From positions 234,104-298,103 of the forward strand of contig JBFWWV010000004.1 in assembly GCA_050245995.1 (NCBI GenBank): a stretch of DNA of 64,000 nt, given 5' to 3'. The position numbers were made by a program, and so were the translations under genes. The notes beneath the pieces were generated by a model. The model saw only the letters and a list, made by a program, of their open reading frames with translations. It was not told where the DNA came from and made no database searches. Source of the stretch: Planctomycetota bacterium (GTDB lineage: Bacteria > Planctomycetota > UBA1135 > UBA2386). The first letter of the stretch is position 1; the number at the start of each line of letters is the position of its first letter. Shown in pieces: positions 1 to 64,000 of this stretch.

Positions 1-3000
1 ACCAACGCGAATCCGACCTCGAGCAGCTGCGCGCGCTGCTGCAGGCCGCGACGCCGGTGGCCGATCCCGCCGCGGGGCTCGGGCGGCTGCAGGAGCTGCG
101 CACGGCGGCGGCCGGCCCGGACGCGCTGGCGCGCGACCTGTGCGAGGCCGAGGGCCGCTGGCTGCGCGCCGAGGCGCACGGCCGCAACGAGCTGGCGGCG
201 GCGGCGACCGCCTGCGGCGATGCGCTGCTGCGCCTGCGCGCGCGCAGCTGCAGCCGGGCGCCGGCCGACGACGTCGACGCCCTGTTCGAGGTGGCGATGG
301 CGATCGCCGGCCACCGGCAGCGCGGCGACGCCGAGACCGCCGACGCGCTGGCGGCGCAGCTGGTCGCGCGGCTCGAGGCCGTGACCGACACCGACCGCCT
401 GTGCCAGGAGGCCGACGAGCGCTGGGCGCAGCTGACCGGCGCCGACGACGACCGGCCGTTGCGCGAGCAGGTCTCGGATCTGCGCGCCACCGGCATGCTG
501 CTGCGCGAGCTCGCCGACCGCAACGACAGCGCGCGGCTGCGGCGGCGCTCGCGGCGGGCGCTGCGCGCGGCCGACGACCGCGAGCTGCAGGCGCGGCTCG
601 AGGCGCTGCTGGGCCACCGCGGTGTGATCGCGCTGGAGACCGGCAGCTTCGTGCTGCTGCTGCTGGTGCTGGTCGTGCTGGTGGTCGAGGCCACGGTCGC
701 GCTGACCGACCGGCAGCTGGTCTGGCTGCACTGGGTCGACGGGCTGGCCTGCGCGTTCTTCGTCGCCGAGTTCGGGCTCAAGCTGGCGCTGGCGCCGCAC
801 CGGGGCTCGTGGTTCCTGCGCAACGTGCTGACCGACCTGCTGCCGGCGCTGCCGGCGGTGCTGTGGCTGCTGCCCGGCCCCGCGCTGCCGGGCGCCGCCG
901 ACGACGTGGTGATGGTGCGGCTGCTGCGGCTGCTGCGCGTGACCTGGGCGGCCCGCTACGTGCAGGCGCTGCGGCCGCTGCTGCGCACCGCGCGCCTCGT
1001 GCTGCTGATGGTGCGCGGCATGGACGGGCTGGTGCGCCGGTTCCGGTCGCTGCTCGACCGGAACTTCGTGTTCCTGGCCGGCGCGCCGGTCGAGTCGGTC
1101 GCGCAGGAGACGCGGCGCGACGTGGTGTTCGCGGCGCTGGTGCGCGAGCGGTCGCTGTTCGCGGCGCTGCCGGCGGACCGGCGACACGGCGTGCTGGCCG
1201 CGCGACTCGCCGCGGTCACGGCGCGCGCCGACGCGTTGCCGGGCGCCTGGCAGCAGTCGGTCGAACGCGCGCCCGAGCGCGACATCCCGGTCGAGCGCGC
1301 CTGCGAGTTCCTGTGGTCGCTGCGCGCCAGCGACGTCGACCGCTACCTGCGGCCCGCCGACCTGCGCGCGCTCGACCGCGTCGCCCGCGTCGTCAGCACC
1401 GCGCCGCTGTGCTGGCTTCCGATCCTGCGGCGGTTCGCGGTGCGGCCGCAGCCGGCGCAGCCCGAGGAGCGGGTGATCGCGCTCGGCCGCAACGTCGCCG
1501 ACTGGCTGATCGGCTGGCAGGACCGGCTGCAGTTCTTCGCCGACCTGCACGGCATCGTCACCGGACCGCAGATCCTCGACCGCGTCGCCAGCGCGATGGT
1601 CAAGGCGTCGCAGCGTCCGGCCGTGCGCCTCCTCCTGTTCGGCGGCCTGTTCCTGCTGTTCGACCTGCTGATCGGCAACGAGAGCGTCAGCCGCTTCCTG
1701 AAGAACATCGTCGTCGGTCCGCTGCTGATCCTCGGCTCGTTCTGCCTGGTCACGCTCGGCACCGGCTGGTGGCTCAAGCGCGTCGCCGGCGAGGCCAACG
1801 AGACCTTCCGGCTGCTCAGCGAGGCGCACTTCGTGTCGCTGCTGAGCCTGAGCAAGCGGCGGCACGAGCGCGCCGACACCGAGTTCCTGGGCGAGCGGGT
1901 GCTGGCCGACGTCACGCCCGGGGACCCGGTCCAGCTGCTGCGGCTGCAGCTGGCCGGGGCGCGCGCCGGCGTGCCGGTCGACGTCGTCGGCTTCGACGAC
2001 CGCGAGGAGCGGCTCGGCAGCGCGGTGGCGCTGCTGTACCTGCACTTCCTCGACGGCGCCCTGCTGCACGGCAGCGACGTCAAGACCACCGAGCAGCTGC
2101 TGGCCAACCTGGCGCTCGACAACCTGCGGCAGGCGCACCTGGGCTACTCGCGGCGCGACAAGAAGCGGCTGTGGCAGCTGCGGCTCGACGACGGCTCGGT
2201 GCTGCGCGGCCCGTTCCTGTGGTTCCGCTTCATCACCGAGTCGATCACCGTCGAGACCAGCAAGCGCATCGCCGAGTACAACCGCCGCTGCGTGCCGCTC
2301 GAGCGGCTCGCGGAGCTCTCGCCGGCCCGGCGGCAGGCCCTGCACGACTGGCTGCAGCAGCGCCGCGACCCGAAGGCCGGGCGCACCGTCGAGCGGCTGG
2401 AGTCGCCGGACGCGGCCAGCGGCTACACCACGACCGAGTTCCACGCGCTGCACTTCCTGACCGTCGATCGCGCCCGCGACGACCACGTGCGCGCGCTGTT
2501 CGGCGACGAGGTGCTGGCGGCGCTGCAGCAGGACCGCCGCAACATGATCCGCGAGATCTTCGGCATGCGGCCGGCGCGCGAGCTCGCGTCCAGCACCCGC
2601 GCGTTCAACGCCTGGAACCTGTACTGGTCGCGGCTGTCGCACGGCCGCGTGTTCCTGCTGCCGGTGTGGGCGATCGCGCGGGCGTTCGGCGGCGTCTGGT
2701 GGTTCGGTGGGCGCATGCGGCAGATCGTGCGCGAGGTGCTGCGGCCGCAGCTCGCGCAGCAGCAGCGCGAGTCGGGCGCGGCCACGTTCGGCGTGGCGCT
2801 GCGCAAGATCCACCGGATGAAGGCGCCGGGCCTGCTCGAGGCGATCCGCACGCGGCTGGCGCTCGACCCGGTCTACGGCGGCGCGCCGGCCGGCTGGAGC
2901 GACGTCGACGCGGCGGTGGCGCACGGACGCTCGCAGCTCGAACGCGACCTCGACTTCCTGCAGCTGCACGAGCGCGAGCGCGCGGTGTTCCGCGACCAGG

Positions 3001-3602
3001 CCGCCTGGAATCGCGAGCACGTGGCGACGCTGCACGCGGCGCTGTCGTGGCTGCCGCCGCTCGGCGATCCGCAGGCGTCGGCGGCCCTGCGGCGCGACGC
3101 CGAGCTGGCGGTGACGGTGGCGTGGCTCAGCGACCGCGACGCCGTGCGCACGCTGCTCGCGGCCGAGCCCTGGCGGCTCGGCGACCTGCCGGAGATCCTG
3201 CAGCGCGAGGTGCCGATCGGCCTGCTGCGCCGCGCGTGCTGGGCGGTGCAGGACCTGTTCGGGACGCACCCCACGGCGGTGTTCGCGCGCCGCCAGGGTC
3301 TGCGGTTGGCCCGGCGCGAGCGCCGCAACCTGCGCGCTGCCTGGGTCGACGAGCAGCGCGTGCGCGCGGTGATCGCGGCCTGGAACGCGCTGCCCGCCGG
3401 CACCGGCCCGGCGCAGGCGGCGCTCGACCGGCTGCGCGCGTTCTGGCGCGGCGGCGAGCAGGTGCGGCGCGAGCTGACCGCGCTGCGCGCGATCCAGTCG
3501 CTGTCGGTGCTCGACGTGCGCAACTACCGCGAGGCGGTGTTCGAGATCGGCGGCTACCAGCAGGACGGCGAGGACCCGGCGCCGGCGCGGAGCCTGCCGT
3601 GA
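1..3602 (+). CDS. 5'-truncated large membrane protein with voltage-sensor-domain (VSD)-like 4-TM module, no pore domain
   Basis: Track ORF 57..3602 begins at GTG, but the frame stays open to the window edge (first full codon at 3), so the gene is 5'-partial. Four TM helices: S1; S2 with acidic FFVAEFGLKL; S3 RNVLTDLL; S4 arginine ladder RLLRLLRVTWAARYVQALRPLLR. No S5-P-S6 pore or selectivity filter follows. There is a later 2-TM hairpin and a ~600-aa cytoplasmic C-terminal region of unknown function. The stop overlaps the next start (GTGA). Confidence 0.7.
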   Translation, partial: QRESDLEQLRALLQAATPVADPAAGLGRLQELRTAAAGPDALARDLCEAEGRWLRAEAHGRNELAAAATACGDALLRLRARSCSRAPADDVDALFEVAMAIAGHRQRGDAETADALAAQLVARLEAVTDTDRLCQEADERWAQLTGADDDRPLREQVSDLRATGMLLRELADRNDSARLRRRSRRALRAADDRELQARLEALLGHRGVIALETGSFVLLLLVLVVLVVEATVALTDRQLVWLHWVDGLACAFFVAEFGLKLALAPHRGSWFLRNVLTDLLPALPAVLWLLPGPALPGAADDVVMVRLLRLLRVTWAARYVQALRPLLRTARLVLLMVRGMDGLVRRFRSLLDRNFVFLAGAPVESVAQETRRDVVFAALVRERSLFAALPADRRHGVLAARLAAVTARADALPGAWQQSVERAPERDIPVERACEFLWSLRASDVDRYLRPADLRALDRVARVVSTAPLCWLPILRRFAVRPQPAQPEERVIALGRNVADWLIGWQDRLQFFADLHGIVTGPQILDRVASAMVKASQRPAVRLLLFGGLFLLFDLLIGNESVSRFLKNIVVGPLLILGSFCLVTLGTGWWLKRVAGEANETFRLLSEAHFVSLLSLSKRRHERADTEFLGERVLADVTPGDPVQLLRLQLAGARAGVPVDVVGFDDREERLGSAVALLYLHFLDGALLHGSDVKTTEQLLANLALDNLRQAHLGYSRRDKKRLWQLRLDDGSVLRGPFLWFRFITESITVETSKRIAEYNRRCVPLERLAELSPARRQALHDWLQQRRDPKAGRTVERLESPDAASGYTTTEFHALHFLTVDRARDDHVRALFGDEVLAALQQDRRNMIREIFGMRPARELASSTRAFNAWNLYWSRLSHGRVFLLPVWAIARAFGGVWWFGGRMRQIVREVLRPQLAQQQRESGAATFGVALRKIHRMKAPGLLEAIRTRLALDPVYGGAPAGWSDVDAAVAHGRSQLERDLDFLQLHERERAVFRDQAAWNREHVATLHAALSWLPPLGDPQASAALRRDAELAVTVAWLSDRDAVRTLLAAEPWRLGDLPEILQREVPIGLLRRACWAVQDLFGTHPTAVFARRQGLRLARRERRNLRAAWVDEQRVRAVIAAWNALPAGTGPAQAALDRLRAFWRGGEQVRRELTALRAIQSLSVLDVRNYREAVFEIGGYQQDGEDPAPARSLP

Positions 3603-5011
3603 GCGCGGACCCTGCTGCGGACCCGGGCCCGGAGCGGGAGCGCGCGCAGCGGCACCGCGCGCTGCTGTGGCTGTGCGTGGCGGCCGTGTGCGGGCGCTGG
3701 CTGCTGGCAGCGCGCACGCCGGTGCCGGCCGAGGACGGCGTCAACTACCTGTGGATGGCGCAGCGGTTCGCCGCCGGCGACGCGGCGGCAGCGCTGGCCG
3801 AGCCGTTCTCGCCGCTGTGGCCGCTGCTGCTGGCGCTGCCGATCGCCTGCGGCGCGCCGGCGTTCCTGGCCGGCCAGGTCGCCGGCGCGCTGGTCGGCGG
3901 GCTCGGGATCCTGCCGATCGCCGCGATCGCCGAACGGCTGCGGCGCGGCGCCGGCCTGCCGGCCGCGGCGCTGGCGACGACGTCGTCGGTGCTGGCGCGC
4001 ACCGCGCCCGAGGTGCTCACCGAGCCGCTGTTCGTGCTGGTCGCGGGGCTCGGCGCGTGGGCCGGGCTCGCGGGCCGGTACTGCTGGCTCGGCGTCGCCA
4101 CCGGCGCCGCGTTCCTGGTGCGGCCCGAGGGCGCGATCCTGATGCTGCCGTGGCTGGTGTTGCGGCCGCGCGCGGCGTGGCGCGCGCTGCCGTTCGCGGC
4201 CGGGCTGATCGCCGCCTTCGCCGCGTGGCGCATGGCCTGCGGCCACGGCTTCGACCCGGTGCCGAAGATGCAGTTCCACGAGCTGCGCCAGGACCTCGGC
4301 GGCGCGCGCGGCGACCTGCCGGCGAACGCGCTGCAGGCGCCGGGCGTGTTCCTCGAGGCGTTCGCCGGCGCGGCGGTGCTGGCGGTCCTGTCGCTGTGGC
4401 CGCGGCGGCGCGTCGCGCTGCGTGCGCCGGACCCGACCGCGCGCGTCGCCGCCGACGACGCGCGCCGCGGCGAGCGGGCGCTGTGGCTGCTGCTCGGGCT
4501 CGGCGCGCTGGTGATCTGCACGTTCGTCGCGCGGCGCCGGTTCTTCGTGTCCTGGGCGCCCGCGGTGCTGCCGCTCGCCGGCGTCGCGCTGGCGCGCATG
4601 CAGGCGATCGGCGCGCGCGGCCGCGAACTGCTGCTGGCGCTGTGCTGCGGCCTCGACCTGTGGACCAGCTTCCACGGCACCATCGCCGCCGACCGCTTGG
4701 CCGAGCGGCTGGTGGGCGAGTACCTCGGTGCGCGGCTCGCGCCGGGGCAGACCGTGGTCGCCGACATGACGCGCGTGCTCTGGTTCGCCGGCCAGCGGCC
4801 GCTGCCGCCCCGGCACTTCGACGCCGCGTACTACCTGGAGCACGCGGCGCGGCCCGAGGTCGAGTTCGTCGTGCTGCACGAGGAGAGCCGCCGCGGCATC
4901 TACGGCGACGTGGTGCGCGGGCTCGGCGCCGCGTTCGCGCGGTTCGACCTGCCCGGCGGCCTGCGCGATCTGGCGGATCGGCGCGGCATCGCGGTGTTCG
5001 TGCGCAGGTAG
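3599..5011 (+). CDS. GT-C fold membrane glycosyltransferase (ArnT/PMT-like, GT39/GT83-type)
   Basis: C-terminal real part of track ORF 140..5011. Start taken as GTG 3599, in frame and overlapping the upstream stop. About 10 TM helices. Periplasmic-loop motif AEDGVNYLW after TM1, typical of polyprenyl-phosphate-sugar-dependent GT-C enzymes. The 140..3598 part of the track ORF is Arg-rich off-frame noise. Confidence 0.6.
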   Translation: MSADPAADPGPERERAQRHRALLWLCVAAVCGRWLLAARTPVPAEDGVNYLWMAQRFAAGDAAAALAEPFSPLWPLLLALPIACGAPAFLAGQVAGALVGGLGILPIAAIAERLRRGAGLPAAALATTSSVLARTAPEVLTEPLFVLVAGLGAWAGLAGRYCWLGVATGAAFLVRPEGAILMLPWLVLRPRAAWRALPFAAGLIAAFAAWRMACGHGFDPVPKMQFHELRQDLGGARGDLPANALQAPGVFLEAFAGAAVLAVLSLWPRRRVALRAPDPTARVAADDARRGERALWLLLGLGALVICTFVARRRFFVSWAPAVLPLAGVALARMQAIGARGRELLLALCCGLDLWTSFHGTIAADRLAERLVGEYLGARLAPGQTVVADMTRVLWFAGQRPLPPRHFDAAYYLEHAARPEVEFVVLHEESRRGIYGDVVRGLGAAFARFDLPGGLRDLADRRGIAVFVRR

Positions 5012-5114
5012 CCGGGTCGCCGGCGCGCGCGGGCTCTTCGTCGGGACCTACTTTGCAAAGCAAAGCCAAGGGCGCTAGCATGCGCCCGCGGCGCGGTCGT
5101 GGGCGGCCGCCGAG

Positions 5115-7796
5115 GTGACGATGCGAACGACGTTGCTGTCCGTTCTGGTTCTGGTGCTGGCCGCTGTGGTCGGGTGGCTGGCCTTCGGCGGCGGTGGCGC
5201 GCCGGCGGCGCCGGAAGGGGACGCTGCCGGTGGGTCGCCGACGACCGCGCCCCCGGCCGTCGTTGCTGCGGAGACTCGCGCCGATGCGGGCGGCGCCAAC
5301 GCGACCGCTCCCGGCACTTCGGCGCGCGTCGCGGCAGGGCCGCCGGTGACCGAGGCAGTCGACGACGAGGTGCAGGCCGAACCGCCGCCCATTCCGGACA
5401 ACGCGGAGACGCTGGTCGTGCGCGTGGTCGACGCGGCGACGCAGGCGCCGGTCGCCGGCGCCGAGGTGCGGTGGGCGGACATGGGGTTCATCATCCAACG
5501 GCGCATGGCGGGGCTGCCGCGCGGGGCTTCGTTCGGCGACCTGCGGGAGCTCGATCCCGAGGACCTGGCGCGCCGCTTCGGCTGGACCGCGCGCACGGAC
5601 GCGCGCGGCGAGGCGGTGGTGCAGATGGCGAACGCGGCCACGGTGTGCGCGCGTCACGGCGAGCGCTACGGGCAGACGCAGGTGGACCCGCGCAAGCCGC
5701 CGCCCGAGGGCGTCCGCATCGAGCTGCGGGTGGACCGGGCGCTGCGCGTCCTGGTTCGCTCGGCGGCCGGCGACCCGGCCGGCCCCGTGCCGCTCGAACT
5801 GGTCGCGGTGCGCACCAGCGGCCCGCCGCGTCAGGTGGCCCGCGCCGAGTCGGGTGCCGACGGCGCGGCGGTGTTCGCGCACGCTCAGGAGCTGCAGCTC
5901 GGCCGCAGCGACGGCGCGTGCCGGGTGCGGGCGGCGCTGCCGGGTCTCGACGATGCCGGGGTCGAGGTCGACCCGCGGTCGCCGCCGGCCGAGCCGGTGG
6001 TGCTGCAACTGCCGCCGTGCGGTCGGGTGCTGGCGGCGATCGACGTCGGCGCCGTGCGCCGTGCCGAGGGGCAGATCACGCTGGCCGCCGCCGCCGACCC
6101 GATGGTGAACCAGCTGCGCGCGTCGATCGACGACGACGGCTGGGCGCGGTTCGCCTGGGTGCCGGCGGGGACGAGGTTCGTGGCGACGGCCAGCTTCGAC
6201 CGCGTCGGCGCGCGCCACGAGTTCGCCGGCCCGCCGGGCGACGGTGACGAGGTGCGGGTCGAACTGCGCCCCGACCCCGGGGTGGTGATCGTCGCCGGAC
6301 GGGCCGTGGACTCCCGGGGGCGCGCGCTCGGCGGGATGCAGGTCGGCCTGCAGTTCCGGATCGGCACCGGCCGCGTCTCCGGCTCGGCGCAGACCGGCGC
6401 CGACGGCACGTTCCGGTTCGCGGCCGGCCCGGCGGCCAACCCGCCGCGCATCGACGAGCTGACCATCACCGTGTCGAAGGTCGACTGCCTGCGGTCCTCG
6501 GTCACGCGCGGGCCGCTCGACCTGCCGGCGGGGCTCACCGACCTCGGCGAGCTGGTGTTCGCCGAGGAACGCCTCGTGGTCGCCGGTCGCTTCGACGGGC
6601 CCGGCGCGCGCTCGGAGCGCCGCCGCGGCATGTCCGTCGAGCGCTGGTCGGCCGGCGAGGCCGGCGTCGAGGCCGGCTGGCGCGCGGTCGAGGGGCTGAG
6701 CCACTTCCAGCACGAAGGCGCGTTCGCCTTCGGCGGCGACACCGCGCCCGGCCGGCACCGGCTGGTGGTCGGCGTGCGCGGCGAGTTCGACCGCCAGGAG
6801 GTCGAGTTCGCGCTCGGCACCGACGATCTCGTGGTGCACCTCGCCGAGACCTTCGGCCTGCGCGTTCGGGTGCTGGCGCCGCCGGGCGTGCCGGCGGCGC
6901 GGGTGGCGCTGCGGCGCGCGGGCGACGCCGTGGTTGCGCCGCCCAGCGAAGGCGTCGCGGCGGTGTTCGACCAGCGCATCCGCCGGGTCTTCGACGACCG
7001 CATCCAGGTGTGGAGCGAGCTGCCGCCCGGCACCTACGCCGTCGCGGTCCTGTGCGTCGATCGCGACCTGGTGCTCGCCGAGCGAACGGACCTGGTGCTG
7101 CCGGCGCCGGGCGGCGGTGAGCTGCCGCTGGTCGAGCTGGACGTGCGCGACCTCCTGCGGCGCATCGAGCTGAAGTTCCGCGCCGCCGACGGCGCCCCGA
7201 TCCCGTTCGGCGGCAAGGCGGCGGTGTTCGACCTGCCGCCCGCCGACCCCGCGCGCTGGCAGGGGCACCGCGCGCAAGGCAGCGGCTGCACGCTGGTCGT
7301 GCCGGCGGGGCCGCGCGACCTGCTGGTGACGGTCGACGGCTTCCGGCCGCAGCGGCTCGCGGGTGTGGACGGCGATCGCGAGGTCGTCCTCGAGCGCTGG
7401 GGCGACCAGGAGTTCACGGTGACCGGCGCGGCGTCGCCGCCGGGCACCGAGCTGCGGCTGCGCGTCCTGCCGGTGACCCCCGCGAGCACGGCGCGTTATC
7501 GCATGCCGTTCGGCGACGAGGGCGCTGCCGGCGACCTGCTCACGCCCGGCGGGGTCGCCACGCCGCTGCAGGACGGAACCGTGCGCGTGCCCGTCGCCGA
7601 CGGCGAGCACCGCGTGGCCGTCGAGCTCTGGCCCAAGGGCGCGCTGCAGTTCGGCCAGCCCGGCCGCAACGTGATCCCGCTCGAGGGCATCGCGCCGGCG
7701 ACGTTCGTGCCCGGCCCGACGCCGGTCGAACTGCGGATCGACGCCGCCGCCGTCAAGGACGCCGTCCGGCGGTCGCTGCAGGGGCAGCGCCGCTGA
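5115..7796 (+). CDS. secreted/membrane-anchored protein with multiple carboxypeptidase-regulatory-like (CarD_reg/transthyretin-like) beta-sandwich repeats
   Basis: ATG preceded by GAGGTGA SD. N-terminal signal anchor MTMRTTLLSVLVLVLAAVVGWLAF. Repeated motifs of the type VVRVVDAATQAPVAGAEVRW, AGRAVDSRGRALGGMQVGLQF and TGADGTFRF. Paralogous to the C-terminal region of the sigma-fusion protein at 46140..49211. Confidence 0.7.
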   Translation: MTMRTTLLSVLVLVLAAVVGWLAFGGGGAPAAPEGDAAGGSPTTAPPAVVAAETRADAGGANATAPGTSARVAAGPPVTEAVDDEVQAEPPPIPDNAETLVVRVVDAATQAPVAGAEVRWADMGFIIQRRMAGLPRGASFGDLRELDPEDLARRFGWTARTDARGEAVVQMANAATVCARHGERYGQTQVDPRKPPPEGVRIELRVDRALRVLVRSAAGDPAGPVPLELVAVRTSGPPRQVARAESGADGAAVFAHAQELQLGRSDGACRVRAALPGLDDAGVEVDPRSPPAEPVVLQLPPCGRVLAAIDVGAVRRAEGQITLAAAADPMVNQLRASIDDDGWARFAWVPAGTRFVATASFDRVGARHEFAGPPGDGDEVRVELRPDPGVVIVAGRAVDSRGRALGGMQVGLQFRIGTGRVSGSAQTGADGTFRFAAGPAANPPRIDELTITVSKVDCLRSSVTRGPLDLPAGLTDLGELVFAEERLVVAGRFDGPGARSERRRGMSVERWSAGEAGVEAGWRAVEGLSHFQHEGAFAFGGDTAPGRHRLVVGVRGEFDRQEVEFALGTDDLVVHLAETFGLRVRVLAPPGVPAARVALRRAGDAVVAPPSEGVAAVFDQRIRRVFDDRIQVWSELPPGTYAVAVLCVDRDLVLAERTDLVLPAPGGGELPLVELDVRDLLRRIELKFRAADGAPIPFGGKAAVFDLPPADPARWQGHRAQGSGCTLVVPAGPRDLLVTVDGFRPQRLAGVDGDREVVLERWGDQEFTVTGAASPPGTELRLRVLPVTPASTARYRMPFGDEGAAGDLLTPGGVATPLQDGTVRVPVADGEHRVAVELWPKGALQFGQPGRNVIPLEGIAPATFVPGPTPVELRIDAAAVKDAVRRSLQGQRR

Positions 7797-7828
7797 ACTG
7801 GCGCTGAACTGCCGGTGATCCGGCGCGG

Positions 7829-8764
7829 TCAGGCCTCGGTCGGCGCCGGCATCGCGGTGCGGCCGCGGCCCAGCAGCTCCGCGCACAGCACGCCGGCGGC
7901 GATCAAGGCACCGCCGGTCCACTCGAGGCCGGTCATCCGTTCGCCGAGCAGCACCGCGCCGCCGAGCGCCGCGAACGCGGGTTGCAGCGCGAACAGCACC
8001 GCGACCTGCGACTGGCGGATGCGCGGCTGCGCGCGCGCCTGGATGCCGATCGCGATCGCCAGCGCGAACACGCCGAGGAACGCGATGCAGCCGAGCACCT
8101 GCGGGTCGGCGCCCCACGTCGCGACCTCGCCGACGCCGCCCCACAGCGGCATCGCCGCGCTCACGCCGACGGCGACGGTCAGCAGCTGCCACCAGCAGTA
8201 GACGGTCTCGCGGCCGCCGCGCGCGAGCCGCGACAGCACCAGCACGTGCGCGGCGTAGCTGATCGACGAGCCGGCCAGCAGGGCCACGCCGAGCAGCGAG
8301 GTGTCGGCGTCGGGGTCCGCGGGCGGCGCGCCGCCGAAGCACAGGAACGCCACGCCGGCGGTGCCGAGCGCCACGCCGAGCACCGTCGGCGCGCGCAGCC
8401 GTTCGCCGAACAGGACCACGGCGCCGACCGCGACCAGCAGCGTGATCAGCCCGGTCAGGAAGCCGCCGACCGACGCGGTGGCGTGCTGCATGCCGGTCGT
8501 CTGCAGCACGTAGCCGAGCAGCAGGAACAGCCCGGTGACCACGCCGCGCAGGGCCTCGCTGCGCAGCGTGCCGTCTCGACGGCCGCGCAGCGCCCACGGC
8601 AGCAGGCACAGCACGGCGAGCCAGAACCGCGCCGTCAGCAGCGCGAACGGCGGCACGCCGCGGTCGAGCGGCACCTTGACCGCGGAGAACGACACGCCCC
8701 AGATGGCGATCGCGATCAGCAGCAGCAGTTGGGGCGGCACCCGGGGCATCGGCGCGCGCAGCAT
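7829..8764 (-). CDS. EamA/DMT-superfamily transporter
   Basis: Real C-terminal 311 aa of track ORF 7829..9751, starting at MLRAPMPRV. About 10 TM helices with two EamA-type halves. The N-terminal 329 aa of the track ORF are Arg/Pro-rich noise. Confidence 0.8.
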   Translation of the reverse strand: MLRAPMPRVPPQLLLLIAIAIWGVSFSAVKVPLDRGVPPFALLTARFWLAVLCLLPWALRGRRDGTLRSEALRGVVTGLFLLLGYVLQTTGMQHATASVGGFLTGLITLLVAVGAVVLFGERLRAPTVLGVALGTAGVAFLCFGGAPPADPDADTSLLGVALLAGSSISYAAHVLVLSRLARGGRETVYCWWQLLTVAVGVSAAMPLWGGVGEVATWGADPQVLGCIAFLGVFALAIAIGIQARAQPRIRQSQVAVLFALQPAFAALGGAVLLGERMTGLEWTGGALIAAGVLCAELLGRGRTAMPAPTEA

Positions 8765-8793
8765 AGCGACGCGCGCCGGCGGTTCGCCGGCGA

Positions 8794-11103
8794 TCAGCGG
8801 CCGCCGTCGCCGGCGCCCTGCTCGCCCTGTCCGCCCGGGCGGCGGCCGCGGCGCCCGCCGGCGCCGGGGCGCGGGCCGGGGCCCTGGCCCTCGTAGGCCG
8901 GCAGCCGCAGCAGCTCGGGGTCGAGCTGCAGGAGCGCCTGCTCCAGGCGCTGCAGCAGGTCCTTGCGCTCGGCGGTCGTCAGCTTGGCGCGCAGCATCCG
9001 CGCGGTGTCGGCGGCGGAGATGTTCAGGCCGTCCATCGTCGCGGTCGCCTCCGGCTTCTGCGCGAACGCGGCCAGCAGCTGGTCGGTGGCGCCCGCGAGG
9101 TCGTCCTGCTCGAGCAGCACGCGGGCGCGGCCGGCGTGCGCGATCGCGAGGTAGTGGTCGACGTTCGACCGGGTCTCCGGGTCGGCCGCGGCGCAGCGCT
9201 CGTAGCGCGCGATCGCGCGGTCGTAGGCCTCGAGCGCCGCGGTGGCCTCGCCCTGGCGTCGGTGCTGTTCGGCGACCACCAGCGTGGCGTAGCCGGCGAA
9301 CCACGCGGTGCGCGCCGTCGGCCGCTGCTCGAGCATGCGCACGTAGGCGCGCTCGAGGCCGTCGATGCCGCGCTGCCGCAGCAGCTGGTCGCGCAGCCGT
9401 TCGTGCAGCATCGGCGACTCGGGGAAGCGCTGCAGCCCCTCGGCCAGGATCCGGTCGGCCTCGGCGTGGGCGCTGAGCGCGCGCACGAAGTCGTAGTGGT
9501 CGGCCACGTGGAAGTCGCGCCCGAGCGGGTGCCGCGCCAGCACCGAGTACGCGGTGTGCACGTCGGTCAGCCACTGCGGCGGCCACTCCGTCTTGTTGCG
9601 GATCGCGTCGACGATCGCGTTCTGCCGCGCCTCGGCGAAGATCTGCATCGCCGCCATCGCCGCGTAGCTCGACGCGTCCTGCGGCAGGATCTGCGCGGCC
9701 TGCTCGGCCTCCTTGTAGGCGGTCGGGAAGTCGCGCTGATGCCAGGCGCACGCGGCGAGCAGCGCGTGCAGCCGGAAGGTGCCGTCGACGACGGCGTCCA
9801 CGCCGAGCTCGCCGGCGCGCCGCGCCGCGCGCTTGGCGTCCTCGAGCAGCAGCCGCGCGTGCCGCCGGGCCCAGCGCTGGTTCTCGTGCGGGCTCGGCTC
9901 GTACTGCACCGCCAGCTGCAGCGTCGATTCGGCGAGCTGCAGGTGCGCGGCGGCGTCGCGCGGCGCCTCGAGCAGCGCCTGCTCCTGCTGCTGCAGCTCG
10001 GCCTCGATCGCGTAGCTGGTGGCCGCCGCGGCCGGCGGCTGCGCATCGGCCAGCGCCTGCGCCCAGCCGCGCACGTCGACGCCGCCGTCGGTGCCGGCCA
10101 GGCCGTCGTGCACCGCCGCCAGCGTGCGCGCCTGCGGCGAGGTCTCGCCGAGCCGGCGCAGCGCCGCCACCAGGCGGTCTCGTTCGCCCTGGTCCATCGG
10201 CACGCGCAGCGCCTCGGCGATCAGGTCGACGGCGCCGCCCTGGTCGGTCTGCGACAGCGTCGCCCGCGCCTGCTGCGCGCGGTCGACGTCGAGACCGAAC
10301 ACGCCGAGCCGCAGCAGGTCGACCGGCGCGTCACCCTGCAGCTGCGCGGCCGCGGCGAGCAGCGCGTCCTTCATCGGCGCGTCGCCGTCGGCGAAGGCCT
10401 GCTCGACCGCCTCGCGGTCGCGCACGTCGGCGCTGGCCACGCGCTCGAGGATCGAGCGGTCGCCGCGAACGACCGGCTCGGCCCGGATCGCGCGGTTCTC
10501 GATGCCGTTCTTGATCGCCGCGAACACCGAGTCGGTGTCGAACGCGTAGTAGACGTCGTAGACCTCGCTGCCGTCGAGCTCGACCATGATGTGGCGCGGC
10601 GCGATGCGACGGCCGTCCATGAACTTCTCGTACAGCAGCGGCTCGATCGCGATGTGCTCGCCGCACGTCACGCTGCCGAAGCGCGGGCACGGGATGCGGT
10701 GGCCGTGCTCGTCGTAGTCGCGCGGGTTGTGGCGGTACACCGACGCCATCACGCAGACGTACGGCTCGTACAGCGCCGCGATCTCGGGCTGGCGATAGCG
10801 GATGCCGGCGTAGTGCTCGCTGGCGATCTCGCCGTCCATGTTGATGCACACCAGGATCGCGCGCTTCTGCTCCTGCGCGAGCCGGACCGCGTCGTCCCAG
10901 GTGCGCTGGAACGTGATCTGCACCGGCTTCTTCCAGTCCTCGGCGGTCGGCGCGTACCACATCTGTTCGCGCGTGACGCCGTCGGGCAGCTGCGCGGTGA
11001 GCGGCGCCGCCGCGGCGAGCAGCAGGGCGCAGCGCGACAGCGGGCGGAGCAGGGAACGCGCGCGGACGGTCCGGTGCGCGGCGGGTCGTTGGGACGAGTT
11101 CAT
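8794..11103 (-). CDS. secreted hypothetical protein: N-terminal Cys-containing globular domain plus long TPR-like helical region and Gly/Arg-rich tail
   Basis: Real part of track ORF 8794..12726, starting at MNSSQRPAAHRTVRARSLLRPLSRCALLLAAAAPLTAQ (signal peptide). Domain with CINMDG...CVMASVY...CPRFGSVTCGEH (possibly thioredoxin-like or metal-binding; uncertain). Helical repeats follow, then a low-complexity C-terminal PGPRPGAGGRRGRRPGGQGEQGAGDGGR. Confidence 0.6.
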   Translation of the reverse strand: MNSSQRPAAHRTVRARSLLRPLSRCALLLAAAAPLTAQLPDGVTREQMWYAPTAEDWKKPVQITFQRTWDDAVRLAQEQKRAILVCINMDGEIASEHYAGIRYRQPEIAALYEPYVCVMASVYRHNPRDYDEHGHRIPCPRFGSVTCGEHIAIEPLLYEKFMDGRRIAPRHIMVELDGSEVYDVYYAFDTDSVFAAIKNGIENRAIRAEPVVRGDRSILERVASADVRDREAVEQAFADGDAPMKDALLAAAAQLQGDAPVDLLRLGVFGLDVDRAQQARATLSQTDQGGAVDLIAEALRVPMDQGERDRLVAALRRLGETSPQARTLAAVHDGLAGTDGGVDVRGWAQALADAQPPAAAATSYAIEAELQQQEQALLEAPRDAAAHLQLAESTLQLAVQYEPSPHENQRWARRHARLLLEDAKRAARRAGELGVDAVVDGTFRLHALLAACAWHQRDFPTAYKEAEQAAQILPQDASSYAAMAAMQIFAEARQNAIVDAIRNKTEWPPQWLTDVHTAYSVLARHPLGRDFHVADHYDFVRALSAHAEADRILAEGLQRFPESPMLHERLRDQLLRQRGIDGLERAYVRMLEQRPTARTAWFAGYATLVVAEQHRRQGEATAALEAYDRAIARYERCAAADPETRSNVDHYLAIAHAGRARVLLEQDDLAGATDQLLAAFAQKPEATATMDGLNISAADTARMLRAKLTTAERKDLLQRLEQALLQLDPELLRLPAYEGQGPGPRPGAGGRRGRRPGGQGEQGAGDGGR

Positions 11104-11258
11104 GAGCTGGAGCCGGCGCCGCGGTCGGCCGCCGGACCGTGCAGCGTAGCGGCTCGCGGCGCCGTCATCGAGGCATCCCGCCCGGCTGCTGTGCGCCCGC
11201 GACGAACTCGTCGCATCCGCGGTCGGCGCCGTTCCGCGCGCGTAGCGGCAAGGCGCCG

Positions 11259-12791
11259 TCAGCGCGGCGCGAGCTGCGGCAGCGCGCGCAGCCGCTCGGC
11301 GAGGACGCGGCCGGCGACCGCGTTGCCGCGCGCGTTCCAGTGGGTGTCGCGCAGCAGGTAGAGGTGCCGGTCGCCGTCGGCCAGCGCCGGCTCGGCCGCG
11401 AGCGCCGGCCAGAAGTCGACGCACGGGATCGCCGCGGCCTCGCACCAGCGCAGCAGCCGCTGCCGCAGCTCGTGCCGGCGCAGCGGCCGGCCGGCGGCGA
11501 TCTCGACGCGCCGCCACAGGGCGTCCTCGACCATCGACTCGTCGGGGATCAGCGCGAACAGCAGCGGGCGGTCCGCGCACAGCGTCCGCAGCCGACCGAG
11601 CTCGTGCTCGAACGCGGTCCAGCGCGCGGGATCGATGGTCGAGAACGCCACCGCGCGCTCGGTCTCGACGCGCAGGAACTCGTCGGGCGTGAAGGTGCCC
11701 GGCTCGCGGGGCGGATCGAGCAGCCACGGTCGCGCGCGCAGCACCGCGTCGAGGTCGGCGCCGGCGGCGGCCGACGCCGGCGTCGCGGCACCGCGCGCCA
11801 CCAGCAGCAGGCGCCGTGGCACCTCCCAGCACAGCAGATTGCCGCGGTCGAACCAGTCGCGCAGCCACAGGTCGCCGACGCCGGCGCGCGGCGTCTCGAG
11901 CAGGTCGTTGCCGAGGAACAGGCTGACCACGACGACGTCGGGCGCGAGCGGCAGGACCTCGTTCTGCAGCAGCCAGCGGTACTCGGCCGGTCCGATCGCC
12001 GGCCAGCCCACGTTCCACAGCGCCGCCGGCCGGCCGGCCGCGGCGAGTGCGCGTTCGGCCACGGTCGTGTAGTGCATCGAGTGCGGCACGAAGCTGGCGC
12101 TGAACGAGTCGCCGATCACCGCCACCACGGCGCCGCAGTCCGCGCCCGGCGCGGCGAACGGCTCGTCGTAGAAGCCGCGGCCGTTGCACGCCGTGCCCAG
12201 GTGCACCTCGCCCGGGGCGAAGGCGTGCGCGCGCAGACGCCGCTGCGAGCCGGCGGCTGCGCGGGTCCACAGCGGCCCGGGCGCGATCGCGGCGGCGGCG
12301 CGCAGCGTCAGGTCGGCCAGCGGCACGCACAGGGCGAAGCCCACGCCGAGCCGCGCCAGGCGCCCCGGCGGTCGCGCCCGCTGCGGCGTCGGCGCCAGCG
12401 CCAGCAGCGCGGCCAGTACGCCGCCCCAGGCCGCGAACCACGCGCCGATGCGCGCGGTGTTGTAGGTCGAGGTGCCGAGCGCCATGGCAAGCCACAGCAG
12501 CACGGTGCCGCCGAGCGCGCGGCGGAGCAGGACGCCCGCCGCCGGGGCCGTGGCCGCGCGACGGTGCGCGCGCAGCCGCAGCGCCGCCAGCAGCAGCGCC
12601 AACGGCGCGAACGCAGCCATCGCGGTCAGCGCCAAGACGACCGGGCTGCCCCAGGGCGCCAGGTCGTCGTCGCTGGTCAGCGCACGGACGCCGCCCCAGA
12701 GCGCTGCCGCGGCGGCGAGCAGCCATGCGCCGAGCGCCACGGACCGCAGCGAGCGTCGTCTGTCCTCCATGCGCCGCAGCCCAGCGGGCAT
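11259..12791 (-). CDS. membrane-bound SGNH-hydrolase-type acyl-esterase/O-acetyltransferase-like protein (AlgJ/AlgX-like DTHW motif)
   Basis: Track ORF 11259..12983. Start chosen at M65 (MPAGLRRMEDRRR). Alternative starts are 12770 (M72) and 12812 (M58). Four N-terminal TM helices, then GDSxS block (IGDSFSASF) and DTHWN block characteristic of SGNH/DHHW polysaccharide O-acyltransferases. Confidence 0.65.
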   Translation of the reverse strand: MPAGLRRMEDRRRSLRSVALGAWLLAAAAALWGGVRALTSDDDLAPWGSPVVLALTAMAAFAPLALLLAALRLRAHRRAATAPAAGVLLRRALGGTVLLWLAMALGTSTYNTARIGAWFAAWGGVLAALLALAPTPQRARPPGRLARLGVGFALCVPLADLTLRAAAAIAPGPLWTRAAAGSQRRLRAHAFAPGEVHLGTACNGRGFYDEPFAAPGADCGAVVAVIGDSFSASFVPHSMHYTTVAERALAAAGRPAALWNVGWPAIGPAEYRWLLQNEVLPLAPDVVVVSLFLGNDLLETPRAGVGDLWLRDWFDRGNLLCWEVPRRLLLVARGAATPASAAAGADLDAVLRARPWLLDPPREPGTFTPDEFLRVETERAVAFSTIDPARWTAFEHELGRLRTLCADRPLLFALIPDESMVEDALWRRVEIAAGRPLRRHELRQRLLRWCEAAAIPCVDFWPALAAEPALADGDRHLYLLRDTHWNARGNAVAGRVLAERLRALPQLAPR

Positions 12792-13078
12792 CGCACCCGG
12801 GGCCGGCCGCATTCTGCCCGGCGCGCGCGGGGTGCGCGACGCCGCAGGAGTGGCCGCGGGCCGGGTGGGACCCCGACCACGGCGGCGCGACGCGCGGGCA
12901 GTTCGACGTGGTGCCGGCGACCGTCGACGACCACTGCAGTTCGCTGCGTCGGCGCCTGACGCGGCGCGGATCGGGCGGTCCAAGGCGTCAGGAATACGGC
13001 CGCCGCCTCGACGTCGGAGGCTTTCCCCAGTCGGCGCCGACGCGGCGCCGGGATCCGCCTGCTACCATTCGCCCCCGC

Positions 13079-14722
13079 ATGGCTGCCAGTCGTCTCGCGG
13101 CCAAAAGGTCCGTCGGTTCGTCCCGTTGCCCGTTGGCGCTCTGCCTGTGGGCGGCCTCTGCATGCACCGCCGGCTACCACGTCGAAGCCGCTGATCGGGA
13201 AGTCCAGGAGCTGCTCGCGAGCAGCACGGAGGCGGTGCGCACCGCGCGCAGCGCCCGCATCGTCCGGCCGGAGGTCGAGGTCGAGCCCGCGCCCTCGCCG
13301 GCGGCGGCCCCCGACCCCGCAGTCGCCGATCCCAGCGGGCCGATGGCCGTCGACCTGCACGGCGCGCTGGCGCTGGCGGTGCGGCACAACCGCGACTACC
13401 TGTCGCGCCACGAGGCGCTCTACCGGCAGGGGCTGTCGTACTCGTTCACGCGGTTCCAGTTCGGGCCGCTGTTCCAGTCGACGATCGCACACGTCTGGGC
13501 CGACCAGGAGAACGCGCTCGGCGTGCAGCGGCTCAGCGGCAACCTGGGCGTGAGCCAGATCCTGCCGACCGGCGGCCGGCTCGGCGCCGACGTGTTGCTC
13601 GGCCGCGACTGGTTCGAACGCACGGCCGGCGGCGGCGCGTTCGGCGACGGCCAGTACGACTCGGCGCTGGCGCTGACGCTGCGCCAGCCGCTGCTGCGAG
13701 GCGCGGGCTACGAGGTGTCGCACGCGGCGCTGACGCAGGCCGAGCGCGACCTCGTCTACGCGATCCGCGACTTCGAGCTGTTCCGCGAGAACTTCTCGAT
13801 CGGCATCGCCCGCAGCTTCTTCGACCTGGTCAGCCAGCAGCAGACGCTCGACAACGAGGAGACCAACCTGCGGCAGGCGGTGTTCGACCGCCGTCAGGCC
13901 GAGGCGCTGCTGCAGGTCGATCGCGTGACCGAGGTCGAGGTCTACCGCGCCCGGCGCCGCGAGATCGAGGCCGAGAACCGCCTGCTCGACGCGCGCGCGA
14001 CGTTCGAGCGCGCGCGCGACCAGTTCAAGATCGACATGGGCCTGCCGATCGCCGCCGCCATCGAGATCGCGCCGGCCGAGCCGCCGTTCGAGCCGGTGCG
14101 GTTCGATCCGGACTCCGCGGTTGCGTCCGCGCGCGCCAACCGCCTCGACCTGATCACCGAGCAGCAGCGCCTCGAGGACGCCGAGCGCGAGGTGCGCATC
14201 GCCGAGAACGCGGTGCTGCCGCAGCTCGACCTCGACGTCGGCGTGGGGCTCGGCGCCGACCCCGCCGGCGGGTTCGGCGCGGCGCTCCCCGACGAGTGGA
14301 ACGCCTCGATCGGCATCACCATGGCGCTGCCGCTGCAGCGCGTCGGCGAGCGCAACAACCTGCGCTCGGCGCAGATCGCGCTCGAGCAGGCTCGTCGCGG
14401 CTACGGCCTGCTGCTCGACCAGATCGAGCTGGAGATCAAGAACCAGCTGCGCAACCTGCGCAGCCTCGAGCAGCAGATCGCGCTGCAACGCGGCCAGATC
14501 GTTCAGGAGCAGCGCGCGGTGACCGTGACCGAGATCCGTTTCGAGTCCGGCGACCTCGACAACCGCGACCTGCTCGAGGCGCGCAACGCGCTGTTCGCGG
14601 CGCAGAACGCGCTGATCCAGCTGCAGGTGCAGCACTTCATCGCGCGCCTGCAGCTGCTGCGCGACCTCGGGTTGCTGTTCGTCGACGACGACGGCATGTG
14701 GGACGACGGAGCGGGACGATGA
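13079..14722 (+). CDS. TolC-family outer-membrane efflux protein
   Basis: Real part of track ORF 12725..14722 from MAASRLAAKRSVGSSRCPLALCLWAASAC (lipoprotein-like signal). Two OEP repeats with coiled-coil-rich helical segments. The stop overlaps the next start (ATGA). Confidence 0.8.
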   Translation: MAASRLAAKRSVGSSRCPLALCLWAASACTAGYHVEAADREVQELLASSTEAVRTARSARIVRPEVEVEPAPSPAAAPDPAVADPSGPMAVDLHGALALAVRHNRDYLSRHEALYRQGLSYSFTRFQFGPLFQSTIAHVWADQENALGVQRLSGNLGVSQILPTGGRLGADVLLGRDWFERTAGGGAFGDGQYDSALALTLRQPLLRGAGYEVSHAALTQAERDLVYAIRDFELFRENFSIGIARSFFDLVSQQQTLDNEETNLRQAVFDRRQAEALLQVDRVTEVEVYRARRREIEAENRLLDARATFERARDQFKIDMGLPIAAAIEIAPAEPPFEPVRFDPDSAVASARANRLDLITEQQRLEDAEREVRIAENAVLPQLDLDVGVGLGADPAGGFGAALPDEWNASIGITMALPLQRVGERNNLRSAQIALEQARRGYGLLLDQIELEIKNQLRNLRSLEQQIALQRGQIVQEQRAVTVTEIRFESGDLDNRDLLEARNALFAAQNALIQLQVQHFIARLQLLRDLGLLFVDDDGMWDDGAGR

Positions 14723-16308
14723 GCAAGGCAGTCTGGATCGCGGTGGTGCTCGGGTGCGGCGGCGGCGGCGCGTGGTGGCTCAGCGGCGACGGCGCCGCGG
14801 TCGCGGCCGGGGCCGCCGCCGACCCTTCGACCTACACCGTCGCGCGCGGCGATCTCGACATCACGATCACAGAGAACGGCACGCTGGTCGCCAAGGAGTC
14901 GCGCAAGGTCGTGCCGGAGTTCCGCGGCGAGGGCAAGATCGTGTTCCTGCTCGAGGAGGGCGCCGCGGTCCAGGAGGGCGACGTCGTCTGCCGCTGCGAC
15001 ACCTCCGGCCTCGAGGACCAGGTCGAGCAGCAGGAGATGGACATCGTGCAGGGCGAGGCCGCGCTGGTCACGGCGCGCACCGAGCTCGAGATCCAGATCG
15101 CCGAGAACGCCGCCGAGGTCGAGAAGGCGCGGATGACCCTCGACCTCATGCGCCAGGAGGACGAGAAGTACCGCGACGGCGTCGCGCCGCAGGACCGCCG
15201 CGTGCTCGAGGTCGGGATCAAGGACGCCGAGACCGAGTTCAAGCGCGCGCAGAAGCGCCACGAGGACTCGCAGCGGCTGGTCGAGCAGGACTTCATCAAG
15301 CGCAGCGAGCTCGAGCAGCACGCGATCGACCTGGAGAAGGCCACCGTCAAGCTGGAGAGCGCGCGGCAGGCGTTGGCCCTGCAGCTCAAGTACACCGCGC
15401 CGATGACGCTGCGCAAGAACACCAACGCGGTCGCCGACGCCGAGCGCGACCTCGAGACCGCGGAGAAGCGAGCCCGCTCGCGGCTCAACCAGCGCGAGGC
15501 CGACGTGCTGCAGGCGGAGAAGAAGATCAAGCGCCTGCAGCAGCAGCTCAAGGACCGTCGGGAGGACATCGAGAAGATGACCCTGAAGGCGCCGTGCCCC
15601 GGCATCCTGATCTACGGCGACCCGCGCGAGCCCTGGTACCGCGAGCAGTGCAAGGTCGGCGGCATGATCTACGGCGGCAACACGCTGATGACGATCCCCG
15701 ACCTGCGCGTCATGCAGGTCAAGATCGAGGTGCACGAGGCGGACATCAACAAGGTCGAGGTCGGTCAGCCGGTCGACGTGACGATGGACACCTACCCCGG
15801 CCTGCAGCTGCAGGGCGAGGTGTCCCGGGTCGCCAACATCGCCTCGTCGGGCAGCCCGTGGGAGCCGGTCAGCGAGGTCAAGAAGTTCGGCGTCGAGATC
15901 CTGCTCAAGGACACCGCGGCGCAGCAGCTGAAACCCGGCATCAGCGCCAAGGCCAGGATCCGGATCGCGCGCCGCGACGGCGTGCTCTACGTGCCGCTGC
16001 AGTGCGCCTTCCTCGAGGACGGCGGCCACCGCTGCCTCGTGGTCGGCCCCGACGGCCCGCAGCGGCGCGCGATCGAGGTCGGCATGAGCAACGACACCTG
16101 GATCGAGGTCCGGAGCGGCCTCGAGGCCGGCGAGCGGGTGCTGCTGCACAACCCGTTCCTGAGCGGGGCCCAGAAAGGCAAGGGCAAGGGCGAGGGCGAG
16201 GGCAAGGGCGAGGGCAACGGCGAGGGCGAGAGTGACGGTGGGGCCGAGGGTGGGGGCGCGAGCGGCGCGACGGCGGTCGAGGCCACGGCGACGCAGGACG
16301 GCCGGTGA
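14719..16308 (+). CDS. HlyD/MacA-type periplasmic membrane-fusion (adaptor) protein
   Basis: Real part of track ORF 14296..16308 from MSKAVWIAVVLGCGG. Long coiled-coil, beta-barrel/lipoyl and MP domains. C-terminal Gly/Glu/Lys low-complexity tail (GKGKGEGEGKGEGNGEGE). Start overlaps TolC stop and stop overlaps ABC ATPase start (GTGA). Confidence 0.85.
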   Translation: MSKAVWIAVVLGCGGGGAWWLSGDGAAVAAGAAADPSTYTVARGDLDITITENGTLVAKESRKVVPEFRGEGKIVFLLEEGAAVQEGDVVCRCDTSGLEDQVEQQEMDIVQGEAALVTARTELEIQIAENAAEVEKARMTLDLMRQEDEKYRDGVAPQDRRVLEVGIKDAETEFKRAQKRHEDSQRLVEQDFIKRSELEQHAIDLEKATVKLESARQALALQLKYTAPMTLRKNTNAVADAERDLETAEKRARSRLNQREADVLQAEKKIKRLQQQLKDRREDIEKMTLKAPCPGILIYGDPREPWYREQCKVGGMIYGGNTLMTIPDLRVMQVKIEVHEADINKVEVGQPVDVTMDTYPGLQLQGEVSRVANIASSGSPWEPVSEVKKFGVEILLKDTAAQQLKPGISAKARIRIARRDGVLYVPLQCAFLEDGGHRCLVVGPDGPQRRAIEVGMSNDTWIEVRSGLEAGERVLLHNPFLSGAQKGKGKGEGEGKGEGNGEGESDGGAEGGGASGATAVEATATQDGR

Positions 16309-17018
16309 CCGGCGATCCCGCGCAACCCCTGCTCGAGCTGGCCGCGGTGACGCGGACCTACGGCACCCAGCAGAACCCGGTGCCGGTGCTGCACGGCATC
16401 GATCTGCGCGTCACCGAAGGTGAGTACGTCGTCATCATCGGCCCGTCCGGCTCGGGCAAGTCGACGATGCTCAACATCCTCGGCTGCCTGGATCGGCCGA
16501 GCACCGGCGCCTACCGGGTCGGCGGCGACGACGTGCAGGCGCTGACCGACCTGCAGCTGTCGCGGGTGCGCAACCAGCGCATCGGGTTCGTGTTCCAGTC
16601 GTTCCAGCTGGTGCCGCACCTGAGCGTCGAGGAGAACATCGAGCTGCCGATGTTCTACGCCCGCGTGCCGCGCGCCCGGCGGCGCCGGCGCTGCCAGGAG
16701 CTGGCCGCCACCGTCGGCCTCGGCCACCGGCGCGGCCACCTGCCGAACATGCTGTCGGGCGGCGAGTGCCAGCGCGTCGCGATCGCCCGCGCGCTCGCCA
16801 ACGAGCCGATGCTGCTGCTGGCCGACGAGCCGACCGGCAACCTCGACTCCGCGACCAGCCTCGAGATCCTGCGGCTGTTCGACGAGCTGCACGGCGCCGG
16901 CCGCACGATCGTGCTGATCACCCACGACCCGCAGATCGCCGCGCGCGCGCCGCGCTGCGTGGCGCTGCGCGACGGCCGCGTCGAGGCCGACGAGGTGCGG
17001 CAGGCGGTGGCGCCGTGA
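16305..17018 (+). CDS. ABC transporter ATP-binding protein (MacB/LolD-type)
   Basis: Walker A GPSGSGKST, ABC signature LSGGECQRVAIARAL, Walker B LLLADEPTGNLD, H-loop ITHD. Confidence 0.9.
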   Translation: MTGDPAQPLLELAAVTRTYGTQQNPVPVLHGIDLRVTEGEYVVIIGPSGSGKSTMLNILGCLDRPSTGAYRVGGDDVQALTDLQLSRVRNQRIGFVFQSFQLVPHLSVEENIELPMFYARVPRARRRRRCQELAATVGLGHRRGHLPNMLSGGECQRVAIARALANEPMLLLADEPTGNLDSATSLEILRLFDELHGAGRTIVLITHDPQIAARAPRCVALRDGRVEADEVRQAVAP

Positions 17019-18286
17019 TCGCGTTCGAGCTGCTGTTCGAGTCGGTGCGCAACCTGTGGCGCCACAGGCTGCGCTCGTTCCTGACCGCGCTCGGCATCGT
17101 GTTCGGCATCGCCTCGGTGATGGCGATGGTGGCGACCGGCGAGGGCGCGCGCCGCGCGATCCTCGAGCAGATCCAGCAGCTCGGCATCGACAACGTCATC
17201 GTCAACGCGCGCAAGCCACCCGAGGAGCAGAAGGTCGAGAGCCAGCCCAGGAGCTCTCAGCTGCGCTACGGGCTCACGTTCCGCGACGCGGAGCAGATCC
17301 GCGCGACGCTGCCCGGTGTCGCCCAGGTGCTCGAGGTCCACGACGCCACGCGCTGGATCTGGCTGCGCGGCCGCCGGCTCGAGGCCAAGGTGCGCGGCGT
17401 GCGGCCCGAGTACCTGGAGCACCTCGGCATGCGGCCGGTGCTCGGCCGGGCGCTGTGCGAGGCCGACGAGGTCGCCCGGGCGCGCGTCTGCGTCGTGCGC
17501 GCGCGGCTGCTCGGCGAGATGGACTACGTCGGCGATCCGCTGCAGCTCGACCTGCGCGTCGGCGCCGAGTACCTGCGCGTCGTCGGCGTGCTGCCCGACC
17601 TCGGCTTCCAGAGCCCCAACAAGTCCGTGCTCGGCATGGACGACCGCACGCTCGAGGTCTACGTGCCGCACCGCACGATGATCGACCGGTTCGGCGTCGA
17701 GGAGACCAACCGCAGCGCCGGCACCTACGAGAACTCGCGCGTCGAGCTGCACCAGATCGTCTGCAAGACCGCCCCTGGCGCCTCTGTGCTGCAGGTCGCC
17801 AAGGGCATCCAGCAGGTGCTCGCGCACAACCACCAGCGCAAGGACTACGAGGTCGTCGTCCCGCTCGAGCTGCTCGAGTCCAAGCAGAGCACCCAGCGCG
17901 TGTTCGACATCGTGCTGCCGATCATCGCCGGCATCTCGCTGCTGGTCGGCGGCATCGGCATCCTCAACATCATGCTGGCCAGCATCACCGAGCGGACCCG
18001 CGAGATCGGCATCCGCCGCGCCATCGGCGCCTCGCGCGCCGACATCGTCTGGCAGTTCCTGACCGAGACCGTGGTGCTCGCCGCCGCCGGCGGCCTGCTC
18101 GGCGTGCTGCTCGGGGTCGGCTTCGTCGCCGCGCTGCGCGCGTTCACCGAGTGGCAGCCGACGATCACGCCGGGCTCGGTGGCGCTGTCGATGGGGGTGT
18201 CGTGCCTGACCGGCATCGTGTTCGGCATCCAGCCGGCGCGGCGGGCGGCGCTGATGGATCCGATCCAGGCGTTGCGGCACGACTGA
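17015..18286 (+). CDS. ABC transporter permease (MacB/FtsX-type, with periplasmic domain)
   Basis: Real part of track ORF 16766..18286 from VIAFELLFESVRNLWRHRLRSFLT (GTG overlapping upstream stop). N-terminal TM, large periplasmic domain, C-terminal FtsX 3-TM bundle (ERTREIGIRRAIGASR). Confidence 0.9.
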   Translation: MIAFELLFESVRNLWRHRLRSFLTALGIVFGIASVMAMVATGEGARRAILEQIQQLGIDNVIVNARKPPEEQKVESQPRSSQLRYGLTFRDAEQIRATLPGVAQVLEVHDATRWIWLRGRRLEAKVRGVRPEYLEHLGMRPVLGRALCEADEVARARVCVVRARLLGEMDYVGDPLQLDLRVGAEYLRVVGVLPDLGFQSPNKSVLGMDDRTLEVYVPHRTMIDRFGVEETNRSAGTYENSRVELHQIVCKTAPGASVLQVAKGIQQVLAHNHQRKDYEVVVPLELLESKQSTQRVFDIVLPIIAGISLLVGGIGILNIMLASITERTREIGIRRAIGASRADIVWQFLTETVVLAAAGGLLGVLLGVGFVAALRAFTEWQPTITPGSVALSMGVSCLTGIVFGIQPARRAALMDPIQALRHD

Positions 18287-18318
18287 GGGGCCGCGGTGTC
18301 GGTCTACGGCCTGCTGGA

Positions 18319-18645
18319 GTGCTGACCCTCATCCGCGCCGTGCACACGTTCGTCTGGGCCGTGTTCGTGGCCTGCATCGCCGGCGTCTACGTGTTCGCCG
18401 CGCGCGCGCAGTTCGCAGTGGCGCTGATCCTGATCGGCGTCGTGCTCGTCGAGGTGGTGGTGCTGGTGGGCAACGGCATGCGCTGTCCGCTGACCGACCT
18501 CGCGGCGCGCCACACCGACGACCGAGCCGAGAACTTCGACATCTGGCTGCCGCGCTGGCTGGCGCGGCACAACCAGCAGGTCTTCGGCGCCCTCTACGTG
18601 GGCGGGGTGCTGTTCACCGGCGCCCGCTGGCTCTGCGAACGGTGA
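18319..18645 (+). CDS. small hypothetical membrane protein (108 aa, 2–3 TM)
   Basis: C-terminal part of track ORF 17056..18645. GTG start 33 nt after the permease stop. Hydrophobic helices VHTFVWAVFVACIAGVYVF and VALILIGVVLVEVVVLV. Confidence 0.45.
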   Translation: MLTLIRAVHTFVWAVFVACIAGVYVFAARAQFAVALILIGVVLVEVVVLVGNGMRCPLTDLAARHTDDRAENFDIWLPRWLARHNQQVFGALYVGGVLFTGARWLCER

Positions 18646-18683
18646 CTTCCCACGGATCGGCGGCGGCGTATCGTCGCGTCCGC

Positions 18684-19247
18684 ATGCGCCGCCAGAAGAC
18701 CCAGCCACCGAAGACCCAGCCGACCAAGCCCGGCAAACCCGCCAGCCGGCGCGCTGCGAAGCCGCGGCTGCTCGCCGGCGGCAACCCGCAGATCGCCAAG
18801 GCCGACGGCGACGCCGCGGTCCAGGCCTACCTCGCCGCGATGCCCGGCTGGACGCGCGCCGTCGGCCGCCGCCTCGACGACCTCGTCACCCGCGCGGTCC
18901 CCGGCGTGGCGAAGGCCGTGCGCTGGAACTCGCCGTTCTACGGCGTGCCGGGCAAGGGGTGGTTCCTGTCGTTCCACTGCTTCACCCGCTACGTGAAGGT
19001 CGCGTTCTTCCGCGGCGCGGCGCTGCGACCGCCGCCGCCCGTCGCGTCCAAGGACGAGCACGCGCGCTACCTGCACGTGCCCGAGGAGGGGGCGCTCGAC
19101 GAGGCCCGGTTCGAGGACTGGGTGCGCCAGGCGAGCCGCCTGCCCGGGTGGGGCGCGGACGCCGGCGATGGCGCGCCGCGCGTCGGCGAGGGCACGGGCA
19201 GCGCGCGGAAGGCGAAGGCTGCGCCGAAGAAGCCGTCGCGGCGCTGA
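18684..19247 (+). CDS. DUF1801 (YdhG-like) domain protein
   Basis: Track ORF 18642..19247. ATG at M15 chosen; the GTG at 18642 overlapping the upstream stop is an alternative. Motifs WNSPFYGVPGKGWFLSFHCFTRYVKVAFFRGAAL are typical of DUF1801. Confidence 0.6.
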   Translation: MRRQKTQPPKTQPTKPGKPASRRAAKPRLLAGGNPQIAKADGDAAVQAYLAAMPGWTRAVGRRLDDLVTRAVPGVAKAVRWNSPFYGVPGKGWFLSFHCFTRYVKVAFFRGAALRPPPPVASKDEHARYLHVPEEGALDEARFEDWVRQASRLPGWGADAGDGAPRVGEGTGSARKAKAAPKKPSRR

Positions 19248-19260
19248 GCCGAGGTCCCGC

Positions 19261-19878
19261 ATGGCGCGCAAAGACACGAGCGCTGCTGCCGTCGGCACGG
19301 TCGAGCACGCCAACACCGCCGTGCTCGTCACCGTGGCTCCCGACGGCGCCCTGCTGGACCGCCGCCGCATCGCGCTCACCGAAGGCCTGCCGACGCACCC
19401 GCACCACCACGAAGGGTCGTGGGCGGTGGGCCGCTACCTCGACAGCCCGTGGGCGCGCCCGGTCACGCTGCCCGAGGCCCTCGAACTGGTCGAATGCGTG
19501 CGCGCGGCGGCGGCCGAGGGCGCGCGCCAAGGGCTCGCGGACCTGTCGGCGGCGGTGCCCGTGCCGATCGCGCGGATCGCGTTGCGCGTCTGCCCGGCGT
19601 TGCCGCCGACGGCCGAGGCGCGGATCGCCGATACCCGCGCGCAGACCGTCGCGGACTCGGTGATGTATCGCGAGGCGCTGGCCGCGGCGGCTGCGGCGCT
19701 GGGCTGGGAGGTGACGTGGTACGACAGGGACCGCGTGTTCGACGAGGCACAGGCCGCGCTCGGCGACACGGCGCTCGCGCCGTTCCTCACAGCGATGGGG
19801 CGCGCCGCAGGGCCGCCGTGGCGGGCCGAGCACAAGCTCGCGGCGGCGGCGGCGATCGCGGCGCTCCATGGCAAGTGA
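19261..19878 (+). CDS. hypothetical protein
   Basis: Track ORF 19168..19878. ATG at M32 preceded by GAGG 8 nt upstream. No recognisable motifs. His-rich stretch PTHPHHHEG. Confidence 0.5.
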   Translation: MARKDTSAAAVGTVEHANTAVLVTVAPDGALLDRRRIALTEGLPTHPHHHEGSWAVGRYLDSPWARPVTLPEALELVECVRAAAAEGARQGLADLSAAVPVPIARIALRVCPALPPTAEARIADTRAQTVADSVMYREALAAAAAALGWEVTWYDRDRVFDEAQAALGDTALAPFLTAMGRAAGPPWRAEHKLAAAAAIAALHGK

Positions 19879-19995
19879 TCGGCGAGTGGTCGGCGCCGTT
19901 CGTCGGCTGGGAACCCAGCAGCCGAATTGGTCGCCGCAGCGGTCCGAGCCGTGGGCGCCGTGCAGGGGCGGAGTTCGCACGATAGACTGCGTGCG

Positions 19996-20226
19996 ATGTC
20001 GGAGCTCAGAGCGCGTGTCCGGAATGGTCGTCTGGTCCTCGACGAGGCGACGGACCTTCCCGAGGGGACCGAAGTCGAACTCGTGCCGGCGGACTGGTGG
20101 GACCATCTCTCCGATGAGGACCGACGCAAGCTCGAAGACGCGCTGGCACGTTCCCAGCAGGACGCAGAGGCAGGGCGCGTGAAGCCTGCGACGGACGTGC
20201 TCAAGGGACTTCGACTCCGCGAGTGA
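19996..20226 (+). CDS. type II toxin-antitoxin system antitoxin (swapped-hairpin AbrB/MazE-like or Phd-like), partner of ParE
   Basis: 76 aa, MSELRARVRNGRLVLDEATDLPEGTEVELV. The stop overlaps the toxin start (GTGA). Confidence 0.65.
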   Translation: MSELRARVRNGRLVLDEATDLPEGTEVELVPADWWDHLSDEDRRKLEDALARSQQDAEAGRVKPATDVLKGLRLRE

Positions 20227-20540
20227 CGTCCGGACCATGGACTGTTTTCTTCACCGCGACGGCCGAGGATCAGGCGCGGCAGGTCGCGGAGCGGGGGGCG
20301 GCCGAACGATCCGCCGCCCCGACGCTGTTCCTCGACGAGCTGGAGCACGCCATCGATCGTCTGTCGACCATGCCTGGAAGCGGCGCTCCGTTCCGTTCGC
20401 AGTCCGTGCCTGGCGTGCGGAGGGTCCTGCTGCCGGGTAGCAGGTACCACGTCTACTACTCCATCGACGAAGGTGCGCACGAGGTCCTCGTTCGCGCAAT
20501 CTGGCATGGGGCTCGCGGGCACGGCCCCTCACTCGGCTGA
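20223..20540 (+). CDS. ParE/RelE-family type II toxin
   Basis: 105 aa. N-terminal WTVFFTATAEDQARQV and C-terminal RYHVYYSIDEGAHEVLVRAIWHGARG match the ParE/RelE fold signature. Confidence 0.75.
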   Translation: MTSGPWTVFFTATAEDQARQVAERGAAERSAAPTLFLDELEHAIDRLSTMPGSGAPFRSQSVPGVRRVLLPGSRYHVYYSIDEGAHEVLVRAIWHGARGHGPSLG

Positions 20541-20624
20541 TGCGGTCGGCCAGCACCCCTGCGGTCCGTTCTCCCGTCGGACGGACGGGATCCGAGGACC
20601 GCTCGCGCCTATCCTGCCGACCCA

Positions 20625-21572
20625 GTGACGTCACCCGTCGAGCCAGACCGCGTCTCCGACACCGAGCCCGCGCCCGACGACCTCCAGGCCGTCCTCGACG
20701 AGGTGCGCCGCATCGAGGTGCAGAGCAACCGGCTCGTGCGCGGCGTGATGGCGGGCGGTTACAGCTCGGTGTTCCGCGGCGCGGGCATGGAGTTCGAGGA
20801 GGTGCGCGAGTTCGTCGAGGGCGACGACCCGCGGCTGATCGACTGGAAGGTGACCGCGCGCGCGGGGCGGCCGTTCGTCAAGAAGTTCGTCGACGAGCGC
20901 GAGCTGGTGGTGGTGTTCCTGCTCGACCTGTCGCCGTCGATGACGGGCGGCACCGGCGTGTGGTCGGCGCGGCAGCTGGCGGTGCGGCTGTGCGCGTGCA
21001 TGGCGCTGGCGGCGGTGCGCAACCACGACAAGGTCGGGATGATCGCGTTCGCCGAGGGCGTCGAGCGGTTCGTGCCGCCGCAGAAGGGGCGCGGACACGC
21101 GCTGCGGATCGTGCGCGACGGGCTGCTGCTGCGCGCGGCCGGGACACGGACCTCGTTCGCACCGGCGCTCGAGTACGCCGGGCGCGTGCTGCGGCGGCGC
21201 GCGGTGGTGTTCCTGGTGTCGGACTTCCTGGGGCCGCCGATCGGGCCATCGCTGCTGCGCTGCGCGCAACGGCACGACCTGGTGGCGGTGCGGATCCTGT
21301 CGCCGGAGCTGTTCCCGCCGCGGCGCGGGCTGCAGCGGCTGCGCGATCCGGAGAGCGGCCGCGAGGTGGTCGCCGACTGGAGCAGCGAACCGGTACGCGC
21401 GGCTTGGCTCGAGCGCGTCGCGAGCTGGCGCAAGCGCGTGGACGACGAGCTGGCGCGCGCCGACGTCGACGTGATGGACGTGCCGGTGCCGCTGGTCGCC
21501 GACAAGGACGCGGTTGCGCGGCCGATCCTGCGGTTCTTCCAGATGCGCGAGCAGCGCGGGGCGCACCGGTGA
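20625..21572 (+). CDS. DUF58 domain protein (MoxR/Bat-operon associated, VWA-like)
   Basis: Motif YSSVFRGAGMEFEEVREFVEGDDPRLIDWKVTAR is the DUF58 signature. GTG start. The stop overlaps the next gene start. Confidence 0.75.
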   Translation: MTSPVEPDRVSDTEPAPDDLQAVLDEVRRIEVQSNRLVRGVMAGGYSSVFRGAGMEFEEVREFVEGDDPRLIDWKVTARAGRPFVKKFVDERELVVVFLLDLSPSMTGGTGVWSARQLAVRLCACMALAAVRNHDKVGMIAFAEGVERFVPPQKGRGHALRIVRDGLLLRAAGTRTSFAPALEYAGRVLRRRAVVFLVSDFLGPPIGPSLLRCAQRHDLVAVRILSPELFPPRRGLQRLRDPESGREVVADWSSEPVRAAWLERVASWRKRVDDELARADVDVMDVPVPLVADKDAVARPILRFFQMREQRGAHR

Positions 21573-22483
21573 GGCGTTGCTGCGCGGTCCTGCTGCTGGT
21601 GCTGGCCGGGTGCGGCGGCGCGCCGCTGCCCGAGGTCGACTTCGAGGTCGCGCTGGCGGCGACTCCGGCGACCGTCGAGTTCGGCGCGCCGTTCGCGCTC
21701 GAGGTCACCGCCACGTTCCGCCGCGAGTTCGAGCCCGAACCGTTCGCGGCCGAATGGCTGCTGCCGCTGGAGCTCGAGCCGACCGGCGAACGGCGGCGTG
21801 ACGACGGGCGGCGCGTGCAGCGGGTGCTGGCGTTCCGCGCGCGCGCGTTCGCCAGCGGTGAGGTCGCGGTCGGCCCGATCGAGTGGTCGGCGCGCGACCC
21901 GGACGGCGGCGCCGTCGTCGCGCGCAGCGCGCCGCTCCTGCTGCGCGTGGCGTCGGCGCTCGGGCCCGATGCGGCGGCTGCGCCCGAGGGGCCGCTCGAG
22001 CTGCTGCCGCTGCCGCGAACGCCGGTGTGGCCCTGGGCGCTGGGCGGCGCCGTACTGCTGTGCGCTGCAGCGCTCGTCGCGTCGCGCGCGCGCAGGCGGT
22101 CGGCACCGCCACCGGTCGCAGCGGCGCCGGCACCGCCACCCGGACCGCCGTCGCGCGAGCGCGCGCTGCAGGCGCTGGCGGCGCTCGAACGCGACCTCGC
22201 CGCGGTCAACGACCGCGCGCTGTGCGACGCGATCACCGCCATCGTGCGCGACCACGCCGCCGCCGTGCTGCGACGCCCGACCGCGACGCGCACCAGCGAA
22301 GAACTGCTCGAACTCGCGACGCCGCTGGTCGCCGCCGCCAGGACGCCGCTCGGCGCGTGCCTGTCCCACTGCGACCGGGTCAAGTTCGCCGCCGGCGCGC
22401 TCGACGGCGGTGCCCGCGACGGCGTGGTCGCCGCGGCGCGCGCGTTCGTGCAGGCCAGCGCCGGCCCGGAGGTCGCGGCGTGA
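21569..22483 (+). CDS. DUF4381-like lipoprotein/bitopic membrane protein of Bat-like operon
   Basis: Real part of track ORF 20540..22483 from VRRCCAVLLLVLAGCGG (lipobox). Extracytoplasmic domain, single TM WPWALGGAVLLCAAALVASRARRR, cytoplasmic tail. Confidence 0.6.
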   Translation: MRRCCAVLLLVLAGCGGAPLPEVDFEVALAATPATVEFGAPFALEVTATFRREFEPEPFAAEWLLPLELEPTGERRRDDGRRVQRVLAFRARAFASGEVAVGPIEWSARDPDGGAVVARSAPLLLRVASALGPDAAAAPEGPLELLPLPRTPVWPWALGGAVLLCAAALVASRARRRSAPPPVAAAPAPPPGPPSRERALQALAALERDLAAVNDRALCDAITAIVRDHAAAVLRRPTATRTSEELLELATPLVAAARTPLGACLSHCDRVKFAAGALDGGARDGVVAAARAFVQASAGPEVAA

Positions 22484-23463
22484 ACGCGGTGCTCGAAGGC
22501 CTGTCCGGGCTGCGGCTGCTGGCGCCGTGGTGGGGCGTGCTGGCGCTCCTGTGGCTCGGGGTGGCCTGGCACGCATGGCGTCGGCGACCGCGCGCGACCG
22601 CGTTCGCCGCCTCCGCGGTGCTCGACGGCGCGCCGCAGCTGCCGCGCAGCTGGCGCGCGCGGCTGGTTGCGCTGCCGGCGTGGCTGCACGGCCTCGGCGT
22701 GCTGCTGGCGATCGTCGCGCTGGCGCAACCGGCGCGGCGGGTCGCGTTGCCGGTCGTGCACGAGGGCGTCGACCTGCTGCTGTGCCTCGACGTGTCGTCG
22801 TCGATGGCGACCGCGGACCCCGGTGCGGCGACGTCGCGGTTGGAGCTGGCGCGCGCGGCCGCGGCCGAGTTCGTGCAGCAGCGCGAACACGACCGCATCG
22901 GCCTGTGCGCGTTCGCGCGCTACCCGGACCTGCTGTGCCCGCCCACGCTCGACCACGCCGCGCTGCTGCAGCTGCTGCAGGAGACGCGGCCCGTGCCGCG
23001 CGACGCCGCCGAGGACGCGACCGGTATCGGCACCGCCGTGGCGCGCAGCGTGCAGGCGCTGCAGCACGCCGAGTCGCCGTCGCGCGCCGTGGTCCTGGTC
23101 ACCGACGGCGACGAGAACGTCGCGTCGGCCGGCGCGCCGCGCGAGATCGGGCCGCTGCAGGCGGCGCAGCTCGCGGCGCAGCAGGGCGTGCGGGTGTACG
23201 CGCTCGCGGTCGGCGCCGCGGCGGAGCTCGACACGACGCAGATCGAACAGCTGGCGCTTCGCACCGGCGGGCGGCTGTTCCGCGCCGCCGACCCGGCGGC
23301 GATGCGCGCGGTGTGGAGCGAGATCGACCGGCTCGAACGCGCGCCGCTGGCGGCGCCGCGCTGGCGCTTCGAGGAGCGGCACGCGCCGTTCGTGCTGGCG
23401 GCGTTGCTGGCGATCGCCGCCGGCTGGGTGTTGCGGCGCTCGGCGCTGGAGGTCGTCGCGTGA
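22480..23463 (+). CDS. VWA domain membrane protein (BatA-like)
   Basis: Real part of track ORF 21883..23463 from MNAVLEGLSG. Two N-terminal TMs. VWA MIDAS DLLLCLDVSSSM...VLVTDGDEN. C-terminal TM. Confidence 0.8.
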   Translation: MNAVLEGLSGLRLLAPWWGVLALLWLGVAWHAWRRRPRATAFAASAVLDGAPQLPRSWRARLVALPAWLHGLGVLLAIVALAQPARRVALPVVHEGVDLLLCLDVSSSMATADPGAATSRLELARAAAAEFVQQREHDRIGLCAFARYPDLLCPPTLDHAALLQLLQETRPVPRDAAEDATGIGTAVARSVQALQHAESPSRAVVLVTDGDENVASAGAPREIGPLQAAQLAAQQGVRVYALAVGAAAELDTTQIEQLALRTGGRLFRAADPAAMRAVWSEIDRLERAPLAAPRWRFEERHAPFVLAALLAIAAGWVLRRSALEVVA

Positions 23464-24479
23464 TCGGGTTCGCGTTCGACGCGCCGTGGTGGGCGTTGCT
23501 GCTGCTGCCGCTGGCGGCGCTGCCGTCGTGGCTCGCAGCGCGCGATCGCGCGGCGGCCGCGCTGCGCCGCGAACTGCTGGGACCGCGCGCCGCGCCGGCG
23601 CCGGCGTCGCGGTCGGGGCGCGCGAGCCGTTGGTGCGGTGTCGCGGCGCTCGCGCTGGCGGTGCTCGCGCTGATGGGGCCGCGCTGGGGCGCGCCGGTCG
23701 CCGCCGACGCGGCCACCGCGCGCGACCTGGTCGTGTGCCTCGACGTGTCGCGGTCGATGCGCGCGCGCGACGTGACGCCGAGCCGGCTCGAAGCCGCGCG
23801 CGCGGCGATCGCGGCGCTGGCCGAACGCGCCCGCGGTGACCGCCTGGCGCTGGTCGCGTTCGCCGGCGACGCGCGCCTGCGCGTGCCGCGCACGACCGAC
23901 GCCGACTCGTTCGTGCAGCTGCTGCGCGGCACCGACGAACTGTCGGTGGCGCGCGGCGGCACCGACCTCGGCGCGGCGCTCGATGCGGCGCTGGCGGCGC
24001 TGGTCGGTCGGCGCGGCGGCGCCGCCGTGGTGCTGGTGACCGACGGCGAGGACCACGCCGCGCGCGGGCTGGCCGCCGCGCAGCGCTGCGCCGCCCAGGG
24101 CATCGCCGTGCACTGCGTCGGCCTCGGCAGCGAGCGCGGCGGCAAGGTGCCGGTGCCGCGCCTCGGCGGCGACGGCGAGACGTTCCTGCGCGACGCGCAG
24201 GGCAACGAGGTCGTGTCGGCGCTCGACGCGGCGTCCCTTGGCGCGCTGGCGGCCGCGGCCGGCGGCACGTTCGCGCGCGCCGACTCGGCCGAGGCGGCGA
24301 CGGCGGCGCTGCGCGACGTGTACGAACGGCGCGTGCTGCCCGCCGCTGCAGCAGGCGGCGCCGAGGGCGACGAACTGCGCGTGCCGGCCCGGTTCCAATG
24401 GCTTCTGCTGCCGGCGGTGCTGCTGTGGCTGCTGCAGGTGTGGCTGCGTCGCGCGGCGCGCGCGCCCCGCCCGGCCTGA
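23460..24479 (+). CDS. VWA domain membrane protein (BatB-like)
   Basis: Real part of track ORF 21798..24479 from VIGFAFDAPWWALLLLPLAA. MIDAS DLVVCLDVSRSM...VLVTDGEDH. C-terminal TM. Confidence 0.8.
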   Translation: MIGFAFDAPWWALLLLPLAALPSWLAARDRAAAALRRELLGPRAAPAPASRSGRASRWCGVAALALAVLALMGPRWGAPVAADAATARDLVVCLDVSRSMRARDVTPSRLEAARAAIAALAERARGDRLALVAFAGDARLRVPRTTDADSFVQLLRGTDELSVARGGTDLGAALDAALAALVGRRGGAAVVLVTDGEDHAARGLAAAQRCAAQGIAVHCVGLGSERGGKVPVPRLGGDGETFLRDAQGNEVVSALDAASLGALAAAAGGTFARADSAEAATAALRDVYERRVLPAAAAGGAEGDELRVPARFQWLLLPAVLLWLLQVWLRRAARAPRPA

Positions 24480-24489
24480 GCGGAACGCC

Positions 24490-25242
24490 CTACACGCCGA
24501 GCGCGAACGCGCGAACCATCCGCCGCTCGTCGGCGGACAGGCACGCCGCCAGGGTCTTGGCCTTGGGGCCGGCCGGGTGCCCGAGGAACAGCACGAGCCG
24601 CTCGCGGCCGGCGAGCTCGAGTGGACCGGCCAGCGCGCCCTCGGACCGGATGCCCAGCGTCTCGGCCAGCTGCTTCCGCACCTTCAGGCCGACCGCGACG
24701 ACGACGCGCGCCGCGCTGAGCTGCAGGACCGGCCGCAGGTAGCGCCCAGCACACTCGCGCAGCGCCTGCTTGACGCCCTCCTCCTGGCGGGACTTGCAGT
24801 GCACGACCTCGGTCAGCGCATAGTCGACGCCCGGCACCGGGTCGCGGCCGAGGATCTCGGTGGCGCGCTTCTTGATGTTGCTCCAGTACGGCCGGGCCTC
24901 GCTGTGCTGCCCGTCGGCGTTCAGCCGACGGTTGCCATCCAGGATCCACGGTTCGCGTCCGCCGCCGAACCGGTTGGTGAAGTAGTCGGCGATGGCGTCG
25001 TCGGTCCAGTTCCAGCGCGGGTAGCGTTCCTCTGCCGTGATTCCGGGGTTCGAGCTGAGGAACAGGATCGGCGCCTGCTCGATGCGGCCGCTCCACGGTT
25101 CGGGCACCTGGAACGCGTCGAGGTCGCCAGTCTGCACCGCGACGATGCGGCGGCAATGGTGCGGCGCCGCGCCGGCCTTGCAGGTCGCGACGTTGGGGCA
25201 GCGGGCGATCGAGAGGAGCAGGTCGGTGGCAGGGTCGGGCAT
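24490..25242 (-). CDS. uracil-DNA glycosylase superfamily protein (MUG/SMUG-like xNPG motif)
   Basis: Track ORF 24490..25323. Start chosen at M28 (MPDPATDLLL); 25323 is the alternative. Motif APILFLSSNPGITAEE resembles the G(I/M)NPG motif A. Motif B-like FLGHPAGP near the C-terminus. N-terminal Cys cluster CPNVATCKAGAAPHHC. Confidence 0.5.
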   Translation of the reverse strand: MPDPATDLLLSIARCPNVATCKAGAAPHHCRRIVAVQTGDLDAFQVPEPWSGRIEQAPILFLSSNPGITAEERYPRWNWTDDAIADYFTNRFGGGREPWILDGNRRLNADGQHSEARPYWSNIKKRATEILGRDPVPGVDYALTEVVHCKSRQEEGVKQALRECAGRYLRPVLQLSAARVVVAVGLKVRKQLAETLGIRSEGALAGPLELAGRERLVLFLGHPAGPKAKTLAACLSADERRMVRAFALGV

Positions 25243-25403
25243 AGGCTGTGACGTAGTTTGGCACTCTGCGACACTGTCGGGCGAATCACGACTGCCGCTC
25301 CAAGTAGCCGAGGCGCGCGGCATGACTTTGACAGTGGAGCCGAGCCTGAATGCTCTGCTCAGACGCCCTTGACGGGGCTCTCGATGGCGTTATCTTGGTG
25401 TGC

Positions 25404-26294
25404 ATGCGGCCGAAGAAGGCGAGACGACGGCGGAATGTCGGTAGGGCGTTGCTGGCCTTTGCGGCTCTGCTGGTGCTTGCGGTGGCATACTGGGCAACAT
25501 GGGAAGCCCCGGTCGCTTCTCCGGGGAGGACTATTGCGGTGGGTGGCCAGCAGGTTGCTATTGAAGCGCTTGCTCTGGACTATGAGAGTGTTCGGTCCAG
25601 TCTAGACGCAGTGATCGGATTCTCAGATGGAGAGTCGGATGATCACGGCGTTATATCGCCGGAGTGTGCCTCAGTAGAGGGGGACGCGAGCGTCGGCGCG
25701 CAGGTCTCGGATAAGCGATCAATATGGACTACAGTGCTCCGCCAGCCAGAGGTGCTTACGCCATTGGCAATTACTGAGAGTGTCGAATTCAACCCTCGGG
25801 CAAGTTCCTGCGGATCGCAGCCTATGGAGAGCCTGTCCGCGATAGTCGAATCTCATGGTGAGTTGATCAGGAGGGCTAGGCAGGTAGAGATGTCGACCCT
25901 GACGCAGGAGATGGCTCGCGCATATGTCTCAGGTACGTATCAACCCCCATCGCTTCTCGAGGACCCTCGGACGGCCTCTGTGGCTCGGCGAGTCTTGACG
26001 CAGCAAGGAAGGTCATCTCTCCTCACAAAGCCCCGTGAAGCCCTAGAGTTTCTGTCGCATTCTGTGGAGTTGCTGACAGAATGCAACTTTGGCGTCTTCT
26101 CGATCAATGGTGAGACGGCATTGTTCCTGATCGACGACCTCCCTGGTACCGTGGAGGCTCGGAAGTTCAGGAGCTTCCTGGAATACGAGTATGTGTCCAT
26201 GTTGTCTCAATGGGCGCTACACTGGAGGCTTCTTTCGCCGTGGGAATGCGATAGCCTGCTTCAGCGCTTCTCTCAGGCCAAGCAAGTCTACTGA
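25404..26294 (+). CDS. hypothetical membrane-anchored protein (low-GC island gene 1)
   Basis: Track ORF 25350..26294, start at M19: MRPKKARRRRNVGRALLAFAALLVLAVAYW (signal anchor). No recognisable motifs. Local GC ~50% against a ~70% background. Confidence 0.5.
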   Translation: MRPKKARRRRNVGRALLAFAALLVLAVAYWATWEAPVASPGRTIAVGGQQVAIEALALDYESVRSSLDAVIGFSDGESDDHGVISPECASVEGDASVGAQVSDKRSIWTTVLRQPEVLTPLAITESVEFNPRASSCGSQPMESLSAIVESHGELIRRARQVEMSTLTQEMARAYVSGTYQPPSLLEDPRTASVARRVLTQQGRSSLLTKPREALEFLSHSVELLTECNFGVFSINGETALFLIDDLPGTVEARKFRSFLEYEYVSMLSQWALHWRLLSPWECDSLLQRFSQAKQVY

Positions 26295-26331
26295 TCGGGG
26301 TGTCTCATACAATCCAAAAGAGGAGAGTGGA

Positions 26332-26850
26332 ATGAAGAGTCCCAATTGGACGTCGATTGCAGTTGCTTTCTCGCTACCCCTTGTTGTGATCCCGAGTGCT
26401 GTTTTCGACGACACGGGAGCAGAGCCTGTATGCGTGTCTGCGTGTGCCGCAACCTATGGCAACAGTCCTACCGGGGGGAGTGTCGGTGTTGCGGCGAGTT
26501 CAGCATCCGGCAACTCGAATGGTGAGTGCGATTGTCTTCAAGACCATTGCAGTAAGGTGAAAGACTGCGACATCTTGGTGTTCTTCCAGGTTGTGGTCTT
26601 CGATCCATTCCCAGGCGATGGTCCTACGACGGTCGTCTTTCCGCCCGATGCCAACGGATACTCGGTGCATATCGACAACGATCCCTCTACTGGCTACCCC
26701 AATAGTCATTCCACGGGCATCTATGTGGATGCCTGTGGCGCGATAGCGGTCAAGACGCTCACAGTCAAGAATCCGGATGGTAGCACTGGATCATTCGGAA
26801 TATCTCTTGGCTGCGGCAATTGCGCATTGGGTGACTGGAATTGCCCCTGA
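26332..26850 (+). CDS. small secreted cysteine-rich protein (172 aa, 10 Cys in mature part; low-GC island gene 2)
   Basis: Track ORF 26191..26850. ATG at M48 preceded by the perfect SD AAAGAGGAGAGTGGA-ATG. Signal peptide MKSPNWTSIAVAFSLPLVVIPSAV. Cysteines at CVSAC, GECDC, DHC, KDC, DAC, GCGNC and WNCP. Local GC ~45–55%. Confidence 0.6.
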   Translation: MKSPNWTSIAVAFSLPLVVIPSAVFDDTGAEPVCVSACAATYGNSPTGGSVGVAASSASGNSNGECDCLQDHCSKVKDCDILVFFQVVVFDPFPGDGPTTVVFPPDANGYSVHIDNDPSTGYPNSHSTGIYVDACGAIAVKTLTVKNPDGSTGSFGISLGCGNCALGDWNCP

Positions 26851-26949
26851 GCCGAGGTCGGCGCTCAGTTCACGGCAGCCGAGGAGCTGAAGTAGCACCG
26901 TAGCACCCGCAGTGCGAGGGTCCTGAGGCTCGTTGATGTTCACCTATGT

Positions 26950-26989
26950 GCGCGGCGGCCGGCTGGGTCGCCACATGCGGCCGCCGCGC
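26950..26989. terminator. 12-bp perfect-stem hairpin between convergent genes (putative bidirectional terminator)
   Basis: GCGCGGCGGCCG – 16-nt loop – CGGCCGCCGCGC. Lies 10 nt after the selenoprotein stop (minus strand) and 100 nt after the Cys-rich gene stop (plus strand). No clean U-tract, which is common in high-GC genomes. Confidence 0.45.
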
Positions 26990-26998
26990 GCCCGCGCC

Positions 26999-28051
26999 TC
27001 AGCGCTTCTTGCCGTGCCGCGGGCAGGCGCGGTCGCCGGCCTGGCAGGCGCCGCAGCTGCGGTTGTAGCCGAGCTTGCCGCCGTCCTTGAGCTCGTCGGC
27101 GAGCTCCTTGGCGCGCTTGCCGGCGCGGGTGCTGCGCTGGCGCGACGACAGCTTCTTGAGCTCGCCGTAGGCGTCGTCGTAGTCGCGGCGCTCGACCAGC
27201 TGCAGCAGCTCGGCGAGCTGCTTGCCGGCGTCGATCTCGCGGGCGATCTTCTTGTCGGCGAGCAGCTCCGCGAGTCGCGCGGCGGCCTCCTCGGCGCGCG
27301 GCACGCCGTCGTAGCCGCCGTTGGCGACCGCGTCGAGCTGCGTCCACGCCAGGTGGTAGTCCTCGTCGGTCACGGCGGTGGCGGCGCCGTCGAGCGAGCT
27401 GCCGACCAGATCGGTCATGCGCGCCATGCGATCCCGCGCCTGCGCGGCCGCGGCCTCGGACAGCCCGCCGCCGTCGAGCAGCTCCTGCGCCTTCCGGAAG
27501 GCCGCGCCGGGCTTGCCGGTGCGTTGCAGCTCGGCGACCTCCTCGAGGCCCGCGGCGACGTTGGCCGGCCGCGCGCCCTCGAGCGTCTTCTCGATCAGCG
27601 ACTCCTCGAGCTCCGCGGGGTGCCCGGCGAAGCGGACGATGCCCTCGGCGTCGACGAGGACGCACGCTGGGATGCCGCGGTGGTCATAGCCCGACTCCCA
27701 GGAGCCGATCGCGACCGGGTAGATCATGTCGGGCGTCTTGTCGAGGAACGCCTGCAGTGCCTTCTTGGTGCCGCCGGTCACACCGACGACCACCAGACCC
27801 CGGTCGAACATGCGCTCGTGCAGCGAGCGCAGGTGCGGGATCTGGTGCATGCACGGCACTCAATGGTCGCCCCAGAACTCGATCAGTACGGCCGAGCCGC
27901 GCAGGTCGCTGAGCTTCTCGTCGGCGAAGCCGTCGAAGTGGAACGTCTCCAGGAACGTGATCTCGGCGGCAGGCTTGCCGACCTTCTGGGCCGGCAGCAT
28001 CGCGACCAGGTTGGTCGCCAGCAGCAGCCCGAACGGAACTCGCATCGTCAT
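26999..28051 (-). CDS. TlpA/ResA-like thioredoxin-fold thiol:disulfide oxidoreductase with in-frame TGA (putative selenocysteine) in the active-site UxxC motif
   Basis: Two track ORFs are contiguous in one frame and separated only by TGA at 27860..27862: 27860..28075 (ending ...AVLIEFWGDH) and 26999..27859 (starting V-PCMHQIPHLRSL...GLVVVGVT). The joined sequence FWGDH-U-VPC aligns with the canonical FWATWCGPC...GL.VVGV of the Cys paralogue at 41731..42915. Start at M9, with GGAGG 6 nt upstream of ATGACGATG. Signal peptide MTMRVPFGLLLATNLVAMLPAQ. Stable hairpin GCGCUCG-CUGCA-CGAGCGC about 30 nt downstream of the UGA (SECIS-like). C-terminal helical extension ends in CGACQAGDRACPRHGKKR. Confidence 0.7.
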
Positions 28052-28184
28052 CGGTCTCCTCCGGAGGTCCGACACGATAGCGCCGCGCGGGCCCGGCGAC
28101 AGCGGGGGAGGGCCGGTCCGGCGTCCCGGGACGATTCCTTCACGATCGCCTGGCCGAGCGCTGCCGTGACCCGCGCCCGACCGG

Positions 28185-30419
28185 TCAGCGGATCACGGTC
28201 ACCAGGTCGACCAGCCCGACGTCCACGAACTGTCCGCCGCCGGTCTGCCGGCAGCGCACCGCCAGGACGTGCCGCCCTGGCGTCAGCAGCTCGTTCGCCC
28301 GGGCGCCGTCGACCGGCAGGTAGCCGTAGCCGGTGGTGTAGCCCGTCGCGGCCGCGATCGGGCGGCCGTCGACGAACACCTCGACGTCCTCGTCGTGGTG
28401 GATCGACCAGAACGGGTCCTGCAGCGGCCCGAGGGGCACCGAGATCTCGCGGCGCAGCCAGATCGCGCCGGTGTTCCACTCGGTGCCGACGCGCGCGCCG
28501 GGGGTGCCCTCGGTGCCGAAGCCGCCGTCGCCCTCCTGCCACCCGGAGTCGTCGAAGTCGGCCGCGGCCCAGTCGGCTGCCGGCTCGTGGGTGGTCCAGC
28601 GCCACCGCTGCGGCCCCTGCTGCGCGTTCGGGACGATCACGCGCAGCTGGCCGGGACCGCGGTAGAGCCGCCGCGTCAGGTCGCGCACCGGTTCGGCGCG
28701 GATCTTCTCCACTGCGCGGTCGTACGTCAGCCAGCCGTTGACCTCGACCTCGACGTCGGTGGTCTGGGTGTAGACCGCGGCGCTGAGGCCCTGCGCGATC
28801 AACGGGCGCAGCTGCACGAGCTGGCGCGCGTAGGCCGCGGTCAGCGCCGCCTCGTCGGCGTACGTCACGTAGCCCCAGTTGTCCTTGTCGACCCAGGTGT
28901 GGCCCGCGATCGGCAGGCCGAGGCCGCCGTACTCGCCGAGCACCGACGCCCGCGCGGCCTCGGCCTCGGCCATCGACGGGCCGGGATAGCTGTGGATGTC
29001 GATCACGTCGCCGCACGCCTGGTCGGTCCAGCCGCTGGCGTTGTTCACCCAGCGCGTCGGGTCCAGTTCGCGCACGAGGTCGACGTAGCGCGCGGTGTCG
29101 TGCTGGCCCCAGCCCTCGTTGAACACCACCCACATCGCGATCGACGGGTGCCGGCGGTGCGTCGCGATCAGCGCGCGCAGCTCGCGCTCGTAGGTGGCCG
29201 GGTCCTTCTGCAGGTCGCCCGACGGCATGTCCTGCCACACGAGGATGCCGCGGCGGTCGCACTCGGCGTAGTACTGCTCGCACTCGACCTTCACGTGCTT
29301 GCGCAGCATGTTGCAGCCGCGCGCCTGGATCGCGTCGAGGTCGAACACCATCGCCGCGAACGTCGGCGGCGTGTAGATGCCGTCGGGCCAGTAGCCCTGG
29401 TCGAGCGGGCCGAACTGGAACAGCGGCAGGCCGTTCAGGTGCAGCCGCGTCGTGCCGCGGTGGTCCTTGGCGACCGTCAGCTCGCGGAACGCGAGGTAGG
29501 TCGACACGGTGTCGATGGCGGTGCCGCCGCGCCGCAGTTCGACGCGCGCCGGGTACAGCCGCGGGTGGTCGGGGTGCCAGGCCTCGAACCGATCGGCCGG
29601 CACGGTGACGCGCAGCGGCGAGCCGATGGCGGCGGTCACCGGATCGAACGACGCCGCGTCGCCGCGCGTGTCGTCGTGCACCGACAGCACGGTCAGCGTG
29701 TCGCCGGGCTCTTGGCCGTCGACCTCGACGTGCACCGTGGCGGTGCGCGGACCGAGTTCGACCGTGTAGTGCAGGTCGCGCACGAACGCAGTCGGCAGCG
29801 GCTCCAGCCACACCGTCTGCCAGATGCCCGAGCACGGCGTGTACCAGATGCCGTGCGGGTTGAGGATCTGCTTGCCGCGCGGCTGCGGGCCGTCGCTGCT
29901 GGGGTCGCGCACCGCGACCACGACCGTGTGCTCGCCGTCGCCGCGCAGCGCCGTGGTGATCTCGAACGAGAACGGGTCGTAGCCACCGGCGTGCTCGCCG
30001 ACCGGCGTGCCGTCGATCCAGACCTCGCACTGCCAGTCGACCGCGCCGAAGTGCAGCATCCAGCGCGCGGCAGGCTGCGTGCCGAGCGCGAACGTGCGCC
30101 GGTACCACAGCCGCTGGTCGGGCCGCAGCACCGCGCCGACGCCCGACAGCGCCGACTCGAGCGGATACGGGACCAGGATGCTGCCGGCGAAGGTCTCGGG
30201 CCGCTGCCCGTCGCCGTCGGTGATCGCATGGTCCCAGGCGCCGTTCAGCGAGCGCCACGCCGCGCGCTGCAGCGTCGGCCGCGGGTACTCCGGCCACGGC
30301 GCCGCGCGGTCGACCTCGTCGGCCCACCTCGTGCGCAGCGTCGGCGGCGCGGGATCCTGGGCCGTGACCTGTGCGCCGAGGGCGGCGCCGAGCAGTGCTG
30401 CGATCGAGACGCGATGCAT
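28185..30419 (-). CDS. glycoside hydrolase family 2 protein (beta-galactosidase/beta-mannosidase/beta-glucuronidase-like), secreted
   Basis: 744 aa. Signal peptide MHRVSIAALLGAALGAQVTAQD. GH2 sugar-binding, Ig-like and TIM-barrel regions with the catalytic acid/base context WVVFNEGWGQHD. Confidence 0.85.
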   Translation of the reverse strand: MHRVSIAALLGAALGAQVTAQDPAPPTLRTRWADEVDRAAPWPEYPRPTLQRAAWRSLNGAWDHAITDGDGQRPETFAGSILVPYPLESALSGVGAVLRPDQRLWYRRTFALGTQPAARWMLHFGAVDWQCEVWIDGTPVGEHAGGYDPFSFEITTALRGDGEHTVVVAVRDPSSDGPQPRGKQILNPHGIWYTPCSGIWQTVWLEPLPTAFVRDLHYTVELGPRTATVHVEVDGQEPGDTLTVLSVHDDTRGDAASFDPVTAAIGSPLRVTVPADRFEAWHPDHPRLYPARVELRRGGTAIDTVSTYLAFRELTVAKDHRGTTRLHLNGLPLFQFGPLDQGYWPDGIYTPPTFAAMVFDLDAIQARGCNMLRKHVKVECEQYYAECDRRGILVWQDMPSGDLQKDPATYERELRALIATHRRHPSIAMWVVFNEGWGQHDTARYVDLVRELDPTRWVNNASGWTDQACGDVIDIHSYPGPSMAEAEAARASVLGEYGGLGLPIAGHTWVDKDNWGYVTYADEAALTAAYARQLVQLRPLIAQGLSAAVYTQTTDVEVEVNGWLTYDRAVEKIRAEPVRDLTRRLYRGPGQLRVIVPNAQQGPQRWRWTTHEPAADWAAADFDDSGWQEGDGGFGTEGTPGARVGTEWNTGAIWLRREISVPLGPLQDPFWSIHHDEDVEVFVDGRPIAAATGYTTGYGYLPVDGARANELLTPGRHVLAVRCRQTGGGQFVDVGLVDLVTVIR

Positions 30420-30487
30420 GCGCGCATCATGGCGCGCGCGTCCGACGAAGCAGGCATGCGAATGCGAGAACGCGACGAGCCGGTGGG

Positions 30488-30516
30488 TTGACAGTCTGCG
30501 TATGCTCGCTATGGTG
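30488..30516 (+). promoter_or_regulatory. near-consensus sigma70-type promoter (TTGACA-N16-TATGGT)
   Basis: TTGACA at 30488, then a 16-nt spacer, then TATGGT. No annotated CDS lies downstream for ~900 bp; the region contains the hairpin, mini-ORF and tRNA-like element. Confidence 0.4.
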
Positions 30517-30678
30517 CGCCGCCCGCTGAAGAACGGCGGCCCAATCCGAGCACGAGCATGAACCTCTCCTATCGCGAACCCGGCATTGCGAGCCTGCGAC
30601 TGCTGTCGCGGTCCTCGGTGCGCGCACCCGCGGTGGGGCGATCCGGATAGAAGGGCCAGGCGCGCCCTTCGGTCGCAC

Positions 30679-30713
30679 GGAGAGCCTCGCCGGGTCGCCC
30701 GGCGAGGCTCTCT
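30679..30713 (+). other. 15–16-bp perfect-stem hairpin (GGAGAGCCTCGCCGGG-TCG-CCCGGCGAGGCTCTCT)
   Basis: Direct inspection. Only a partial U-tract follows (CUCUCUGCGUUGG). Could be the terminator of an sRNA started at the upstream promoter, or a regulatory/REP-like structure. Confidence 0.5.
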
Positions 30714-30773
30714 GCGTTGGTGGCCTGCTCATTCCGCATTCGCGCGCGCGGCGCGCACCCAGGAGGAAGATCG

Positions 30774-30815
30774 ATGAACGAACTGCACCCATTGGACAAC
30801 CAGACTTCGGTGTGA
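30774..30815 (+). other. 13-codon mini-ORF (MNELHPLDNQTSV) with perfect SD AGGAGG-N7-ATG
   Basis: AGGAGGAAGATCG-ATG. Too short to call a CDS with confidence. Candidate leader or micro-peptide upstream of the tRNA-like element. Confidence 0.3.
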
Positions 30816-30903
30816 TGCCGTCCGGCGGCGCGCCCGCGGCGGCCCTGCCGTCCCGCGCGCGCGTTCCGCGACCACGGGTTCGACCGGTGTCACGCGCGAT
30901 GTA

Positions 30904-30973
30904 CCGCGAGTAGCTCAGTGGCAGAGCACAGGACGACCTCCTGGGGTGGCGGGTTCGAATCCCGCCTCGCAGC
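30904..30973 (+). tRNA. tRNA-like element, probable tRNA pseudogene/remnant (canonical D-arm and T-arm, 5-nt anticodon loop)
   Basis: Acceptor CCGCGAG/CTCGCAG with one C·A mismatch. D-arm is UA GCUC AGUGGCA GAGC. T-arm is GCGGG UUCGAAU CCCGC. The anticodon arm CAGGA-CGACC-UCCUG has only a 5-nt loop (central GAC). The sequence was validated against the antisense track ORF 30890..31300 translation. Confidence 0.4.
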
Positions 30974-31441
30974 CGGACCTTGTCGGTCCATCCCTATTGG
31001 AAAGGGGCGCATCGCACGGGACCACCGCCGGGGACCGACCGGACGACCCGCCGTCCGTGCGCAATGACATTGCGCGCCGACTGCGAACCGACAGGACCGC
31101 TCTGCAGCCGTCTCCACGCGACCGTGCCTGTCACGGCGAGGGCCGCTGCTCCGTACCTCGCGAGGGTCCGCGCATTGTGCTCGAGATCGGGCGCGCGGGA
31201 TCGGGGAGGGCGGGGCGGCGCCTCGCCGCGATGCGCGGCCACAGGCGCGGCTCCGCGGCGCGTCGGGGTCGTCCCGAGGTCCGCCGGCGGTGGCGCCCAC
31301 TTCCGCCGGTCGTCCACACCACCAGCACGTGCCGCACTGCGCGGCAGATCACCGCCGTCGCGCGACCGGGAACGCGCGCGCCGGCGCCTTCGATTCCGTT
31401 CCCGAGACACCACGCGAAGCCCTCCGCGAGAGGAGGCACTC

Positions 31442-32560
31442 ATGTTCCGTACGCACATCCAGCAGAACGAGCTCGGACTCCTGTTCCGACGCGGCGACTT
31501 CCAGCGCGTGCTGGGCCCGGGCACCTGGGTCCTGCCGGGCGTCTGGTTCGGCCGCGACCGGCTCGAGATCGTCAACGTCCTCGACACGCGCTTCCGTCAC
31601 CGGCTGCTCGACCTCCTGGTCCGCACCGACGAGCTGCGCGAGCGGCTCGAGGTCGTCGACCTCGGCGAAGGTCAGCGCGCGCTGATCTGGCGCGACGGCC
31701 GCCTGTTCGACCTGGTCGGCAGCGGGCTGTTCGCCTACTGGCGCGCGCCCTACCGGCTGAAGGTCGAGACGTTCTCGGTCGACGACGTCCGCTTCGCCCA
31801 CCCGCAGCTCGACGCCGTGCTCGGCCTCGACGCCGCCCGCACGCAGCTGGCGGCCGTCGACGTCGCGCCGCACGAGCAGCTGCTGGTGCGGCGCGGCGGC
31901 GAGTCGTTCGCGACGCTGGGGCCGGGACGCCACGCGTTCTGGACCCGGGCCGGTTCGGTGACCTGGACGGCGGTGGACCTGCGCGAGCAGATCGCCGACG
32001 TCCAGGGCCAGGACGTCATGACCGCCGACAAGGTGACGCTGCGGCTGAACCTCGTCGTGTCGTGGCGGATCACCGACCCGGTGCTCGCGACCACGGTCGT
32101 CGACCGCGCCGGCCAGGCCGTCTACCGCGAGGCGCAGCTGGCGCTGCGCGCGGCGGTGGGCGGTCGGGCGCTCGACCAGCTGCTCGCCGACAAGGAGACC
32201 GTCGGTGCCGAGATCCGCACCGCCCTGCGCGGGCGTGCGGCGGAGTTCGGCGTCGCGATCGCCGCCGTCGGCGTGCGCGACCTCGTGCTGCCCGGCGAGA
32301 TGAAGACGATCCTGAACCAGGTCATCGAGGCCCAGAAGCAGGCGGAGGCCAACCTGATCCGTCGCCGCGAGGAGACCGCGGCGGCGCGTTCGCAGGCCAA
32401 CACCGCGCGGCTCCTGGCCGAGAACCCGGTGCTGCTCCGCATGAAGGAGCTCGAGGCGCTCGAGGGCATGCTCGCGGGCGCGAAGGTCACCTTCGTGGTG
32501 GGGCAGGGCGACCTCGGTCGTCAGGTGCGGGCACTCGCCCTCGGCGACGAGGACGGGTGA
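31442..32560 (+). CDS. SPFH/band-7 (stomatin/prohibitin-like) domain protein
   Basis: Real part of track ORF 30980..32560 from M155. SD GAGAGGAGG before ATG (MFRTHIQQNELGLLFRRGDF). SPFH core QDVMTADKVTLRLNLVVSWRI, followed by a coiled-coil C-terminal region. Confidence 0.85.
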   Translation: MFRTHIQQNELGLLFRRGDFQRVLGPGTWVLPGVWFGRDRLEIVNVLDTRFRHRLLDLLVRTDELRERLEVVDLGEGQRALIWRDGRLFDLVGSGLFAYWRAPYRLKVETFSVDDVRFAHPQLDAVLGLDAARTQLAAVDVAPHEQLLVRRGGESFATLGPGRHAFWTRAGSVTWTAVDLREQIADVQGQDVMTADKVTLRLNLVVSWRITDPVLATTVVDRAGQAVYREAQLALRAAVGGRALDQLLADKETVGAEIRTALRGRAAEFGVAIAAVGVRDLVLPGEMKTILNQVIEAQKQAEANLIRRREETAAARSQANTARLLAENPVLLRMKELEALEGMLAGAKVTFVVGQGDLGRQVRALALGDEDG

Positions 32561-32569
32561 CCCGCCCGC

Positions 32570-34234
32570 TCAGCGCGGGTCGTCGAGGCGGCGCAGCGCC
32601 GCCGCGGCGGCCTGCGTCGCCGCGTCGTCGGCACCGCGGTGCGTGCGCCGCAGGTCGAGCAACTCGGCCGCGAACGCGCGCGCCGCGGCGCGGTCGCGTT
32701 CGCCGAGCGCGGTGACCAGGCCGTCGAGGCAGCGCTCCTCGTCGCGCCAGCCGAGCCCGCGCGTGGTGCGGGTCTGCAGCAGCGCCGGCCGCAGCAGCAC
32801 CGCGGCGGTGTCGACCTCGCCGAGCTGCAGGTGCACGCGCGCCAGCGACAGCGCGAGCCGCGCCTGCGCCTCGGGCGCCTCGTCGAGGTCGGCGAGCCAG
32901 CGCGACGCACCGGCGGCGGCGCGACGGAGCGCGTCGGCGTCGGCGCCGGGGTCCGCGGCCAGCTGTTCGAGCAGCTGCGTCACCAGCTCGGCGGCCTGCA
33001 CCGCGCCGGCGTGCGCGCGCCAGGCGATGCGCTCGCTGCGCTCGACCTCGTCGAGGCTGTGCAGCGCGCCGAGCCAGCCGCCGAGCGGCAGGCACACCAG
33101 CGCCACGACCGCGGCGGTGCGCAGCGGCCGCCGCCGGGCCGCGCGCACCAGCCGGACCAACGGCCGTTCGCGCGCCGCCAGCGGCGGCCTGCCGTCGAGC
33201 CAGCGCCGCAGGTCGTCGGCGAGGTGGCGCGCCGACGCGTAGCGCTCGGTCGGCTCCTTGCGCAGGCAGCAGGCGGTGATGATCCACAGGTCCCCGGGCA
33301 TCGCCGCGGCCGGTCGCGGCGGCGCGTTCCGCACGGCGGCCTCCAGCGCGCGGCGGTCGTCGTCCGCGACCGCGTACGGGCCATGACCGGTCAGCAGCTC
33401 GCACAGCAGGACGCCCAGCGCGTAGACGTCGCTCCGGGTGGACACCGGCTCGCCGCGCACCTGCTCCGGGCTGGCGTAGCGCGGCGTGAACGGCGCGCGC
33501 GCGCCGGTGTCGGTGTGGCCCGGATCGGCGTCGCGGTCGAGCAGCTTGGCGACGCCGAAGTCGAGCACGCGCGGCGCGCCGTCGGCGCCGACCAGGATGT
33601 TGCTCGGCTTCAGGTCGCGGTGCACGACGAGGTGCGCGTGCGCGTGGTGCACCGCGTCGCACACGCGGGCCAGCAGCGCGACCCGCGCGCGCGCCGGCAG
33701 CCGGTGCTCGGCGCAGTGCGCGGTGAGCGGGGCGCCGTCGACCAGATCGGTGCGCAGCCACGGCCGGCCGTCGTCGAGGTGGCCGGCGGCGCGAACGCGG
33801 ATCAGGCCCGGGTGATCGAGCCCGCGCAGCACCTCGTGCTCGCGCGCGAACCGCGCGGCGACGTCGCCGGCGCCGAGGTCTCTGCGCAGCACCTTGATCG
33901 CCGCGCGGCAGCCGTCGGCGGCGACGCCGCGATACACCGTCGCCGAGCCGCCGCGGCCCAGCACGGCCTCGAGGCGGTGGCCGTCGACCACGGCGCCGAG
34001 GAGGTCCTCGCCATCGTCGTCGCCGGCAAGGAGGGTCTCGCCGAGCAGCGTCAGGGCGTCGCCGTCGAGCAGCGTCTCGGTGGCGCGGTCGGCGTCGAGC
34101 AGCGCGCGGACCTCGCGCGCCACGGCCGGCGGCGCGGCCCGCAGCGCCTGCTCGCATGTCGCCGGCGGCGCCGCGCACAGGGTCTCGAACAGCGCCTTGG
34201 CCTGTTCCCAGCGGTGCTCGGCGGCCTCAGTCAT
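32570..34234 (-). CDS. serine/threonine protein kinase with C-terminal TM and extracytoplasmic/TPR-like domain
   Basis: Real part of track ORF 32570..34813 from M194 (MTEAAEHRWEQAKALF). Hanks kinase motifs: ATP-binding site LGRGGSATVYRGV, lysine AIKVL, catalytic loop HRDLKPSNILV, then DFG and APE. TM LRTAAVVALVCLPLGGWLGAL. Start overlaps the sigma gene stop by 8 nt. Confidence 0.85.
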   Translation of the reverse strand: MTEAAEHRWEQAKALFETLCAAPPATCEQALRAAPPAVAREVRALLDADRATETLLDGDALTLLGETLLAGDDDGEDLLGAVVDGHRLEAVLGRGGSATVYRGVAADGCRAAIKVLRRDLGAGDVAARFAREHEVLRGLDHPGLIRVRAAGHLDDGRPWLRTDLVDGAPLTAHCAEHRLPARARVALLARVCDAVHHAHAHLVVHRDLKPSNILVGADGAPRVLDFGVAKLLDRDADPGHTDTGARAPFTPRYASPEQVRGEPVSTRSDVYALGVLLCELLTGHGPYAVADDDRRALEAAVRNAPPRPAAAMPGDLWIITACCLRKEPTERYASARHLADDLRRWLDGRPPLAARERPLVRLVRAARRRPLRTAAVVALVCLPLGGWLGALHSLDEVERSERIAWRAHAGAVQAAELVTQLLEQLAADPGADADALRRAAAGASRWLADLDEAPEAQARLALSLARVHLQLGEVDTAAVLLRPALLQTRTTRGLGWRDEERCLDGLVTALGERDRAAARAFAAELLDLRRTHRGADDAATQAAAAALRRLDDPR

Positions 34235-34793
34235 GGTCGAGCTCCCGCTGCAGGAACGCGCGCGCCGTGCGCCAGCCGCGCTTGATCGTCGCCGTCGACA
34301 CGCCGAGCGCTGTGGCGGTGTCGTCGACGCCGAGGCCGGCCAGGAAGCGCAGCTCGACGATCCGGTGCAGCGCGGGGTCGACGCGCTGCAGCCGTTCGAG
34401 CGCCGCGTCGAGCCGCAGCACGCGGTCGTCGCGCGCCGCGTCGTCGCCCGGCGCCTGCTCCGCGGCCGCGGCCAGCGCCGCGCTGCGCGCGCGCCGGCGG
34501 CGGGCGCCGTCGACCAGCGCGCGCCGCATGACGGTCGCCACCAGCGCGAAGAACTGCGCGCCGTCCGCGCAGTCCGGCGCAGCGCCCCGCAGCCGCACGA
34601 ACGCGTCGTGCACCAGCGCCGTCGGCGAGAGCGTGTGCCCGGCGCCCTCCTGCGCCAGCCGCCGCCGCGCCAGCGCACGCAGCTCCTGGTGCAGCCGCGC
34701 GAACAGCTCGCCGTGCGCCGTCGCCGACCCGGCGCGCCAGGCGCGCAGCAGTTCGGGCACGGAGCGCCCGGCGGTGGGGGTCGTCGTCGCCAT
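34227..34793 (-). CDS. ECF-subfamily RNA polymerase sigma-70 factor
   Basis: Real part of track ORF 34227..35063 from M91 (MATTTPTAGRSVPELLRAW). Sigma2 region ELFARLHQELRALARRRL...ALVHDAFVRL. Sigma4 VELRFLAGLGVDDTATALGVSTATIKRGWRTARAFL. Confidence 0.85.
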   Translation of the reverse strand: MATTTPTAGRSVPELLRAWRAGSATAHGELFARLHQELRALARRRLAQEGAGHTLSPTALVHDAFVRLRGAAPDCADGAQFFALVATVMRRALVDGARRRRARSAALAAAAEQAPGDDAARDDRVLRLDAALERLQRVDPALHRIVELRFLAGLGVDDTATALGVSTATIKRGWRTARAFLQRELDHD

Positions 34794-34858
34794 CGGCGGC
34801 GCGAGCGTAGCACGAAGGCCGCGGGGCGAGGAGCCGCCCGCCGCCGCCAGGGGGCGCG

Positions 34859-35206
34859 TCAGCCGCCGGTCCGCACGGCGGCGGCCGCCGCGGTGAGTTC
34901 GGCGAACGACATGCCGTGCAGGCGCTCGCGCAGCGCGCGCTGCACCGCGTCGCCGTCTCCGCGCCGCGCCGCCGCCGCGCACGCGTCGCGCGACACCAGC
35001 AGGCACGCGTCGGCGAACTCGGCCTGCTGGCGGTTCGTCAGGGCGTCCTTGATGCGGCGGCACGTCGCGGCGAACGACGCTTCGCTGCGACCGTCGATGC
35101 GCGGCACGCCGTCGTCGGGCAACGGTCCCAGGGCGGCATCACAGCCGGTGCACACGGCGAGCGCGGCCAGCGCAGCGCGAAGCTGCGGGCGGAGGAGGCG
35201 GGCCAT
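34859..35206 (-). CDS. small secreted/lipoprotein-like hypothetical protein (115 aa)
   Basis: Track ORF 34859..35236, ATG at M11: MARLLRPQLRAALAALAVCTGC. Six Cys. Immediately upstream of the ECF sigma and STK genes on the same strand. Confidence 0.45.
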   Translation of the reverse strand: MARLLRPQLRAALAALAVCTGCDAALGPLPDDGVPRIDGRSEASFAATCRRIKDALTNRQQAEFADACLLVSRDACAAAARRGDGDAVQRALRERLHGMSFAELTAAAAAVRTGG

Positions 35207-35346
35207 GGGGCAGCATCGGCGTGGCGCGGGCGGCACCTGGAGGCGACGCCGCGGCTGCGCCTGCGGCCGCCGGGAAGGCCGCGATTCTCCAGAACGTTGA
35301 TCCCGCGCGCGGTCGCCGTTCGCTCGGCGCAGCGGAGCCCCGCTGC

Positions 35347-36783
35347 ATGCACCTGACCCGCCGTCGCCTGCTCTCGCTCGCCCCGTGGACGCCGCTGGCC
35401 TTCGGCCTGGGCACCTTGCCCGGGTCGCGGCCGCCCCGGGAAGCGCCGCCGCTGCCGCGGCCGCCGCGCGGCGGCGACGAGGCGGCGTTCCTGCGCGCCG
35501 TCGTGGCCGGCGACCTGGGCGAGGTGCGGCGCGGGCTGGCGCGTGATCCGGCGCTCGCGGCGGCGACCGACGCCGACGGATGCTCGGCGGTGGCGCTGGC
35601 GTTCCTGCACGGCCGCGACGAGGTCGGCGGGGTGCTGGTCGCGGCGTGCCGCGCCGCCGGCCGCGACCTCGACGTCGTCGAGTCGGTGCTGGCCCGCGAC
35701 TGGCCGCGGTTCGACGCGCTGGTCGCGGCCGGCGCCGACGTCGACGCGCCGCACCCGGCCTGGGGGCCGCCGCTGTGGACCGCCGCGCTCGCCGGCGCCA
35801 ACGGGCTGTGGCGGCTGCGTTCGGCCGGCTGCGACCCGGAGCAGCGCGGTGCTGCGGGCACGACGCCGGCGCGCGCGGCGATGACGTGCCGCACGCTGAC
35901 CGGCGCCCGCGTGGCCGCGACCGACCTGCTGGCCAACGGCGCCGACGCCAACGCTGTGCAGCCGGACGGCGACTCGGTGCTGCACGGCGCGGTGCGGCGC
36001 CGCAGCGCGGACCTCGTCCGCCTGGCGGTGCGCAAGGGCGCCGACCCGGCGGCGCGCGACCGCGACGGGCGCACGCCGCGCGACCTCGCCGTGGCGCTCG
36101 AATGGGCCGAGGGCGCGGCGCTGCTGGAGCGGCACGCCGAGCTGCCGCGCGACCACCGGGCGTCGCGCTTCCTGTTCGACCGGGACCGGGCAGAGGTCGC
36201 GCGGCCCGACCTGTCGGACGTGCCGCGCGCGCTGCAGTGCGAGGTCACCGGCAGCTCGCACATGCGGCTCCAGCGCGTGCGCGAGCTGGTCGGCGCCGAC
36301 CCGCGCCTGACCTTCTCGATGTCGGCGGACGACGAGCTGGCGATCGAGGCCAGCGCCCACACCGGCAACGCGCCGATCATGCGCCTGCACCTCGAGTGCG
36401 GCGCGCCGCTGTCGCTGCCGACGGCGGTGTCGCTCGGCGACGCCGCGACCGTGCGCTTCCTGCTCGAACGCGACCCGCTGCTGGTGCACGAGCGCGGCGC
36501 GCACGACTTCCCGGTGATGTTCTACACGGCGTTCGGCACCGGCTCGGTCGAGCTGGCCGAGCTGCTGCGCGGTCTCGGCGTCGGCGTGGATCAGGAGTCG
36601 ATGGGCACGACGACCCTGCATTGGTGTGTCAAGCGCGACCGCGTCGACCTGGCGCGCTGGCTGCTGGACCACGGCGCCGACCCGGAGGCGCTGGCGTTCT
36701 CGTGGGACCCGCGCGGGCAGACCCCGCGCGAGCTGGCGGCGGCCGAGGGCAGCGCGGCGATGAAGGAGCTCCTCGACGGCTGA
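35347..36783 (+). CDS. ankyrin-repeat protein with twin-arginine (Tat) signal
   Basis: Track ORF 35221..36783, start at M43: MHLTRRRLLSLAPWTPLAFGLG (RRxLL Tat motif). Multiple ANK repeats (DGDSVLHGAVRRRSADLVRLAVRKGADPAARDRDGRTPRDLAV, etc.). Confidence 0.75.
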   Translation: MHLTRRRLLSLAPWTPLAFGLGTLPGSRPPREAPPLPRPPRGGDEAAFLRAVVAGDLGEVRRGLARDPALAAATDADGCSAVALAFLHGRDEVGGVLVAACRAAGRDLDVVESVLARDWPRFDALVAAGADVDAPHPAWGPPLWTAALAGANGLWRLRSAGCDPEQRGAAGTTPARAAMTCRTLTGARVAATDLLANGADANAVQPDGDSVLHGAVRRRSADLVRLAVRKGADPAARDRDGRTPRDLAVALEWAEGAALLERHAELPRDHRASRFLFDRDRAEVARPDLSDVPRALQCEVTGSSHMRLQRVRELVGADPRLTFSMSADDELAIEASAHTGNAPIMRLHLECGAPLSLPTAVSLGDAATVRFLLERDPLLVHERGAHDFPVMFYTAFGTGSVELAELLRGLGVGVDQESMGTTTLHWCVKRDRVDLARWLLDHGADPEALAFSWDPRGQTPRELAAAEGSAAMKELLDG

Positions 36784-36852
36784 GGCGCCGTCGGCTCGAA
36801 ACTCCCCACGGGGGCCGTCGCCCGGCCCGCGCGCTCCGTATGCTCCGCGCCC

Positions 36853-38310
36853 GTGCAGGTCACCTGGCTGTCGCTGTTGCCGGCGCTCGTCGCCATCACC
36901 GTCGCGATCTGGAGCCGGCAGGTGCTGCTGGCGCTGCTGCTCGGCGTGCTGAGCGGCAGCGTGGTGTACCTGGTGCAGGCGCTGCTCGGGGGCACCGGGC
37001 TGGTCGACGCCGTCGTCGGCGCCAACCCGATCCGGCGGTTCTTCCTGCCGGCGCTGGGGCGCGAGGCGTTCGCCAAGATCCTGCTGATCTACCTGTGGGC
37101 GCTCGGCGGCCTGCTCGGCATCTGGAACGCGACCGGCGGCGCGCGCCACTTCGCGGCGACGCTCGGGCACCGCATGGTGCGAGGCCCGCGCACGGCGCTG
37201 CTGTTCGCCTGGTTCACCGGCGTCGTGTTCCACCAGGGCGGCACCATCAGCACCGTGCTGGCCGGCTCGACCGTGAAGCCGGTCACCGACCAGCACCGGA
37301 TCTCGCACGAGGAGCTGAGCTACGTCGTCGACTCGACCGCGTCGCCGGTCGCCACCGTGCTGCCGTTCAACGCCTGGCCCGGCTACATCGCCGGCATCGG
37401 CGGCGTCATCGGCTCGGTGCCGTTCCTGGCCGACGCGCAGGCGGTGACGACGTTCTTCTTCGCGTCGATCCGGTTCAACTTCTACGGCCTGTTCGCCGTG
37501 TTCGGCACGCTGCTGTTCGCGCTCGGCGTGCTGCCGGGCATCGGGCGTCGCATGCACGCGGCGCGACAGCGCGCGCGCGCCACCGGCGAGCTCGACGCGC
37601 CCGGCGCCGAGCCGCTGCTGGGCACCGTCGCGGCGCCCGAGCCGGTCGACGGCTACCGGCCGTCGCTGTGGGACTTCTTCGCGCCGATCGGCACGCTGCT
37701 GCTGGTCGCGATCGTGCCGTACGTGCTGTACCGCAACGGCCTGATCGCCGACGGCGACTGGATCAACGAGGCGTTCGCGCTGGCGGTGGTCGCCGCGGTG
37801 GCGGTGGCGCTGCTGCGCGGCATGCGCGTGCGCGCGGTGATCGACGGCTTCGTCGACGGCTGCGGCAAGATGACCATCGGCGCGCTGATCCTGGCGCTGG
37901 CCGTGACGCTCGGCACCGTCAGCAAGGAGCTCGGCACCGCCGACTACGTGGTCACGCTGCTCGGCGGCAGCATGCCGGCCTGGGCGCTGCCGGGCGCGCT
38001 GTCGTTCCTGTGCATGGGCATCGCCTTCGCGACCGGCTCGTCGTGGGGGACCTACGCCGTGGTCGTGCCGGTGGCGCTGCCGCTGGCGTGGAGCGTGCAG
38101 CCCGACCCCGCCTACGTGTCGGTGTGCTTCGGCGCGATCCTCGGCAGCTCGGTGTTCGGCGACCAGTGCTCGCCGGTCAGCGACACGACGATCCTGGCCA
38201 GCATGTTCACCGGCTGCGACGTGATGGACCACGTGCGCACGCAGCTGCCGCTGGCGTTCCGGATGGGGCTGGTGGCGGTCGGGTGCTCGACGGTGGCGGC
38301 GGTGGTCTGA
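36853..38310 (+). CDS. NhaC-family Na+/H+ antiporter-like membrane transporter
   Basis: GTG start. 485 aa, ~12 TM. N-terminal LSLLPALVAITVAIWSRQVLLALLLGV and C-terminal GDQCSPVSDTTILAS are typical of the NhaC family. Confidence 0.8.
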   Translation: MQVTWLSLLPALVAITVAIWSRQVLLALLLGVLSGSVVYLVQALLGGTGLVDAVVGANPIRRFFLPALGREAFAKILLIYLWALGGLLGIWNATGGARHFAATLGHRMVRGPRTALLFAWFTGVVFHQGGTISTVLAGSTVKPVTDQHRISHEELSYVVDSTASPVATVLPFNAWPGYIAGIGGVIGSVPFLADAQAVTTFFFASIRFNFYGLFAVFGTLLFALGVLPGIGRRMHAARQRARATGELDAPGAEPLLGTVAAPEPVDGYRPSLWDFFAPIGTLLLVAIVPYVLYRNGLIADGDWINEAFALAVVAAVAVALLRGMRVRAVIDGFVDGCGKMTIGALILALAVTLGTVSKELGTADYVVTLLGGSMPAWALPGALSFLCMGIAFATGSSWGTYAVVVPVALPLAWSVQPDPAYVSVCFGAILGSSVFGDQCSPVSDTTILASMFTGCDVMDHVRTQLPLAFRMGLVAVGCSTVAAVV

Positions 38311-38375
38311 CCGATCGGGTCAGGTCCGCCGGCGCCGTCCGACGATGACGGCAGGGAATCGAAGGAGGTGCGCCG

Positions 38376-40565
38376 ATGGAGTCGATGCGGGCGAAGGGTC
38401 TGGCGTGGATGCTGGTCGCGGCGAGCGTGACGGCGCAGGAATGGGTGCCGTTGCGCGTGCGGCACTCGGGCAGCTGCGCGTTCGACGTCGCCCGGCAGCG
38501 CACGGTCCAGTTCGACGCGTTCCGTGGCACGGCGGAGTACGACGGCGAACGCTGGCGGGTGGTGACGACCGCGCACGCGCCTTCACCGCGCGCGCGCCCG
38601 CTGCTCGCGTACGACCTGCTGCGCTTCCGCGTGGTGCTGGTCGGCGGTCAGAACGGGCAGGACCTGCGCGACACCTGGGAGTACGACGGCAGGGACTGGC
38701 GCGAGGTGCCGGGCGCGCTGCTGCCGGCGGGCGTCGCCGAAGGGAACGCCGCCGCGGCCTACGACGCGACGCGGGCGCGGCTGGTGTTGCTGCACCTGGA
38801 CCGGACGCTCGAGTACGACGGCACCCGGTGGCTGTCGATTGCTGTGCCGCATCGCCCGCCGGCTCGCCTTTCCCCCGCGTTGGCGTCCCTCGGCGACGGG
38901 CGCACGCTGCTGTTCGGCGGCGAGGATCCGACCTCGCAGTACTACCCGCCGTACTTCGACGACACCTGGGTGTACGACGGCAGCGACTGGAGTCCGGTCG
39001 CGACCGCCGTCGCGCCGGAGGCGCGCGGGTCGCATCGAATGGCGTACGACGCCGGCCGCGACCGCGTCGTGCTCTACGGCGGCGTGACCGTCGACGGCGC
39101 GGCGCCGCCGATTGCCTGGGAGTTCCACCGCGGGGCGTGGCACGCGGTGCCGCAGGCAGAAGGGCCCCCCGGTGCGTCGCAGATGGTGTACGCGTGGGGG
39201 CGCGGCGGGGTCGAGGTGGTGCTGGACCGGCCGGACGACGAACCGGAGGTGTGGCGCTTCGACGGCGGCGCGTGGACGCGGGATCGGGAGGCGGACTTCC
39301 CGAGCGCGCGCAATGGGCATTCGATGGTGTTCGACCCCGTGCGACGGACGACGTGGCTGGTCGGCGGGTTCTCGTCGGCCACGCTGGACTACACGTGGTT
39401 CGGCGACACCTGGGCGTTCGCACGCGGACGCTGGTGGCCAGTGCAGACGTCCGGGTTGCCGGGCGGCAGGAGGGGAGCCGGGGCGGCCTTCGACCCGACC
39501 ACGGGCAACACGATCCTGTTCGGCGGGATGACCGACATCTGGTGGCCGACCGGCGAGACCTGGAGCTTCGACGGCACCCGCTGGACGCTGCTGCCGCAGG
39601 CGAACGCGCCGTTCGCGCGCGCCGGGCACGCGATGGCGACCGACTTCGGCCGCCGTCGCATCGTGCTGTTCGGCGGCACCGCCGGCCTGAGCCTCACGCT
39701 GGCGGACACCTGGGAGTTCGACGGCAGTCGCTGGCAACAGATGGCGCCAGTCGAGTCGCCGTCCCCGTACGGCGAGTGCACCATGACCTACGACGCGGGG
39801 GCCGCACGCGTGCTCGCCTACGCCGGCGCCGACTGGGCACCCGGCGGCCGGGGCACCTGGAGCTACGACGGGGTCACCTGGCGCCGCGTGCCGGGTGCCG
39901 ATCAGCCGGCGACCCCGCTCAGTGCGTTCGCAATGACCTACGACGCGCACCGCGGTCGCGCGCAGTTGCTGACCGACGCGCTGTGGGAGTTCGATGGTCG
40001 GCGATGGCAGCAACTGGCGCCCAGCGAGGCCGGGCCCCGGCTGGAGCAGTTCACGTTCGTCTGGACGGCGGACGACGGTACGCAGCGCTTCGGCGGCTCG
40101 TTCTACGGCTCGCCTCCGATCGGCGATCATTGGCAGTGGCGCCCGTCTCCGCACAGCACCTGGACCCGCCGCGGCGCCGGCTGCGCCCGCGCGGGCTTCG
40201 TGCCGACGCTCGACGCGGCGGCGCCGCCGGCCAGCGTGCTCGGCGCCGTGCACGAGGTGCGGCTCGCGGCCGGCGACGCCGACCTCGCCGTGGTCGTGAC
40301 CGGCTTGGACCCGATTCAATGGAACGGGACCGCGCTGCCGGTGTCGCTGCTGCCGTCCGCGCCGCAGTGCAAGCTGTGGATCGCGCCCGAGCTGGGGGCC
40401 CGCCTGCTGCCGCTGCAGGGCGGCCGCGGAGTCGTTCCTTTGGCGATCCCGGCCGATCCGGCGCTGGCCGGCGGCGTGCTGTGCCTGCAGGCGCTGACCT
40501 TCGACAGCGCGCTCGGCGCGGCGTCGCTGGCGACCAGCAACGCGGGCGTGCTGCGGACCCACTGA
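38376..40565 (+). CDS. secreted Kelch-repeat beta-propeller protein (galactose-oxidase-like central domain) with C-terminal ~110-aa Ig/E-set-like domain
   Basis: SD AAGGAGG 7 nt before ATG. Signal MESMRAKGLAWMLVAASVTAQE. Repeated Kelch blades (W.YDG..W, LFGG motifs). C-terminal GC...PQCKLW...LQALTFD...SNAGV domain shared with 42938..45211 and 62050..64000. Confidence 0.8.
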   Translation: MESMRAKGLAWMLVAASVTAQEWVPLRVRHSGSCAFDVARQRTVQFDAFRGTAEYDGERWRVVTTAHAPSPRARPLLAYDLLRFRVVLVGGQNGQDLRDTWEYDGRDWREVPGALLPAGVAEGNAAAAYDATRARLVLLHLDRTLEYDGTRWLSIAVPHRPPARLSPALASLGDGRTLLFGGEDPTSQYYPPYFDDTWVYDGSDWSPVATAVAPEARGSHRMAYDAGRDRVVLYGGVTVDGAAPPIAWEFHRGAWHAVPQAEGPPGASQMVYAWGRGGVEVVLDRPDDEPEVWRFDGGAWTRDREADFPSARNGHSMVFDPVRRTTWLVGGFSSATLDYTWFGDTWAFARGRWWPVQTSGLPGGRRGAGAAFDPTTGNTILFGGMTDIWWPTGETWSFDGTRWTLLPQANAPFARAGHAMATDFGRRRIVLFGGTAGLSLTLADTWEFDGSRWQQMAPVESPSPYGECTMTYDAGAARVLAYAGADWAPGGRGTWSYDGVTWRRVPGADQPATPLSAFAMTYDAHRGRAQLLTDALWEFDGRRWQQLAPSEAGPRLEQFTFVWTADDGTQRFGGSFYGSPPIGDHWQWRPSPHSTWTRRGAGCARAGFVPTLDAAAPPASVLGAVHEVRLAAGDADLAVVVTGLDPIQWNGTALPVSLLPSAPQCKLWIAPELGARLLPLQGGRGVVPLAIPADPALAGGVLCLQALTFDSALGAASLATSNAGVLRTH

Positions 40566-40693
40566 GGAACGGCCGAGGCGGCGGCCTGGCCCGCCACGGT
40601 TGGAGCTGACGGCGCTGCGCGCCGCAGCGCGACGAGGGGCGGGGTCGCACGAACGTTCGATGCCTCGGGGACGAGGCTCGCATCGATGCGGTA

Positions 40694-41602
40694 CTACTGA
40701 CCCCGCGGCACCGTTGCCGCGGCGTCGACGTGCCGCCGCACCAGCTCCGGGATCATGTACAGGCAGTCGACGTGGATGCCCGGCGTCGCCTCGTCGAACG
40801 TGTACAGGTGGAACCCGCCGACGTGGCACTCCGCCGCGATGGGCACGCCGCGCTCCGTGAACGCGCGGCTCGGTTCGCGCGCGCCGGCGACGCTGGCGAG
40901 CACGAGGTCGGCGCACTCGGCGGTCGACGCGTAGTCGGTCGGGTACATGCCGTGCGCGAGCACGAACGTCTTGTCGCCGCGCGCGGCGGCCTGGGCGAAC
41001 CGCAGGAAGTCGACCATCTGCTCGGCCTCGGGCGCGCGCACGTCCGCGGCGACGACCGACGCGTAGATCGAGTCGGCCGACACCAGCGCGGTGATGCGTT
41101 CGAAGAACTCGGGCTCCTTCAGCAGCTCGCGCACCGCGCCGTAGCCGGCGCTGAAGAACGTGATCAGGATCGGGCCGAAGCGCACGTCGCGGCCGCAGCG
41201 CCGCGACAGCTCGCGTTCGCCGGCCGCGAGCAGCGCGCGGAACGCGGCGGGGTCGCGGTAGGGCGCCGTGAACGCGCTCGACCGGCCGCTCAGCCTGCTG
41301 GCGAGCAGCACGCCGGTGCGCCGCATGCGCGCGAAGTTCTCCTCGGCGATCTGCACGCCGCCCTGGAAGTGCACCGCCAGCGGCACGTGGTCGCCCGCGG
41401 GCGGGACGAAGTCCTCGGGCACGAACAGCACGGCGTCCGGCAGCTGCGTGCGGTCGCCGCGCGCCAGCCGTTCGAGCTGGCTCAGCGCCGACGGCAGTCG
41501 CTCTGGCGAGGCGCTCGCCGCGGGCGCGGGCGCTGGTGCGGCGGCGCAGGCGCCCAGCAAGGCGAGGCAGGACCACGGCAGCAGCGAACTCCGCGTCGGC
41601 AT
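40694..41602 (-). CDS. hypothetical lipoprotein
   Basis: 302 aa. Signal plus lipobox MPTRSSLLPWSCLALLGACAAAP. No confident domain assignment (possible alpha/beta-hydrolase-like, FFSAGYGAV). Confidence 0.6.
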   Translation of the reverse strand: MPTRSSLLPWSCLALLGACAAAPAPAPAASASPERLPSALSQLERLARGDRTQLPDAVLFVPEDFVPPAGDHVPLAVHFQGGVQIAEENFARMRRTGVLLASRLSGRSSAFTAPYRDPAAFRALLAAGERELSRRCGRDVRFGPILITFFSAGYGAVRELLKEPEFFERITALVSADSIYASVVAADVRAPEAEQMVDFLRFAQAAARGDKTFVLAHGMYPTDYASTAECADLVLASVAGAREPSRAFTERGVPIAAECHVGGFHLYTFDEATPGIHVDCLYMIPELVRRHVDAAATVPRGQ

Positions 41603-41730
41603 GCCGCGACTATCGCGACCCGGTCGGTCGGGCGGAAGCGCGTTCGGGACGCCGCCGGTACGCCGCGACCGCCGCGCTCGGGCAGCCCGGCGGGTATCGT
41701 GGCCGGCTCGCCCCGAACCCGGAGGTCCTC

Positions 41731-42915
41731 ATGTCGCTGCGTCGTCTCGCCGTTCCGTTCGTGTCCGTCCTGCTGCTCCCCCTGGCGTTGGCCCAGGACC
41801 CAGTCGACGCCGCCGGCGGCGGCGAGGTTGCCAAGGTGCGGGCGCTGTTCACCGCGTTCACGACCGCGCGCGACACGGCGCGCGACCAGCAGCGGCCGCT
41901 GATGCAGCAGCTGCGCGAGGTGGAGCGCGGCAGCGACGAGTACAAGGCGCTGGTGGCGAAGCTCACCGCGCTGCGCGGCTCGGTCGAGGCGCCGCAGACG
42001 GCGTTCGAGACCGCGTTCGCGGCCGGCGACTGGAGCGCCTTCGACCGCGAGGCCGACGGCGACCTGCTGCAGACCGGCCTGCAGGCGGCCGCCCGCGACC
42101 TCGACGCCGACCCCGAGCGGGCGCTGCGCGCGTGCCGGATGTTCCTGGACGCGTTCGCCGGCGACCGCGCCGCCGGCTCGATCCGCGGCACCGCGCTGCC
42201 GAACGCGCTGCTCGCCTGCGGCGACGGCGACGAGGCCGCCGCGGCGGCGCAGGCGGCCGCCGACGCCGCCGATGGCGTCGCCAAGGCGCGCGCGTTGTTG
42301 ACCGTCGGCGACATCGCCGCCGCGCGCGGCGACGCGACCGCGGCGGCGGCGCGCTACGCCGAGGCCGAGGCGCTCGCCGACGAGCGCACGATGGGCTACG
42401 TCACGCTGCGCAAGGAGCTGATCGGCAAGCCCGCGCCCGACATCCGCAGCGACCAGTGGATCGGCGCCGACGCGTCGTCGCTCGCGCAGCAGCAGGGCAA
42501 GGTCGTGCTGGTCGACTTCTGGGCGACGTGGTGCGGTCCGTGCCGCCACGTGATGCCGGCGCTCGACGCGATGTACCGCGAGAACCGCGAGCGCGGCCTG
42601 CAGGTGATGGGCGTGACCCGATTCTACGAGCGCGGCTACCTGCCGGCCGACAGCACTGAGATGCAGAGCGGCGGCGCCAGCGTCGACGGCATGACGGCGG
42701 AGACCTTTCCCGACCACGTGCGCGCGTTCCGCGACCACACGGGCATCTCGTACCCGTTCGTGATCGCCGCCGAGGACGACTTCAAGGCCTACCACGTGCG
42801 CGGCATCCCGACGCTGGCGGTGGTCGACCGCGACGGCAAGGTCGCGCTGGTCACCGTCGGCAGCGGCAGCGAGGCGCTGCTGAAGTTCGCGGTCGAGCGG
42901 CTGCTGGCCCAATGA
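41731..42915 (+). CDS. TlpA-like thioredoxin-fold thiol:disulfide oxidoreductase (WCGPC) with N-terminal TPR-like helical extension
   Basis: Track ORF 41536..42915, start at M66, GGAGG 6 nt upstream. Signal MSLRRLAVPFVSVLLLPLALAQD. Thioredoxin domain VVLVDFWATWCGPCRHVMPALDAMYRENRERGLQVMGVT...GIPTLAVVDRDGKV. Confidence 0.85.
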   Translation: MSLRRLAVPFVSVLLLPLALAQDPVDAAGGGEVAKVRALFTAFTTARDTARDQQRPLMQQLREVERGSDEYKALVAKLTALRGSVEAPQTAFETAFAAGDWSAFDREADGDLLQTGLQAAARDLDADPERALRACRMFLDAFAGDRAAGSIRGTALPNALLACGDGDEAAAAAQAAADAADGVAKARALLTVGDIAAARGDATAAAARYAEAEALADERTMGYVTLRKELIGKPAPDIRSDQWIGADASSLAQQQGKVVLVDFWATWCGPCRHVMPALDAMYRENRERGLQVMGVTRFYERGYLPADSTEMQSGGASVDGMTAETFPDHVRAFRDHTGISYPFVIAAEDDFKAYHVRGIPTLAVVDRDGKVALVTVGSGSEALLKFAVERLLAQ

Positions 42916-42937
42916 AGGCGGCCGCAGTGGGGCGGTG

Positions 42938-45211
42938 TCAGTAGGGCCGCAACGCCAGAGCGTTGGTGATCGCCGCGATCCCGAACGGCGCGTTCGGGTC
43001 GAGCGCCGCAGCCTGCAGCCCGAACACCCGCCCGGTGAGTTCGGGCAACGCGGGGATCGACAGGAGCAGCGTCGCGGTGCCACCGCCGTGGGCCTGGGTC
43101 CAGCGCAGGTCGGCCGGCACCCAGAGCGCGCAGGTCGGCGATGGCCCGTCGATCGGTAGCGGCAGCGGGTGGCCGCGCCACGCGTGCAGGCCGCCGCCGA
43201 GCGCCAGGCCGAGCACGCCGGCCGCGGCGGGCAGGTCGCGCAGGTGCAGGGTCAGCGTCGTTCCGAGCGACGGGCCGGCGTCGGGCACCGCGGTCTCGAG
43301 CACCGGCACCGTGACGCCGGCGGCGGCGCAGCCGGCGCCGAGCGGTCGGGCGGTCGGCGTCGGTGCCGGTGCCACGAACGCAGCCACCGTACCCAACTGC
43401 ACGACCTGGCCGCGGCGCGGGTCGAACGCGAGGGCGCGTTCGCGTTCGCCGCTGAGGAGCGGAACCACCGAGATCGGCACTGGCGCGTCGATCCGCCGAT
43501 TCCAGGTGCCGCCGTCGAAGGACCACAGATCGTCCTTCCATCCCGATTGGAAGCGCGTGCCGCCCGACATCATGAGGCGCGCGAGGGCTGCGTCGAACAC
43601 CATGCTGTGCCGGTACACCGTCGGGCCGCCTGCCGCGGGCAGCTCGCGCCATGCGCTGCCGTCGAACTCCCAGGTGTCGCCGAGGACTCCGACCTCGATG
43701 GGGCCGATGCCGCCCTGGAGCAACGTGCTGCCGCGAACCGGATCGAAGCCCATCGCATGCAGTCGGCGTGCCGTTGGCGCCGCGCCCGCGATCGCGACCG
43801 GCCGCCAGGCATCGCCGTCGAACTCCCAGGTGTCGGCCAGCACGTGACCCGGGCCACTGCCGCCGAACAGGACGACTCGATGGCGTCGGCTGTCGTAGAC
43901 CATCGAGTGCTGGTGCCGCGGCACCGGCGGGGGACTGCGACGGTCCAGCACCGGCCTGCGCCACCCGATGCCGTCGAACTCCCAGGTGACGTCGGAGGGG
44001 AAGGACGGCGGCGCGTGTCCGCCGAACAGGACCATCCGGCGCCGCCGCGTGTCGTAGACCATGGCGACGCCCGTCTGCACGGACGGACCCGGTCCGGGGA
44101 ACACCGTCCAGGTGTCCTCGACTCCTTCGAGGGTGGCGAGGTTCGCCTGTGGGTCGAGGCCGACGGCGACGAACCGCTCGCGGGCTGCGTCATAGGCCAT
44201 CGCGATCGGTGCGATGGGGACCTGCGGCCGCAGTTGCGACCACGAGGCGCCGACCAACGCGGTGGTCGCGCCGGTGTTCGGGCCGGCCATGGGGCCGCCG
44301 GCGACCCGGACCAATCGGTGGGTGTTGCGGTCGAACTCGATCCTCGCGGTGTCCTGGGCTACGACGCTGGTCGTGGTTGTGCTGTGCCAGGACCCGTCGA
44401 AGGACCACAACGTGTCCGGGTCCGGGGCGCCGATCGTCCGCACCTGCAGCGTCGACCAGTCGAAGCACATGCTCGCGGACAGGCTGGTGCGCGCCGGCGG
44501 CGCCACCTGGGTCGGGACCTCCGCCCACCCGGCTTCGAGGAGTCGCCACGTCTCGGTCGAGGCCCCGCCGCCGAACAGGACCATCTGGTCGCGAACCACG
44601 TCGTAGGCCATCAACGCGTCGGTGCGCGGACCCGGCGAGACGACGGTGTGCAGCGCGCGCCAGCGGGTGCCGTCGAAGACCCAGGTGTCGGCAATCGCCG
44701 TCGGCAGACCCGACCTGCCGCCGAACAGGACGGTGCGGCCGCGGGTGAGGTCGAAGGCCATCGCCGCCCCGGTGCGCGCACTCGGGCCGGGGCTCGCCGC
44801 GGTGGTCGCCGGATGCCAGTCGCGCCCGTCGAACTCCCAGGTGTCGCCGAGGAGCAGCCGGCTGCCGGAGGTGCCGCCGAACAGTACGACGCGATCGCGC
44901 CACCAGTCGTAGCACATCGAGTGACCGAAGCGTGGCGGTGGGTTGCCGATGCCATCCGGGCGGCGCCACAGCGAGTCTTCGAGGATCCAGGTGTCCGTCA
45001 GGTTGGCGGTGCTCGACAGCGAATTGCTGCCGCCGAACATGATCACGGCACCGCCCGGGGCGTGGCACACGGCGTGGCCCATTCGCGGCGGCGGGATCAG
45101 TCCCCGCCACTGCTGTGCGGCGACCGGCCGGCCGGTTGCGAGCGTGAGCAGGGTCTCCAGGCCGAGCAAGAGCACCGCCGGGAGCCGGGGCACACCGAGC
45201 CTCTTCACCAT
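42938..45211 (-). CDS. secreted Kelch-repeat beta-propeller protein, paralogue of 38376..40565
   Basis: 757 aa. Signal MVKRLGVPRLPAVLLLGLETLLTLATG. Kelch blades (VLFGG, DTWEFDG repeated). C-terminal GCAAAG...PTCALWVP...LQAAALD...TNALAL domain. Confidence 0.8.
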   Translation of the reverse strand: MVKRLGVPRLPAVLLLGLETLLTLATGRPVAAQQWRGLIPPPRMGHAVCHAPGGAVIMFGGSNSLSSTANLTDTWILEDSLWRRPDGIGNPPPRFGHSMCYDWWRDRVVLFGGTSGSRLLLGDTWEFDGRDWHPATTAASPGPSARTGAAMAFDLTRGRTVLFGGRSGLPTAIADTWVFDGTRWRALHTVVSPGPRTDALMAYDVVRDQMVLFGGGASTETWRLLEAGWAEVPTQVAPPARTSLSASMCFDWSTLQVRTIGAPDPDTLWSFDGSWHSTTTTSVVAQDTARIEFDRNTHRLVRVAGGPMAGPNTGATTALVGASWSQLRPQVPIAPIAMAYDAARERFVAVGLDPQANLATLEGVEDTWTVFPGPGPSVQTGVAMVYDTRRRRMVLFGGHAPPSFPSDVTWEFDGIGWRRPVLDRRSPPPVPRHQHSMVYDSRRHRVVLFGGSGPGHVLADTWEFDGDAWRPVAIAGAAPTARRLHAMGFDPVRGSTLLQGGIGPIEVGVLGDTWEFDGSAWRELPAAGGPTVYRHSMVFDAALARLMMSGGTRFQSGWKDDLWSFDGGTWNRRIDAPVPISVVPLLSGERERALAFDPRRGQVVQLGTVAAFVAPAPTPTARPLGAGCAAAGVTVPVLETAVPDAGPSLGTTLTLHLRDLPAAAGVLGLALGGGLHAWRGHPLPLPIDGPSPTCALWVPADLRWTQAHGGGTATLLLSIPALPELTGRVFGLQAAALDPNAPFGIAAITNALALRPY

Positions 45212-45272
45212 GACGGCAGATCGTCCGCGGGGTCGCGGATCGCGTCAAGGCGCGCCGCGCACGGCGTCGCCT

Positions 45273-46085
45273 TCAGTCCGCTCGCGTGCGCAGCCACCCC
45301 GCCAGCACGCCGATCGGCAGCGGCAGCAGCGCCACCAGCAGCATCAGCGCGGCCACCGTCTCGAGCCGGCAGTGCCACAGGTCCTGCGCCAGCACGAGGT
45401 AGTCGTTCTTGATGCCGAGCGAGCCGTTGCCGGCGTAGTGCGCGCGCGCCGCGGGGCTGGTCATCAGGCCGAAGCAGAGCTGCACGTTGCGCGCCTGCAC
45501 GATGGCGCCGGCCATCGCCGCGGCGGTGCGCTCCTGCGGCGTGTCGGTGCGGCCGCCGGTCCACGCCAGCGCGAAGCAGTAGGTCGCGAACGCCAGCTCG
45601 CCCAGGTGGCCGCCGAGCGTGATCGCGACGTCGGCAGCGCGCGACAGCGCCAGCGCCGGCAGCAGCAGCGCGGTGGCGCCCAGCGCGATCGCGGCGACCG
45701 TGCGACGACGGCGCAGGCACAGGGCTCCGCCGCCGAGCGCCAGCAGCGCCATCGTCCACACCAGCCAGCCGCGTTGCGCGGCGATGCCGGTCCACGCCTC
45801 GCCGCGCAGGCTGATCGCCGGCGCCGACGGGTGGCCCAGCAGGCAGCCGACGGTGGCGTGACCCATCTCGTGCGGGATGGCGCACAGCACCCACGAGAAC
45901 ATCGACGGCAGCACCAGCGTCAACGGCCACGCCAGCGCGATGCCGAGGCCGAGCCAGCGCCAGCGCGCCGGCGGGTCGAGGTCGAACGACCGCCGCGGCG
46001 CCTCGGGCGGCGGCGCCGGCAGGTCCTGGTCGTCGAGCCGCGGCGGCGCGAACCGCGAGCGCGGGGGCTGCAGGGAGCTGGCCAC
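45273..46085 (-). CDS. Peptidase M50B-like integral-membrane zinc metalloprotease (HExxH in TM helix)
   Basis: 270 aa, ~6 TM. HEMGH lies inside the predicted TM helix SWVLCAIPHEMGHATVGCLLG (site-2-protease-like arrangement). Sits between the sigma-fusion gene and the Kelch gene on the same strand. Confidence 0.6.
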   Translation of the reverse strand: MASSLQPPRSRFAPPRLDDQDLPAPPPEAPRRSFDLDPPARWRWLGLGIALAWPLTLVLPSMFSWVLCAIPHEMGHATVGCLLGHPSAPAISLRGEAWTGIAAQRGWLVWTMALLALGGGALCLRRRRTVAAIALGATALLLPALALSRAADVAITLGGHLGELAFATYCFALAWTGGRTDTPQERTAAAMAGAIVQARNVQLCFGLMTSPAARAHYAGNGSLGIKNDYLVLAQDLWHCRLETVAALMLLVALLPLPIGVLAGWLRTRAD

Positions 46086-46139
46086 CTGCGTGCATCGACC
46101 GCGGCAGCGGTGGCCCTTGATCGCCGCCTCGCGGGACCC

Positions 46140-49100
46140 TCAGTCGGCGCGCGGGATGTCGACCGTCGACGGCGCGTCGAGGTCGGGTCCGCATTCGAAC
46201 GCACCGCGGTAACGGACCATGCCGTCGCGGGTGGCCTCGACGTCGTAGCGGCCGAACGCGAACACCTGCCGCATGCCCCAGTATCGGAACCCGCGCAGGT
46301 CGGCGCGCAGCGCGGTCACGGTGCACTCCGCGGCCACCGTTCCGTCGGTCGCGCGCACGGTGACCTGCAGCGGCGTGTCGCGCTCGGGGTGGTCCTGGCC
46401 GTCGCCGTTGAAGGTCAGCGTGCGGGTGCGGCCGATGGTCAGCGGGACCCGCAGCGCGGTCTCGGTCCCGGCCGCGAGCGTGACGGTGAGGTCGGGCGCC
46501 AGCAGGTCGGTGGCGTTGACGGTCACGCGGTAGGCCCCGGGCACCGCGCGCACGCGCAGGTCGCCGGCCGCGAACGTGTGTTCGCACGCGACCTCCAGGC
46601 CGGCCGCGTCCCACAGCCGCAGGCCCGGCGGGTCGCCGCGCCACGGCCGCCCGTCGGCGTGCACCAGCTCCGCGACCAGCGCGCCGGTGGCCGGCAACGC
46701 GATCGTGCCGCAGTCGTGCGCGCGGCCCGCGTCGAGCGGCACCGGCGCCCCGAGCGGTTGCTCGTAGCCGCCGACCCGACAGGTCAGCGCGAACGTCCCG
46801 CCGCTCAGGCCGGCGAACGCGAAGTCGCCGTTCGCGTCGGTCCTGGCGGTGCGGTGATGGTCGCTGTCGCGGTGCGTGAGCGTGAGGGTGCGCGCGTCGA
46901 ACGGCGCGCCGTCCCCCCGCACCACGCGCCCGCGGATGGTGCCCGACGGCAGCCGGTGTGCCGGCACCACCAGTTCCAGCGGCCCGCCGACGCCGATCCC
47001 GTCGATCGCGATCGCCGGCGCGTCCGGTGCCTCGGGCGGCGCCGCCGCGACGGTGCGCAGGGTGCCGGCGGGCGGCCGCAGCCGGAAGCTGCCGTCGGCG
47101 TTGGTCTCGGCCGTGGTCGCTCCTCCGTCGGCGGCCACGGCGGTGACGCGCCAGTCGTCGAGCCCGCGGCCGGTCGGGTCGACGACGCGGCCGCGCAGCA
47201 GCAGCGCATCGACGACCAGGTCGCAGACCAGCGGCCCCGCCGGCGGATCGACGAACTCGCGCGACGCGGCGACCCGGCCTGCGACCAGCGCCACCACGGT
47301 GAACGTCTGCTGCGGCTGGTAGGGCAGCCAGAACGAGCCGTCCGGCCGCGTGCCGCACTGGCTCCAGTGCCCGTCCTCGTCGCGCGAGCGACGCGACTCG
47401 ACCATCGCGAGCATCGGCGCGCCGGCCGCCGTGCGCACGCTGCCGCGCACGCCGACGCCGGCGGGCAGGTCGAGCGCGACCGCGGCGTCTTCGCCCGCCC
47501 GCAGCTCGACCTCGACCCCGTCCGGGCAGTGCGGCCACGCCGATGCGCCGACGCGCGCGCGGCCGGGGGCGAGGCCTTCGAAGCGGAAGCGACCGTCGGC
47601 GTCGGTGCGCCGATGCCGCGGCACGCGACCCGCGAGCAGCGTGCCGTCGGCGTCGCGCCGGCTGTCCTGTTCGCTCGGCGTGACGGTGACGACGGCACCC
47701 GCGACCGGCGCGCCGGTGGCGTCGCGGACGACTCCGTCGATGCCTGCGGCGACGCGGCCGAGCACCAGTCGGACGTCCGCGCCGCGGCCGTTGACGAACC
47801 GGGCCCGCGAGTCGGCGTGGCCGGAGCAGCTCGCGGCGACGCGGCTCTCGCGTGGGTCGGCGGTGGCGATCGCGAACCGGCCGTCCGCGCCGCTGCGGCC
47901 GGCGCGGCGGCTCACGAGCTCGGCGGGCTCGGGCAGCGAGTAGCGGCCCATCGCGGTGCCGCGCATCAGCCACAGATCGGCGCCGGCCACCGGGGCACCG
48001 TCGGCGTCGACCACCTGGCCGCGCAGCACCTGCACCGCGGGGCGCACCAGCCGCACCTCGGTGACGGCGCCACTCTCGACCTGCGCCGGCCGCCCGTCCG
48101 TGTGCTCCACCGGCATCGACACGTGCCAACGGCCGGGCGCGAGGTCGGTGAGCTGCACGAGGCCGTCGTCGTCGGCCACGAAGTGCGCCGCGCCGTCGTC
48201 GAACGGCTGCAGCGGATCGCCGCCGCGCCACACCACGATCTGGGTCCCGGGCAACGGCAGCTCATGGCCCTCGGCGGTGCTGGCCAGCGTCCGGATCACC
48301 AGCGTGCCCGTGGTCGCTACGCGCGGGGCGTCCGCCGCGTGGCGCACCGCGGCGTCCCGTGCGCGGGTCGCCTCGGCGGCGCGCGCGGCGTCGGCCGGTC
48401 CGCCGCCGCCGGCGGTCGCGGCGATCGGCGGGGTCGGGTCGGCTGGCGTGCCGAGCGTCTGCCAGAGCAGGCCGCAGCACAGCAGCACGGCGAGGGCGCA
48501 GAGCAGCTTGTTGGTCACGAGCGAACCTCCGATCAGGGAGACGGTCCCCGCCGCGGCGAGCGGCGTCGCGGGAGTCGGTGCGCCGGGGACCGGTCGTGCG
48601 GCGCCGGCGCGCAGCACCGCCTCGCGCACCGCGTCCAGGCCGCGCGGCGCGCCCGGCGGCAGCGCGAACGCGGCCAGTCCCGCCGGCGCCCGGCGGCGCA
48701 GCGCCTCGAGCCCGCGGTGGATGCGCATGCGCACGGTGCCGGGCGGGATCGCCAGCACCTCGGCGATCTCGGCGGGGCTCATCCCGTGCTGCAGCTGCAG
48801 CAGCAGCGCCTGCCGCTGCTCGGTCGGCAACGCATCGACGTGCGTGCGCAGCCAGGCCACGACCTCGCCGCGCGCGGCCGCGTCGGCCGGGTCGATCGCG
48901 TCACCGCCGAGCTCCGGGATCGCGTCGGCACGGCGGCGGCGCGCGTCGCGGCGCGCGTTGCGCGCCACGTTGGTCAGCAGTCCGGCCAGCCACGGCTCCA
49001 GCCGGCGCGCGGCGTCGAACACCGCGGCGCGTTCGATCGCCAGCAGGAACGTCTGCTGCACCGCATCCTCGGCGTCGGCGTGCCCGCACAGGTGCAGCGC

Positions 49101-49211
49101 CACCGGCAGCAGCCGCGGCGCCAGCGCGTCGAACACAGCCGCCAGGGCGTCGAGGTCGCCCTCGTCGCGGAAGCGGGCGAAGCGTCTGGCGTGCGGGTCC
49201 ATGCGCCCCAT
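46140..49211 (-). CDS. ECF sigma factor fused to a transmembrane anti-sigma-like C-terminal region with carboxypeptidase-regulatory-like repeats (membrane-tethered sigma factor)
   Basis: Track ORF 46140..49364. Start at M52 (MGRMDPHARRFARF); 49202 is the alternative. N-terminal sigma2/sigma4: EDAVQQTFLLAIERAAVFD...AEIAEVLAIPPGTVRMRIHRGLEALRRR. Then a TM LLCALAVLLCCGLLW. About 750 aa of repeated CarD_reg-like beta-sandwich modules follow (VLRGQVVDADGAPVAGADLWL, GVVRDATGAPVAGAVVTV, TDADGRFRFEGL, TNADGSFRL). A single uninterrupted frame. Confidence 0.7.
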   Translation of the reverse strand: MGRMDPHARRFARFRDEGDLDALAAVFDALAPRLLPVALHLCGHADAEDAVQQTFLLAIERAAVFDAARRLEPWLAGLLTNVARNARRDARRRRADAIPELGGDAIDPADAAARGEVVAWLRTHVDALPTEQRQALLLQLQHGMSPAEIAEVLAIPPGTVRMRIHRGLEALRRRAPAGLAAFALPPGAPRGLDAVREAVLRAGAARPVPGAPTPATPLAAAGTVSLIGGSLVTNKLLCALAVLLCCGLLWQTLGTPADPTPPIAATAGGGGPADAARAAEATRARDAAVRHAADAPRVATTGTLVIRTLASTAEGHELPLPGTQIVVWRGGDPLQPFDDGAAHFVADDDGLVQLTDLAPGRWHVSMPVEHTDGRPAQVESGAVTEVRLVRPAVQVLRGQVVDADGAPVAGADLWLMRGTAMGRYSLPEPAELVSRRAGRSGADGRFAIATADPRESRVAASCSGHADSRARFVNGRGADVRLVLGRVAAGIDGVVRDATGAPVAGAVVTVTPSEQDSRRDADGTLLAGRVPRHRRTDADGRFRFEGLAPGRARVGASAWPHCPDGVEVELRAGEDAAVALDLPAGVGVRGSVRTAAGAPMLAMVESRRSRDEDGHWSQCGTRPDGSFWLPYQPQQTFTVVALVAGRVAASREFVDPPAGPLVCDLVVDALLLRGRVVDPTGRGLDDWRVTAVAADGGATTAETNADGSFRLRPPAGTLRTVAAAPPEAPDAPAIAIDGIGVGGPLELVVPAHRLPSGTIRGRVVRGDGAPFDARTLTLTHRDSDHHRTARTDANGDFAFAGLSGGTFALTCRVGGYEQPLGAPVPLDAGRAHDCGTIALPATGALVAELVHADGRPWRGDPPGLRLWDAAGLEVACEHTFAAGDLRVRAVPGAYRVTVNATDLLAPDLTVTLAAGTETALRVPLTIGRTRTLTFNGDGQDHPERDTPLQVTVRATDGTVAAECTVTALRADLRGFRYWGMRQVFAFGRYDVEATRDGMVRYRGAFECGPDLDAPSTVDIPRAD

Positions 49212-49338
49212 CCTTGTCCGGCGGCCGCCGGCCGTCACCGCCTTCCGGTCGAAAGGCGGCCGCGCTGCCGCCGGCGCGGCGTCGCCGGTTGCCGCCGCGG
49301 CGCCCGGTCCGCATGATCGCCGCCCTGCCGTGGAACGA

Positions 49339-50130
49339 ATGCCTGTCGACACGACGAGACGCAAAGCGGCGCTGGCGCTGGCGGCGCTGCTGCTCGCCGC
49401 CGGCGGCGGCGACGAGTTCGCGCGCGGCGCGCGCGCCTACGCGGCCGGCGACTTCGCGGCGGCGCAGGCCGCGTTCGCGGCGGCGGTCGCGGCGCGCGGC
49501 TCGGACGCGCCGGCGGCGCTGCACTTCGACCTGGGGCTGGCGGCGCTGCGCGCCGGCGACCTGCGCGCCGCCGCCTCGGCGCTGGCGGCGGCGCAGGACG
49601 GCGGCCGCGGCGACGCGGCGCTGCTGCGGCAGGTGGCATTCGCGGCGGGTCACGTGGCCTTCGCGCGCGGCGAACGGCTGGCGCGGCTGGCGCAGCAGCC
49701 GGAGGCCGAGCCGTTCGTCTACGAGCGCGCGATCGAGGCGCTGGCCGCGGCGCGCACGCACTGGGTCGAGGCGGTGCTCGGCGAGGGCGACTGGCCGGCC
49801 GCGCGCCGCAACGCCGAGCGCGCCCAGCAGCGGCTCGACCAGGTGCGGCTCCTGCAGCAGCAGCGGCTCCAGCAGAACCGCAGCACCGGCGCGCAGCAGC
49901 GGCCGATGCTGCTGCCCGGGCAGGACCCGGGCGACGATCGCGGCGACGGCCAGGGCGGCGGCGCGCCGACCGACACCGCGCCGAATCCGCTGCAGGCCAA
50001 CGACGCGCAGCTGTCCGCCGCCGCGGTCGCCGAGCTGTTCGCGGTGCTCGAGCAGAAGGAACGGGAGAAGCGCGCGCTGCGCCGGGCGCAGCGGCGCGCC
50101 GGCGACGCCGCGGTGGAGCGCGACTGGTGA
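49339..50130 (+). CDS. TPR-like helical protein (BatC-like)
   Basis: Last 263 aa of track ORF 47956..50130 from MPVDTTRRKAALALAALLLAAGGG. Ala-rich TPR-like helices. Basic, coiled C-terminus. Confidence 0.55.
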   Translation: MPVDTTRRKAALALAALLLAAGGGDEFARGARAYAAGDFAAAQAAFAAAVAARGSDAPAALHFDLGLAALRAGDLRAAASALAAAQDGGRGDAALLRQVAFAAGHVAFARGERLARLAQQPEAEPFVYERAIEALAAARTHWVEAVLGEGDWPAARRNAERAQQRLDQVRLLQQQRLQQNRSTGAQQRPMLLPGQDPGDDRGDGQGGGAPTDTAPNPLQANDAQLSAAAVAELFAVLEQKEREKRALRRAQRRAGDAAVERDW

Positions 50131-51557
50131 GGCGCGCGCCGCGCGCCGCCCTGGTCGCCGTGCTGGGCCTCGCCGCGCTGGCGGCGCAGGACCGCGCGTT
50201 CGTGCGCGTCGACGCGCCGGACGCCGTGGTGCAGGGCCAGGTGTTCGCCGTGCGCGTCACCGTCGGCGTCGAACGCGCCGTGCTCCCGAAGCTGGTGCAG
50301 CTGTTCCGCCGTGAGCTCGACGTGCCGGTGCAGGTGACGGCGCCGTGGCTCGACGGCACGCGCGCGCTGCCGCGGTTCGCGGGCGCCGCGGCGGGGTCGC
50401 CGGCGGGATCGTCGGCTGTCTCTCCGGTTGGGCCGGTGCTGGCGCTGGCCGGCGACGCCGCGGTCGCGACCGCGGTCGACGACGTCGCGCGCGACGGGCG
50501 CACGTTCGCGGTGTGGACCGTCGATCGCCGGCTGCTGGCGCGCGAACCCGGCGCGCACGAGCTGCTGGCGCCGCAGCTGCGGTTCGCGTTCGCGACGCAG
50601 TTCCGCGACGACTTCGTCAACGGCCGCGTCGCGCTCGACCGCACCGACGTCAGCGTCCCCGGCGCGCCGGTCACCGTCACCGTGCGGCCGCTGCCGACCG
50701 AAGGGCGGCCGGCGCAGTTCACCGGCGCGGTCGGCGAGTTCACGGTCGAGGCCGAGGCCCGGCCGCGCGAGCTGGCCGTCGGCGAGCACCTCGAGCTCAC
50801 GGTGCGCGTGCGCGGCGACGGCGACCTGCGCGGGTTCGCGCCGCCGCAGCTCGCCCTGCCCGGGCTGCACGCGTTCGGCGTGCTCGACGGCGGGGTCGAT
50901 GGCGACGCGCGCGTGCTGCGCTACGACCTCGTGCCGACGACGAGCGCGGTCGACGCGGTGCCGCCCGTCGCGTTCGCGTTCTACGCGCCGGGTGTCGGCT
51001 ACCGCGAGGTGCGCACGGCCGCGATCCCGCTGCAGGTGCGGCCGGCGGCGGCCGGTGGCGACGGGAACGGCGCGGCGCGGCCGGTCGAGGTCACGACCCG
51101 GGCACCCGGGCTCGCCGACATCTTCGCCAGCGGCGAGCTGCCGCGCGACGGCGGGCGCACCGGCTCCGCGTTCGCGGCGGCGGCGCTGCTGCTGCCGTGG
51201 GCCGTGGCCCTGGCGCTGCTGGCCCTGCGCCGGCCGCGCGCCGCGCGTGGGGCGACGACCGCCGCGCCGCGCGAGCTCGCGGCCGCGTTCGCCCGCGCCG
51301 CCGAGTCGCGGCACGTGGACCTGCTGTCGGCGTTCGACGCCTACGTCACCGCGCGCCTGGGCTCGCCGCCCGCGGCGGACGCGCTCGCGGCGCGCCTGCA
51401 CGCGCTCGGCGTGCCGGCCGACCTCGCGCAGCGCGCCGGGCGCCTGCGCCGCAGCCTCGAGGCCGCCCGCTACGGCGGCGTGTCCGCCGGCGCCGCCGTC
51501 GCCGCCGACGACGTGGTGCGCGCGCTCGAGCAGCACTTCGAAGGGGGCACGTCGTGA
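50127..51557 (+). CDS. BatD-like protein (signal peptide, extracytoplasmic domain, C-terminal TM anchor)
   Basis: GTG overlapping the upstream stop. Signal MRRAPRAALVAVLGLAALAAQD. C-terminal TM AFAAAALLLPWAVALALLAL followed by a cytoplasmic tail. Confidence 0.6.
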   Translation: MRRAPRAALVAVLGLAALAAQDRAFVRVDAPDAVVQGQVFAVRVTVGVERAVLPKLVQLFRRELDVPVQVTAPWLDGTRALPRFAGAAAGSPAGSSAVSPVGPVLALAGDAAVATAVDDVARDGRTFAVWTVDRRLLAREPGAHELLAPQLRFAFATQFRDDFVNGRVALDRTDVSVPGAPVTVTVRPLPTEGRPAQFTGAVGEFTVEAEARPRELAVGEHLELTVRVRGDGDLRGFAPPQLALPGLHAFGVLDGGVDGDARVLRYDLVPTTSAVDAVPPVAFAFYAPGVGYREVRTAAIPLQVRPAAAGGDGNGAARPVEVTTRAPGLADIFASGELPRDGGRTGSAFAAAALLLPWAVALALLALRRPRAARGATTAAPRELAAAFARAAESRHVDLLSAFDAYVTARLGSPPAADALAARLHALGVPADLAQRAGRLRRSLEAARYGGVSAGAAVAADDVVRALEQHFEGGTS

Positions 51558-52252
51558 GCCGCGCGCGCCATGTGGGCGCGCTGGCCGCACTCGCGGTGAC
51601 CCTGCTGGCGACCCTGCCGGCGACGCTTCCCGCGCAGGGCGACCCGATCGAGCGCGCCGAGCGCGCCTACCGGCTCGGCGACTTCGCGGCGGCGCGCGCG
51701 CAGTATGCGGCGGCGCTGCAAGGCGAACGCGACCACCGCGCCGCACTGCTGCACAACCTCGGCAACTGCGAGTACCAGCTCGGCGAGTTCGCCGCCGCTG
51801 TGTGGAGCTGGCGGCGCGCGCTGCGGCTCCGGCCGGGCGAGCTGCGCACCCTCGCCAACCTGCTGCTCTGCGAGAACGCGGACCTCGGCGTCGACAATCC
51901 GGCACCGGACGGCGGGGGTGGCGCCCGGCCGTTCTGGCTGTGGACGAGCGCCGTTGCGGTGCTGGCGGGCGCGTGGCTGGCGCGGCGCCGGCGCGCCGCG
52001 GCGACGTGCGCGTTCGCGCTGGGCCTCGGCTGCGGCGCGACCGCGGCGGTGCAGCAGTGGGGGCCGGCCCCGCGTCTCGCCGTGGTCCTGGAGGCGGTGC
52101 CGCTGCAGGACGCGGCGACCGCGGCGCCGCTGCGACCGGGGGAGGTCTGGACCGTGCTCGACATCGCAGGCGAACGCGTGCACGTGCTGCGCGGCGATCG
52201 CACCGGCTGGGTCGGGCGCGCCGCCGTCGGGATCGTCGACACCGTCGAGTAG
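51554..52252 (+). CDS. TPR + SH3b-like domain protein (BatE-like)
   Basis: C-terminal 232 aa of track ORF 50345..52252 from VSRARHVGALAALAVTLLATLPATLPAQ (GTG overlapping the upstream stop). TPR ERAYRLGDFAAARAQYAAAL...NLGNCEYQLGEFAAAVWSWRRAL. TM. SH3-like C-terminus VWTVLDIAGERVHVLRGDRTGWV. Confidence 0.6.
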   Translation: MSRARHVGALAALAVTLLATLPATLPAQGDPIERAERAYRLGDFAAARAQYAAALQGERDHRAALLHNLGNCEYQLGEFAAAVWSWRRALRLRPGELRTLANLLLCENADLGVDNPAPDGGGGARPFWLWTSAVAVLAGAWLARRRRAAATCAFALGLGCGATAAVQQWGPAPRLAVVLEAVPLQDAATAAPLRPGEVWTVLDIAGERVHVLRGDRTGWVGRAAVGIVDTVE

Positions 52253-52324
52253 CGCCACAGCGGCCGCGGCCCGTGGCTCAAGCCGGGCCGCGCCGACGCC
52301 CGAAACCCAGGCGTGGCGATCCTG

Positions 52325-53482
52325 ATGGCATCGGGCCGGGCCGACGATCCGCAGGCGGTGATCGCCGGGCGCCGCGCGGCCGAGCAGTGCCGCGACCAGC
52401 TCCAGGGCTGGCCGCCGCGCCTGCTGCTGCCGTTCGTCGCGCCGGACCTCGACCACGACGCCGTGCTGCGCGGCATCGGCGAGGTGTTCGGCGCTGCGCC
52501 GCGGATCGGCTGCACGACGGCGGCCGCCTACACGCGCGACGGCAGCGCCGGCGTCGCGTTGACCGCGCTGGCCGGCGCCGACCTGCGCGTGCGCACCGGC
52601 AGCGGCTCGCACCACGGCGACGAGGTCACCCGGGCTGCGGCGCAGGCGACGCTGTCGTTCGCGCGCCGCGCCGACGGCGACCTCGACCCGCGTTGGACCG
52701 GCCGCACGCTGCTGGTGTTCGTCGCCGGCCGCGCCGACAGCGACGCGCTGCTGCACGAGCTGCGCGCGCGCACCGGCGCGCACTACCAGGTGTTCGGCGG
52801 CCTCGCCGCCGGCGAACGGCGCCGCGCCGCGGTGTTCGCCGGCGATCGCGCGCTGCGTTCGGGCTTCGCCTGCGCCGAGATCCTGTCGGCGCGGCCGTTC
52901 CGCGTGGCACAGGGCCACGGCTTCGCGCCGGTCGGCGCCGCGTTGCGGGTCAGCGCCGCGCGCGGCCCGTGGCTGCAGCAGCTCGACGACCGGCCGGCGT
53001 GGACCGTCGTTCAGGAACAGCTCGGGCGCGCCGCCGCCGCCACCGCATCGCCGGACGCGCTGCCGGCCGACCTGCTGCTCGGCGTGCGTCGCGGCCCGGG
53101 CCACGAGCTGCGGGTGCCGCTGCAGCGCCGCGAGGACGGCAGCCTGCGGCTGAGCCAGCCGGTGCTGCCGGGCGACGTCGTGCAGTGCATGCGCGCCGAT
53201 CGCGACCGCATGCTCGACGCCGGCCAGCAGGCGGTGCAGGCGGCCGTGCAGGAGGGGCGCGGCGAGGGCGCCGCCCGCTGGGCCGGCGCGCTGGTGGTCG
53301 AGTGCCCGACCACCCAGGGGGTGCTCGGCCCCGCGTTCGCCGACCACGTCGACCGCACGCTGCAGGCGCTCGAGGCGCGCGCCGTCGCGATCGGCACCGT
53401 CCAGGGCGGGTTCGCGTCGTGCGACGGCGCGGTGCTGGCGCCCTGCGACGCCGGCTCGCTGGTGTGCCTGGTCCCGGCCTGA
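52325..53482 (+). CDS. FIST (N and C) sensory domain protein
   Basis: Track ORF 52313..53482 (GTG); ATG at M5 chosen. FIST_N and FIST_C architecture with no output domain. Confidence 0.6.
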   Translation: MASGRADDPQAVIAGRRAAEQCRDQLQGWPPRLLLPFVAPDLDHDAVLRGIGEVFGAAPRIGCTTAAAYTRDGSAGVALTALAGADLRVRTGSGSHHGDEVTRAAAQATLSFARRADGDLDPRWTGRTLLVFVAGRADSDALLHELRARTGAHYQVFGGLAAGERRRAAVFAGDRALRSGFACAEILSARPFRVAQGHGFAPVGAALRVSAARGPWLQQLDDRPAWTVVQEQLGRAAAATASPDALPADLLLGVRRGPGHELRVPLQRREDGSLRLSQPVLPGDVVQCMRADRDRMLDAGQQAVQAAVQEGRGEGAARWAGALVVECPTTQGVLGPAFADHVDRTLQALEARAVAIGTVQGGFASCDGAVLAPCDAGSLVCLVPA

Positions 53483-53610
53483 CGGCGCCCGACCGGTCCG
53501 CGGCGCCGGCCCGCGCCGGCCGTCATTGCCCAGCCGGCTTTTGCCCGGCCGCGGCGGATCGGATAGACCTTCCGCCCCGTTTTCCCGCGCACCCCCGCGA
53601 CCATCGATCC

Positions 53611-54708
53611 ATGGGCCTAGCCGCCGGCATCGTCGGTCTGCCGAACGTCGGCAAGACCACCGTCTTCCAAGCGCTGACGCAGTCGCCCGCCGGCGACCGC
53701 AGCCCCAACATGTTCTCGACCACGTCGCCGGTGCCCGGCGTCGTGACGATCCCCGATCCGCGCCTGCAGCAGATCAGCGACTGCATCGCCACCAAGAAGA
53801 TCATCCCGGCGCAGATGCAGGTCACCGACATCCCGGCGCTGGTCAGCGGCGCCAGCGAGGGTGCCGGCATGGGCAACAGCTTCCTCGGCGCGATCAAGGA
53901 GAGCGACGCGCTGCTGCACGTGGTGCGCTGCTTCGACAGCGCCGCGGTGCACAACCCGTCGGGCTCGATCGACCCCGCCGGCGACGCCGAGATCGTCGAG
54001 ATCGAGCTGCGCCAGACCGACCTCGAGACCCTCAAGCGCAACGCCGAGCGCGTGCAGAAGCGCGCGCGCACCGGCGACAAGGACAGCAAGGACGCCCTCG
54101 CCGCCTACGAGAAGGCGATCGCCGCGCTCGAGCAGGACACCATGCTGCGCCAGGTCGAGTTCACCGCCGCCGAGAAGAAGCTGCTGTATCCCTGCTTCCT
54201 GCTGACGCAGAAGCCGGTGCTGTTCCTGGCCAACGTCGGCGACGACGACCAGGACGGCCAGGGCAAGCACGTGCAGGCGCTGCGCGAGTACGCGACGCGC
54301 ACCGGCGCCGAGGTCGCGCACCTGTGCGGCGACCTCGAGGCCGAGTTCGCCGTCATGGACGACGCCGACCGCGAGCAGTTCATGGCCGACTTCGGCTTCA
54401 AGGAGTCGGGGCTGGCGCGCATCATCCACCGCACGTTCGACCTGCTCGGCCTGCAGACCTACTTCACCGCCGGCGAGAAGGAGACCCGCGCCTGGGTCAT
54501 CCACAAGGGCGACACCGCGCCGATCGGCGCCGGCGTCATCCACACCGACTTCGTCAAGAAGTTCGTGCGCGCCGAGGTCTACCAGTTCGCCGACCTGATG
54601 GAGCTGCGCAGCGAGAAGGCGATCAAGGACAAGGGCAAGATGCGGCTGGAGGGCAAGGAGTACGTGCTCCAGGACGGCGACGTCTGCCACTTCCTGATCG
54701 CGAACTGA
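53611..54708 (+). CDS. ychF: redox-regulated ATPase YchF (Obg-family GTPase)
   Basis: 365 aa from MGLAAGIVGLPNVGKTTVFQALTQ. G1 GLPNVGKTT, then DIPALV/G3, the TGS C-terminal domain and the conserved end ...DGDVCHFLIAN. Confidence 0.9.
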   Translation: MGLAAGIVGLPNVGKTTVFQALTQSPAGDRSPNMFSTTSPVPGVVTIPDPRLQQISDCIATKKIIPAQMQVTDIPALVSGASEGAGMGNSFLGAIKESDALLHVVRCFDSAAVHNPSGSIDPAGDAEIVEIELRQTDLETLKRNAERVQKRARTGDKDSKDALAAYEKAIAALEQDTMLRQVEFTAAEKKLLYPCFLLTQKPVLFLANVGDDDQDGQGKHVQALREYATRTGAEVAHLCGDLEAEFAVMDDADREQFMADFGFKESGLARIIHRTFDLLGLQTYFTAGEKETRAWVIHKGDTAPIGAGVIHTDFVKKFVRAEVYQFADLMELRSEKAIKDKGKMRLEGKEYVLQDGDVCHFLIAN

Positions 54709-54765
54709 GGTGTCGGCGGGAGGGGGCGGCGCACCCGGTGCGCGCGGTGCGGGGAGGGAGACGGC

Positions 54766-56433
54766 GTGATCTTCGGCGACGCGGGTGAGTTCGCCGTCGA
54801 GGCCGTGCGGGAGCCCGGGCCGGAGCTGCCCGATCGCGTCGGCCACAGCGCGGCTGGTCGGGTGTGCGTGTGGATGCAGGGGGTCGCGGTCGGCGACTTC
54901 GACGAACCGTGTTGTGTCTTCGGCCCCGTCGCCAGCGTGCTGCAGAGGGCGAGCCAGCGGCTCGGACAGCTCTGGGACCCGTCGTTCGGCGGGCTGTCGC
55001 CCGACGAGCTGTTCGACCGGCTCGATCACGCAGTGTACCGGGCGCACCGCGGGCGCAGGCTGCCGCCCGACGAGGACGGGAACGACGAGTCGTTGTCGCG
55101 ATTCGCGTTCCTGACCAACGACAGCGAGGCCTTCGACGGCTGGAAGGTGTTCCTCCTGCAGCCACCCGATGAGGCGGTGATGGTCCTGGTGGCAGAGCCC
55201 GAGGACCCAGCTGCCGTTCGCGTGCTGCGCTTTCCCGCGGTGGCGCTCGTGGGCGCCGCGCGCGCGTTCGCGGCGTGGGTCGATGCGCAGGGCGACGCCG
55301 TGGACGTGCCTTCGCGCAGGCTGCGACGGGCCGCGGCTGCGGCGTTCGCCGCGGTCGCGTTCGGCGCCGTGTCGCTGCACGTCCTGCGGCCCGACCTCGA
55401 TCCGGTGGCGCGACACCTCAGCGAGTACGCGGTCGGCGCGCACGGCTGGATCATGACGCTCGTGTTCGCCGCCTCCGGGCTCGGCGCCGGCCTGTTCGCG
55501 CGGCTGCTGGCGCGCCGCGTGCCGGATGGACCGTCGCGCTTCGTCGCCGTCGGCGCGTTGACCTTGGTCGCCGCCTCGGCGCTCGGCATGGCCTTGTTCG
55601 TCACCGACCTGTCGGTCCCCGACGAGCGCGGTGTCCTGCTGCGCACGACCGCCGGTCACGTGCACGACTGGCTGGCCCGAGTGCACGCGCTGGCCTGGTT
55701 GGTGGCGCTCGCCGTCCTGCCGCGGACGCTTCGCCACGAGCCGGTGCGCCTGCGCCGGTCGCTGTGGCTGGTCCTGCTGGCGGGCGCGGCGCTGCTGTTG
55801 CGCATCGCGTCGCCCGCCGGCGCGTTCGGGCTGACGCAGCGGCTGTGGGTGGCGACGCTGCTGGCGTTCGCGTTCGGGCATCTGGCGCTGCTGCGGCCGG
55901 GGCGGAACGCGCGTTCTCCCGCGGTGGCTGTCGAGGTCGCCGCGCTGTGCTGGATGTTCACCGTGTCGATGGGGCTGTCGCTCACCAGCGATTTCCTCGT
56001 CAAGGCGATGGCGGGGCTCTGGTTGCTCACCGCCGTGCTGGTCGCCGTAGTCTTGGTGTTCCGGGGGATGTTCACGTCGAGCGGGCGGGCGCTGTGGCGC
56101 GGCGCTGCGATCATCGTCTGCACGATCCTGGCGCAAGCTGCTGCCGGCGCACGGTGGCAGTGGCTGGTGGCCGAGAGCAAGGTGCGCGGCGACCGGATCG
56201 GGGCTGCGCTCGTCGACTACCGCGCCGCGCGCGGGGCCTGGCCCGACCGGCTCGAAGCGCTGGTGCCCGCGCACCTGCCGTTCGTTCCGCCGACGGCGAT
56301 GGGCGTCTCCGCGCCGGTTCCCTTCGCCTATCGCGTCGAGGATGGGGACTTCGAGCTGCGCTTCGAGGGGCCGTGGAGCGACTCGTGGTGCCGCGGCGCC
56401 GATCCCGAGTGGTACTGGACTGAGGGATTCTGA
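54766..56433 (+). CDS. hypothetical protein: N-terminal soluble domain plus C-terminal polytopic membrane domain
   Basis: GTG preceded by GGGAGGGAGA. About 190 aa soluble, then ~8 TM helices. No recognisable motifs. Confidence 0.55.
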   Translation: MIFGDAGEFAVEAVREPGPELPDRVGHSAAGRVCVWMQGVAVGDFDEPCCVFGPVASVLQRASQRLGQLWDPSFGGLSPDELFDRLDHAVYRAHRGRRLPPDEDGNDESLSRFAFLTNDSEAFDGWKVFLLQPPDEAVMVLVAEPEDPAAVRVLRFPAVALVGAARAFAAWVDAQGDAVDVPSRRLRRAAAAAFAAVAFGAVSLHVLRPDLDPVARHLSEYAVGAHGWIMTLVFAASGLGAGLFARLLARRVPDGPSRFVAVGALTLVAASALGMALFVTDLSVPDERGVLLRTTAGHVHDWLARVHALAWLVALAVLPRTLRHEPVRLRRSLWLVLLAGAALLLRIASPAGAFGLTQRLWVATLLAFAFGHLALLRPGRNARSPAVAVEVAALCWMFTVSMGLSLTSDFLVKAMAGLWLLTAVLVAVVLVFRGMFTSSGRALWRGAAIIVCTILAQAAAGARWQWLVAESKVRGDRIGAALVDYRAARGAWPDRLEALVPAHLPFVPPTAMGVSAPVPFAYRVEDGDFELRFEGPWSDSWCRGADPEWYWTEGF

Positions 56434-56539
56434 GTAGGCGCTCCGCCGCGGCGGCGAGCCTGTCTTGGCACGCCCGCACCAGTGCCGTACGCTCCGCGCG
56501 TTGGCGGGCGCGGCTGGTGCACGCGCTCACTCGCTCCCC

Positions 56540-59500
56540 ATGCAGTCCTCGACCATCCGCGTTGGGTTCGCATCGGACGGCCGCCTGTGGCCGTTCGCGG
56601 CGGAGTCCGACCAGGCCATCGAGGTGGTGGAGCTGCCGCCGGGAGACCGCCGTGGCGCGGACCTGCCGGCGCGGCTCGACGCGGTCGTGACCTGGGCGCC
56701 GTCGGCCGGTGAGCCGGAAGCGTTCCGGCCGCGTCCGAACGGGCTCGACGTGCCCTGGATCGCCTTGGCCGACGACGAGTCCGTCGCCTCCGCGCTCGCC
56801 CTGGGCGCGGACGCGATCTGCGACCCGGCCGGCGGCCCGATGGCGCTGCTGGCGGCGATCGTCCGCGGTCGCCGCAGCGCGCCGGCCGACTCCGGCGACG
56901 TGACGCCGCCGCGGACGACGGACCTGATCGCCGGCGTGCCGTGCATCGTCTGGGAGGCCTGCGCGGACACGTTGCGGTTCACGTTCGTCAGCGAGCACGC
57001 AGAGCGCCTGCTCGGTTACCCGGCGTCGCGCTGGATCGCGGAGGCCGACTTCTGGGCGCGGCACCTGCACCCCGACGATCGGGCGCGCGTCGTCGAGCAG
57101 TGTCGACGGGAGACGGCCCTCGGGCGCGACCACGAGGTGGAGTACCGCATGCTCGCGGCCGACGGCACGGCGGTGTGGCTGCGCGACGTCGTGCGGCTGG
57201 TCGTGATCGCCGGCGGCGAACGGCGGCTGCGCGGCGTGATGATCGAGGCCGGCCAGCGGATCGCGGCCGAGCAGGCCCTGCGCACGGCGCAGCGGCGGCT
57301 CGAGAACGTGCTGCAGACCGGCGGGGTCGGCACGTTCTCGATCGATCCGGTGCGCAACACCAAGACCTGGGACGCGGCGCTGCGTCGGATCTACGGACGG
57401 TCCTGGGATCCGGCCGATGGCGCCGCGCTCGAACCGTTCCTCCGGCACGTCCACGCCGACGACCGCGACCGCGTGCGGCAGCAGGTCGCCGAGGTGCACG
57501 AGGGAGCGCCGATGGCCGTGTCCGAGTTCCGATACGAACGCGGCGACGGGCGCACGATCTGGGTCGCGAGCACCCTGGTGCCCGAGCGCGACGCGGCCGG
57601 CGGCATCGTCTCGCTGTCGGGCGCGGTGGTGGAGATCACGCGCCTCAAGCTGAACGAGACGCTGCGCGCCGAGCAGGCGGCCGTGCTCGGCATGATCGCC
57701 GGCGGTGCGGCGCTCGAGCCGACGCTGGGACGTCTGCTGCAGGCGGTCGAGTCGCAGGACCCCGCCATGCTGGCCTCGGTCATGTTGGTGTCCGACGACG
57801 GCCGGTTCCTGGAGCCGGCGGCGCGATCGCGATTGCCGCAGGCGTTCTTCGATCGCGTCGGTCGCGTGCCGATCGCGCCCGAGATCGGCAGCTGCGGGCG
57901 CGCGGCGGCCCTCGGCGAGCCGGTCTACGTCGGCGACGCGTTCGCGGACCCGCAGTTCGAGGGCGCGCGGGACATCGCGCGCGAGTTCGCGATCCGGTCG
58001 AGCTGGTCGCAACCCATCTTCGACTCCCGGAAGCGGCTGCTGGGCACCCTGGCGATCTACGGGCAAGAGCCGGGGACTCCCGGCCCCGAGCAGGTACAGC
58101 TGATGGAGTCGGCGACCCACACGGCGGCGATCTGCGTCGAGCGCCACCGGTCCGGGCTGGCGATGCAGCAGGCGCTGACCCGGCTCGACCTGGCGCTGCG
58201 CGCGACCGGCCTCGGTGTGTGGGAGCGCGACCTGCGCACGGACCGCGTGTGGTGGTCGCCCGAGTGTCTCCGGATCCTCGGCGTCGACCGCCCGCCCGAC
58301 CTCCAGACCTGGCGCGCGATGGTCCATCCCGAGGACCTGCCGCGCCTGATGGCCGCGGCCCGGAGGGGGATCGAGCACGGCGAGGAGCTGCGCGCCGAGT
58401 TCCGGGTCGTGCTGGAGGGTGGCGGCGTGCGCTGGCTCGAGAACGTCGGTCGCGTCGAGTTCGACGAACGCGGCGAGCCGCGACGGATGTCGGGCACGAT
58501 GCAGGACATCACCGAGCGCCGCGCCGCGGCCGAAGCGCTGCGCGCCAGCGAGGAACGGTTCCAGCTGGCGATGCGCGGCGCCAACGACGGCCTGTGGGAC
58601 TGGGACCTGCGGACCCGCGACCTCTACCTGTCGCCGCGCTGGAAGTCGATGCTCGGCTACGCCGACGACGAGCTGCCGAACTCCTATGCGACCTGGGAGC
58701 GGCTGACGCATCCCGAGGACATCGCGCCGACCCTCGAACGCGTGGACGCCGCGGTCGAGGGTCGCACCGGGCACTTCGACGGCGAGTTCCGCATGCTTCA
58801 CCGCGACGGCGAGTGGCTCGACATCCTGTCGCGCGGGTTCGTGGTGCGCGACGCCGCGGGCACGCCGTTGCGGATGGTGGGCACGCACGTCGAAATCACG
58901 GCGCGCAAGCGCGCCGAGCAGGCGCTCCGCGAGAGCGAGGAGCGCGCGCGGCGGATGATCGAGGCGGCGATCGACGCGGTCGTCACGATCGACGTCGAGG
59001 GTCGCATCATGCAGTGGAATCGCGAGGCGGAGCACATGTTCGGCCGGTCCCGCGACGCGGTCCTCGGCCGGCCGCTCGACGAGTTCGTCGTGCCGGAGTC
59101 CCAGCGAGCGGCGTTCCGCCGCGCACTCGCGGCCGGCGCCTCGTCGGGCGCGGTGCTGGGCCAGCGGACCCAGCGCACGGCCATGCGCGCCGACGGTTCC
59201 CAGTTCCCGGTCGAGCTGGCGCTCGTCGCGCTGCAGCACGACGGGCGCACGCTGTTCCACGCCTTCGTGCGCGACATCACCGAGCTGCGGCGGGCCGAGC
59301 GCGTGCGGGCGCAGCTCGAGTCGCAGCTGCGCCAGGCGCAGAAGATGGAGGCGATCGGCACGCTCGCGGGCGGGATCGCCCACGACTTCAACAACATCCT
59401 GGCGGTGATCCTCGGCACGGTCGAGATGCTGATGCAGGAGAGCGGCCGCGGCGAGGAGGAGCGCGCGGGCCTGGGCGCGGTCGGTCAGGCCGCGACCCGC

Positions 59501-60478
59501 GGCTCGATGCTCGTGCACCAGATCCTGACGTTCAGCCGCAGCCAGCAGCCGGACCTGCGCCCGCTGCACCTCGACGCCATCGTCACCGAGGTGTGCGCGA
59601 TGCTGCGCAGCAGCCTGCCGGCCGGCGTCGAGCTGCGCGCGAGCTGCGGCGGCGGGTCGTCTTCGACCATCCTCGGCGACACCACGCAGCTGCATCAGTG
59701 CATCGTCAACCTGTGCACCAACGCCGCCCACGCGTACGGGGAAGGCGCCGGCGCCGGCCTCGTCGAGCTGCGCGTCGGCCACCAGCACGTGCACCAGCTC
59801 ACGCCGGTCGGCAGCGCCACCATGCCGCCCGGCCGCTACGTGACCCTCGCGGTCACGGACCGCGGCGTCGGCATGGCGCCGCAGGTCATGGAGCGGATGT
59901 TCGAGCCGTTCTTCAGCACGAGGCCGCCGGACCAGGGCAGCGGGCTCGGCCTCGCCGTGGTCCACGGCGTGGTGACGGGCCACCGCGGCGCGATCGCCGT
60001 GGCGAGCTCCCCGGGGCACGGCACGACGGTCACCGTCTGGTTCCCGGAGCACGATGGGACGCCCGACGTGGTGCTGCCGCGCCCGGCCAGTGCGCCGCGC
60101 GGCAACGGCCAGCGGGTGTTGTTCGTGGACGACGAGCCGGCGCTCGCCGAGCTCGGGCGCCGCGCGCTCGAGCGCCTCGGCTACCGTCCCGAGGTGTTCA
60201 CCGATCCGCGCGCGGCGCTGGCCGCGTTCGAGCGCGACCCGGCGGCGTTCCAGCTGGTCGTCACCGACCAGAACATGCCGGAGCTGTCGGGTCTGGACCT
60301 GGCCGCGGCGATCCGCGGTCGCCGCCCCGAACTGCCGATCGTGCTCAGCTCCGGCTACGTGCCGCCGGACGTGCAGAGCGCCGCGACCGAGCTGGGCATC
60401 GATCGCTTCGTCGGCAAGCCGTGCTCGTCGATCGAGCTGGCGCGGGTCCTGCAGGGGACTCTCGATCGCGGCCGCTAG
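56540..60478 (+). CDS. hybrid sensor histidine kinase/response regulator with multiple PAS/GAF domains
   Basis: Track ORF 56465..60478, start at M26 (MQSSTIRVGF). N-terminal receiver-like region. Several PAS repeats (W.DW repeats such as DGLWDWDLRTRDLYLSPRW). GAF. HisKA H-box IAHDFNNILAVILG. HATPase N/G boxes NLCTNAAHA and GSGLGLAVV. C-terminal REC (VLFVDDEP...VVTDQNMPELSG). Confidence 0.85.
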   Translation: MQSSTIRVGFASDGRLWPFAAESDQAIEVVELPPGDRRGADLPARLDAVVTWAPSAGEPEAFRPRPNGLDVPWIALADDESVASALALGADAICDPAGGPMALLAAIVRGRRSAPADSGDVTPPRTTDLIAGVPCIVWEACADTLRFTFVSEHAERLLGYPASRWIAEADFWARHLHPDDRARVVEQCRRETALGRDHEVEYRMLAADGTAVWLRDVVRLVVIAGGERRLRGVMIEAGQRIAAEQALRTAQRRLENVLQTGGVGTFSIDPVRNTKTWDAALRRIYGRSWDPADGAALEPFLRHVHADDRDRVRQQVAEVHEGAPMAVSEFRYERGDGRTIWVASTLVPERDAAGGIVSLSGAVVEITRLKLNETLRAEQAAVLGMIAGGAALEPTLGRLLQAVESQDPAMLASVMLVSDDGRFLEPAARSRLPQAFFDRVGRVPIAPEIGSCGRAAALGEPVYVGDAFADPQFEGARDIAREFAIRSSWSQPIFDSRKRLLGTLAIYGQEPGTPGPEQVQLMESATHTAAICVERHRSGLAMQQALTRLDLALRATGLGVWERDLRTDRVWWSPECLRILGVDRPPDLQTWRAMVHPEDLPRLMAAARRGIEHGEELRAEFRVVLEGGGVRWLENVGRVEFDERGEPRRMSGTMQDITERRAAAEALRASEERFQLAMRGANDGLWDWDLRTRDLYLSPRWKSMLGYADDELPNSYATWERLTHPEDIAPTLERVDAAVEGRTGHFDGEFRMLHRDGEWLDILSRGFVVRDAAGTPLRMVGTHVEITARKRAEQALRESEERARRMIEAAIDAVVTIDVEGRIMQWNREAEHMFGRSRDAVLGRPLDEFVVPESQRAAFRRALAAGASSGAVLGQRTQRTAMRADGSQFPVELALVALQHDGRTLFHAFVRDITELRRAERVRAQLESQLRQAQKMEAIGTLAGGIAHDFNNILAVILGTVEMLMQESGRGEEERAGLGAVGQAATRGSMLVHQILTFSRSQQPDLRPLHLDAIVTEVCAMLRSSLPAGVELRASCGGGSSSTILGDTTQLHQCIVNLCTNAAHAYGEGAGAGLVELRVGHQHVHQLTPVGSATMPPGRYVTLAVTDRGVGMAPQVMERMFEPFFSTRPPDQGSGLGLAVVHGVVTGHRGAIAVASSPGHGTTVTVWFPEHDGTPDVVLPRPASAPRGNGQRVLFVDDEPALAELGRRALERLGYRPEVFTDPRAALAAFERDPAAFQLVVTDQNMPELSGLDLAAAIRGRRPELPIVLSSGYVPPDVQSAATELGIDRFVGKPCSSIELARVLQGTLDRGR

Positions 60479-60648
60479 GAGGCTGCGCCACGGGAGGCGC
60501 GAGGGCCGGGTGCGTGAGTCTCGTTCGGCGGCGTCGTCCGGAAACGCAGGCGAATCGGTGGATTCACCGAGGCTTTCGGGCGGCGCTGCCGGGCGAAGGG
60601 CGCGTGCTCGGCGTCGTGCGTTCCCGTGGCGCAGACGCCTGGTGCCGG

Positions 60649-61956
60649 TCACGCGGCGCGCGCGACCGCGGGGCCCCGCAGCGCCGCGACCAGCAGCGCC
60701 ACGTCGAACAGCGGGAGCACGTAGACGCTGTTGAGCCACTCGTCGCCGGCGTCGCCGAGGATCGCCTTGCCGAACCCGCAGCAGACCGCGAACGCGGCCA
60801 GCAGCGCCGCGAGGCCGCGCGAGCGCGTGCGCCAGGTGCGCAGCAGCAGCAGGTACACCAGCGGCAGCAGCGCCACGTGGTGCGCCTTCCAGCTCAGCGG
60901 CGACGCCAGCAGCGACAGCACCAGCGCCGCGGCGAACAGCCGGGGGCGCGCCGCGGCCGCGCCGTCCACGGCGCGCTCGTGCAGAGCCGGGCCGGACCGA
61001 CGGCGCGCGCAGAAGGCGGCCACCAGGAGCCACGCGAGCCCGCCCAGCGTGATCGCCCGCGCGGCCGCCGCGGCGACCCACGCGGGCAGACCGAGGCCGG
61101 GTGCCATGCCGAGCTCGACGCGCGCCGCGAACTCCGGCGGCACGGTGCCCAGCCAGCGCGCGGTCGCGCAGCGCAGCGACTGGTTCATCCATTCGAACTC
61201 CGGGAAGGCGAGCGCCGGCGCCGCGAACGCGTCGGTCTGCGCGGCCAGCGCCAGCGAACCTTCGAACCAGCGCTGCCATGGCGCCGGATCGCCGCGCAGC
61301 AGCAGCAGGCTCAGCAGCGCGAGCGCCAGCCCCGCGGCCGCTGCGTGCGCCGCCGCGCGCCGGTGGCCGAACACCAGCAGCAGCGGCAGCAGCAGCACCT
61401 GGGTCGGCTTGGTCGCCAGCGAGAACCCGAGCAGCCAGCCGGCGCGCGCCGGCCGGTCCTGTTCGGCGGCCGCGAATGCCAGCGTGCACAGCGCCACGTT
61501 GATCAGGTTGCCGCCGCCGCCGTGGGTGTCGCGCAGCAGGAAGCGCGAGAGCAACGCGATCGCCAGCAGCGCGAGCCAGCGGTGCTCGCGGTCGGTGGGG
61601 TGCGGCGGCGGGTCGCGCGCGAGCGCGCGCAGCGCCCGCAGCAGCGCCACCAGCGCGCCCAGCTGCAGCAACGCCCACGCGCACCGGGCGGCGCGCAGCC
61701 CGAACACCGCGTCGACGCCGGCGAACGGCGCCGTCAGCAGCCCGAACGACGGCGGGTACGGCGCGTGCAGCGGCCGCACCGGCGCGTCCGGATCCGAGCG
61801 CCAGTCGCCGTAGACGTCCTCGCCGACGACCAGCCGGCGGCCGAACTCGAGGTGATCCAGCAGCACGCCGCGGTGATCCGGGCGCGTGGTGGCGCGGACG
61901 ACCACCAGCGTCGCGAGCGCGATCCAGAGCAGCAGCCAGCGTTGGCGCGGGGGCAT
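60649..61956 (-). CDS. GT87/DUF2029-family membrane glycosyltransferase (polyprenyl-phosphate-mannose-dependent mannosyltransferase-like)
   Basis: 435 aa, ~11 TM. Motifs GGGNLINV and HHVALLPL typical of DUF2029/GT87 GT-C enzymes. Confidence 0.65.
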   Translation of the reverse strand: MPPRQRWLLLWIALATLVVVRATTRPDHRGVLLDHLEFGRRLVVGEDVYGDWRSDPDAPVRPLHAPYPPSFGLLTAPFAGVDAVFGLRAARCAWALLQLGALVALLRALRALARDPPPHPTDREHRWLALLAIALLSRFLLRDTHGGGGNLINVALCTLAFAAAEQDRPARAGWLLGFSLATKPTQVLLLPLLLVFGHRRAAAHAAAAGLALALLSLLLLRGDPAPWQRWFEGSLALAAQTDAFAAPALAFPEFEWMNQSLRCATARWLGTVPPEFAARVELGMAPGLGLPAWVAAAAARAITLGGLAWLLVAAFCARRRSGPALHERAVDGAAAARPRLFAAALVLSLLASPLSWKAHHVALLPLVYLLLLRTWRTRSRGLAALLAAFAVCCGFGKAILGDAGDEWLNSVYVLPLFDVALLVAALRGPAVARAA

Positions 61957-62003
61957 GGGCAGGACGCCCTTGTAGCGCGCGGGTGTCCCGGGCGCGCCCC
62001 CGC

Positions 62004-62039
62004 GCCGCGCGACGGGCCGCGCGACGGGCCGCGCGACGG
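62004..62039. repeat. 3 x 12-nt perfect tandem repeat GCCGCGCGACGG
   Basis: Direct inspection. Lies in the 93-bp interval between the PKD gene stop and the GT87 gene start (both on the minus strand). Confidence 0.8.
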
Positions 62040-62049
62040 GCGCCGCGCC

Positions 62050-64000
62050 TCAGAGCCCGATGAGCACCGCTGCCGCGTCCGAGAGCACCCAGCCGAAGCC
62101 GTTCGCCGGCGGGTCGGGCACCAGTGCCTGCACGTAGAACGGCACGCACAGGAGCGTCGGGTCGTTCGGGATCGGCAGGCCGTACGACACCCGGTTCTGG
62201 CTGCCGAGCAGCAGCCGGGTCTCGTCGAGGCTCTGGTGCAGCGCGCAGCCGGGCGCGGCGAGGATCGACAGATCGATCGGCAGCGGGCCGAACGGCGAGG
62301 TCGTGTTGCTGATGCCGAGGGCGAGGAACGCGGCGTCGTGCGGCACCGGCTCGAACGCGACGGTCAACGTCTGGCCGGGCACCGCGGCGCCGCTGCGGGT
62401 CTGCTGCACCGGCACGCCGAGCGACGAGTCGCAGCCGGACGCGAAGAAGCCGTCGCCGGCGAGGCCGCCGAGCGCGCACAGGTCGTAGTGCAGGATGCCG
62501 TTCCACACGCGCGGGCTGGTCGCGCCGACTGCGAACGGCGCCGACTTGCCGAGGCCGCAGCGGATCGCGACGTCGGCGTTGCCGTAGTCGAGGGGCGCGG
62601 CGGGACCGGCCGACGAGTAGGCGATGCCGCAGCCGAACAGGTGCACCGCCAGGCCGTAGCTGCCGGGCGGCAGCACCGTTCGTCGATCGAGCTGCAGCAG
62701 CGTCGGCACCGCGGTCGCCGTGGTCGGCGCGCCCTGGAACGTGCCGGACGCGGTCGCCAGCAGGCGCCACCGGCTCCCGTCGGCGTGGTGCGCGGCGGCG
62801 CCGCCTGCGGCGTCGGTGATCCAGACCTGGCACGCGATCGGCGCGCCGATGGCGGTCGTCGGCGAGTACGGGCACACGGTCAGCGCGGTCAGGTTGACCC
62901 CGGCCGGGTTCCGCACCTCGAGCTCGAACGCGTTGCCGGCGCCGCTGCCCGACAGGCCGTTGCCGACCGCGAACGTCGTCGGCAGCGCCGGCTGTGGCAG
63001 CACGTTCCGGGTCGCGCTCGACGCCGGCGCGCACAGGCGCGAGGCCTGCAGCGTCACCGCGACCGGTGTGGTCGAAGGCGGGTAGTTCCAGACCGCGACC
63101 GGGCCGTTGGCGTCGATGGCGCCGTCGCCGTCGAGGTCCCAGAGCGACGTGGTGGCCGGCGGCGTCGACGTGTCGGTGAACAGCACCGCGTTGCCGCCGA
63201 GCGCCTGCCAGGTGAAGTCGGCGACCAGGTGGTCGGTGACGACGCAGTCGACCTCGGTGCGCGTGCTCGGCGCGTGCACGCCGTCGCCGACCGTCAGCGT
63301 CACGGTGTGGTTGCCGCAGGTCGTGAACACGTGCACCGGCGACGGCGCGGTGGAGTCGACGACGCCGTCGTTGTCGAAGTCCCAGGCCCACGTCTGCACG
63401 CCGCCCGGCGCGCTGCTGTACGACGTGTCGGTGAAGTGCACGGCCAGCGGCGTGGGGCCGGTCGGCGGGTCGCAGGTGAAGGCGGCGAACAGGCCGTTCG
63501 CCGGCAGGAACTCGACCTCGACGACCGCGCCGTGGTTGTGGGTCGTGCCGTTGGCCAGCGGGTAGAGCGTCGACGAGTACACGCGGCTCGCCAGCGCCGT
63601 GCCGGTCTGCACGTCCATGTTCGACAGCGTGCCGCCGCTGTAGTTGGCGCCGCCCGGGTACTCGACGTCGACGATCAGGTCGCCCTGCTGCGGGTCGTAG
63701 AGGAACGGCACCTGCAACGGCAGGTCGATGACGACGCGGCCCGGCAGGCCGGCGCCGGCGCCGGTGCCGGCGAGGTAGACGGCCGGCCCTGAGTACACCG
63801 TCGTCACGTCGGCGCCGTGGTTCTGCGCGAACGACTGCGTGACCGCGGCGTGGTCGACGGCCGCGGTCGACAGCGCCACGGTGGCCTGCGCGAACGTGCC
63901 GCCGGTCCAGGTGATCGACGAGTCGTTGGCGCGCCAAGCGAGCCGCGTGATGCGGATCGGCGCGGTGACGCCGGCGAGCGTGAAGTTGGAGCTGTCGTAG
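62050..64000 (-). CDS. secreted PKD-domain protein, 5'-truncated by window end, with C-terminal Ig/E-set-like domain shared with the Kelch proteins
   Basis: Track ORF 62050..63879 starts at GTG, but the frame remains open to 64000 and there is no signal peptide at the track start, so the gene continues beyond the window. PKD signatures WAWDFDNDGVVDSTAPSPVHVFTTCGNHTVTLTVGDG and SLWDLDGDGAIDANGPVAVWNY. C-terminal GCDSSLG...GCALH...YVQALVPD...SDAAAVL. Confidence 0.75.
   Translation of the reverse strand, partial: YDSSNFTLAGVTAPIRITRLAWRANDSSITWTGGTFAQATVALSTAAVDHAAVTQSFAQNHGADVTTVYSGPAVYLAGTGAGAGLPGRVVIDLPLQVPFLYDPQQGDLIVDVEYPGGANYSGGTLSNMDVQTGTALASRVYSSTLYPLANGTTHNHGAVVEVEFLPANGLFAAFTCDPPTGPTPLAVHFTDTSYSSAPGGVQTWAWDFDNDGVVDSTAPSPVHVFTTCGNHTVTLTVGDGVHAPSTRTEVDCVVTDHLVADFTWQALGGNAVLFTDTSTPPATTSLWDLDGDGAIDANGPVAVWNYPPSTTPVAVTLQASRLCAPASSATRNVLPQPALPTTFAVGNGLSGSGAGNAFELEVRNPAGVNLTALTVCPYSPTTAIGAPIACQVWITDAAGGAAAHHADGSRWRLLATASGTFQGAPTTATAVPTLLQLDRRTVLPPGSYGLAVHLFGCGIAYSSAGPAAPLDYGNADVAIRCGLGKSAPFAVGATSPRVWNGILHYDLCALGGLAGDGFFASGCDSSLGVPVQQTRSGAAVPGQTLTVAFEPVPHDAAFLALGISNTTSPFGPLPIDLSILAAPGCALHQSLDETRLLLGSQNRVSYGLPIPNDPTLLCVPFYVQALVPDPPANGFGWVLSDAAAVLIGL

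Follow-up and report, generated by a model that had tools for sequence, protein, structure and literature searches.

The first gene of the analysed window, a stretch of 64,000 nucleotides, encodes a large protein whose segments S1-S4 form a bona fide voltage-sensor domain (VSD), as established by Ion_trans, PDB profile and Foldseek matches and by a conservation of charges that is independent of GC content. The protein belongs to an undescribed family of inner-membrane proteins that is restricted to Planctomycetota and in which the VSD and the non-VSD part are always found together. With a probability of about 0.5, its members are considered to sense voltage or PMF and to pass the signal to a non-pore effector within an ECF envelope-stress circuit.

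Analysis of the reading frames by GC3 resolved three genes on the plus strand (genes 1 to 3 in Table 1), of which gene 1 is read from nt 3 with a GC3 of 0.96-1.00. At 77% GC, many long shadow open reading frames also arise in the window, for example at 140-5011 (+) and 4017-8609 (-). Gene 1 is 100% identical to a protein of 1206 aa (P0001). The upstream sequence, from which the preliminary description had proposed to define the N-terminus, supplies only seven further codons to the left of the window. Family members range from 1150 to 1500 aa.

Table 1. Coordinates of the genes and of the segments of the gene 1 protein within the window.
Feature	Position (nt)	Residues (aa)	Strand	Basis or remark
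Gene 1, VSD-containing protein	1..3602		+	1199 aa visible, frame from nt 3; full protein 1206 aa (P0001)
N-terminal cytoplasmic helical-repeat domain, eight helices	3..527	1-175	+	AF2 secondary structure, pLDDT about 90
S1 with invariant E212 and outer acidic E229	636..698	212-232	+	Homologue conservation, AF2
S2 with D246, F253 (hydrophobic plug), E256 and basic K260	708..791	236-263	+	Homologue conservation
S3 with invariant D278 and P281/P284 kink	804..866	268-288	+	Conservation; Kv4.2 alignment
S4 with in-register R306, R309, R312, (W315), R318	909..968	303-322	+	Conservation, PDB profile match
Post-S4 basic amphipathic helix with R324, R328, R331, R338, G339, D341, R346	972..1040	324-346	+	Conservation, AF2
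Cytoplasmic insert from S4 to TM5	1041..1616	347-538	+	Invariant columns; no Pfam/PDB match
TM5-TM6 hairpin	1617..1784	539-594	+	Hydropathy; AF2 helices 522-557, 560-620
C-terminal all-alpha region, no fold match	1785..3599	595-1199	+	AF2, invariant motifs
Gene 2, predicted divergent GT-C-type membrane glycosyltransferase, 470 aa	3599..5011		+	GTG start, homologues, motif
Gene 3, lineage-specific, 893 aa (or 891 aa from ATG 5121, GAGG 6 nt upstream)	5115..7796		+	Frame analysis
EamA/DMT-family transporter gene, convergent	7829..8749		-	L001 9876-10796, offset 2047; conserved downstream neighbour of gene 1 family, 37 loci

The gene 1 protein contains six transmembrane (TM) helices, the four of the VSD and the two of the TM5-TM6 hairpin. 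The preliminary description had recognised the first four, but the hairpin, located 190 aa after S4, was overlooked. Conservation is distributed unevenly along the chain. The N-terminal domain is the least conserved part (0.49-0.54), and in distant ORFs it is replaced by longer, different N-termini. S4 and the helix that follows it are among the most conserved blocks, and the highest value for any 50-residue block (0.87) is found at aa 501-550, where the near-invariant motif FFADLHGIVTGPQILDR (aa ~510-527) closes the cytoplasmic insert. The C-terminal region carries the invariant polar motifs DVKTTEQLLAN, WFRFITES, RKIHRMKAP and LDVRNYR, as well as a helix of moderate hydrophobicity (aa 882-913, nt 2646-2741), flanked on both sides by basic residues, which is probably membrane-associated. 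The approximately 1000 residues outside the VSD, all-alpha throughout, matched no known fold or family in Pfam, PDB and fold searches, and the same searches returned no recognisable catalytic or signalling fold for the cytoplasmic domains. The earlier picture of a protein of more than 1180 aa with large unassigned cytoplasmic regions is thus borne out.

All carriers of the family are uncultured Planctomycetota MAGs. A search for homologues of the region beyond the VSD, which had been suggested previously, was conducted with the non-VSD part alone as a single sequence and yielded 412 clusters. All 123 full-length representatives among these clusters retained the VSD, from which the obligate pairing of the two parts follows.

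Regarding the identity of the VSD, gene 1 matches the Pfam profile Ion_trans with an E-value of 1.7e-5 and 24.6 bits, just under the 25-bit cut-off. The match was confined to S1-S4 in seven of seven diverse members and in five of six distant representatives, among which P0226 achieved the best score, 31.8 bits, above the cut-off. When the family profile of gene 1 (1204 positions) was compared with the PDB, Kv4.2 was matched over S2-S4 with an E-value of 6e-5, D278 being aligned with the S3 aspartate of that channel, and 28 of the 29 matches were VSD channels. Hydropathy and the AF2 model (helices 177-231, 236-263, 268-288 and 303-346) agree on four consecutive TM helices arranged as an antiparallel bundle. 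In a Foldseek search, the model of the VSD alone resembled the KvAP VSD at a probability of 0.97, and approximately 45 of the top 50 matches were VSD proteins, with weak E-values (0.3). It should be noted that the full-length AF2 model assigns S4 a low pLDDT, with values below 50 at aa 305-315, and that the N-terminal half of this segment is of low confidence. The preliminary description of a VSD with an acidic and basic pair in S2, an aspartate in S3 and an arginine ladder in S4 is therefore upheld by sequence, conservation and predicted fold.

The same profile also delimits what the protein lacks. The Ion_trans match of gene 1 covers positions 8-122 of 241, while 123-241, the pore half, remain unmatched and have neither a Pfam nor a PDB counterpart. 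No S5-P-loop-S6 unit with a selectivity filter follows directly after S4. Among 51 family sequences neither a K+ filter motif nor a conserved Nav/Cav-type filter motif was present, in agreement with the earlier statement that the S5-P-S6 pore is missing, and a canonical voltage-gated channel was rejected on account of these missing defining features. The most probable of the alternatives assumes a non-canonical voltage-gated channel or transporter instead, in which the TM5-TM6 hairpin, although devoid of a P-loop, would form an oligomeric conduction path gated by the VSD. The hairpin is conserved and could form such a pore, and TM6 extends as a 60-residue helix into the cytoplasm, which might serve as an assembly or gating bundle. 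However, the hairpin lies far from S4 rather than at the end of a short S4-S5 linker. Its outer loop comprises only 2-20 aa, varies in both length and sequence and contains no P-loop or filter motif in the loop alignment, and the name "ion transporter" derives solely from the S1-S4 Pfam match. A conducting hairpin, including the proposed role of the TM6 extension, is accordingly regarded as rather unlikely.

The charges of the VSD are maintained across the family. The S4 string RLLRLLRVTWAARYVQALRPLLR is located at aa 306-328 (nt 918-986). Here, R306, R309 and R312 are arginine in 50-51 of 51 close homologues and R318 in 50 of 51. The domain also carries an outer acidic pair (E229 and D246), the hydrophobic plug F253 and an inner acidic pair (E256 and D278). 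D246 is aspartate in 50 of 51 close homologues and in 123 of 125 distant rows, and an acidic residue occupies position 256 in 49/51 and 123/125, respectively. D278 is invariant in the 51 close homologues and is D or E in 114 of 125 distant rows. Position 260 is R or K in 122 of 125 rows of the broad family. F253 is also invariant among the close homologues, and the distant rows contain 83 Phe and 40 Leu of 125. This conservation is independent of base composition, the loci ranging from 56 to 76% GC. In the wider family, arginine occurs at every third position of S4 up to seven times, with positions 315, 321 and 324 mostly Arg, whereas the clade of gene 1 has three such arginines plus R318 and carries W315 and Q321. 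The replacement of these two charges, together with the uncertainty of AF2 about S4, could indicate that S1-S4 is a VSD by descent that no longer senses voltage and serves as a static anchor or a lipid- or partner-binding module, comparable with Slo2 or MlotiK1-type domains. This explanation is unlikely, given that the close homologues show little or no variation at the four remaining arginines, both S2 acidic positions, D278 and F253, and that the charged positions remain charged in the 123 distant representatives. Functional sensing would be expected to enforce such a pattern, which is not known from S1-S4 domains that do not sense voltage.

A further possibility is that the VSD itself provides an Hv1-like voltage-gated proton pathway, or an omega-type one, with the remainder of the protein as its regulator. 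The absence of a canonical pore, the three outer arginines and the tryptophan in S4 would fit. S1, by contrast, has no acidic residue in mid-membrane, where aa 216-228 are all hydrophobic; the S4 motif reads RLLRLLRVTW rather than RxWRxxR; the F253 plug is intact; and the protein, at 1206 aa, is four times the length of Hv1 and not a short VSD-only protein. This reading was rejected as very improbable. A voltage-sensing phosphatase was also rejected, because no PTEN-like phosphatase/C2 region follows S4 in Pfam and PDB searches. Finally, the notion that the arginine periodicity is an artefact of an Arg-rich genome of 77% GC and that the TM module is no VSD is refuted: arginine does account for 12.9% of residues, and composition-preserving shuffles yield a bare RxxRxxR ladder in 18% of cases, but the full S2-S3-S4 signature arises in only 0.4%, the HMM, profile and fold matches are VSD-specific, and the S2/S3 counter-charges are kept in homologues, including those from loci of 56% GC.

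The genomic surroundings suggest a regulatory context for the sensor. Upstream of gene 1 and outside the window lie the genes for an ECF sigma factor and for an anti-sigma-like protein with a single membrane pass, and in most loci gene 1 comes third, after this pair. Both genes adjoin gene 1 in 38 of 60 loci and the sigma gene is nearby in 43 of 60. The pair is not obligatory, being absent from 17 of the 60 loci as well as from the distant clade. The sigma factor contains Sigma-70 regions 2 and 4 only (Sigma70_r2, 6.7e-14; r4_2, 5.5e-12), exceeds the cut-off of TIGR02937 with 77 bits, and is nearest to TIGR02989 (Rhodopirellula/Verrucomicrobium family), below the cut-off of the latter. The gene of its 326-aa partner starts directly next to the sigma stop codon, and the partner contains a single TM segment (aa 93-121). 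No anti-sigma domain and no Pfam, NCBIfam or PDB (phmmer) match was detected in it, and a homologue search returned 14 unnamed proteins. The gap to gene 1 is mostly 34-170 nt, and a promoter-like motif, TGTCCC-N16-17-GACAAT, occurs exactly once per locus, always before the sigma gene. PADLOC gave no match for genes 1-3 or for the 326-aa protein, and a defence system is unlikely on this basis.

Downstream, the stop codon of gene 1 overlaps the GTG start of gene 2 (GTGA, 3599-3602), as described previously. Gene 2 is predicted to encode a divergent GT-C glycosyltransferase, on the strength of the matches of its homologues and of an E-D motif after TM1. Among 36 aligned homologues, five match PMT_2 (1.5e-7), five GT87 (2.4e-6) and two PIG-V; directly after TM1, P43, D46, Y50, L51 and W52 are invariant and E45 is nearly so. 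Roughly 10 hydrophobic segments lie within aa 19-362, and a soluble domain of ~105 aa forms the C-terminus. The protein thereby resembles known GT-C enzymes (PMT_2/ArnT-like, GT87 and PIG-V), which share the approximately 10 TM segments and the acidic motif in the first loop, but differs from them in falling below every Pfam/NCBIfam threshold and in the lack of any PDB match for its family profile. The proposed GT-C identity is drawn from the homologues and the motif, the query itself having no Pfam match.

A GT-C gene follows gene 1 in 38 of 68 loci and is absent from 29. A WbsX GT is found in 36 loci and EamA in 37. The envelope-glycosylation module put forward in the preliminary description is consequently not a fixed unit, and the operon analysis recommended there also brought up the sigma pair, which lies outside the window. 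The ECF sigma/anti-sigma-like pair accompanies gene 1 no less often than the GT-C gene does (43/60 versus 38/68 loci). Gene 3 was found only in the species of this DNA. It had been described as a signal-anchored CarD_reg-repeat protein. A single CarboxypepD_reg match was obtained at aa 393-440 (27.3 bits against a cut-off of 32.3), self-BLAST detected no internal repeats, and phmmer found nothing in the PDB. The N-terminal hydrophobic anchor is present only with a start at 5115 or 5121, and not in the public call from 5346, which gives 816 aa. Orthology with the CarboxypepD_reg protein fused to a sigma factor in locus L081 was rejected, the similarity being only at repeat level (E 0.001).

In the reading preferred here, S4 would move with membrane potential or PMF. 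The cytoplasmic domains would receive this movement by way of the two segments with the highest conservation, namely the post-S4 helix and the pre-TM5 motif, and would constitute a non-pore effector or signalling platform in the ECF envelope-stress circuit, where they might modulate the sigma/anti-sigma pair or represent the main output of the circuit, which would act alongside envelope glycan-modifying genes (GT-C, WbsX GT and EamA). Several points were counted against this reading: the sigma pair is not obligatory and its 326-aa member has no anti-sigma domain; S4 arginines are lost at W315 and Q321, the S4 model is of low confidence and the Foldseek E-values are weak (0.3); the effector has no recognisable fold, and TM5-TM6 could be an oligomeric pore. 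A more specific version is proposed only tentatively, namely a bacterial electro-transcriptional switch in which the true VSD reads membrane potential (PMF) and acts through a cytoplasmic effector of ~800 aa on the ECF sigma/anti-sigma pair to bring about envelope remodelling. If correct, it would be the first prokaryotic VSD with a non-pore output and would define a new class of VSD effector. The combination of an ECF sigma operon with envelope glycosylation genes offers a concrete and testable hypothesis for the conversion of voltage into gene expression in bacteria, and gene 1 could supply a compact prokaryotic VSD for biophysics or the engineering of voltage indicators.

Comparison with known systems places the family outside the established classes. 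The S2 spacing D-x6-F-x2-E is that of E283/F290/E293 in Shaker. Relative to Kv channels (KvAP and Kv4.2), gene 1 has no S4-S5 linker, P-loop, selectivity filter or S6 gate, and the K5 position is Trp in its clade. In Ci-VSP, a protein of 576 aa, and in TPTE, the effector is a PTEN-like phosphatase/C2 unit, which the gene 1 effector matches neither in Pfam nor in the PDB; gene 1 is moreover bacterial, has two additional TM helices and is about twice as long. Hv1 shares with it a VSD without a separate pore and three S4 arginines, but neither the S1 selectivity Asp nor the RxWRxxR motif is present in gene 1, which is longer by approximately 1000 residues. TMEM266/HVRP1 is a short, eukaryotic VSD-only protein. 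SLC9C1, the sperm Na+/H+ exchanger, is also eukaryotic and possesses a transporter domain and a CNBD, both of which are absent from gene 1. A review lists VSDs only on P-loop channels, Hv1, VSP/TPTE, TMEM266 and SLC9C1, the non-channel cases being all eukaryotic (PMC13095418). In the literature searched here, neither the gene 1 family nor any bacterial VSD protein without a pore was the subject of a paper, and a bacterial VSD joined to a non-channel effector was nowhere described, which agrees with the earlier view that such proteins are essentially uncharacterised. The family, with at least 412 clusters, conserved gating charges and no P-loop, would consist either of non-channel proteins under voltage control or of voltage-gated channels whose pore is of a new kind, and either outcome extends what a VSD can drive. 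Regarding the locus, a close parallel is the ECF102 system SigX-CfrX-CmpX of Pseudomonas aeruginosa, in which the genes for an ECF sigma factor and a putative anti-sigma factor are likewise accompanied by one for a membrane protein derived from a family of ion-channel sensors. The sensor there is a mechanosensitive channel homologue instead of a VSD, and the MscS-like CmpX takes part in sigma regulation (PMC7826278), whereas the regulatory link to sigma at the gene 1 locus is only proposed. SigX-CfrX-CmpX nevertheless provides a precedent for a sensor of membrane state within an ECF operon (PMC7826278).

Because the window has a GC content of about 77%, the raw ORF list was crowded with shadow ORFs, and third-position GC was used to select three + strand genes, as listed in the table. 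ORFs of 1300-1600 aa at 140-5011 (+), 4017-8609 (-) and 8794-12726 (-) were rejected as shadow ORFs, having no third-position GC support. The gene 1 protein is 100% identical to P0001, a full-length protein of 1206 aa from a Planctomycetota MAG that is annotated "hypothetical protein", a match that supplies the upstream sequence for the N-terminus: the window edge removes only 7 codons. The GTGA overlap between the stop of gene 1 and the start of gene 2, as described earlier, is present in the sequence.

Features of the locus and of the gene 1 protein (nucleotide positions refer to the window; residue numbers follow the window translation, with 7 to be added for the full protein)
Feature	Position	Strand	Remark
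Gene 1, VSD-containing protein	nt 3 (in frame) to stop at 3602	+	third-position GC
Gene 2, GT-C-type	3599-5011	+	third-position GC
Gene 3, putative CarboxypepD_reg-like	5115-7796	+	third-position GC
Helical-repeat domain (gene 1 protein)	N-terminal 175 aa		
Basic helix after S4 (gene 1 protein)	aa 324-346		conserved
190-aa cytoplasmic insert (gene 1 protein)	after post-S4 helix		C-terminal end is near-invariant motif FFADLHGIVTGPQILDR
TM5-TM6 hydrophobic hairpin (gene 1 protein)	aa 539-594		
Moderately hydrophobic helix (gene 1 protein)	aa 882-913		basic residues on both flanks
EamA transporter, convergent	7829-8749		37 loci
WbsX-type glycosyltransferase, divergent			recurrent neighbour, 36 loci
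431-aa protein without assigned function			recurrent neighbour, 27 loci
769-aa protein, no family match	within ~8794-12770 (10841-14817 of L001, the window's own locus)	-	
503-aa ALGX/GDSL-like protein	within the same interval	-	polysaccharide O-acetylation type
OEP outer-membrane factor	after the 769-aa and 503-aa genes	+	

The voltage-sensor domain (VSD) of gene 1, proposed in the preliminary description, is real, conserved and canonical. Pfam Ion_trans matched aa 215-330 at profile positions 8-122 of 241, covering S1-S4 only, with E 1.7e-5 and 24.6 bits (cut-off 25). This half-match was seen independently in 7 of 7 diverse family members. Five of six distant representatives showed it too, the highest of them over the cut-off at 31.8 bits. 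When a profile of 51 homologues was compared with all PDB sequences, 28 of 29 matches were VSD-bearing channels. The best was Kv4.2 (E 6e-5), matched at profile positions 217-337 only; its S2 Phe and Glu, its S3 Asp and its S4 register are all aligned with those of the gene 1 family (LRLLRLLRVTWAARYVQALRPL). A further set of matches comprised the VSD proteins Kv4.2, Kv3.1, Kv2.1, NavAb/Nav1.7, CatSper, SLC9C1 and NavEh, the rest being generic helical bundles. A VSD-only model (aa 178-352, pLDDT 81.3) served as a Foldseek query; the KvAP VSD ranked first (probability 0.97, target-normalised TM-score 0.56), and VSD proteins made up about 45 of the best 50 matches, at weak E-values of at least 0.3. 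In the full-length model, confidence is low for the S3-S4 loop and for S4 in its N-terminal half. Conservation among the 51 homologues is high at S1 E229 (E/D in 48), at D246 (50), F253 (51) and position 256 (D/E in 49) of S2, at S3 D278 (51), and at R306 (51), R309, R312 and R318 (50 each) of S4, followed by R324 (48) and R331 (51). The spacing D246-x6-F253-x2-E256 is that of Shaker E283/F290/E293 and NavAb N49/F56/E59; the NavAb residues are named in PMC13095418. With both a non-VSD fold and unconserved counter-charges ruled out, the VSD therefore stands.

The VSD is fused to a conserved membrane and cytoplasmic module of non-P-loop kind. A long helix before S1 continues into S1, and TM6 of the hairpin, which had not been noted earlier, extends as a helix of 60 residues into an all-alpha region of about 600 aa that has many invariant polar motifs. 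Conservation is highest in the pre-TM5 motif (0.87) and aa 901-950 (0.82), followed by the last 50 residues (0.79) and the block of S4 plus post-S4 helix (0.78). Two membrane-embedded cysteines, C250 in S2 (window 750-752; kept in 50 of 51 sequences) and C581 in TM6 (window 1743-1745), are near-invariant in the same alignment. The non-VSD parts had no match in Pfam, NCBIfam, PADLOC, PDB sequences or PDB folds. Since the TM5-TM6 loop is of only 2-20 aa, variable in length and sequence, and the 51 sequences contain neither a K+ filter motif (0/51) nor a conserved Nav/Cav-type one, there is no P-loop pore, in agreement with the earlier claim that S5-P-S6 is absent. TM5-TM6 may nevertheless form an oligomeric pore of another kind, and that the protein is a P-loop-less voltage-gated channel is the strongest of the alternatives, though an unlikely one.

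A word-index search recovered 137 full-length relatives (44-65% identity), and those matches with a source name were all labelled Planctomycetota MAG. The proposed search for homologues of the C-terminal part, in which aa 350-1199 were compared with 1.84 billion cluster representatives, gave 412 matches at E <=1e-3 and 258 at <=1e-30. Full-length matches were of 1150-1510 aa, always aligned within their C-terminal 850 aa, and an HMM of the VSD region matched every one of the 123 representatives that reach 1100 aa; the VSD and the 850-aa region are an obligate pair. In 125 aligned rows, D246 is Asp in 123, position 256 acidic in 123, 260 basic in 122 and 278 acidic in 114. Arg predominates in distant representatives at each of positions 306, 309, 312, 315, 318, 321 and 324, so the wider family has a full seven-charge S4. 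The gene 1 subclade, in contrast to the mostly Arg residues of 123 distant representatives, has W315 and Q321 (S4, window 909-968), which means that this lineage has lost two gating charges; K5 of Kv channels is the residue aligned with position 315. That the VSD is a non-sensing relic is improbable, slightly more so than a channel, the remaining S4 arginines being nearly invariant. An Hv1-like proton path through the VSD is very improbable. The preliminary caveat of Arg bias is justified where only the ladder is considered, since Arg makes up 12.9% of the protein and 18% of shuffles contain RxxRxxR with uncharged spacers, but the complete S2-S3-S4 signature arises in only 0.4%, and with homologous loci covering 56-76% GC a GC artefact can be dismissed. 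Family members carry only the source names "hypothetical protein" or "ion transporter", and no description of the family was found in the literature.

The gene 2 protein has no Pfam match and its family profile none in the PDB. Among 36 aligned homologues, however, five match PMT_2 (best 1.5e-7), five GT87 and two PIG-V; some carry the source names DUF2029 or GT87. The earlier label "ArnT/PMT-like" is fair. PMT_2, GT87 and PIG-V are GT-C clan members. Members of the family share about 10 hydrophobic segments and, directly after TM1, an invariant P-x-E-D-G-x-x-Y-L-W motif, placed where GT-C enzymes have their catalytic acidic motif. A divergent GT-C enzyme is supported by these sequence features.

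For gene 3, a single sub-threshold CarboxypepD_reg match was obtained in Pfam, with no internal repeats by self-BLAST and no PDB relative. Its N-terminal hydrophobic anchor is present only with start 5115 or 5121, ATG 5121 having GAGG 6 nt upstream; the public call starts at 5346, and an A/G/P-rich linker obscures the codon-position signal. By tblastn, gene 3 was found only in the source species. At L081, another family locus, a 981-aa protein (13670-16615) replaces both the GT-C gene and gene 3, with N-terminal Sigma70_r2/r4_2 fused to CarboxypepD_reg/Big_1-like domains; it resembles gene 3 at the repeat level only and is a predicted sigma-fused envelope protein type of some relatives. In the intergenic region 5012-5114, a perfect GC palindrome with a 6-bp stem (5070-5087, GGGCGC-TAGCAT-GCGCCC) adjoins an unusually AT-rich stretch, TACTTTGCAAAGCAAAGCC. 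An internal promoter or operator may lie here, so that gene 3 may be a separate transcription unit.

The VSD fusion is frequently encoded in an ECF sigma operon that has envelope-glycan genes close by. With one genome per species, 78 loci were found; except for a few "bacterium"-titled records and two fragments in a bin labelled Luminiphilus sp., all are from Planctomycetota MAGs. The proposed operon is conserved in part: of the 68 loci with sufficient flanking sequence, 38 have a gene 2 homologue as the adjacent downstream gene on that strand, one has it elsewhere and 29 lack it. Upstream of the window lies an ECF sigma gene with Sigma70_r2 and r4_2, nearest to TIGR02989 at a score under its cut-off. 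Its stop abuts the start of an anti-sigma-like 326-aa protein with one TM segment, in which no known domain was found, and gene 1 starts 99 bp after the latter gene. Of 60 loci, 38 have both genes adjacent to gene 1 on its upstream side and 43 have a sigma gene in the vicinity; most gaps to gene 1 measure 34-170 nt. More distant family members have neither the sigma pair nor the GT-C gene. TGTCCC-N16-17-GACAAT is located 7-9 nt before the sigma GTG start at 33 loci (L005 8178-8204, L006 8412-8439 and 31 others), and a count over both strands of 1.37 Mb gives exactly one occurrence for each locus; L001 has only a degenerate variant, TGTTCCC ... CATACT, about 60 nt upstream (~334-362). The motif fits a single promoter for the sigma factor, the 326-aa protein and gene 1, and suggests an autoregulated sigma operon whose transcript is possibly leaderless. 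The 769-aa, 503-aa and OEP genes are further envelope-polysaccharide genes near the locus. Beside a distant homologue (L082 1-5816), a cluster resembling a diversity-generating retroelement (RVT_1, bAvd, HRDC) is flanked by two large TIR/NACHT/FGE-sulfatase proteins, unrelated to the VSD.

In the reading preferred here, S4 would respond to membrane potential, and its movement would be relayed by the post-S4 helix and pre-TM5 motif to the cytoplasmic domains, which would serve an envelope-stress circuit as its non-pore effector or signalling platform. A probability of about one half is assigned to this reading as a whole. The sensor is a member of a known superfamily; new are the effector and the 6-TM P-loop-less architecture, as well as the occurrence in a bacterium and the ECF context. 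At the level of the whole system, the closest precedent is SigX-CfrX-CmpX, in which a channel-family membrane sensor is part of ECF regulation (PMC7826278).

Follow-up and report, generated by a model that had tools for sequence, protein, structure and literature searches.

A small stretch of low-GC DNA (~25,243-26,947) lies between a UDG-superfamily gene and a ResA/TlpA-like gene in a Planctomycetota chromosome of ~75% GC. It is probably a recently acquired foreign piece carrying a two-orphan-gene unit for envelope proteins, most likely what is left of an integrative element, phage or plasmid of ~55% GC that has not been sampled; the probability of this reading was put at about 0.7. The window, i.e., the whole 64-kb stretch of DNA that was analyzed, was surveyed for composition, gene content, signs of mobility and homologs, and the features of the islet and its borders are listed in Table 1.

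Table 1. Features of the islet and of its two flanks (positions refer to the window).
Feature	Position	Strand	Remarks
UDG-superfamily gene (left flank), 250 aa, P0003	24490..25242	-	GC3 0.90, CAI 0.68; divergent from gene 1
Low-GC islet, putatively foreign	25243..26947		mean GC 0.558 inside vs 0.750 outside
Sigma-70-like promoter match, TTGACG-16-TATCTT (weak candidate)	25369..25396	+	just upstream of ATG 25404
Gene 1, 296 aa	25404..26294	+	MGE3172235.1 / MGE3354257.1, locus tag AB7O97_06370; ORFan
Single transmembrane/signal-anchor helix of gene 1 (predicted), ALLAFAALLVLAVAYWATW	25446..25502	+	preceded by MRPKKARRRRNVGR
Shine-Dalgarno sequence, GAGGAG	26320..26325	+	6 nt ahead of the gene 2 ATG
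Gene 2, 172 aa	26332..26850	+	MGE3172236.1 / MGE3354256.1, AB7O97_06375; strict ORFan
Putative Sec signal peptide of gene 2	26332..26421	+	MKSPNW / TSIAVAFSLPLVVIPSAVF / DDTGA; n/h/c layout read by eye
C-terminal motif of gene 2, CGNCALGDWNCP	26812..26847	+	matches the selenoprotein tail
GC-rich hairpin, 14-bp stem, no U-tail	26948..26991		native side of the right border
ResA/TlpA-like exported thiol-disulfide oxidoreductase (right flank)	26999..28075	-	convergent with gene 2
C-terminal tail motif of the native thioredoxin-like selenoprotein, CGACQAGDRACP	27020..27055	-	matches CGNCALGDWNCP

Composition, borders and setting of the islet

The islet takes up the entire gap from the start codon of the UDG-family gene to the GC-rich hairpin behind the thioredoxin-like gene. 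When GC content was computed in 300-bp windows, it fell from 0.76-0.82 (22.0-24.5 kb) to 0.52-0.62 (25.3-26.9 kb) and rose to 0.69-0.76 beyond. The 1500-bp window with the lowest GC of the 64 kb (0.565) started at position 25301, and at the same window size the remainder had a mean of 0.750 (sd 0.026, minimum 0.685). At 150 bp, the islet reached a maximum of 0.653 around its average of 0.558, and the DNA outside, averaging 0.750, a minimum of 0.62; the 100-bp minima within the islet were 0.49. The left transition is gradual (~25200-25260) and the right one is sharp (~26935-26945). The original prediction had described a drop from ~70% to 45-55% GC: the drop itself is real, but the baseline is ~75-80% and the trough, at 300 bp, is 52-57%.

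Codon usage departed from that of the host in the same region. GC3 was 0.63 for gene 1 and 0.57 for gene 2, as against 0.90-0.97 for the neighbouring genes, and the codon adaptation index calculated against native genes was 0.178 and 0.187, respectively (native genes, 0.58-0.81). Codons almost unused by native genes made up 23-25% of the codons in the island genes vs 1%, and gene 1 showed GC1 > GC2 < GC3. The sliding-window GC and codon-usage check suggested along with the original prediction thus found GC to be non-uniform and GC3 and CAI to deviate as well, and the horizontal acquisition that had been proposed fits GC3, CAI and the rare-codon fraction alike. Deviating base composition together with deviating codon usage, as is looked for in genomic islands, was therefore present. 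From composition alone we infer that the islet was transferred, neither a donor nor a relative having been found, and the acquisition would be recent because the composition is still so far from that of the host (GC3 ~0.35 lower). Nearly all ORFans have an atypical composition, and small clusters of 2-6 atypical genes have been taken for relics of integrative elements (Cortez, Forterre & Gribaldo 2009, PMC2718499); ORFans are also typically AT-richer (Yu & Stoltzfus 2012, PMC3514957).

Both flanking genes are intact, and the insertion respects gene boundaries. The true start of the UDG gene was placed at 25242, not 25323; its composition is near-native (GC3 0.90), and it does not belong to the island. 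The ResA/TlpA-like gene on the other side contains an in-frame TGA (27860-27862, …FWGDH-U-VPC…) and encodes a selenoprotein. The hairpin between this gene and the islet probably terminates the convergent thioredoxin-like gene and possibly ends the island transcripts as well. The wider neighbourhood comprises a Bat-like DUF58/vWA operon, the UDG-family gene, the ResA-like gene, a GH2 gene, a Band 7 gene and a Ser/Thr kinase gene.

No trace of a vehicle was detected. Integrases, transposases or recombinases were found neither among the island proteins nor among the genes within ~10 kb, and no phage gene that would indicate a surrounding prophage was found within ~10 kb. There is no adjacent tRNA gene, the sole one being a tRNA-Val at 30904, ~4 kb away. 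The two borders share no extended repeat, direct or inverted, the best matches being equalled by 57/500 and 52/500 shuffles. The 8-mer AGCCGAGG, noticed earlier near both borders and taken as a weak hint of insertion-site repeats, is present at 25306, 26850 and 26877; the hint itself did not hold, given that nine copies occur in the window where 4.6 are expected and the borders do no better than shuffles. No Rfam family was found at the island, and a test for attC core motifs (core-motif test only) on both strands of 25200-27000 found none paired at a distance of 50-150 nt. Searches with the GH2 gene against genome contigs and with the thioredoxin-like gene against metagenome contigs recovered no close relative of the host, and the closest UDG homologs (61-65% identity) lie in non-syntenic contexts.

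The identical island with both junctions was present in three assemblies, on contigs of 308 kb, 34 kb and 10.5 kb, the last of them a Logan contig. This Logan contig, from one SRA run and a different assembler, was 100% identical over 10,540 bp and spanned both junctions, and the contig of the second GenBank metagenome-assembled genome was 100% identical over 15,414 bp; no polymorphism was seen between the assemblies with the locus. As the same sequence, junctions included, recurs in three assemblies, the island is not a chimera.

The two orphan genes and their predicted products

Genes 1 and 2 lie on the same strand, separated by a spacer of 37 bp. They stay free of stops over 314 and 239 codons, beyond the 99th percentiles (260 and 183 codons) of 2000 simulated sequences of island composition, and both open reading frames are longer than chance allows. 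For gene 1, an alternative start (ATG 25350) would give a protein of 314 aa and has a GGAG 10 nt upstream; the promoter search returned one site, vs 0.6 expected in shuffles. One gene caller passed over gene 2. The two genes were also considered as a single frameshifted gene, which was rejected because gene 2 is equipped with a separate ribosome-binding site and N-terminal signal.

The protein encoded by gene 1 had been described as N-terminally anchored, and one hydrophobic helix (ALLAFAALLVLAVAYWATW) was indeed located behind the basic stretch MRPKKARRRR, with a Kyte-Doolittle 19-residue maximum of 2.05. The same helix is the sole AlphaFold segment at a pLDDT of about 82. The product is predicted heuristically, from its sequence, to be a bitopic membrane protein, or else to carry a signal with a long n-region, and to expose an extracytoplasmic part of ~260 aa that is predicted to be mixed alpha/beta.

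Gene 2 encodes, in order, a putative signal peptide (~1-30), a CxxxC motif, a Gly/Ser-rich linker, CxCx4Cx5C, a beta-rich stretch of ~80 aa and the C-terminal CGNCALGDWNCP. It contains exactly 10 Cys (residues 34, 38, 66, 68, 73, 79, 135, 161, 164 and 171), and the count of ten given earlier was reproduced, with CVSAC, GECDC, GCGNC and WNCP each found; the good Shine-Dalgarno sequence ascribed to gene 2 was likewise recovered as GAGGAG (26320-26325). The hydrophobic core of the putative signal spans residues 7-25 (Kyte-Doolittle maximum 2.01), with Lys2 in the n-region, and signal peptidase I would likely cleave after TGA30 (TGA at -3 to -1, Glu31 next), according to a heuristic call. The N-terminal hydrophobic segment of the proposed Sec-type signal is thus present, and the sequences of both products, each with an N-terminal basic stretch and a hydrophobic helix, agree with targeting to the envelope.

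Neither protein was assignable to a family, in agreement with the first reading of the sequence, and self-matches alone were returned by all of the libraries and collections searched. No meaningful family match was obtained for gene 1 or gene 2 in Pfam, NCBIfam, PADLOC and PHROGs; nothing ranked above phrog_10237 (E 0.014; a family of unknown function) and a TIGR04203 repeat (E 0.087). A word-indexed search of 5.8 billion clusters with both proteins gave self-matches only, as did an exhaustive phmmer search with the gene 2 protein against 1.84 billion representatives. Neither protein matched PDB sequences, the island matched nothing in the phage and plasmid collections by blastn and tblastn, and no match was found for either gene in IMG/VR, for gene 2 in the GTDB genome contigs, or for gene 1 in the JGI metagenome contigs. 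Within the 64-kb window, the island genes have no paralogs except for the C-terminal tail match described below, and they show no similarity to each other. With no significant match outside the source strain, both genes are ORFans. Single-sequence AlphaFold2 gave pLDDT values of 35.8 and 38.9 for the two proteins, and the models were unusable.

The C-terminal motif common to gene 2 and the selenoprotein

The pattern CGxCxxGDxxCP occurs twice in the six frames of the 64 kb, at the C-termini of two convergent neighbours: gene 2 (CGNCALGDWNCP) and the native thioredoxin-like selenoprotein (CGACQAGDRACP). Alignment of the two tails gave a local score of 55, which none of 2000 shuffles reached (mean 30.4, sd 4.3, maximum 50); in a window-wide tblastn search the match had E = 0.055. 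A tail motif held in common with a native neighbour sits awkwardly with a purely accidental insertion. When the C-terminal half of the selenoprotein was searched against plasmids by tblastn, nothing was found.

Ferredoxin-type cluster-binding motifs have the spacing CxxCxxCxxxCP. The tail resembles them in that its Cys 1, 4 and 11 and Pro 12 are equally spaced, but both CGNCALGDWNCP and CGACQAGDRACP have Gly in place of the third Cys, at position 7. Moreover, both tail proteins have Sec-type signals, whereas Fe-S proteins usually take another route, and no match of the tail proteins to a ferredoxin family was obtained.

The shared tail could mean that gene 2 is tied functionally to the adjacent ResA/TlpA-like selenoprotein, as its client, its partner or a fellow carrier of the Cys motif, and that the island did not come to lie here by accident; the motif would then bind metal or act as a recognition tag. 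The restriction of the motif to these two C-termini, the score unmatched in 2000 shuffles, and the placement of an exported 10-Cys protein next to an exported thiol-disulfide oxidoreductase all speak for such a link. However, the tblastn E-value is just 0.055, the hypothesis was framed post hoc, after the match had been seen, and Cys matches inflate scores; furthermore, composition gives gene 2 and the selenoprotein different histories, and the tail lies outside all of the matched family models. A functional link was accordingly considered improbable. More speculative still is an elaboration in which gene 2 would represent a new disulfide-rich exported family, its tail would be a metal/redox handle or recognition tag common with the UxxC ResA/TlpA-type selenoprotein, the cassette would have been kept at this site as both proteins cooperate, and gene 1 would supply a membrane-tethered partner or an immunity factor.

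Explanations of the islet and their weight

Under the preferred reading, that of a foreign two-gene unit, we infer co-transcription, export, disulfide formation, a partnership of the two products and a biological role for the pair. Genes 1 and 2 would form one compact transcription unit with a strong ribosome-binding site ahead of gene 2. The product of gene 1 would be held in the cytoplasmic membrane by its N-terminal helix with ~260 residues facing outward, and that of gene 2 would be exported through Sec, would lose its ~30-residue signal peptide and would fold oxidatively into a beta-rich protein of ~14-15 kDa with up to five disulfides. Outside the cytoplasm the two may cooperate, gene 2 providing an exported protein with a binding or effector role and gene 1 a partner tethered to the membrane, and the pair might serve an accessory function typical of mobile elements, namely competition, exclusion or surface interaction.

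Explanations that dispense with transfer or with function were weighed against this reading. The contig comes from a metagenome-assembled genome and the contrast in GC is extreme, as would be expected if a fragment of a lower-GC organism had been joined into a Planctomycetota contig during assembly or binning; such an artefact is hardly credible, given that three assemblies differing in contiguity and method share the sequence across both junctions, and that the fragment is exactly intergenic between intact flanks, so that a chimera would need two precise joins. A native origin of the genes, either by fast evolution or de novo out of AT-rich DNA between genes, would agree with the want of homologs anywhere searched and of mobility signatures, but native non-coding DNA of the window has a GC of at least ~0.62 per 150 bp, against 0.558 over the 1.7 kb of the island, and it is improbable that two neighbouring reading frames (296 and 172 codons) both arose de novo and both with a targeting signal; this origin was judged very unlikely. 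The islet might instead be silent passenger DNA, poorly expressed and functionless in its host, with reading frames intact just because the insertion is recent. A CAI of 0.18-0.19, with about one quarter of the codons almost unused by the host, is compatible with silence; there are no homologs from which to infer purifying selection, the identical copies provide no polymorphism evidence of constraint, and ORFans of this kind are quickly eliminated, as argued by Cortez et al. (PMC2718499). Yet both reading frames are intact and longer than chance, both have preserved coherent targeting signals at the N-terminus, and the strong ribosome-binding site of gene 2 is still in place, which makes a functionless passenger unlikely, if the least easily dismissed of these three.

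A more specific role had been conjectured for the pair, with gene 2 as a Sec-exported disulfide-rich toxin, bacteriocin or lectin and gene 1 as its membrane partner for immunity, maturation or reception. Toxin/immunity pairs are often horizontally mobile and lineage-restricted. The architecture found here, a small exported Cys-rich protein beside a membrane-anchored one in a compact foreign unit, is compatible with such a pair, and Sec-dependent bacteriocins with membrane immunity proteins offer the same arrangement in a mobile context, with the gene of a small signal-peptide protein adjoining that of a membrane-anchored protein. Against it, no similarity to a bacteriocin, toxin, lectin or immunity family was detected in Pfam, NCBIfam, PADLOC, PHROGs or PDB, no dedicated transporter, maturase, protease or regulator is located nearby, the structure models are unusable, and nothing separates this role from other extracytoplasmic roles. 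To the Sec-dependent bacteriocin pairs the proteins show no sequence or structural similarity, and the gene order and gene sizes of the islet are not diagnostic. The conjecture is therefore doubtful.

Compared with known systems, the islet is most readily set beside the ORFan islets (PMC2718499; PMC3514957; the AT-rich ORFans of Daubin & Ochman), with which it shares an AT-richer composition, the lack of homologs, a two-gene cluster and a location between intact native genes. It differs from them in an unusually large contrast (GC3 ~0.35 lower), in fairly long reading frames (296 and 172 aa) and in having no integrase or attachment-site relic. Like prophage morons, which are independent transcription units of deviant GC on temperate phages, the islet is a compact autonomous unit with a possible promoter of its own, a downstream hairpin and envelope-directed products, but it is not in a prophage and gave no match to PHROGs, phage collections or viral contigs. 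Integron cassettes and CALIN arrays also present promoter-proximal orphan genes whose composition deviates and which bring no mobility genes with them; here, in contrast, there is no RYYYAAC…GTTRRRY pair, the 37-bp spacer is too short for an attC site, and no integron integrase was found.

The function of the islet genes is not readable from sequence, and the islet is a clean but ordinary orphan islet. Orphan status holds for a large share of Planctomycetota genes and by itself opens no specific biological question. If the reading as foreign DNA is right, the locus would be a very clean minimal case of the entry of orphan genes into a bacterial chromosome, the traces of the vehicle being gone. 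That about 15 billion predicted proteins include no relative of either product points to unsampled sequence space and possibly to new folds. Of all the elements described, the shared Cys motif alone could make the finding more than ordinary. Should it be real, a secreted, Cys-rich protein gained from outside would be connected with a thiol-disulfide oxidoreductase of the host that depends on selenium.

Composition, borders and authenticity of the islet

The overall GC of the 64-kb window was 0.745, and most 1-kb bins fell between 0.70 and 0.80. A low-GC segment at about 25,243–26,947, here called the islet, carried two genes (gene 1 and gene 2). With 300-bp windows, GC went down to 0.52–0.62 at ∼25.2–26.94 kb and recovered afterwards; with 1500-bp windows, the lowest GC of the entire sequence (0.565) was found at start 25301, ∼7 sd below the windows away from the islet (mean 0.750, sd 0.026, minimum 0.685). 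When 150-bp windows were used, the mean was 0.558 and the maximum 0.653 within the islet, and the minimum outside it was 0.62. The GC drop of the original prediction was thereby borne out: the compositional anomaly is real and strong, and there is no second one in the window. The right border was sharp (GC 0.65–0.67 until ∼26935, 0.80 from 26940), and the left border was more gradual, lying near the first codon of the left-flanking UDG gene. A perfect tandem duplication, which may be accidental or the scar of an insertion, and a GC-rich hairpin were observed near the right border (see the table).

An islet joined into the contig by assembly would need two precise joins, each sparing the flanking gene. 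A Logan contig from the single run SRR27751816 (10,540 bp) was 100% identical to window 18775–29314 and covered both junctions, and a contig of a second GenBank MAG (GCA_050247215.1, JBFWUO010000053.1, 34,459 bp) was 100% identical over 15,414 bp, with both islet genes called in its annotation. Each islet protein has two GenBank accessions. The islet is not an artefact, and a chimera is extremely improbable.

Features of the islet and its surroundings (window coordinates)
Feature	Position	Strand	Remark
ParE-family toxin gene	20223–20540	+	immediately 5′ of the DUF58/vWA (Bat-like) operon
UDG-superfamily gene	24490–25242	−	250 aa; true start 25242
Rfam SECIS_2 match	25104–25162	+	inside the UDG gene, opposite strand
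8-mer AGCCGAGG	25306, 26850, 26877		
Gene 1	25404–26294	+	296 aa
Gene 2	26332–26850	+	172 aa
CGxCxxGDxxCP, copy 1	26812–26847	+	terminates gene 2
Tandem duplication GTAGCACC-GTAGCACC	26892–26907	+	right edge of the low-GC segment
GC-rich hairpin	26948–26991		just past the tandem duplication
Predicted ResA/TlpA-like gene	26999–28075	−	in-frame TGA 27860–27862
CGxCxxGDxxCP, copy 2	27020–27055	−	six residues before the end of the ResA-like gene
Ser/Thr protein kinase	32570–34858	−	
Ankyrin-repeat protein	35053–36783	+	

The two islet genes and their products

Both genes matched their earlier description in coordinates and features: GAGGAG is located six nt upstream of the gene 2 ATG, gene 2 contains exactly 10 Cys (residues 34, 38, 66, 68, 73, 79, 135, 161, 164 and 171), and the basic N-terminus of gene 1 (MRPKKARRRR) is followed by one hydrophobic helix. 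The start of gene 1 was placed at 25404 by GenBank/PGAP and at ATG 25350 (GGAG 10 nt ahead, product of 314 aa) by the gene caller of the Logan assembly. Gene 2, called by GenBank/PGAP, was left uncalled by the latter (positions 2316–3021 of the Logan contig, window 26294–26999); since one caller skipped it, uncalled homologs are conceivable and DNA-level scans were worthwhile. The two longest stop-free stretches of the islet measured 314 and 239 codons, against 99th percentiles of 260 codons for the longest run and 183 for the second longest (maximum of the latter, 223) in 2000 Markov simulations with the islet composition; both ORFs exceed chance length. GC3 was 0.63 for gene 1 and 0.57 for gene 2 vs 0.90–0.97 for every neighbour, CAI against native genes was 0.178 and 0.187 vs 0.58–0.81, and codons with a native RSCU below 0.1 made up 24.6 and 23.1% vs a native mean of 1%. 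This composition, far from native, supports the horizontal acquisition proposed originally.

No family for either gene was found in Pfam, NCBIfam, PADLOC or PHROGs, and each protein matched only itself among 5.8 billion protein clusters, as did gene 2 in an exhaustive phmmer search of 1.84 billion representatives of ∼15 billion proteins. PDB sequences gave no match to either protein, and nucleotide/tblastn scans of phages, plasmids, IMG/VR, GTDB genomes and JGI metagenomes gave no relative of the islet genes; the earlier statement that neither protein has an assignable family therefore held. AlphaFold2 without an alignment gave unusable models (pLDDT 35.8 and 38.9), the hydrophobic helix being the sole confidently modelled part of gene 1 (pLDDT ∼82). 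From its sequence, gene 1 can be said to encode a putative bitopic membrane protein or a protein with a long-n-region signal peptide, and the predicted outward-facing part comprises ∼260 residues with four Cys and a largely helical C-terminal half. Gene 2 likely begins with a signal peptide (core residues 7–25, cleavage after TGA30), followed by CxxxC, a Gly/Ser-rich linker, a CxCx4Cx5C cluster, a beta-rich stretch of ∼80 residues and the C-terminal CGNCALGDWNCP.

Flanking genes and the shared Cys tail

The right-flank gene is predicted to encode an exported ResA/TlpA-like thiol-disulfide oxidoreductase with a signal peptide (Pfam AhpC-TSA, 6e-11; PDB ResA chains, ∼1e-10). Its in-frame TGA gives …EFWGDH-U-VPC…, a UxxC active site, and an 8-bp hairpin (GCGCUCGC/GCGAGCGC) lies ∼33 nt 3′ of the UGA, with a fold z-score that was not significant. 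The protein carries a helical C-terminal extension of ∼170 aa. Because its weak similarity to the NCBIfam VPGUxxT/WAxxUGC thioredoxin-like selenoprotein families stayed under all their cut-offs, it may represent a distinct selenoprotein family.

When paralogs of gene 2 were sought in the islet-masked window, the best match was the extreme C-terminus of this native-composition gene (E = 0.055, 39% identity over 33 aa). The motif CGxCxxGDxxCP occurred exactly twice in the six frames of the 64 kb, as CGNCALGDWNCP and stop in gene 2 and as CGACQAGDRACPRHGKKR near the end of the neighbour. Transcription of the two genes converges, and ∼150 bp separate their stop codons. The local pairwise score was 55 vs a shuffle mean of 30.4 (sd 4.3), and none of 2000 shuffles scored as high. 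The spacing is that of ferredoxin CxxCxxCxxxCP with the third Cys missing. The neighbour uses GC-rich codons in the tail and gene 2 AT-richer ones, which rules out a recent duplication. The neighbour's tail lay outside every family model matched, and tblastn of its C-terminal half against plasmids gave no match. A real functional link through the tail is unlikely, because the window-wide match was borderline and the hypothesis was framed after the match had been seen.

The UDG gene (GC3 0.90, CAI 0.68, the low end of the native range) is near-native and thus outside the islet. It looks like an accessory gene. Its nearest homologs (61–65% identity) were in unrelated contexts, one of them (L002, 9414–10172) among a DNA2-like helicase, putAbiC and a complete Type I R-M system, surroundings which are a defence island; a weak NCBIfam match to the anti-phage glycosylase Brig1 (E 0.041) was also found. 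Insertions may have recurred at this locus. The SECIS_2 match (22 bits, gathering score 70, E 0.64) is almost certainly due to chance. No close relatives of the flanking GH2 and thioredoxin-like genes were found in the collections searched.

Origin and possible role of the islet

No integrase, transposase or phage gene was found within ∼10 kb of the islet. It is surrounded by ordinary chromosomal genes: ParE, the DUF58/vWA Bat-like operon, the UDG-family gene, the ResA-like gene, GH2, tRNA-Val, Band 7, Ser/Thr kinase and an ABC/OEP system. Local GC was slightly lower (0.70) at the ParE gene, whose start is overlapped in the second MAG by a 76-aa gene, a possible antitoxin. The native genes nearby further include one for an ankyrin-repeat protein; eukaryote-like domains of this kind and of the Ser/Thr kinase are common in Planctomycetota. 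No tRNA lies beside the islet, the sole one being ∼4 kb off, and Rfam gave no family in the islet region. The 8-mer proposed as an insertion repeat was rejected: it has nine copies in the window vs 4.6 expected, similarity does not extend past the 8-mer, and direct or inverted border alignments scored no better than shuffles. A prophage moron was ruled out, there being no prophage around the islet, as was an integron cassette, since no attC core pair was present and the 37-bp intergenic spacer is too small for one.

Most probably, the islet is what is left of a mobile element with ∼55% GC that was acquired recently, and its two genes form a unit that encodes two exported products; for origin and architecture jointly, we put the probability at about 0.7. 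Gene 1 would remain tethered to the membrane, and gene 2, presumably co-transcribed, would be secreted by Sec and form up to five disulfides on oxidative folding; outside the cytoplasm, the two plausibly work as a pair. Our confidence in this role is much less. Silent passenger DNA is improbable but stays a serious rival because the codon usage is so badly matched to the host. A toxin or bacteriocin (gene 2) with its immunity protein (gene 1), suggested originally, would suit the architecture, but no positive support for it was found; neither protein could be placed in a toxin, bacteriocin, lectin or immunity family, and we consider this reading somewhat less probable still. Native or de novo origin of the genes is very unlikely.

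Low-GC islets of orphan genes are common. Atypical composition is a feature of almost every ORFan, and groups of only two to six atypical genes have been interpreted as fragmented remnants of integrative elements (PMC2718499); ORFans are usually AT-richer than the host (PMC3514957). The islet fits this situation: an ORFan islet or small atypical-gene cluster is the closest description in composition and lack of homologs, whereas the mobility genes, tRNA and repeats of a classical genomic island are missing. Nothing in it is mechanistically surprising, with the possible exception of the Cys tail common to gene 2 and its neighbour. It is a clean case, extreme in composition, whose proteins lie in unsampled sequence space, and genes of such composition in GC-rich genomes may be missed systematically by protein-database searches.

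Follow-up and report, generated by a model that had tools for sequence, protein, structure and literature searches.

Bacterial selenoproteins that carry selenocysteine (Sec, U) in the active site of a TlpA-like thioredoxin domain have been known since 2005, when the Sargasso Sea selenoproteome revealed a thiol-disulfide isomerase-like UxxC family (cd02966, TlpA-like; PMC1088965). A 2026 review includes this family and also UGC-containing TlpA-family, Redoxin-family, HUIPC-motif and VPGUxxT thioredoxin-like selenoproteins (PMC13188914). The class invoked in the initial annotation of the DNA studied here is therefore an established one. Within a 64-kb stretch of DNA (the whole stretch analysed, called the window for simplicity), we investigated a minus-strand gene whose frame is crossed by a single TGA at the active site of a TlpA-like domain. 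We consider it likely, with a probability of roughly 85%, that the locus is a genuine selenoprotein gene encoding a putatively exported two-domain thiol-disulfide oxidoreductase in which UGA 27860-27862 would be read as Sec.

The candidate shares with the cd02966 UxxC selenoproteins the TlpA/ResA-type thioredoxin fold, Sec as first residue of UxxC, widespread Cys homologues and a UGA followed by a hairpin. It may differ from the published class, which was compared by description only, in its C-terminal extension of ~200 residues made of a helical domain and a CxxC-x6-C-x2-H tail. The NCBIfam model NF041054 (WAxxUGC_long, a 354-aa profile for ResA-like proteins with a WAxxUGC motif) resembles the candidate in its ResA-like thioredoxin domain, active-site Sec and length of ~350 aa, but the scores of 28-36 bits lie far below the cut-off of 300, the motif here is H-U-V-P-C, and the candidate is not a member. 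The local motif is nearly identical to that of NF047660, the HUIPC-motif thioredoxin-like selenoprotein (H-U-[IV]-P-C), whereas that model describes a small protein with a 91-position profile which only one orthologue (L001) matches locally, at 12 bits versus a cut-off of 105; the H-U-[IV]-P-C motif is either convergent or shared, and does not speak for membership. The same overall length is seen in NF041382 (VPGUxxT type 1, 349 aa), which also shows weak similarity, specifically to the helical part of the C-terminus (window protein, E 0.003; family member P0174, E 4.5e-8); this suggests a common architecture of thioredoxin plus helical domain, although the active sites differ (VPGUxxT versus HUVPC) and the scores are 14-33 bits against a cut-off of 350. 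With the ResA subfamily model NF002854 scoring 54-74 against a cut-off of 170, the window protein and two orthologues stayed below the cut-off of every NCBIfam model tested (NF041054, NF047660, NF041382 and NF002854), as did ten truncated proteins representing clusters of the wider family. Structures have been solved for Bacillus subtilis ResA, Bradyrhizobium TlpA and CcmG/DsbE, which carry Cys instead of Sec and are devoid of the helical C-terminal domain and the CCCH tail; their genes sit in cytochrome c or copper-centre maturation loci, whereas the window gene has no such neighbours.

Reading frame and protein architecture

The gene and its protein product comprise the following features:

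26999..28051, minus strand: full candidate selenoprotein gene of 350 codons with Sec at codon 64 and terminal TGA at 26999-27001, from translation and full-length orthologues of 345-350 aa
28056..28062, minus strand: Shine-Dalgarno-like GGAGGAG, read from the sequence, 4 nt 5' of the ATG (28051)
27863..28051, minus strand: N-terminal part, in GenBank a separate 63-aa hypothetical protein (AB7O97_06385)
27989..28051, minus strand: predicted signal peptide, residues 1-21 (MTMRVPFGLLLATNLVAMLPA, followed by QKVG), by sequence inspection
27608..27928, minus strand: residues 42-148, a domain with TlpA/ResA-like thioredoxin fold in which the cis-Pro-type Pro128 is invariant
27860..27862, minus strand: in-frame TGA, proposed to encode Sec (U64), the nucleophile that opens the U-V-P-C motif; the homologous codon is TGA in L001, L032, L036, L037 (two genes) and L038
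27851..27853, minus strand: putative resolving Cys67 of the UxxC motif, from family alignments
27086..27559, minus strand: all-helical C-terminal domain, about residues 165-322, without a Pfam family; helices 170-322 have pLDDT above 94 in the AF2 model of an orthologue
27014..27055, minus strand: family-invariant C-terminal motif C333-x2-C336-x6-C343-x2-H346, from invariant alignment columns, kept even in Cys-less paralogues
26950..26989, minus strand: perfect 12-bp inverted repeat 3' of the stop codon (arms 26950-26961 and 26978-26989), with a 16-nt loop and no U tract

Translation confirmed that the minus-strand frame runs continuously across a single TGA: 27860-27862 is the sole internal stop between 28051 and 26999, in the context ...SAVLIEFWGDH-stop-VPCMHQIPHLRSLHERMFDRGLVVVGVT (also written ...LRGSAVLIEFWGDH-TGA-VPCMHQIPHLRSLHERMFDRGLVVVGVT). 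A coding-flank scan was applied to all TGAs on both strands of the window, in which each side had to provide, in the same frame, 40 stop-free codons with GC3 >= 0.9 and GC2 < 0.6, and this codon was the only one to pass. The G+C content of the window is 74.5% and the GC3 of its real genes 0.86-0.99; 3' of the TGA the frame continues for 286 intact codons with a GC3 of 0.97. TGA closes 19 of 25 GC3-supported frames and is thus the ordinary stop of this genome, which excludes a reassigned genetic code. Three further same-frame ORF pairs split by one TGA (36781, 46140 and 62050) were considered as selenoprotein candidates and rejected, since each TGA closes a normal gene and an intergenic stretch precedes the next N-terminus.

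Comparison of the window with NCBI GCA_050247215.1 and with the Logan assembly of SRR27751816 revealed 0 mismatches, including the TGA, so that the DNA is identical in three assemblies. L003 and L004, in which different genes are called downstream of the candidate, proved 100% identical to the window by BLASTN; the difference is one of gene calling only. The expectation that such genes are mis-annotated as two fragments holds for this locus, to which GenBank assigns one hypothetical protein of 63 aa (AB7O97_06385) and another of 283 aa (AB7O97_06380). The strong GGAGG ribosome-binding site named in the initial annotation is present as GGAGGAG. Its dedicated 12-bp-stem terminator was retained in part: the inverted repeat is perfect, but it is not a canonical intrinsic terminator, as it has no T tract and was not called in the terminator scan. 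Likewise, the Cys paralogue reported in the window (ORF 41536..42915) is indeed TlpA-like with WCGPC aligned to U-VPC, but at 30% identity over the thioredoxin domain only and with a different architecture it is a distant superfamily relative and not the Cys counterpart of the candidate.

All orthologues begin with a hydrophobic stretch that leads into AQ[KRT]VG, the junction in the window protein being A-Q-K-V-G. Structural features were taken from the AlphaFold2 model of the Cys orthologue P0002, which is 51% identical to the window protein (mean pLDDT 91.9). The model shows a disordered N-terminus (pLDDT below 50 for residues 1-18), a thioredoxin fold at residues 31-157 and an all-helical domain at residues 170-322, and it places the C-x2-C-x6-C-x2-H motif on two short C-terminal helices. 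With U replaced by C, Pfam matches over residues 42-148 of the window protein were to AhpC-TSA, Redoxin and Thioredoxin_8. The thioredoxin fold contains the TlpA-type insertion, the C/U-x-x-C motif after a W/F-rich strand and the cis-Pro loop, with Pro128 (G-I-P) invariant across the family. A peroxiredoxin, the identity indicated by the best Pfam match (AhpC-TSA), was considered and rejected: the active site LIEFWGDH-U-VPC is devoid of PxxxT/SxxC, with no Pro at -7 and no Thr/Ser at -3, and the top structural matches were thiol-disulfide oxidoreductases, not peroxiredoxins.

The TGA codon among relatives

The TGA had been placed exactly at the first Cys of the TlpA motif, and the alignment of EFWGDH-U-VPC with FWATW-C-GPC bears this out. 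A protein search retrieved full-length relatives of 345-350 aa together with two C-terminal fragments of 283-284 aa which start just past the active site. DNA was fetched for these two fragments (L001, Logan SRR18218237; L032, Logan DRR438507), and both turned out to carry a TGA at the homologous codon: L001 reads ...LLEFWGTH-TGA-VPCSYQIPHLNSL... (WGTH-U-VPC) and L032 reads ...LLEFWGVH-TGA-VPCIHQVPHLNAL... (WGVH-U-VPC). In frame 5' of the TGA, both contain a signal-peptide-like N-terminus and an AQ[KQ]VG...LRGSAVLLEFWG segment. The two proteins are 48-51% identical to the window protein, and among the three orthologues (window, L001 and L032) identity is 52-64% in the 42 residues before the TGA and 50-64% in the 42 residues after it.

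When 1.84 billion cluster representatives were searched with a profile, 464 relatives were obtained at E <= 1e-30, and at least 12 of the best 150 cluster representatives start right after the active-site position. Three contigs with such truncated representatives were analysed (L036, L037 and L038), and TGA was found at the homologous codon in all four of the family genes that they carry. These are more distant family members, with WATW-TGA-GPC in L036, FAYW-TGA-GPC in both of two tandem genes in L037 and WSRG-TGA-PPC in L038. With the window copy included, the genes with TGA at the homologous codon number seven; they stem from six sources, their identities go down to roughly 35%, and their G+C content ranges between 54% and about 72%.

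Other members have Cys at the Sec position, namely CAPC (P0002), CE[FY]C (P0008 and P0031-36) and CGPC (P0061, P0065, L005, L015 and L016), and in still others the position is lost (IPAC, VREC, ENLC, or no active-site Cys at all). Across the family the residues found there are therefore U, C, I, V and E in addition to the forms without Cys, and some of these forms coexist in tandem. The closest syntenic orthologue (L034) has Ile instead of Cys (IPAC); such Ile and Cys-less forms indicate that the nucleophile is dispensable in parts of the family. Profile searches of genome contigs and metagenome contigs gave no close orthologue, only distant WCxPC homologues (L005, L015 and L016).

The orthologues had been proposed as a check for Cys/Sec interchange at this codon, with a lineage-specific nonsense mutation as the refuting outcome; the result was the opposite, as seven genes carry TGA and others carry Cys. 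At the level of sequence comparison, TGA in seven genes, conserved flanks and Cys homologues make up the accepted signature of a Sec/Cys family.

The hairpin 3' of the UGA

A hairpin resembling a bacterial SECIS element was located downstream of the UGA:

27791..27847, minus strand: SECIS-like hairpin with a lower stem (27836-27847 / 27791-27802) and an apical stem-loop (27811-27831, UGCGCUCG-CUGCA-CGAGCGCA)

The apical stem-loop GCGCUCG-CUGCA-CGAGCGC is the tip of a longer hairpin, and its loop starts 36 nt past the UGA. The lower stem (ACCAGAUCCCG / CGGGGUCUGGU) begins 14 nt 3' of the UGA, and folding of the 84 nt counted from the UGA gives one extended hairpin with a dG of -43.3 kcal/mol (z -2.7 to -2.8 versus dinucleotide shuffles). 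Among the seven genes, excess stability over synonymous-codon shuffles, which preserve both protein and codon usage, was greatest for the window copy (z -3.6), whose stability was reached by 0 of 500 shuffles. The other genes followed with z values of -2.6 (L037b), -1.9 (L001), -1.7 (L037a), -0.7 (L032), -0.3 (L036) and 0 (L038), i.e. three of the seven TGA genes (L032, L036 and L038) exhibited no excess over synonymous shuffles.

Six of the seven TGA genes share a common minimum-energy shape, namely one extended hairpin whose apical loop begins 36-40 nt past the UGA. L001 and L032 fold like the window copy, and a single compensatory change (A-U to G-C) is seen in the lower stem of these three close orthologues. 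L036 and the two L037 genes likewise give one long hairpin, whose loop lies at 38-40 nt, whereas in L038 a GUU loop 30 nt from the UGA sits on a 7-bp stem. Six non-Sec homologues had no hairpin in common (z between -1.6 and +1.2), and in an unbiased search for the best local hairpin the Sec and non-Sec forms separated at p = 0.05 only. RNAalifold found no column-wise conserved structure across all seven Sec sequences because the stems sit in different registers, which limits the claim of covariation to the one compensatory pair among the three close orthologues. An Rfam search at a permissive E-value gave no match to a SECIS family.

The published bSECIS model requires a loop of 3-9 nt, a stem of 4-16 bp, a G at loop position 1 or 2, a distance of 16-37 nt from the UGA and an MFE <= -7.5, and a subset of bacterial SECIS elements is reported to fail it (PMC13188914). 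Spacing (36 nt), stem (8 bp) and energy of the window hairpin fit this model, but the minimum-energy loop CUGCA has no early G; opening the closing pair gives the loop GCUGCAC with G first on a stem of 7 bp (-10.8 kcal/mol). L038 agrees with the model throughout, and four of the other six genes have their loops at 38-40 nt and narrowly miss the spacing. The hairpin reported in the initial annotation is thus present, and its likeness to bSECIS elements holds only marginally where the consensus is concerned. It supports the selenoprotein reading without deciding it, and its statistical support is moderate.

Genomic context, alternative readings and implications

The gene is flanked by a GH2 glycosidase upstream and by a tRNA-Val, a Band-7 protein and, further downstream, a BatA/VWA-DUF58 cluster; no DsbD/CcdA, cytochrome-maturation or sel genes were found near it. 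The GH2 gene is the only shared neighbour and is common to one orthologue only (L034, with Ile at the Sec position), so that the gene looks like a stand-alone unit. Neither selA, selB, selD nor tRNA-Sec was detected in the window or in roughly 8 kb past its right end, and no tRNA-Sec was detected in eight related loci. Some Planctomycetes possess the complete Sec machinery, which makes the trait plausible in the phylum, and Sec use is patchy among them (PMC4807772).

This patchiness bears on the main residual alternative, a recently orphaned Sec gene in a lineage that has lost the trait. According to this alternative the family uses Sec, the organism has lost the machinery, and UGA now terminates translation of a newly dead gene, as might also be accommodated by the readiness with which the active site of the family changes between U, C, I, V, E and Cys-less forms. 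Several features of the window copy speak against such a relic: the 286 codons 3' of the TGA are fully intact at their high GC3, Shine-Dalgarno sequence and start codon are preserved, and the excess hairpin stability is the highest among the seven genes. We therefore regard a relic as improbable.

Quite improbable as well is a selenium-free reading of the UGA, either by read-through or recoding with a near-cognate Trp or Cys, or by production of two polypeptides, i.e. a 63-aa exported peptide and a cytoplasmic fragment of 283-286 aa. A UGA followed by G or C can be a leaky stop context, and the nucleotide directly 3' of the UGA is G in six of the seven genes and C in L038; in addition, a GTG lies directly 3' of the TGA in the window copy and an ATG 9 nt further. 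However, no GGAGG-type Shine-Dalgarno sequence precedes the internal GTG or ATG, the C-terminal fragment would be devoid of the signal peptide and of the first beta strands of the thioredoxin fold, and simple termination and re-initiation needs no conserved downstream hairpin. The position affected is moreover the catalytic nucleophile of a CxxC fold, the classic site of Sec/Cys interchange. A pseudogene reading, in which an ordinary Cys-type TlpA gene would have acquired a nonsense mutation in this lineage or would owe its stop to faulty sequencing or assembly, and for which the two separate GenBank proteins and the existence of Cys forms might speak, is disposed of by the Sec/Cys pattern across orthologues, by a TGA shared at the homologous codon down to roughly 35% identity, by equally conserved flanks and by the agreement of three assemblies, and is highly improbable.

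For the selenoprotein reading we infer Sec insertion, export and the direction of the redox reaction as follows. UGA64 would be decoded as selenocysteine by SelB with Sec-tRNA(Sec), recruited by the hairpin, whose start lies about 14 nt 3' of the UGA, and Sec would thereby be placed at the attacking position of the U-V-P-C redox motif on the TlpA/ResA-type thioredoxin fold. From what is known of the TlpA, ResA and CcmG families, the pre-protein would then be exported through the Sec pathway and its signal peptide cleaved, the U64 selenolate would attack substrate disulfides in the periplasm, Cys67 would resolve the selenenylsulfide, and re-reduction would presumably be carried out by a DsbD/CcdA-type membrane reductase. 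Specificity, probably for a substrate or partner and possibly for a metal, would come from the helical C-terminal domain and the CxxC-x6-C-x2-H tail.

The finding leaves the knowledge of Sec decoding unchanged; it adds a member, possibly a new subfamily, to a kind of selenoprotein described two decades ago, namely a putatively exported UxxC oxidoreductase whose C-terminus carries an unusual helical and CCCH module. A broader reading, which we put forward tentatively and hold to be rather doubtful as a whole, combines three propositions: a sizeable selenoprotein family of exported TlpA-like proteins with helical domain and CCCH tail would exist beyond the curated models, its hairpins would form a distinct and more distal SECIS class (loop 36-40 nt from the UGA, often without early G), and its active site would be unusually free (Sec, Cys, Ile/Val or no Cys). 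The size of the family is suggested by the proportion of the best cluster representatives that start past the active site and by the TGA in every gene checked among them. If the turnover of the active site is as free as this, the conserved function would reside partly in the C-terminal CCCH domain and not in the redox motif. Many proteins that represent clusters of the wider family bear the same truncation signature, so that a Sec-aware family model would correct an error that recurs in the annotation of Planctomycetota and other environmental genomes. The coexisting Sec, Cys and Cys-less forms would provide a natural series on the benefit of Sec to a periplasmic thiol-disulfide oxidoreductase.

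Downstream flank of the selenoprotein gene

Two kinds of feature lie on the downstream side of the selenoprotein gene, an inverted repeat and a stretch of low G+C content with two ORFs:

26950-26989, perfect 12-bp inverted repeat, G+C-only, with a 16-nt loop, 3' of the gene
25350-26294, +, ORF of 314 aa
26191-26850, +, ORF of 219 aa

The gene had been credited in the initial annotation with a dedicated 12-bp-stem terminator; the perfect repeat is indeed present, but a T tract is missing and the terminator scan did not pick the repeat up. The low-G+C stretch (25200-26900; G+C 52-62% versus the window average of 74.5%) directly adjoins the gene. Neither of its ORFs had a Pfam match, and the strand and frame of the genes in this stretch were called differently by the NCBI and Logan gene callers. 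Horizontal acquisition of the stretch, as a small island, is a possibility.

The WCGPC protein and its neighborhood

A second TlpA-like protein of the window, described before as a Cys paralogue of the selenoprotein, is encoded among the following genes:

35221-36783, +, ankyrin-repeat protein, near the paralogue region
38376-40565, +, large Kelch-repeat beta-propeller protein, flanking
41536-42915, +, putative paralogue, 459 aa
42938-45211, -, large Kelch-repeat beta-propeller protein, flanking
46140-49364, -, ORF of 1074 aa

The 459-aa ORF does contain a TlpA-like domain with the motif WCGPC, located C-terminally (residues 296-444) and preceded by about 290 residues without a Pfam match, but its identity to the selenoprotein is only 30% and is confined to the thioredoxin domain. 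Kelch and ankyrin repeats are eukaryote-like repeat families frequent in Planctomycetota. The 1074-aa ORF, which combines an N-terminus of ECF-type sigma-70 region 2/4 with several CarboxypepD_reg-like domains, could be a fusion, or else the ORF may have been called too long, given the high GC content of the DNA.

Active site and C-terminal motif across the family

Relatives at three metagenomic loci differ at the active site:

L034 2815-3861 (Logan SRR14271363), orthologue
L035 3283-4326 and 4378-5430 (JGI Ga0620614_000400), tandem pair
L037 1723-2700 and 2785-3780 (ENA ERZ27251093 k141_142974), tandem pair

L034, the only orthologue sharing synteny with the window (GH2 gene upstream), encodes Ile (AUC) at the Sec position within the motif IPAC, and no hairpin signal was detected downstream of this codon (z -0.9 and +0.3); here a non-redox residue, not Cys, has therefore taken the place of Sec. 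Both L037 genes carry an in-frame TGA (FAYW-U-GPC) and lack the C-terminal CCCH tail. In L035, a Cys copy (CEFC) stands beside a copy without active-site Cys (…ISVRQKATT…), and the protein relatives P0032 and P0035 appear to form a like pairing on a common 6350-bp contig.

The C-x2-C-x6-C-x2-H motif at the C-terminus (residues 333-346, window 27014-27055) is invariant throughout the subfamily. Since it is kept in the paralogues P0006, P0007 and P0035, which have lost every active-site Cys, this motif is better conserved than the redox motif.
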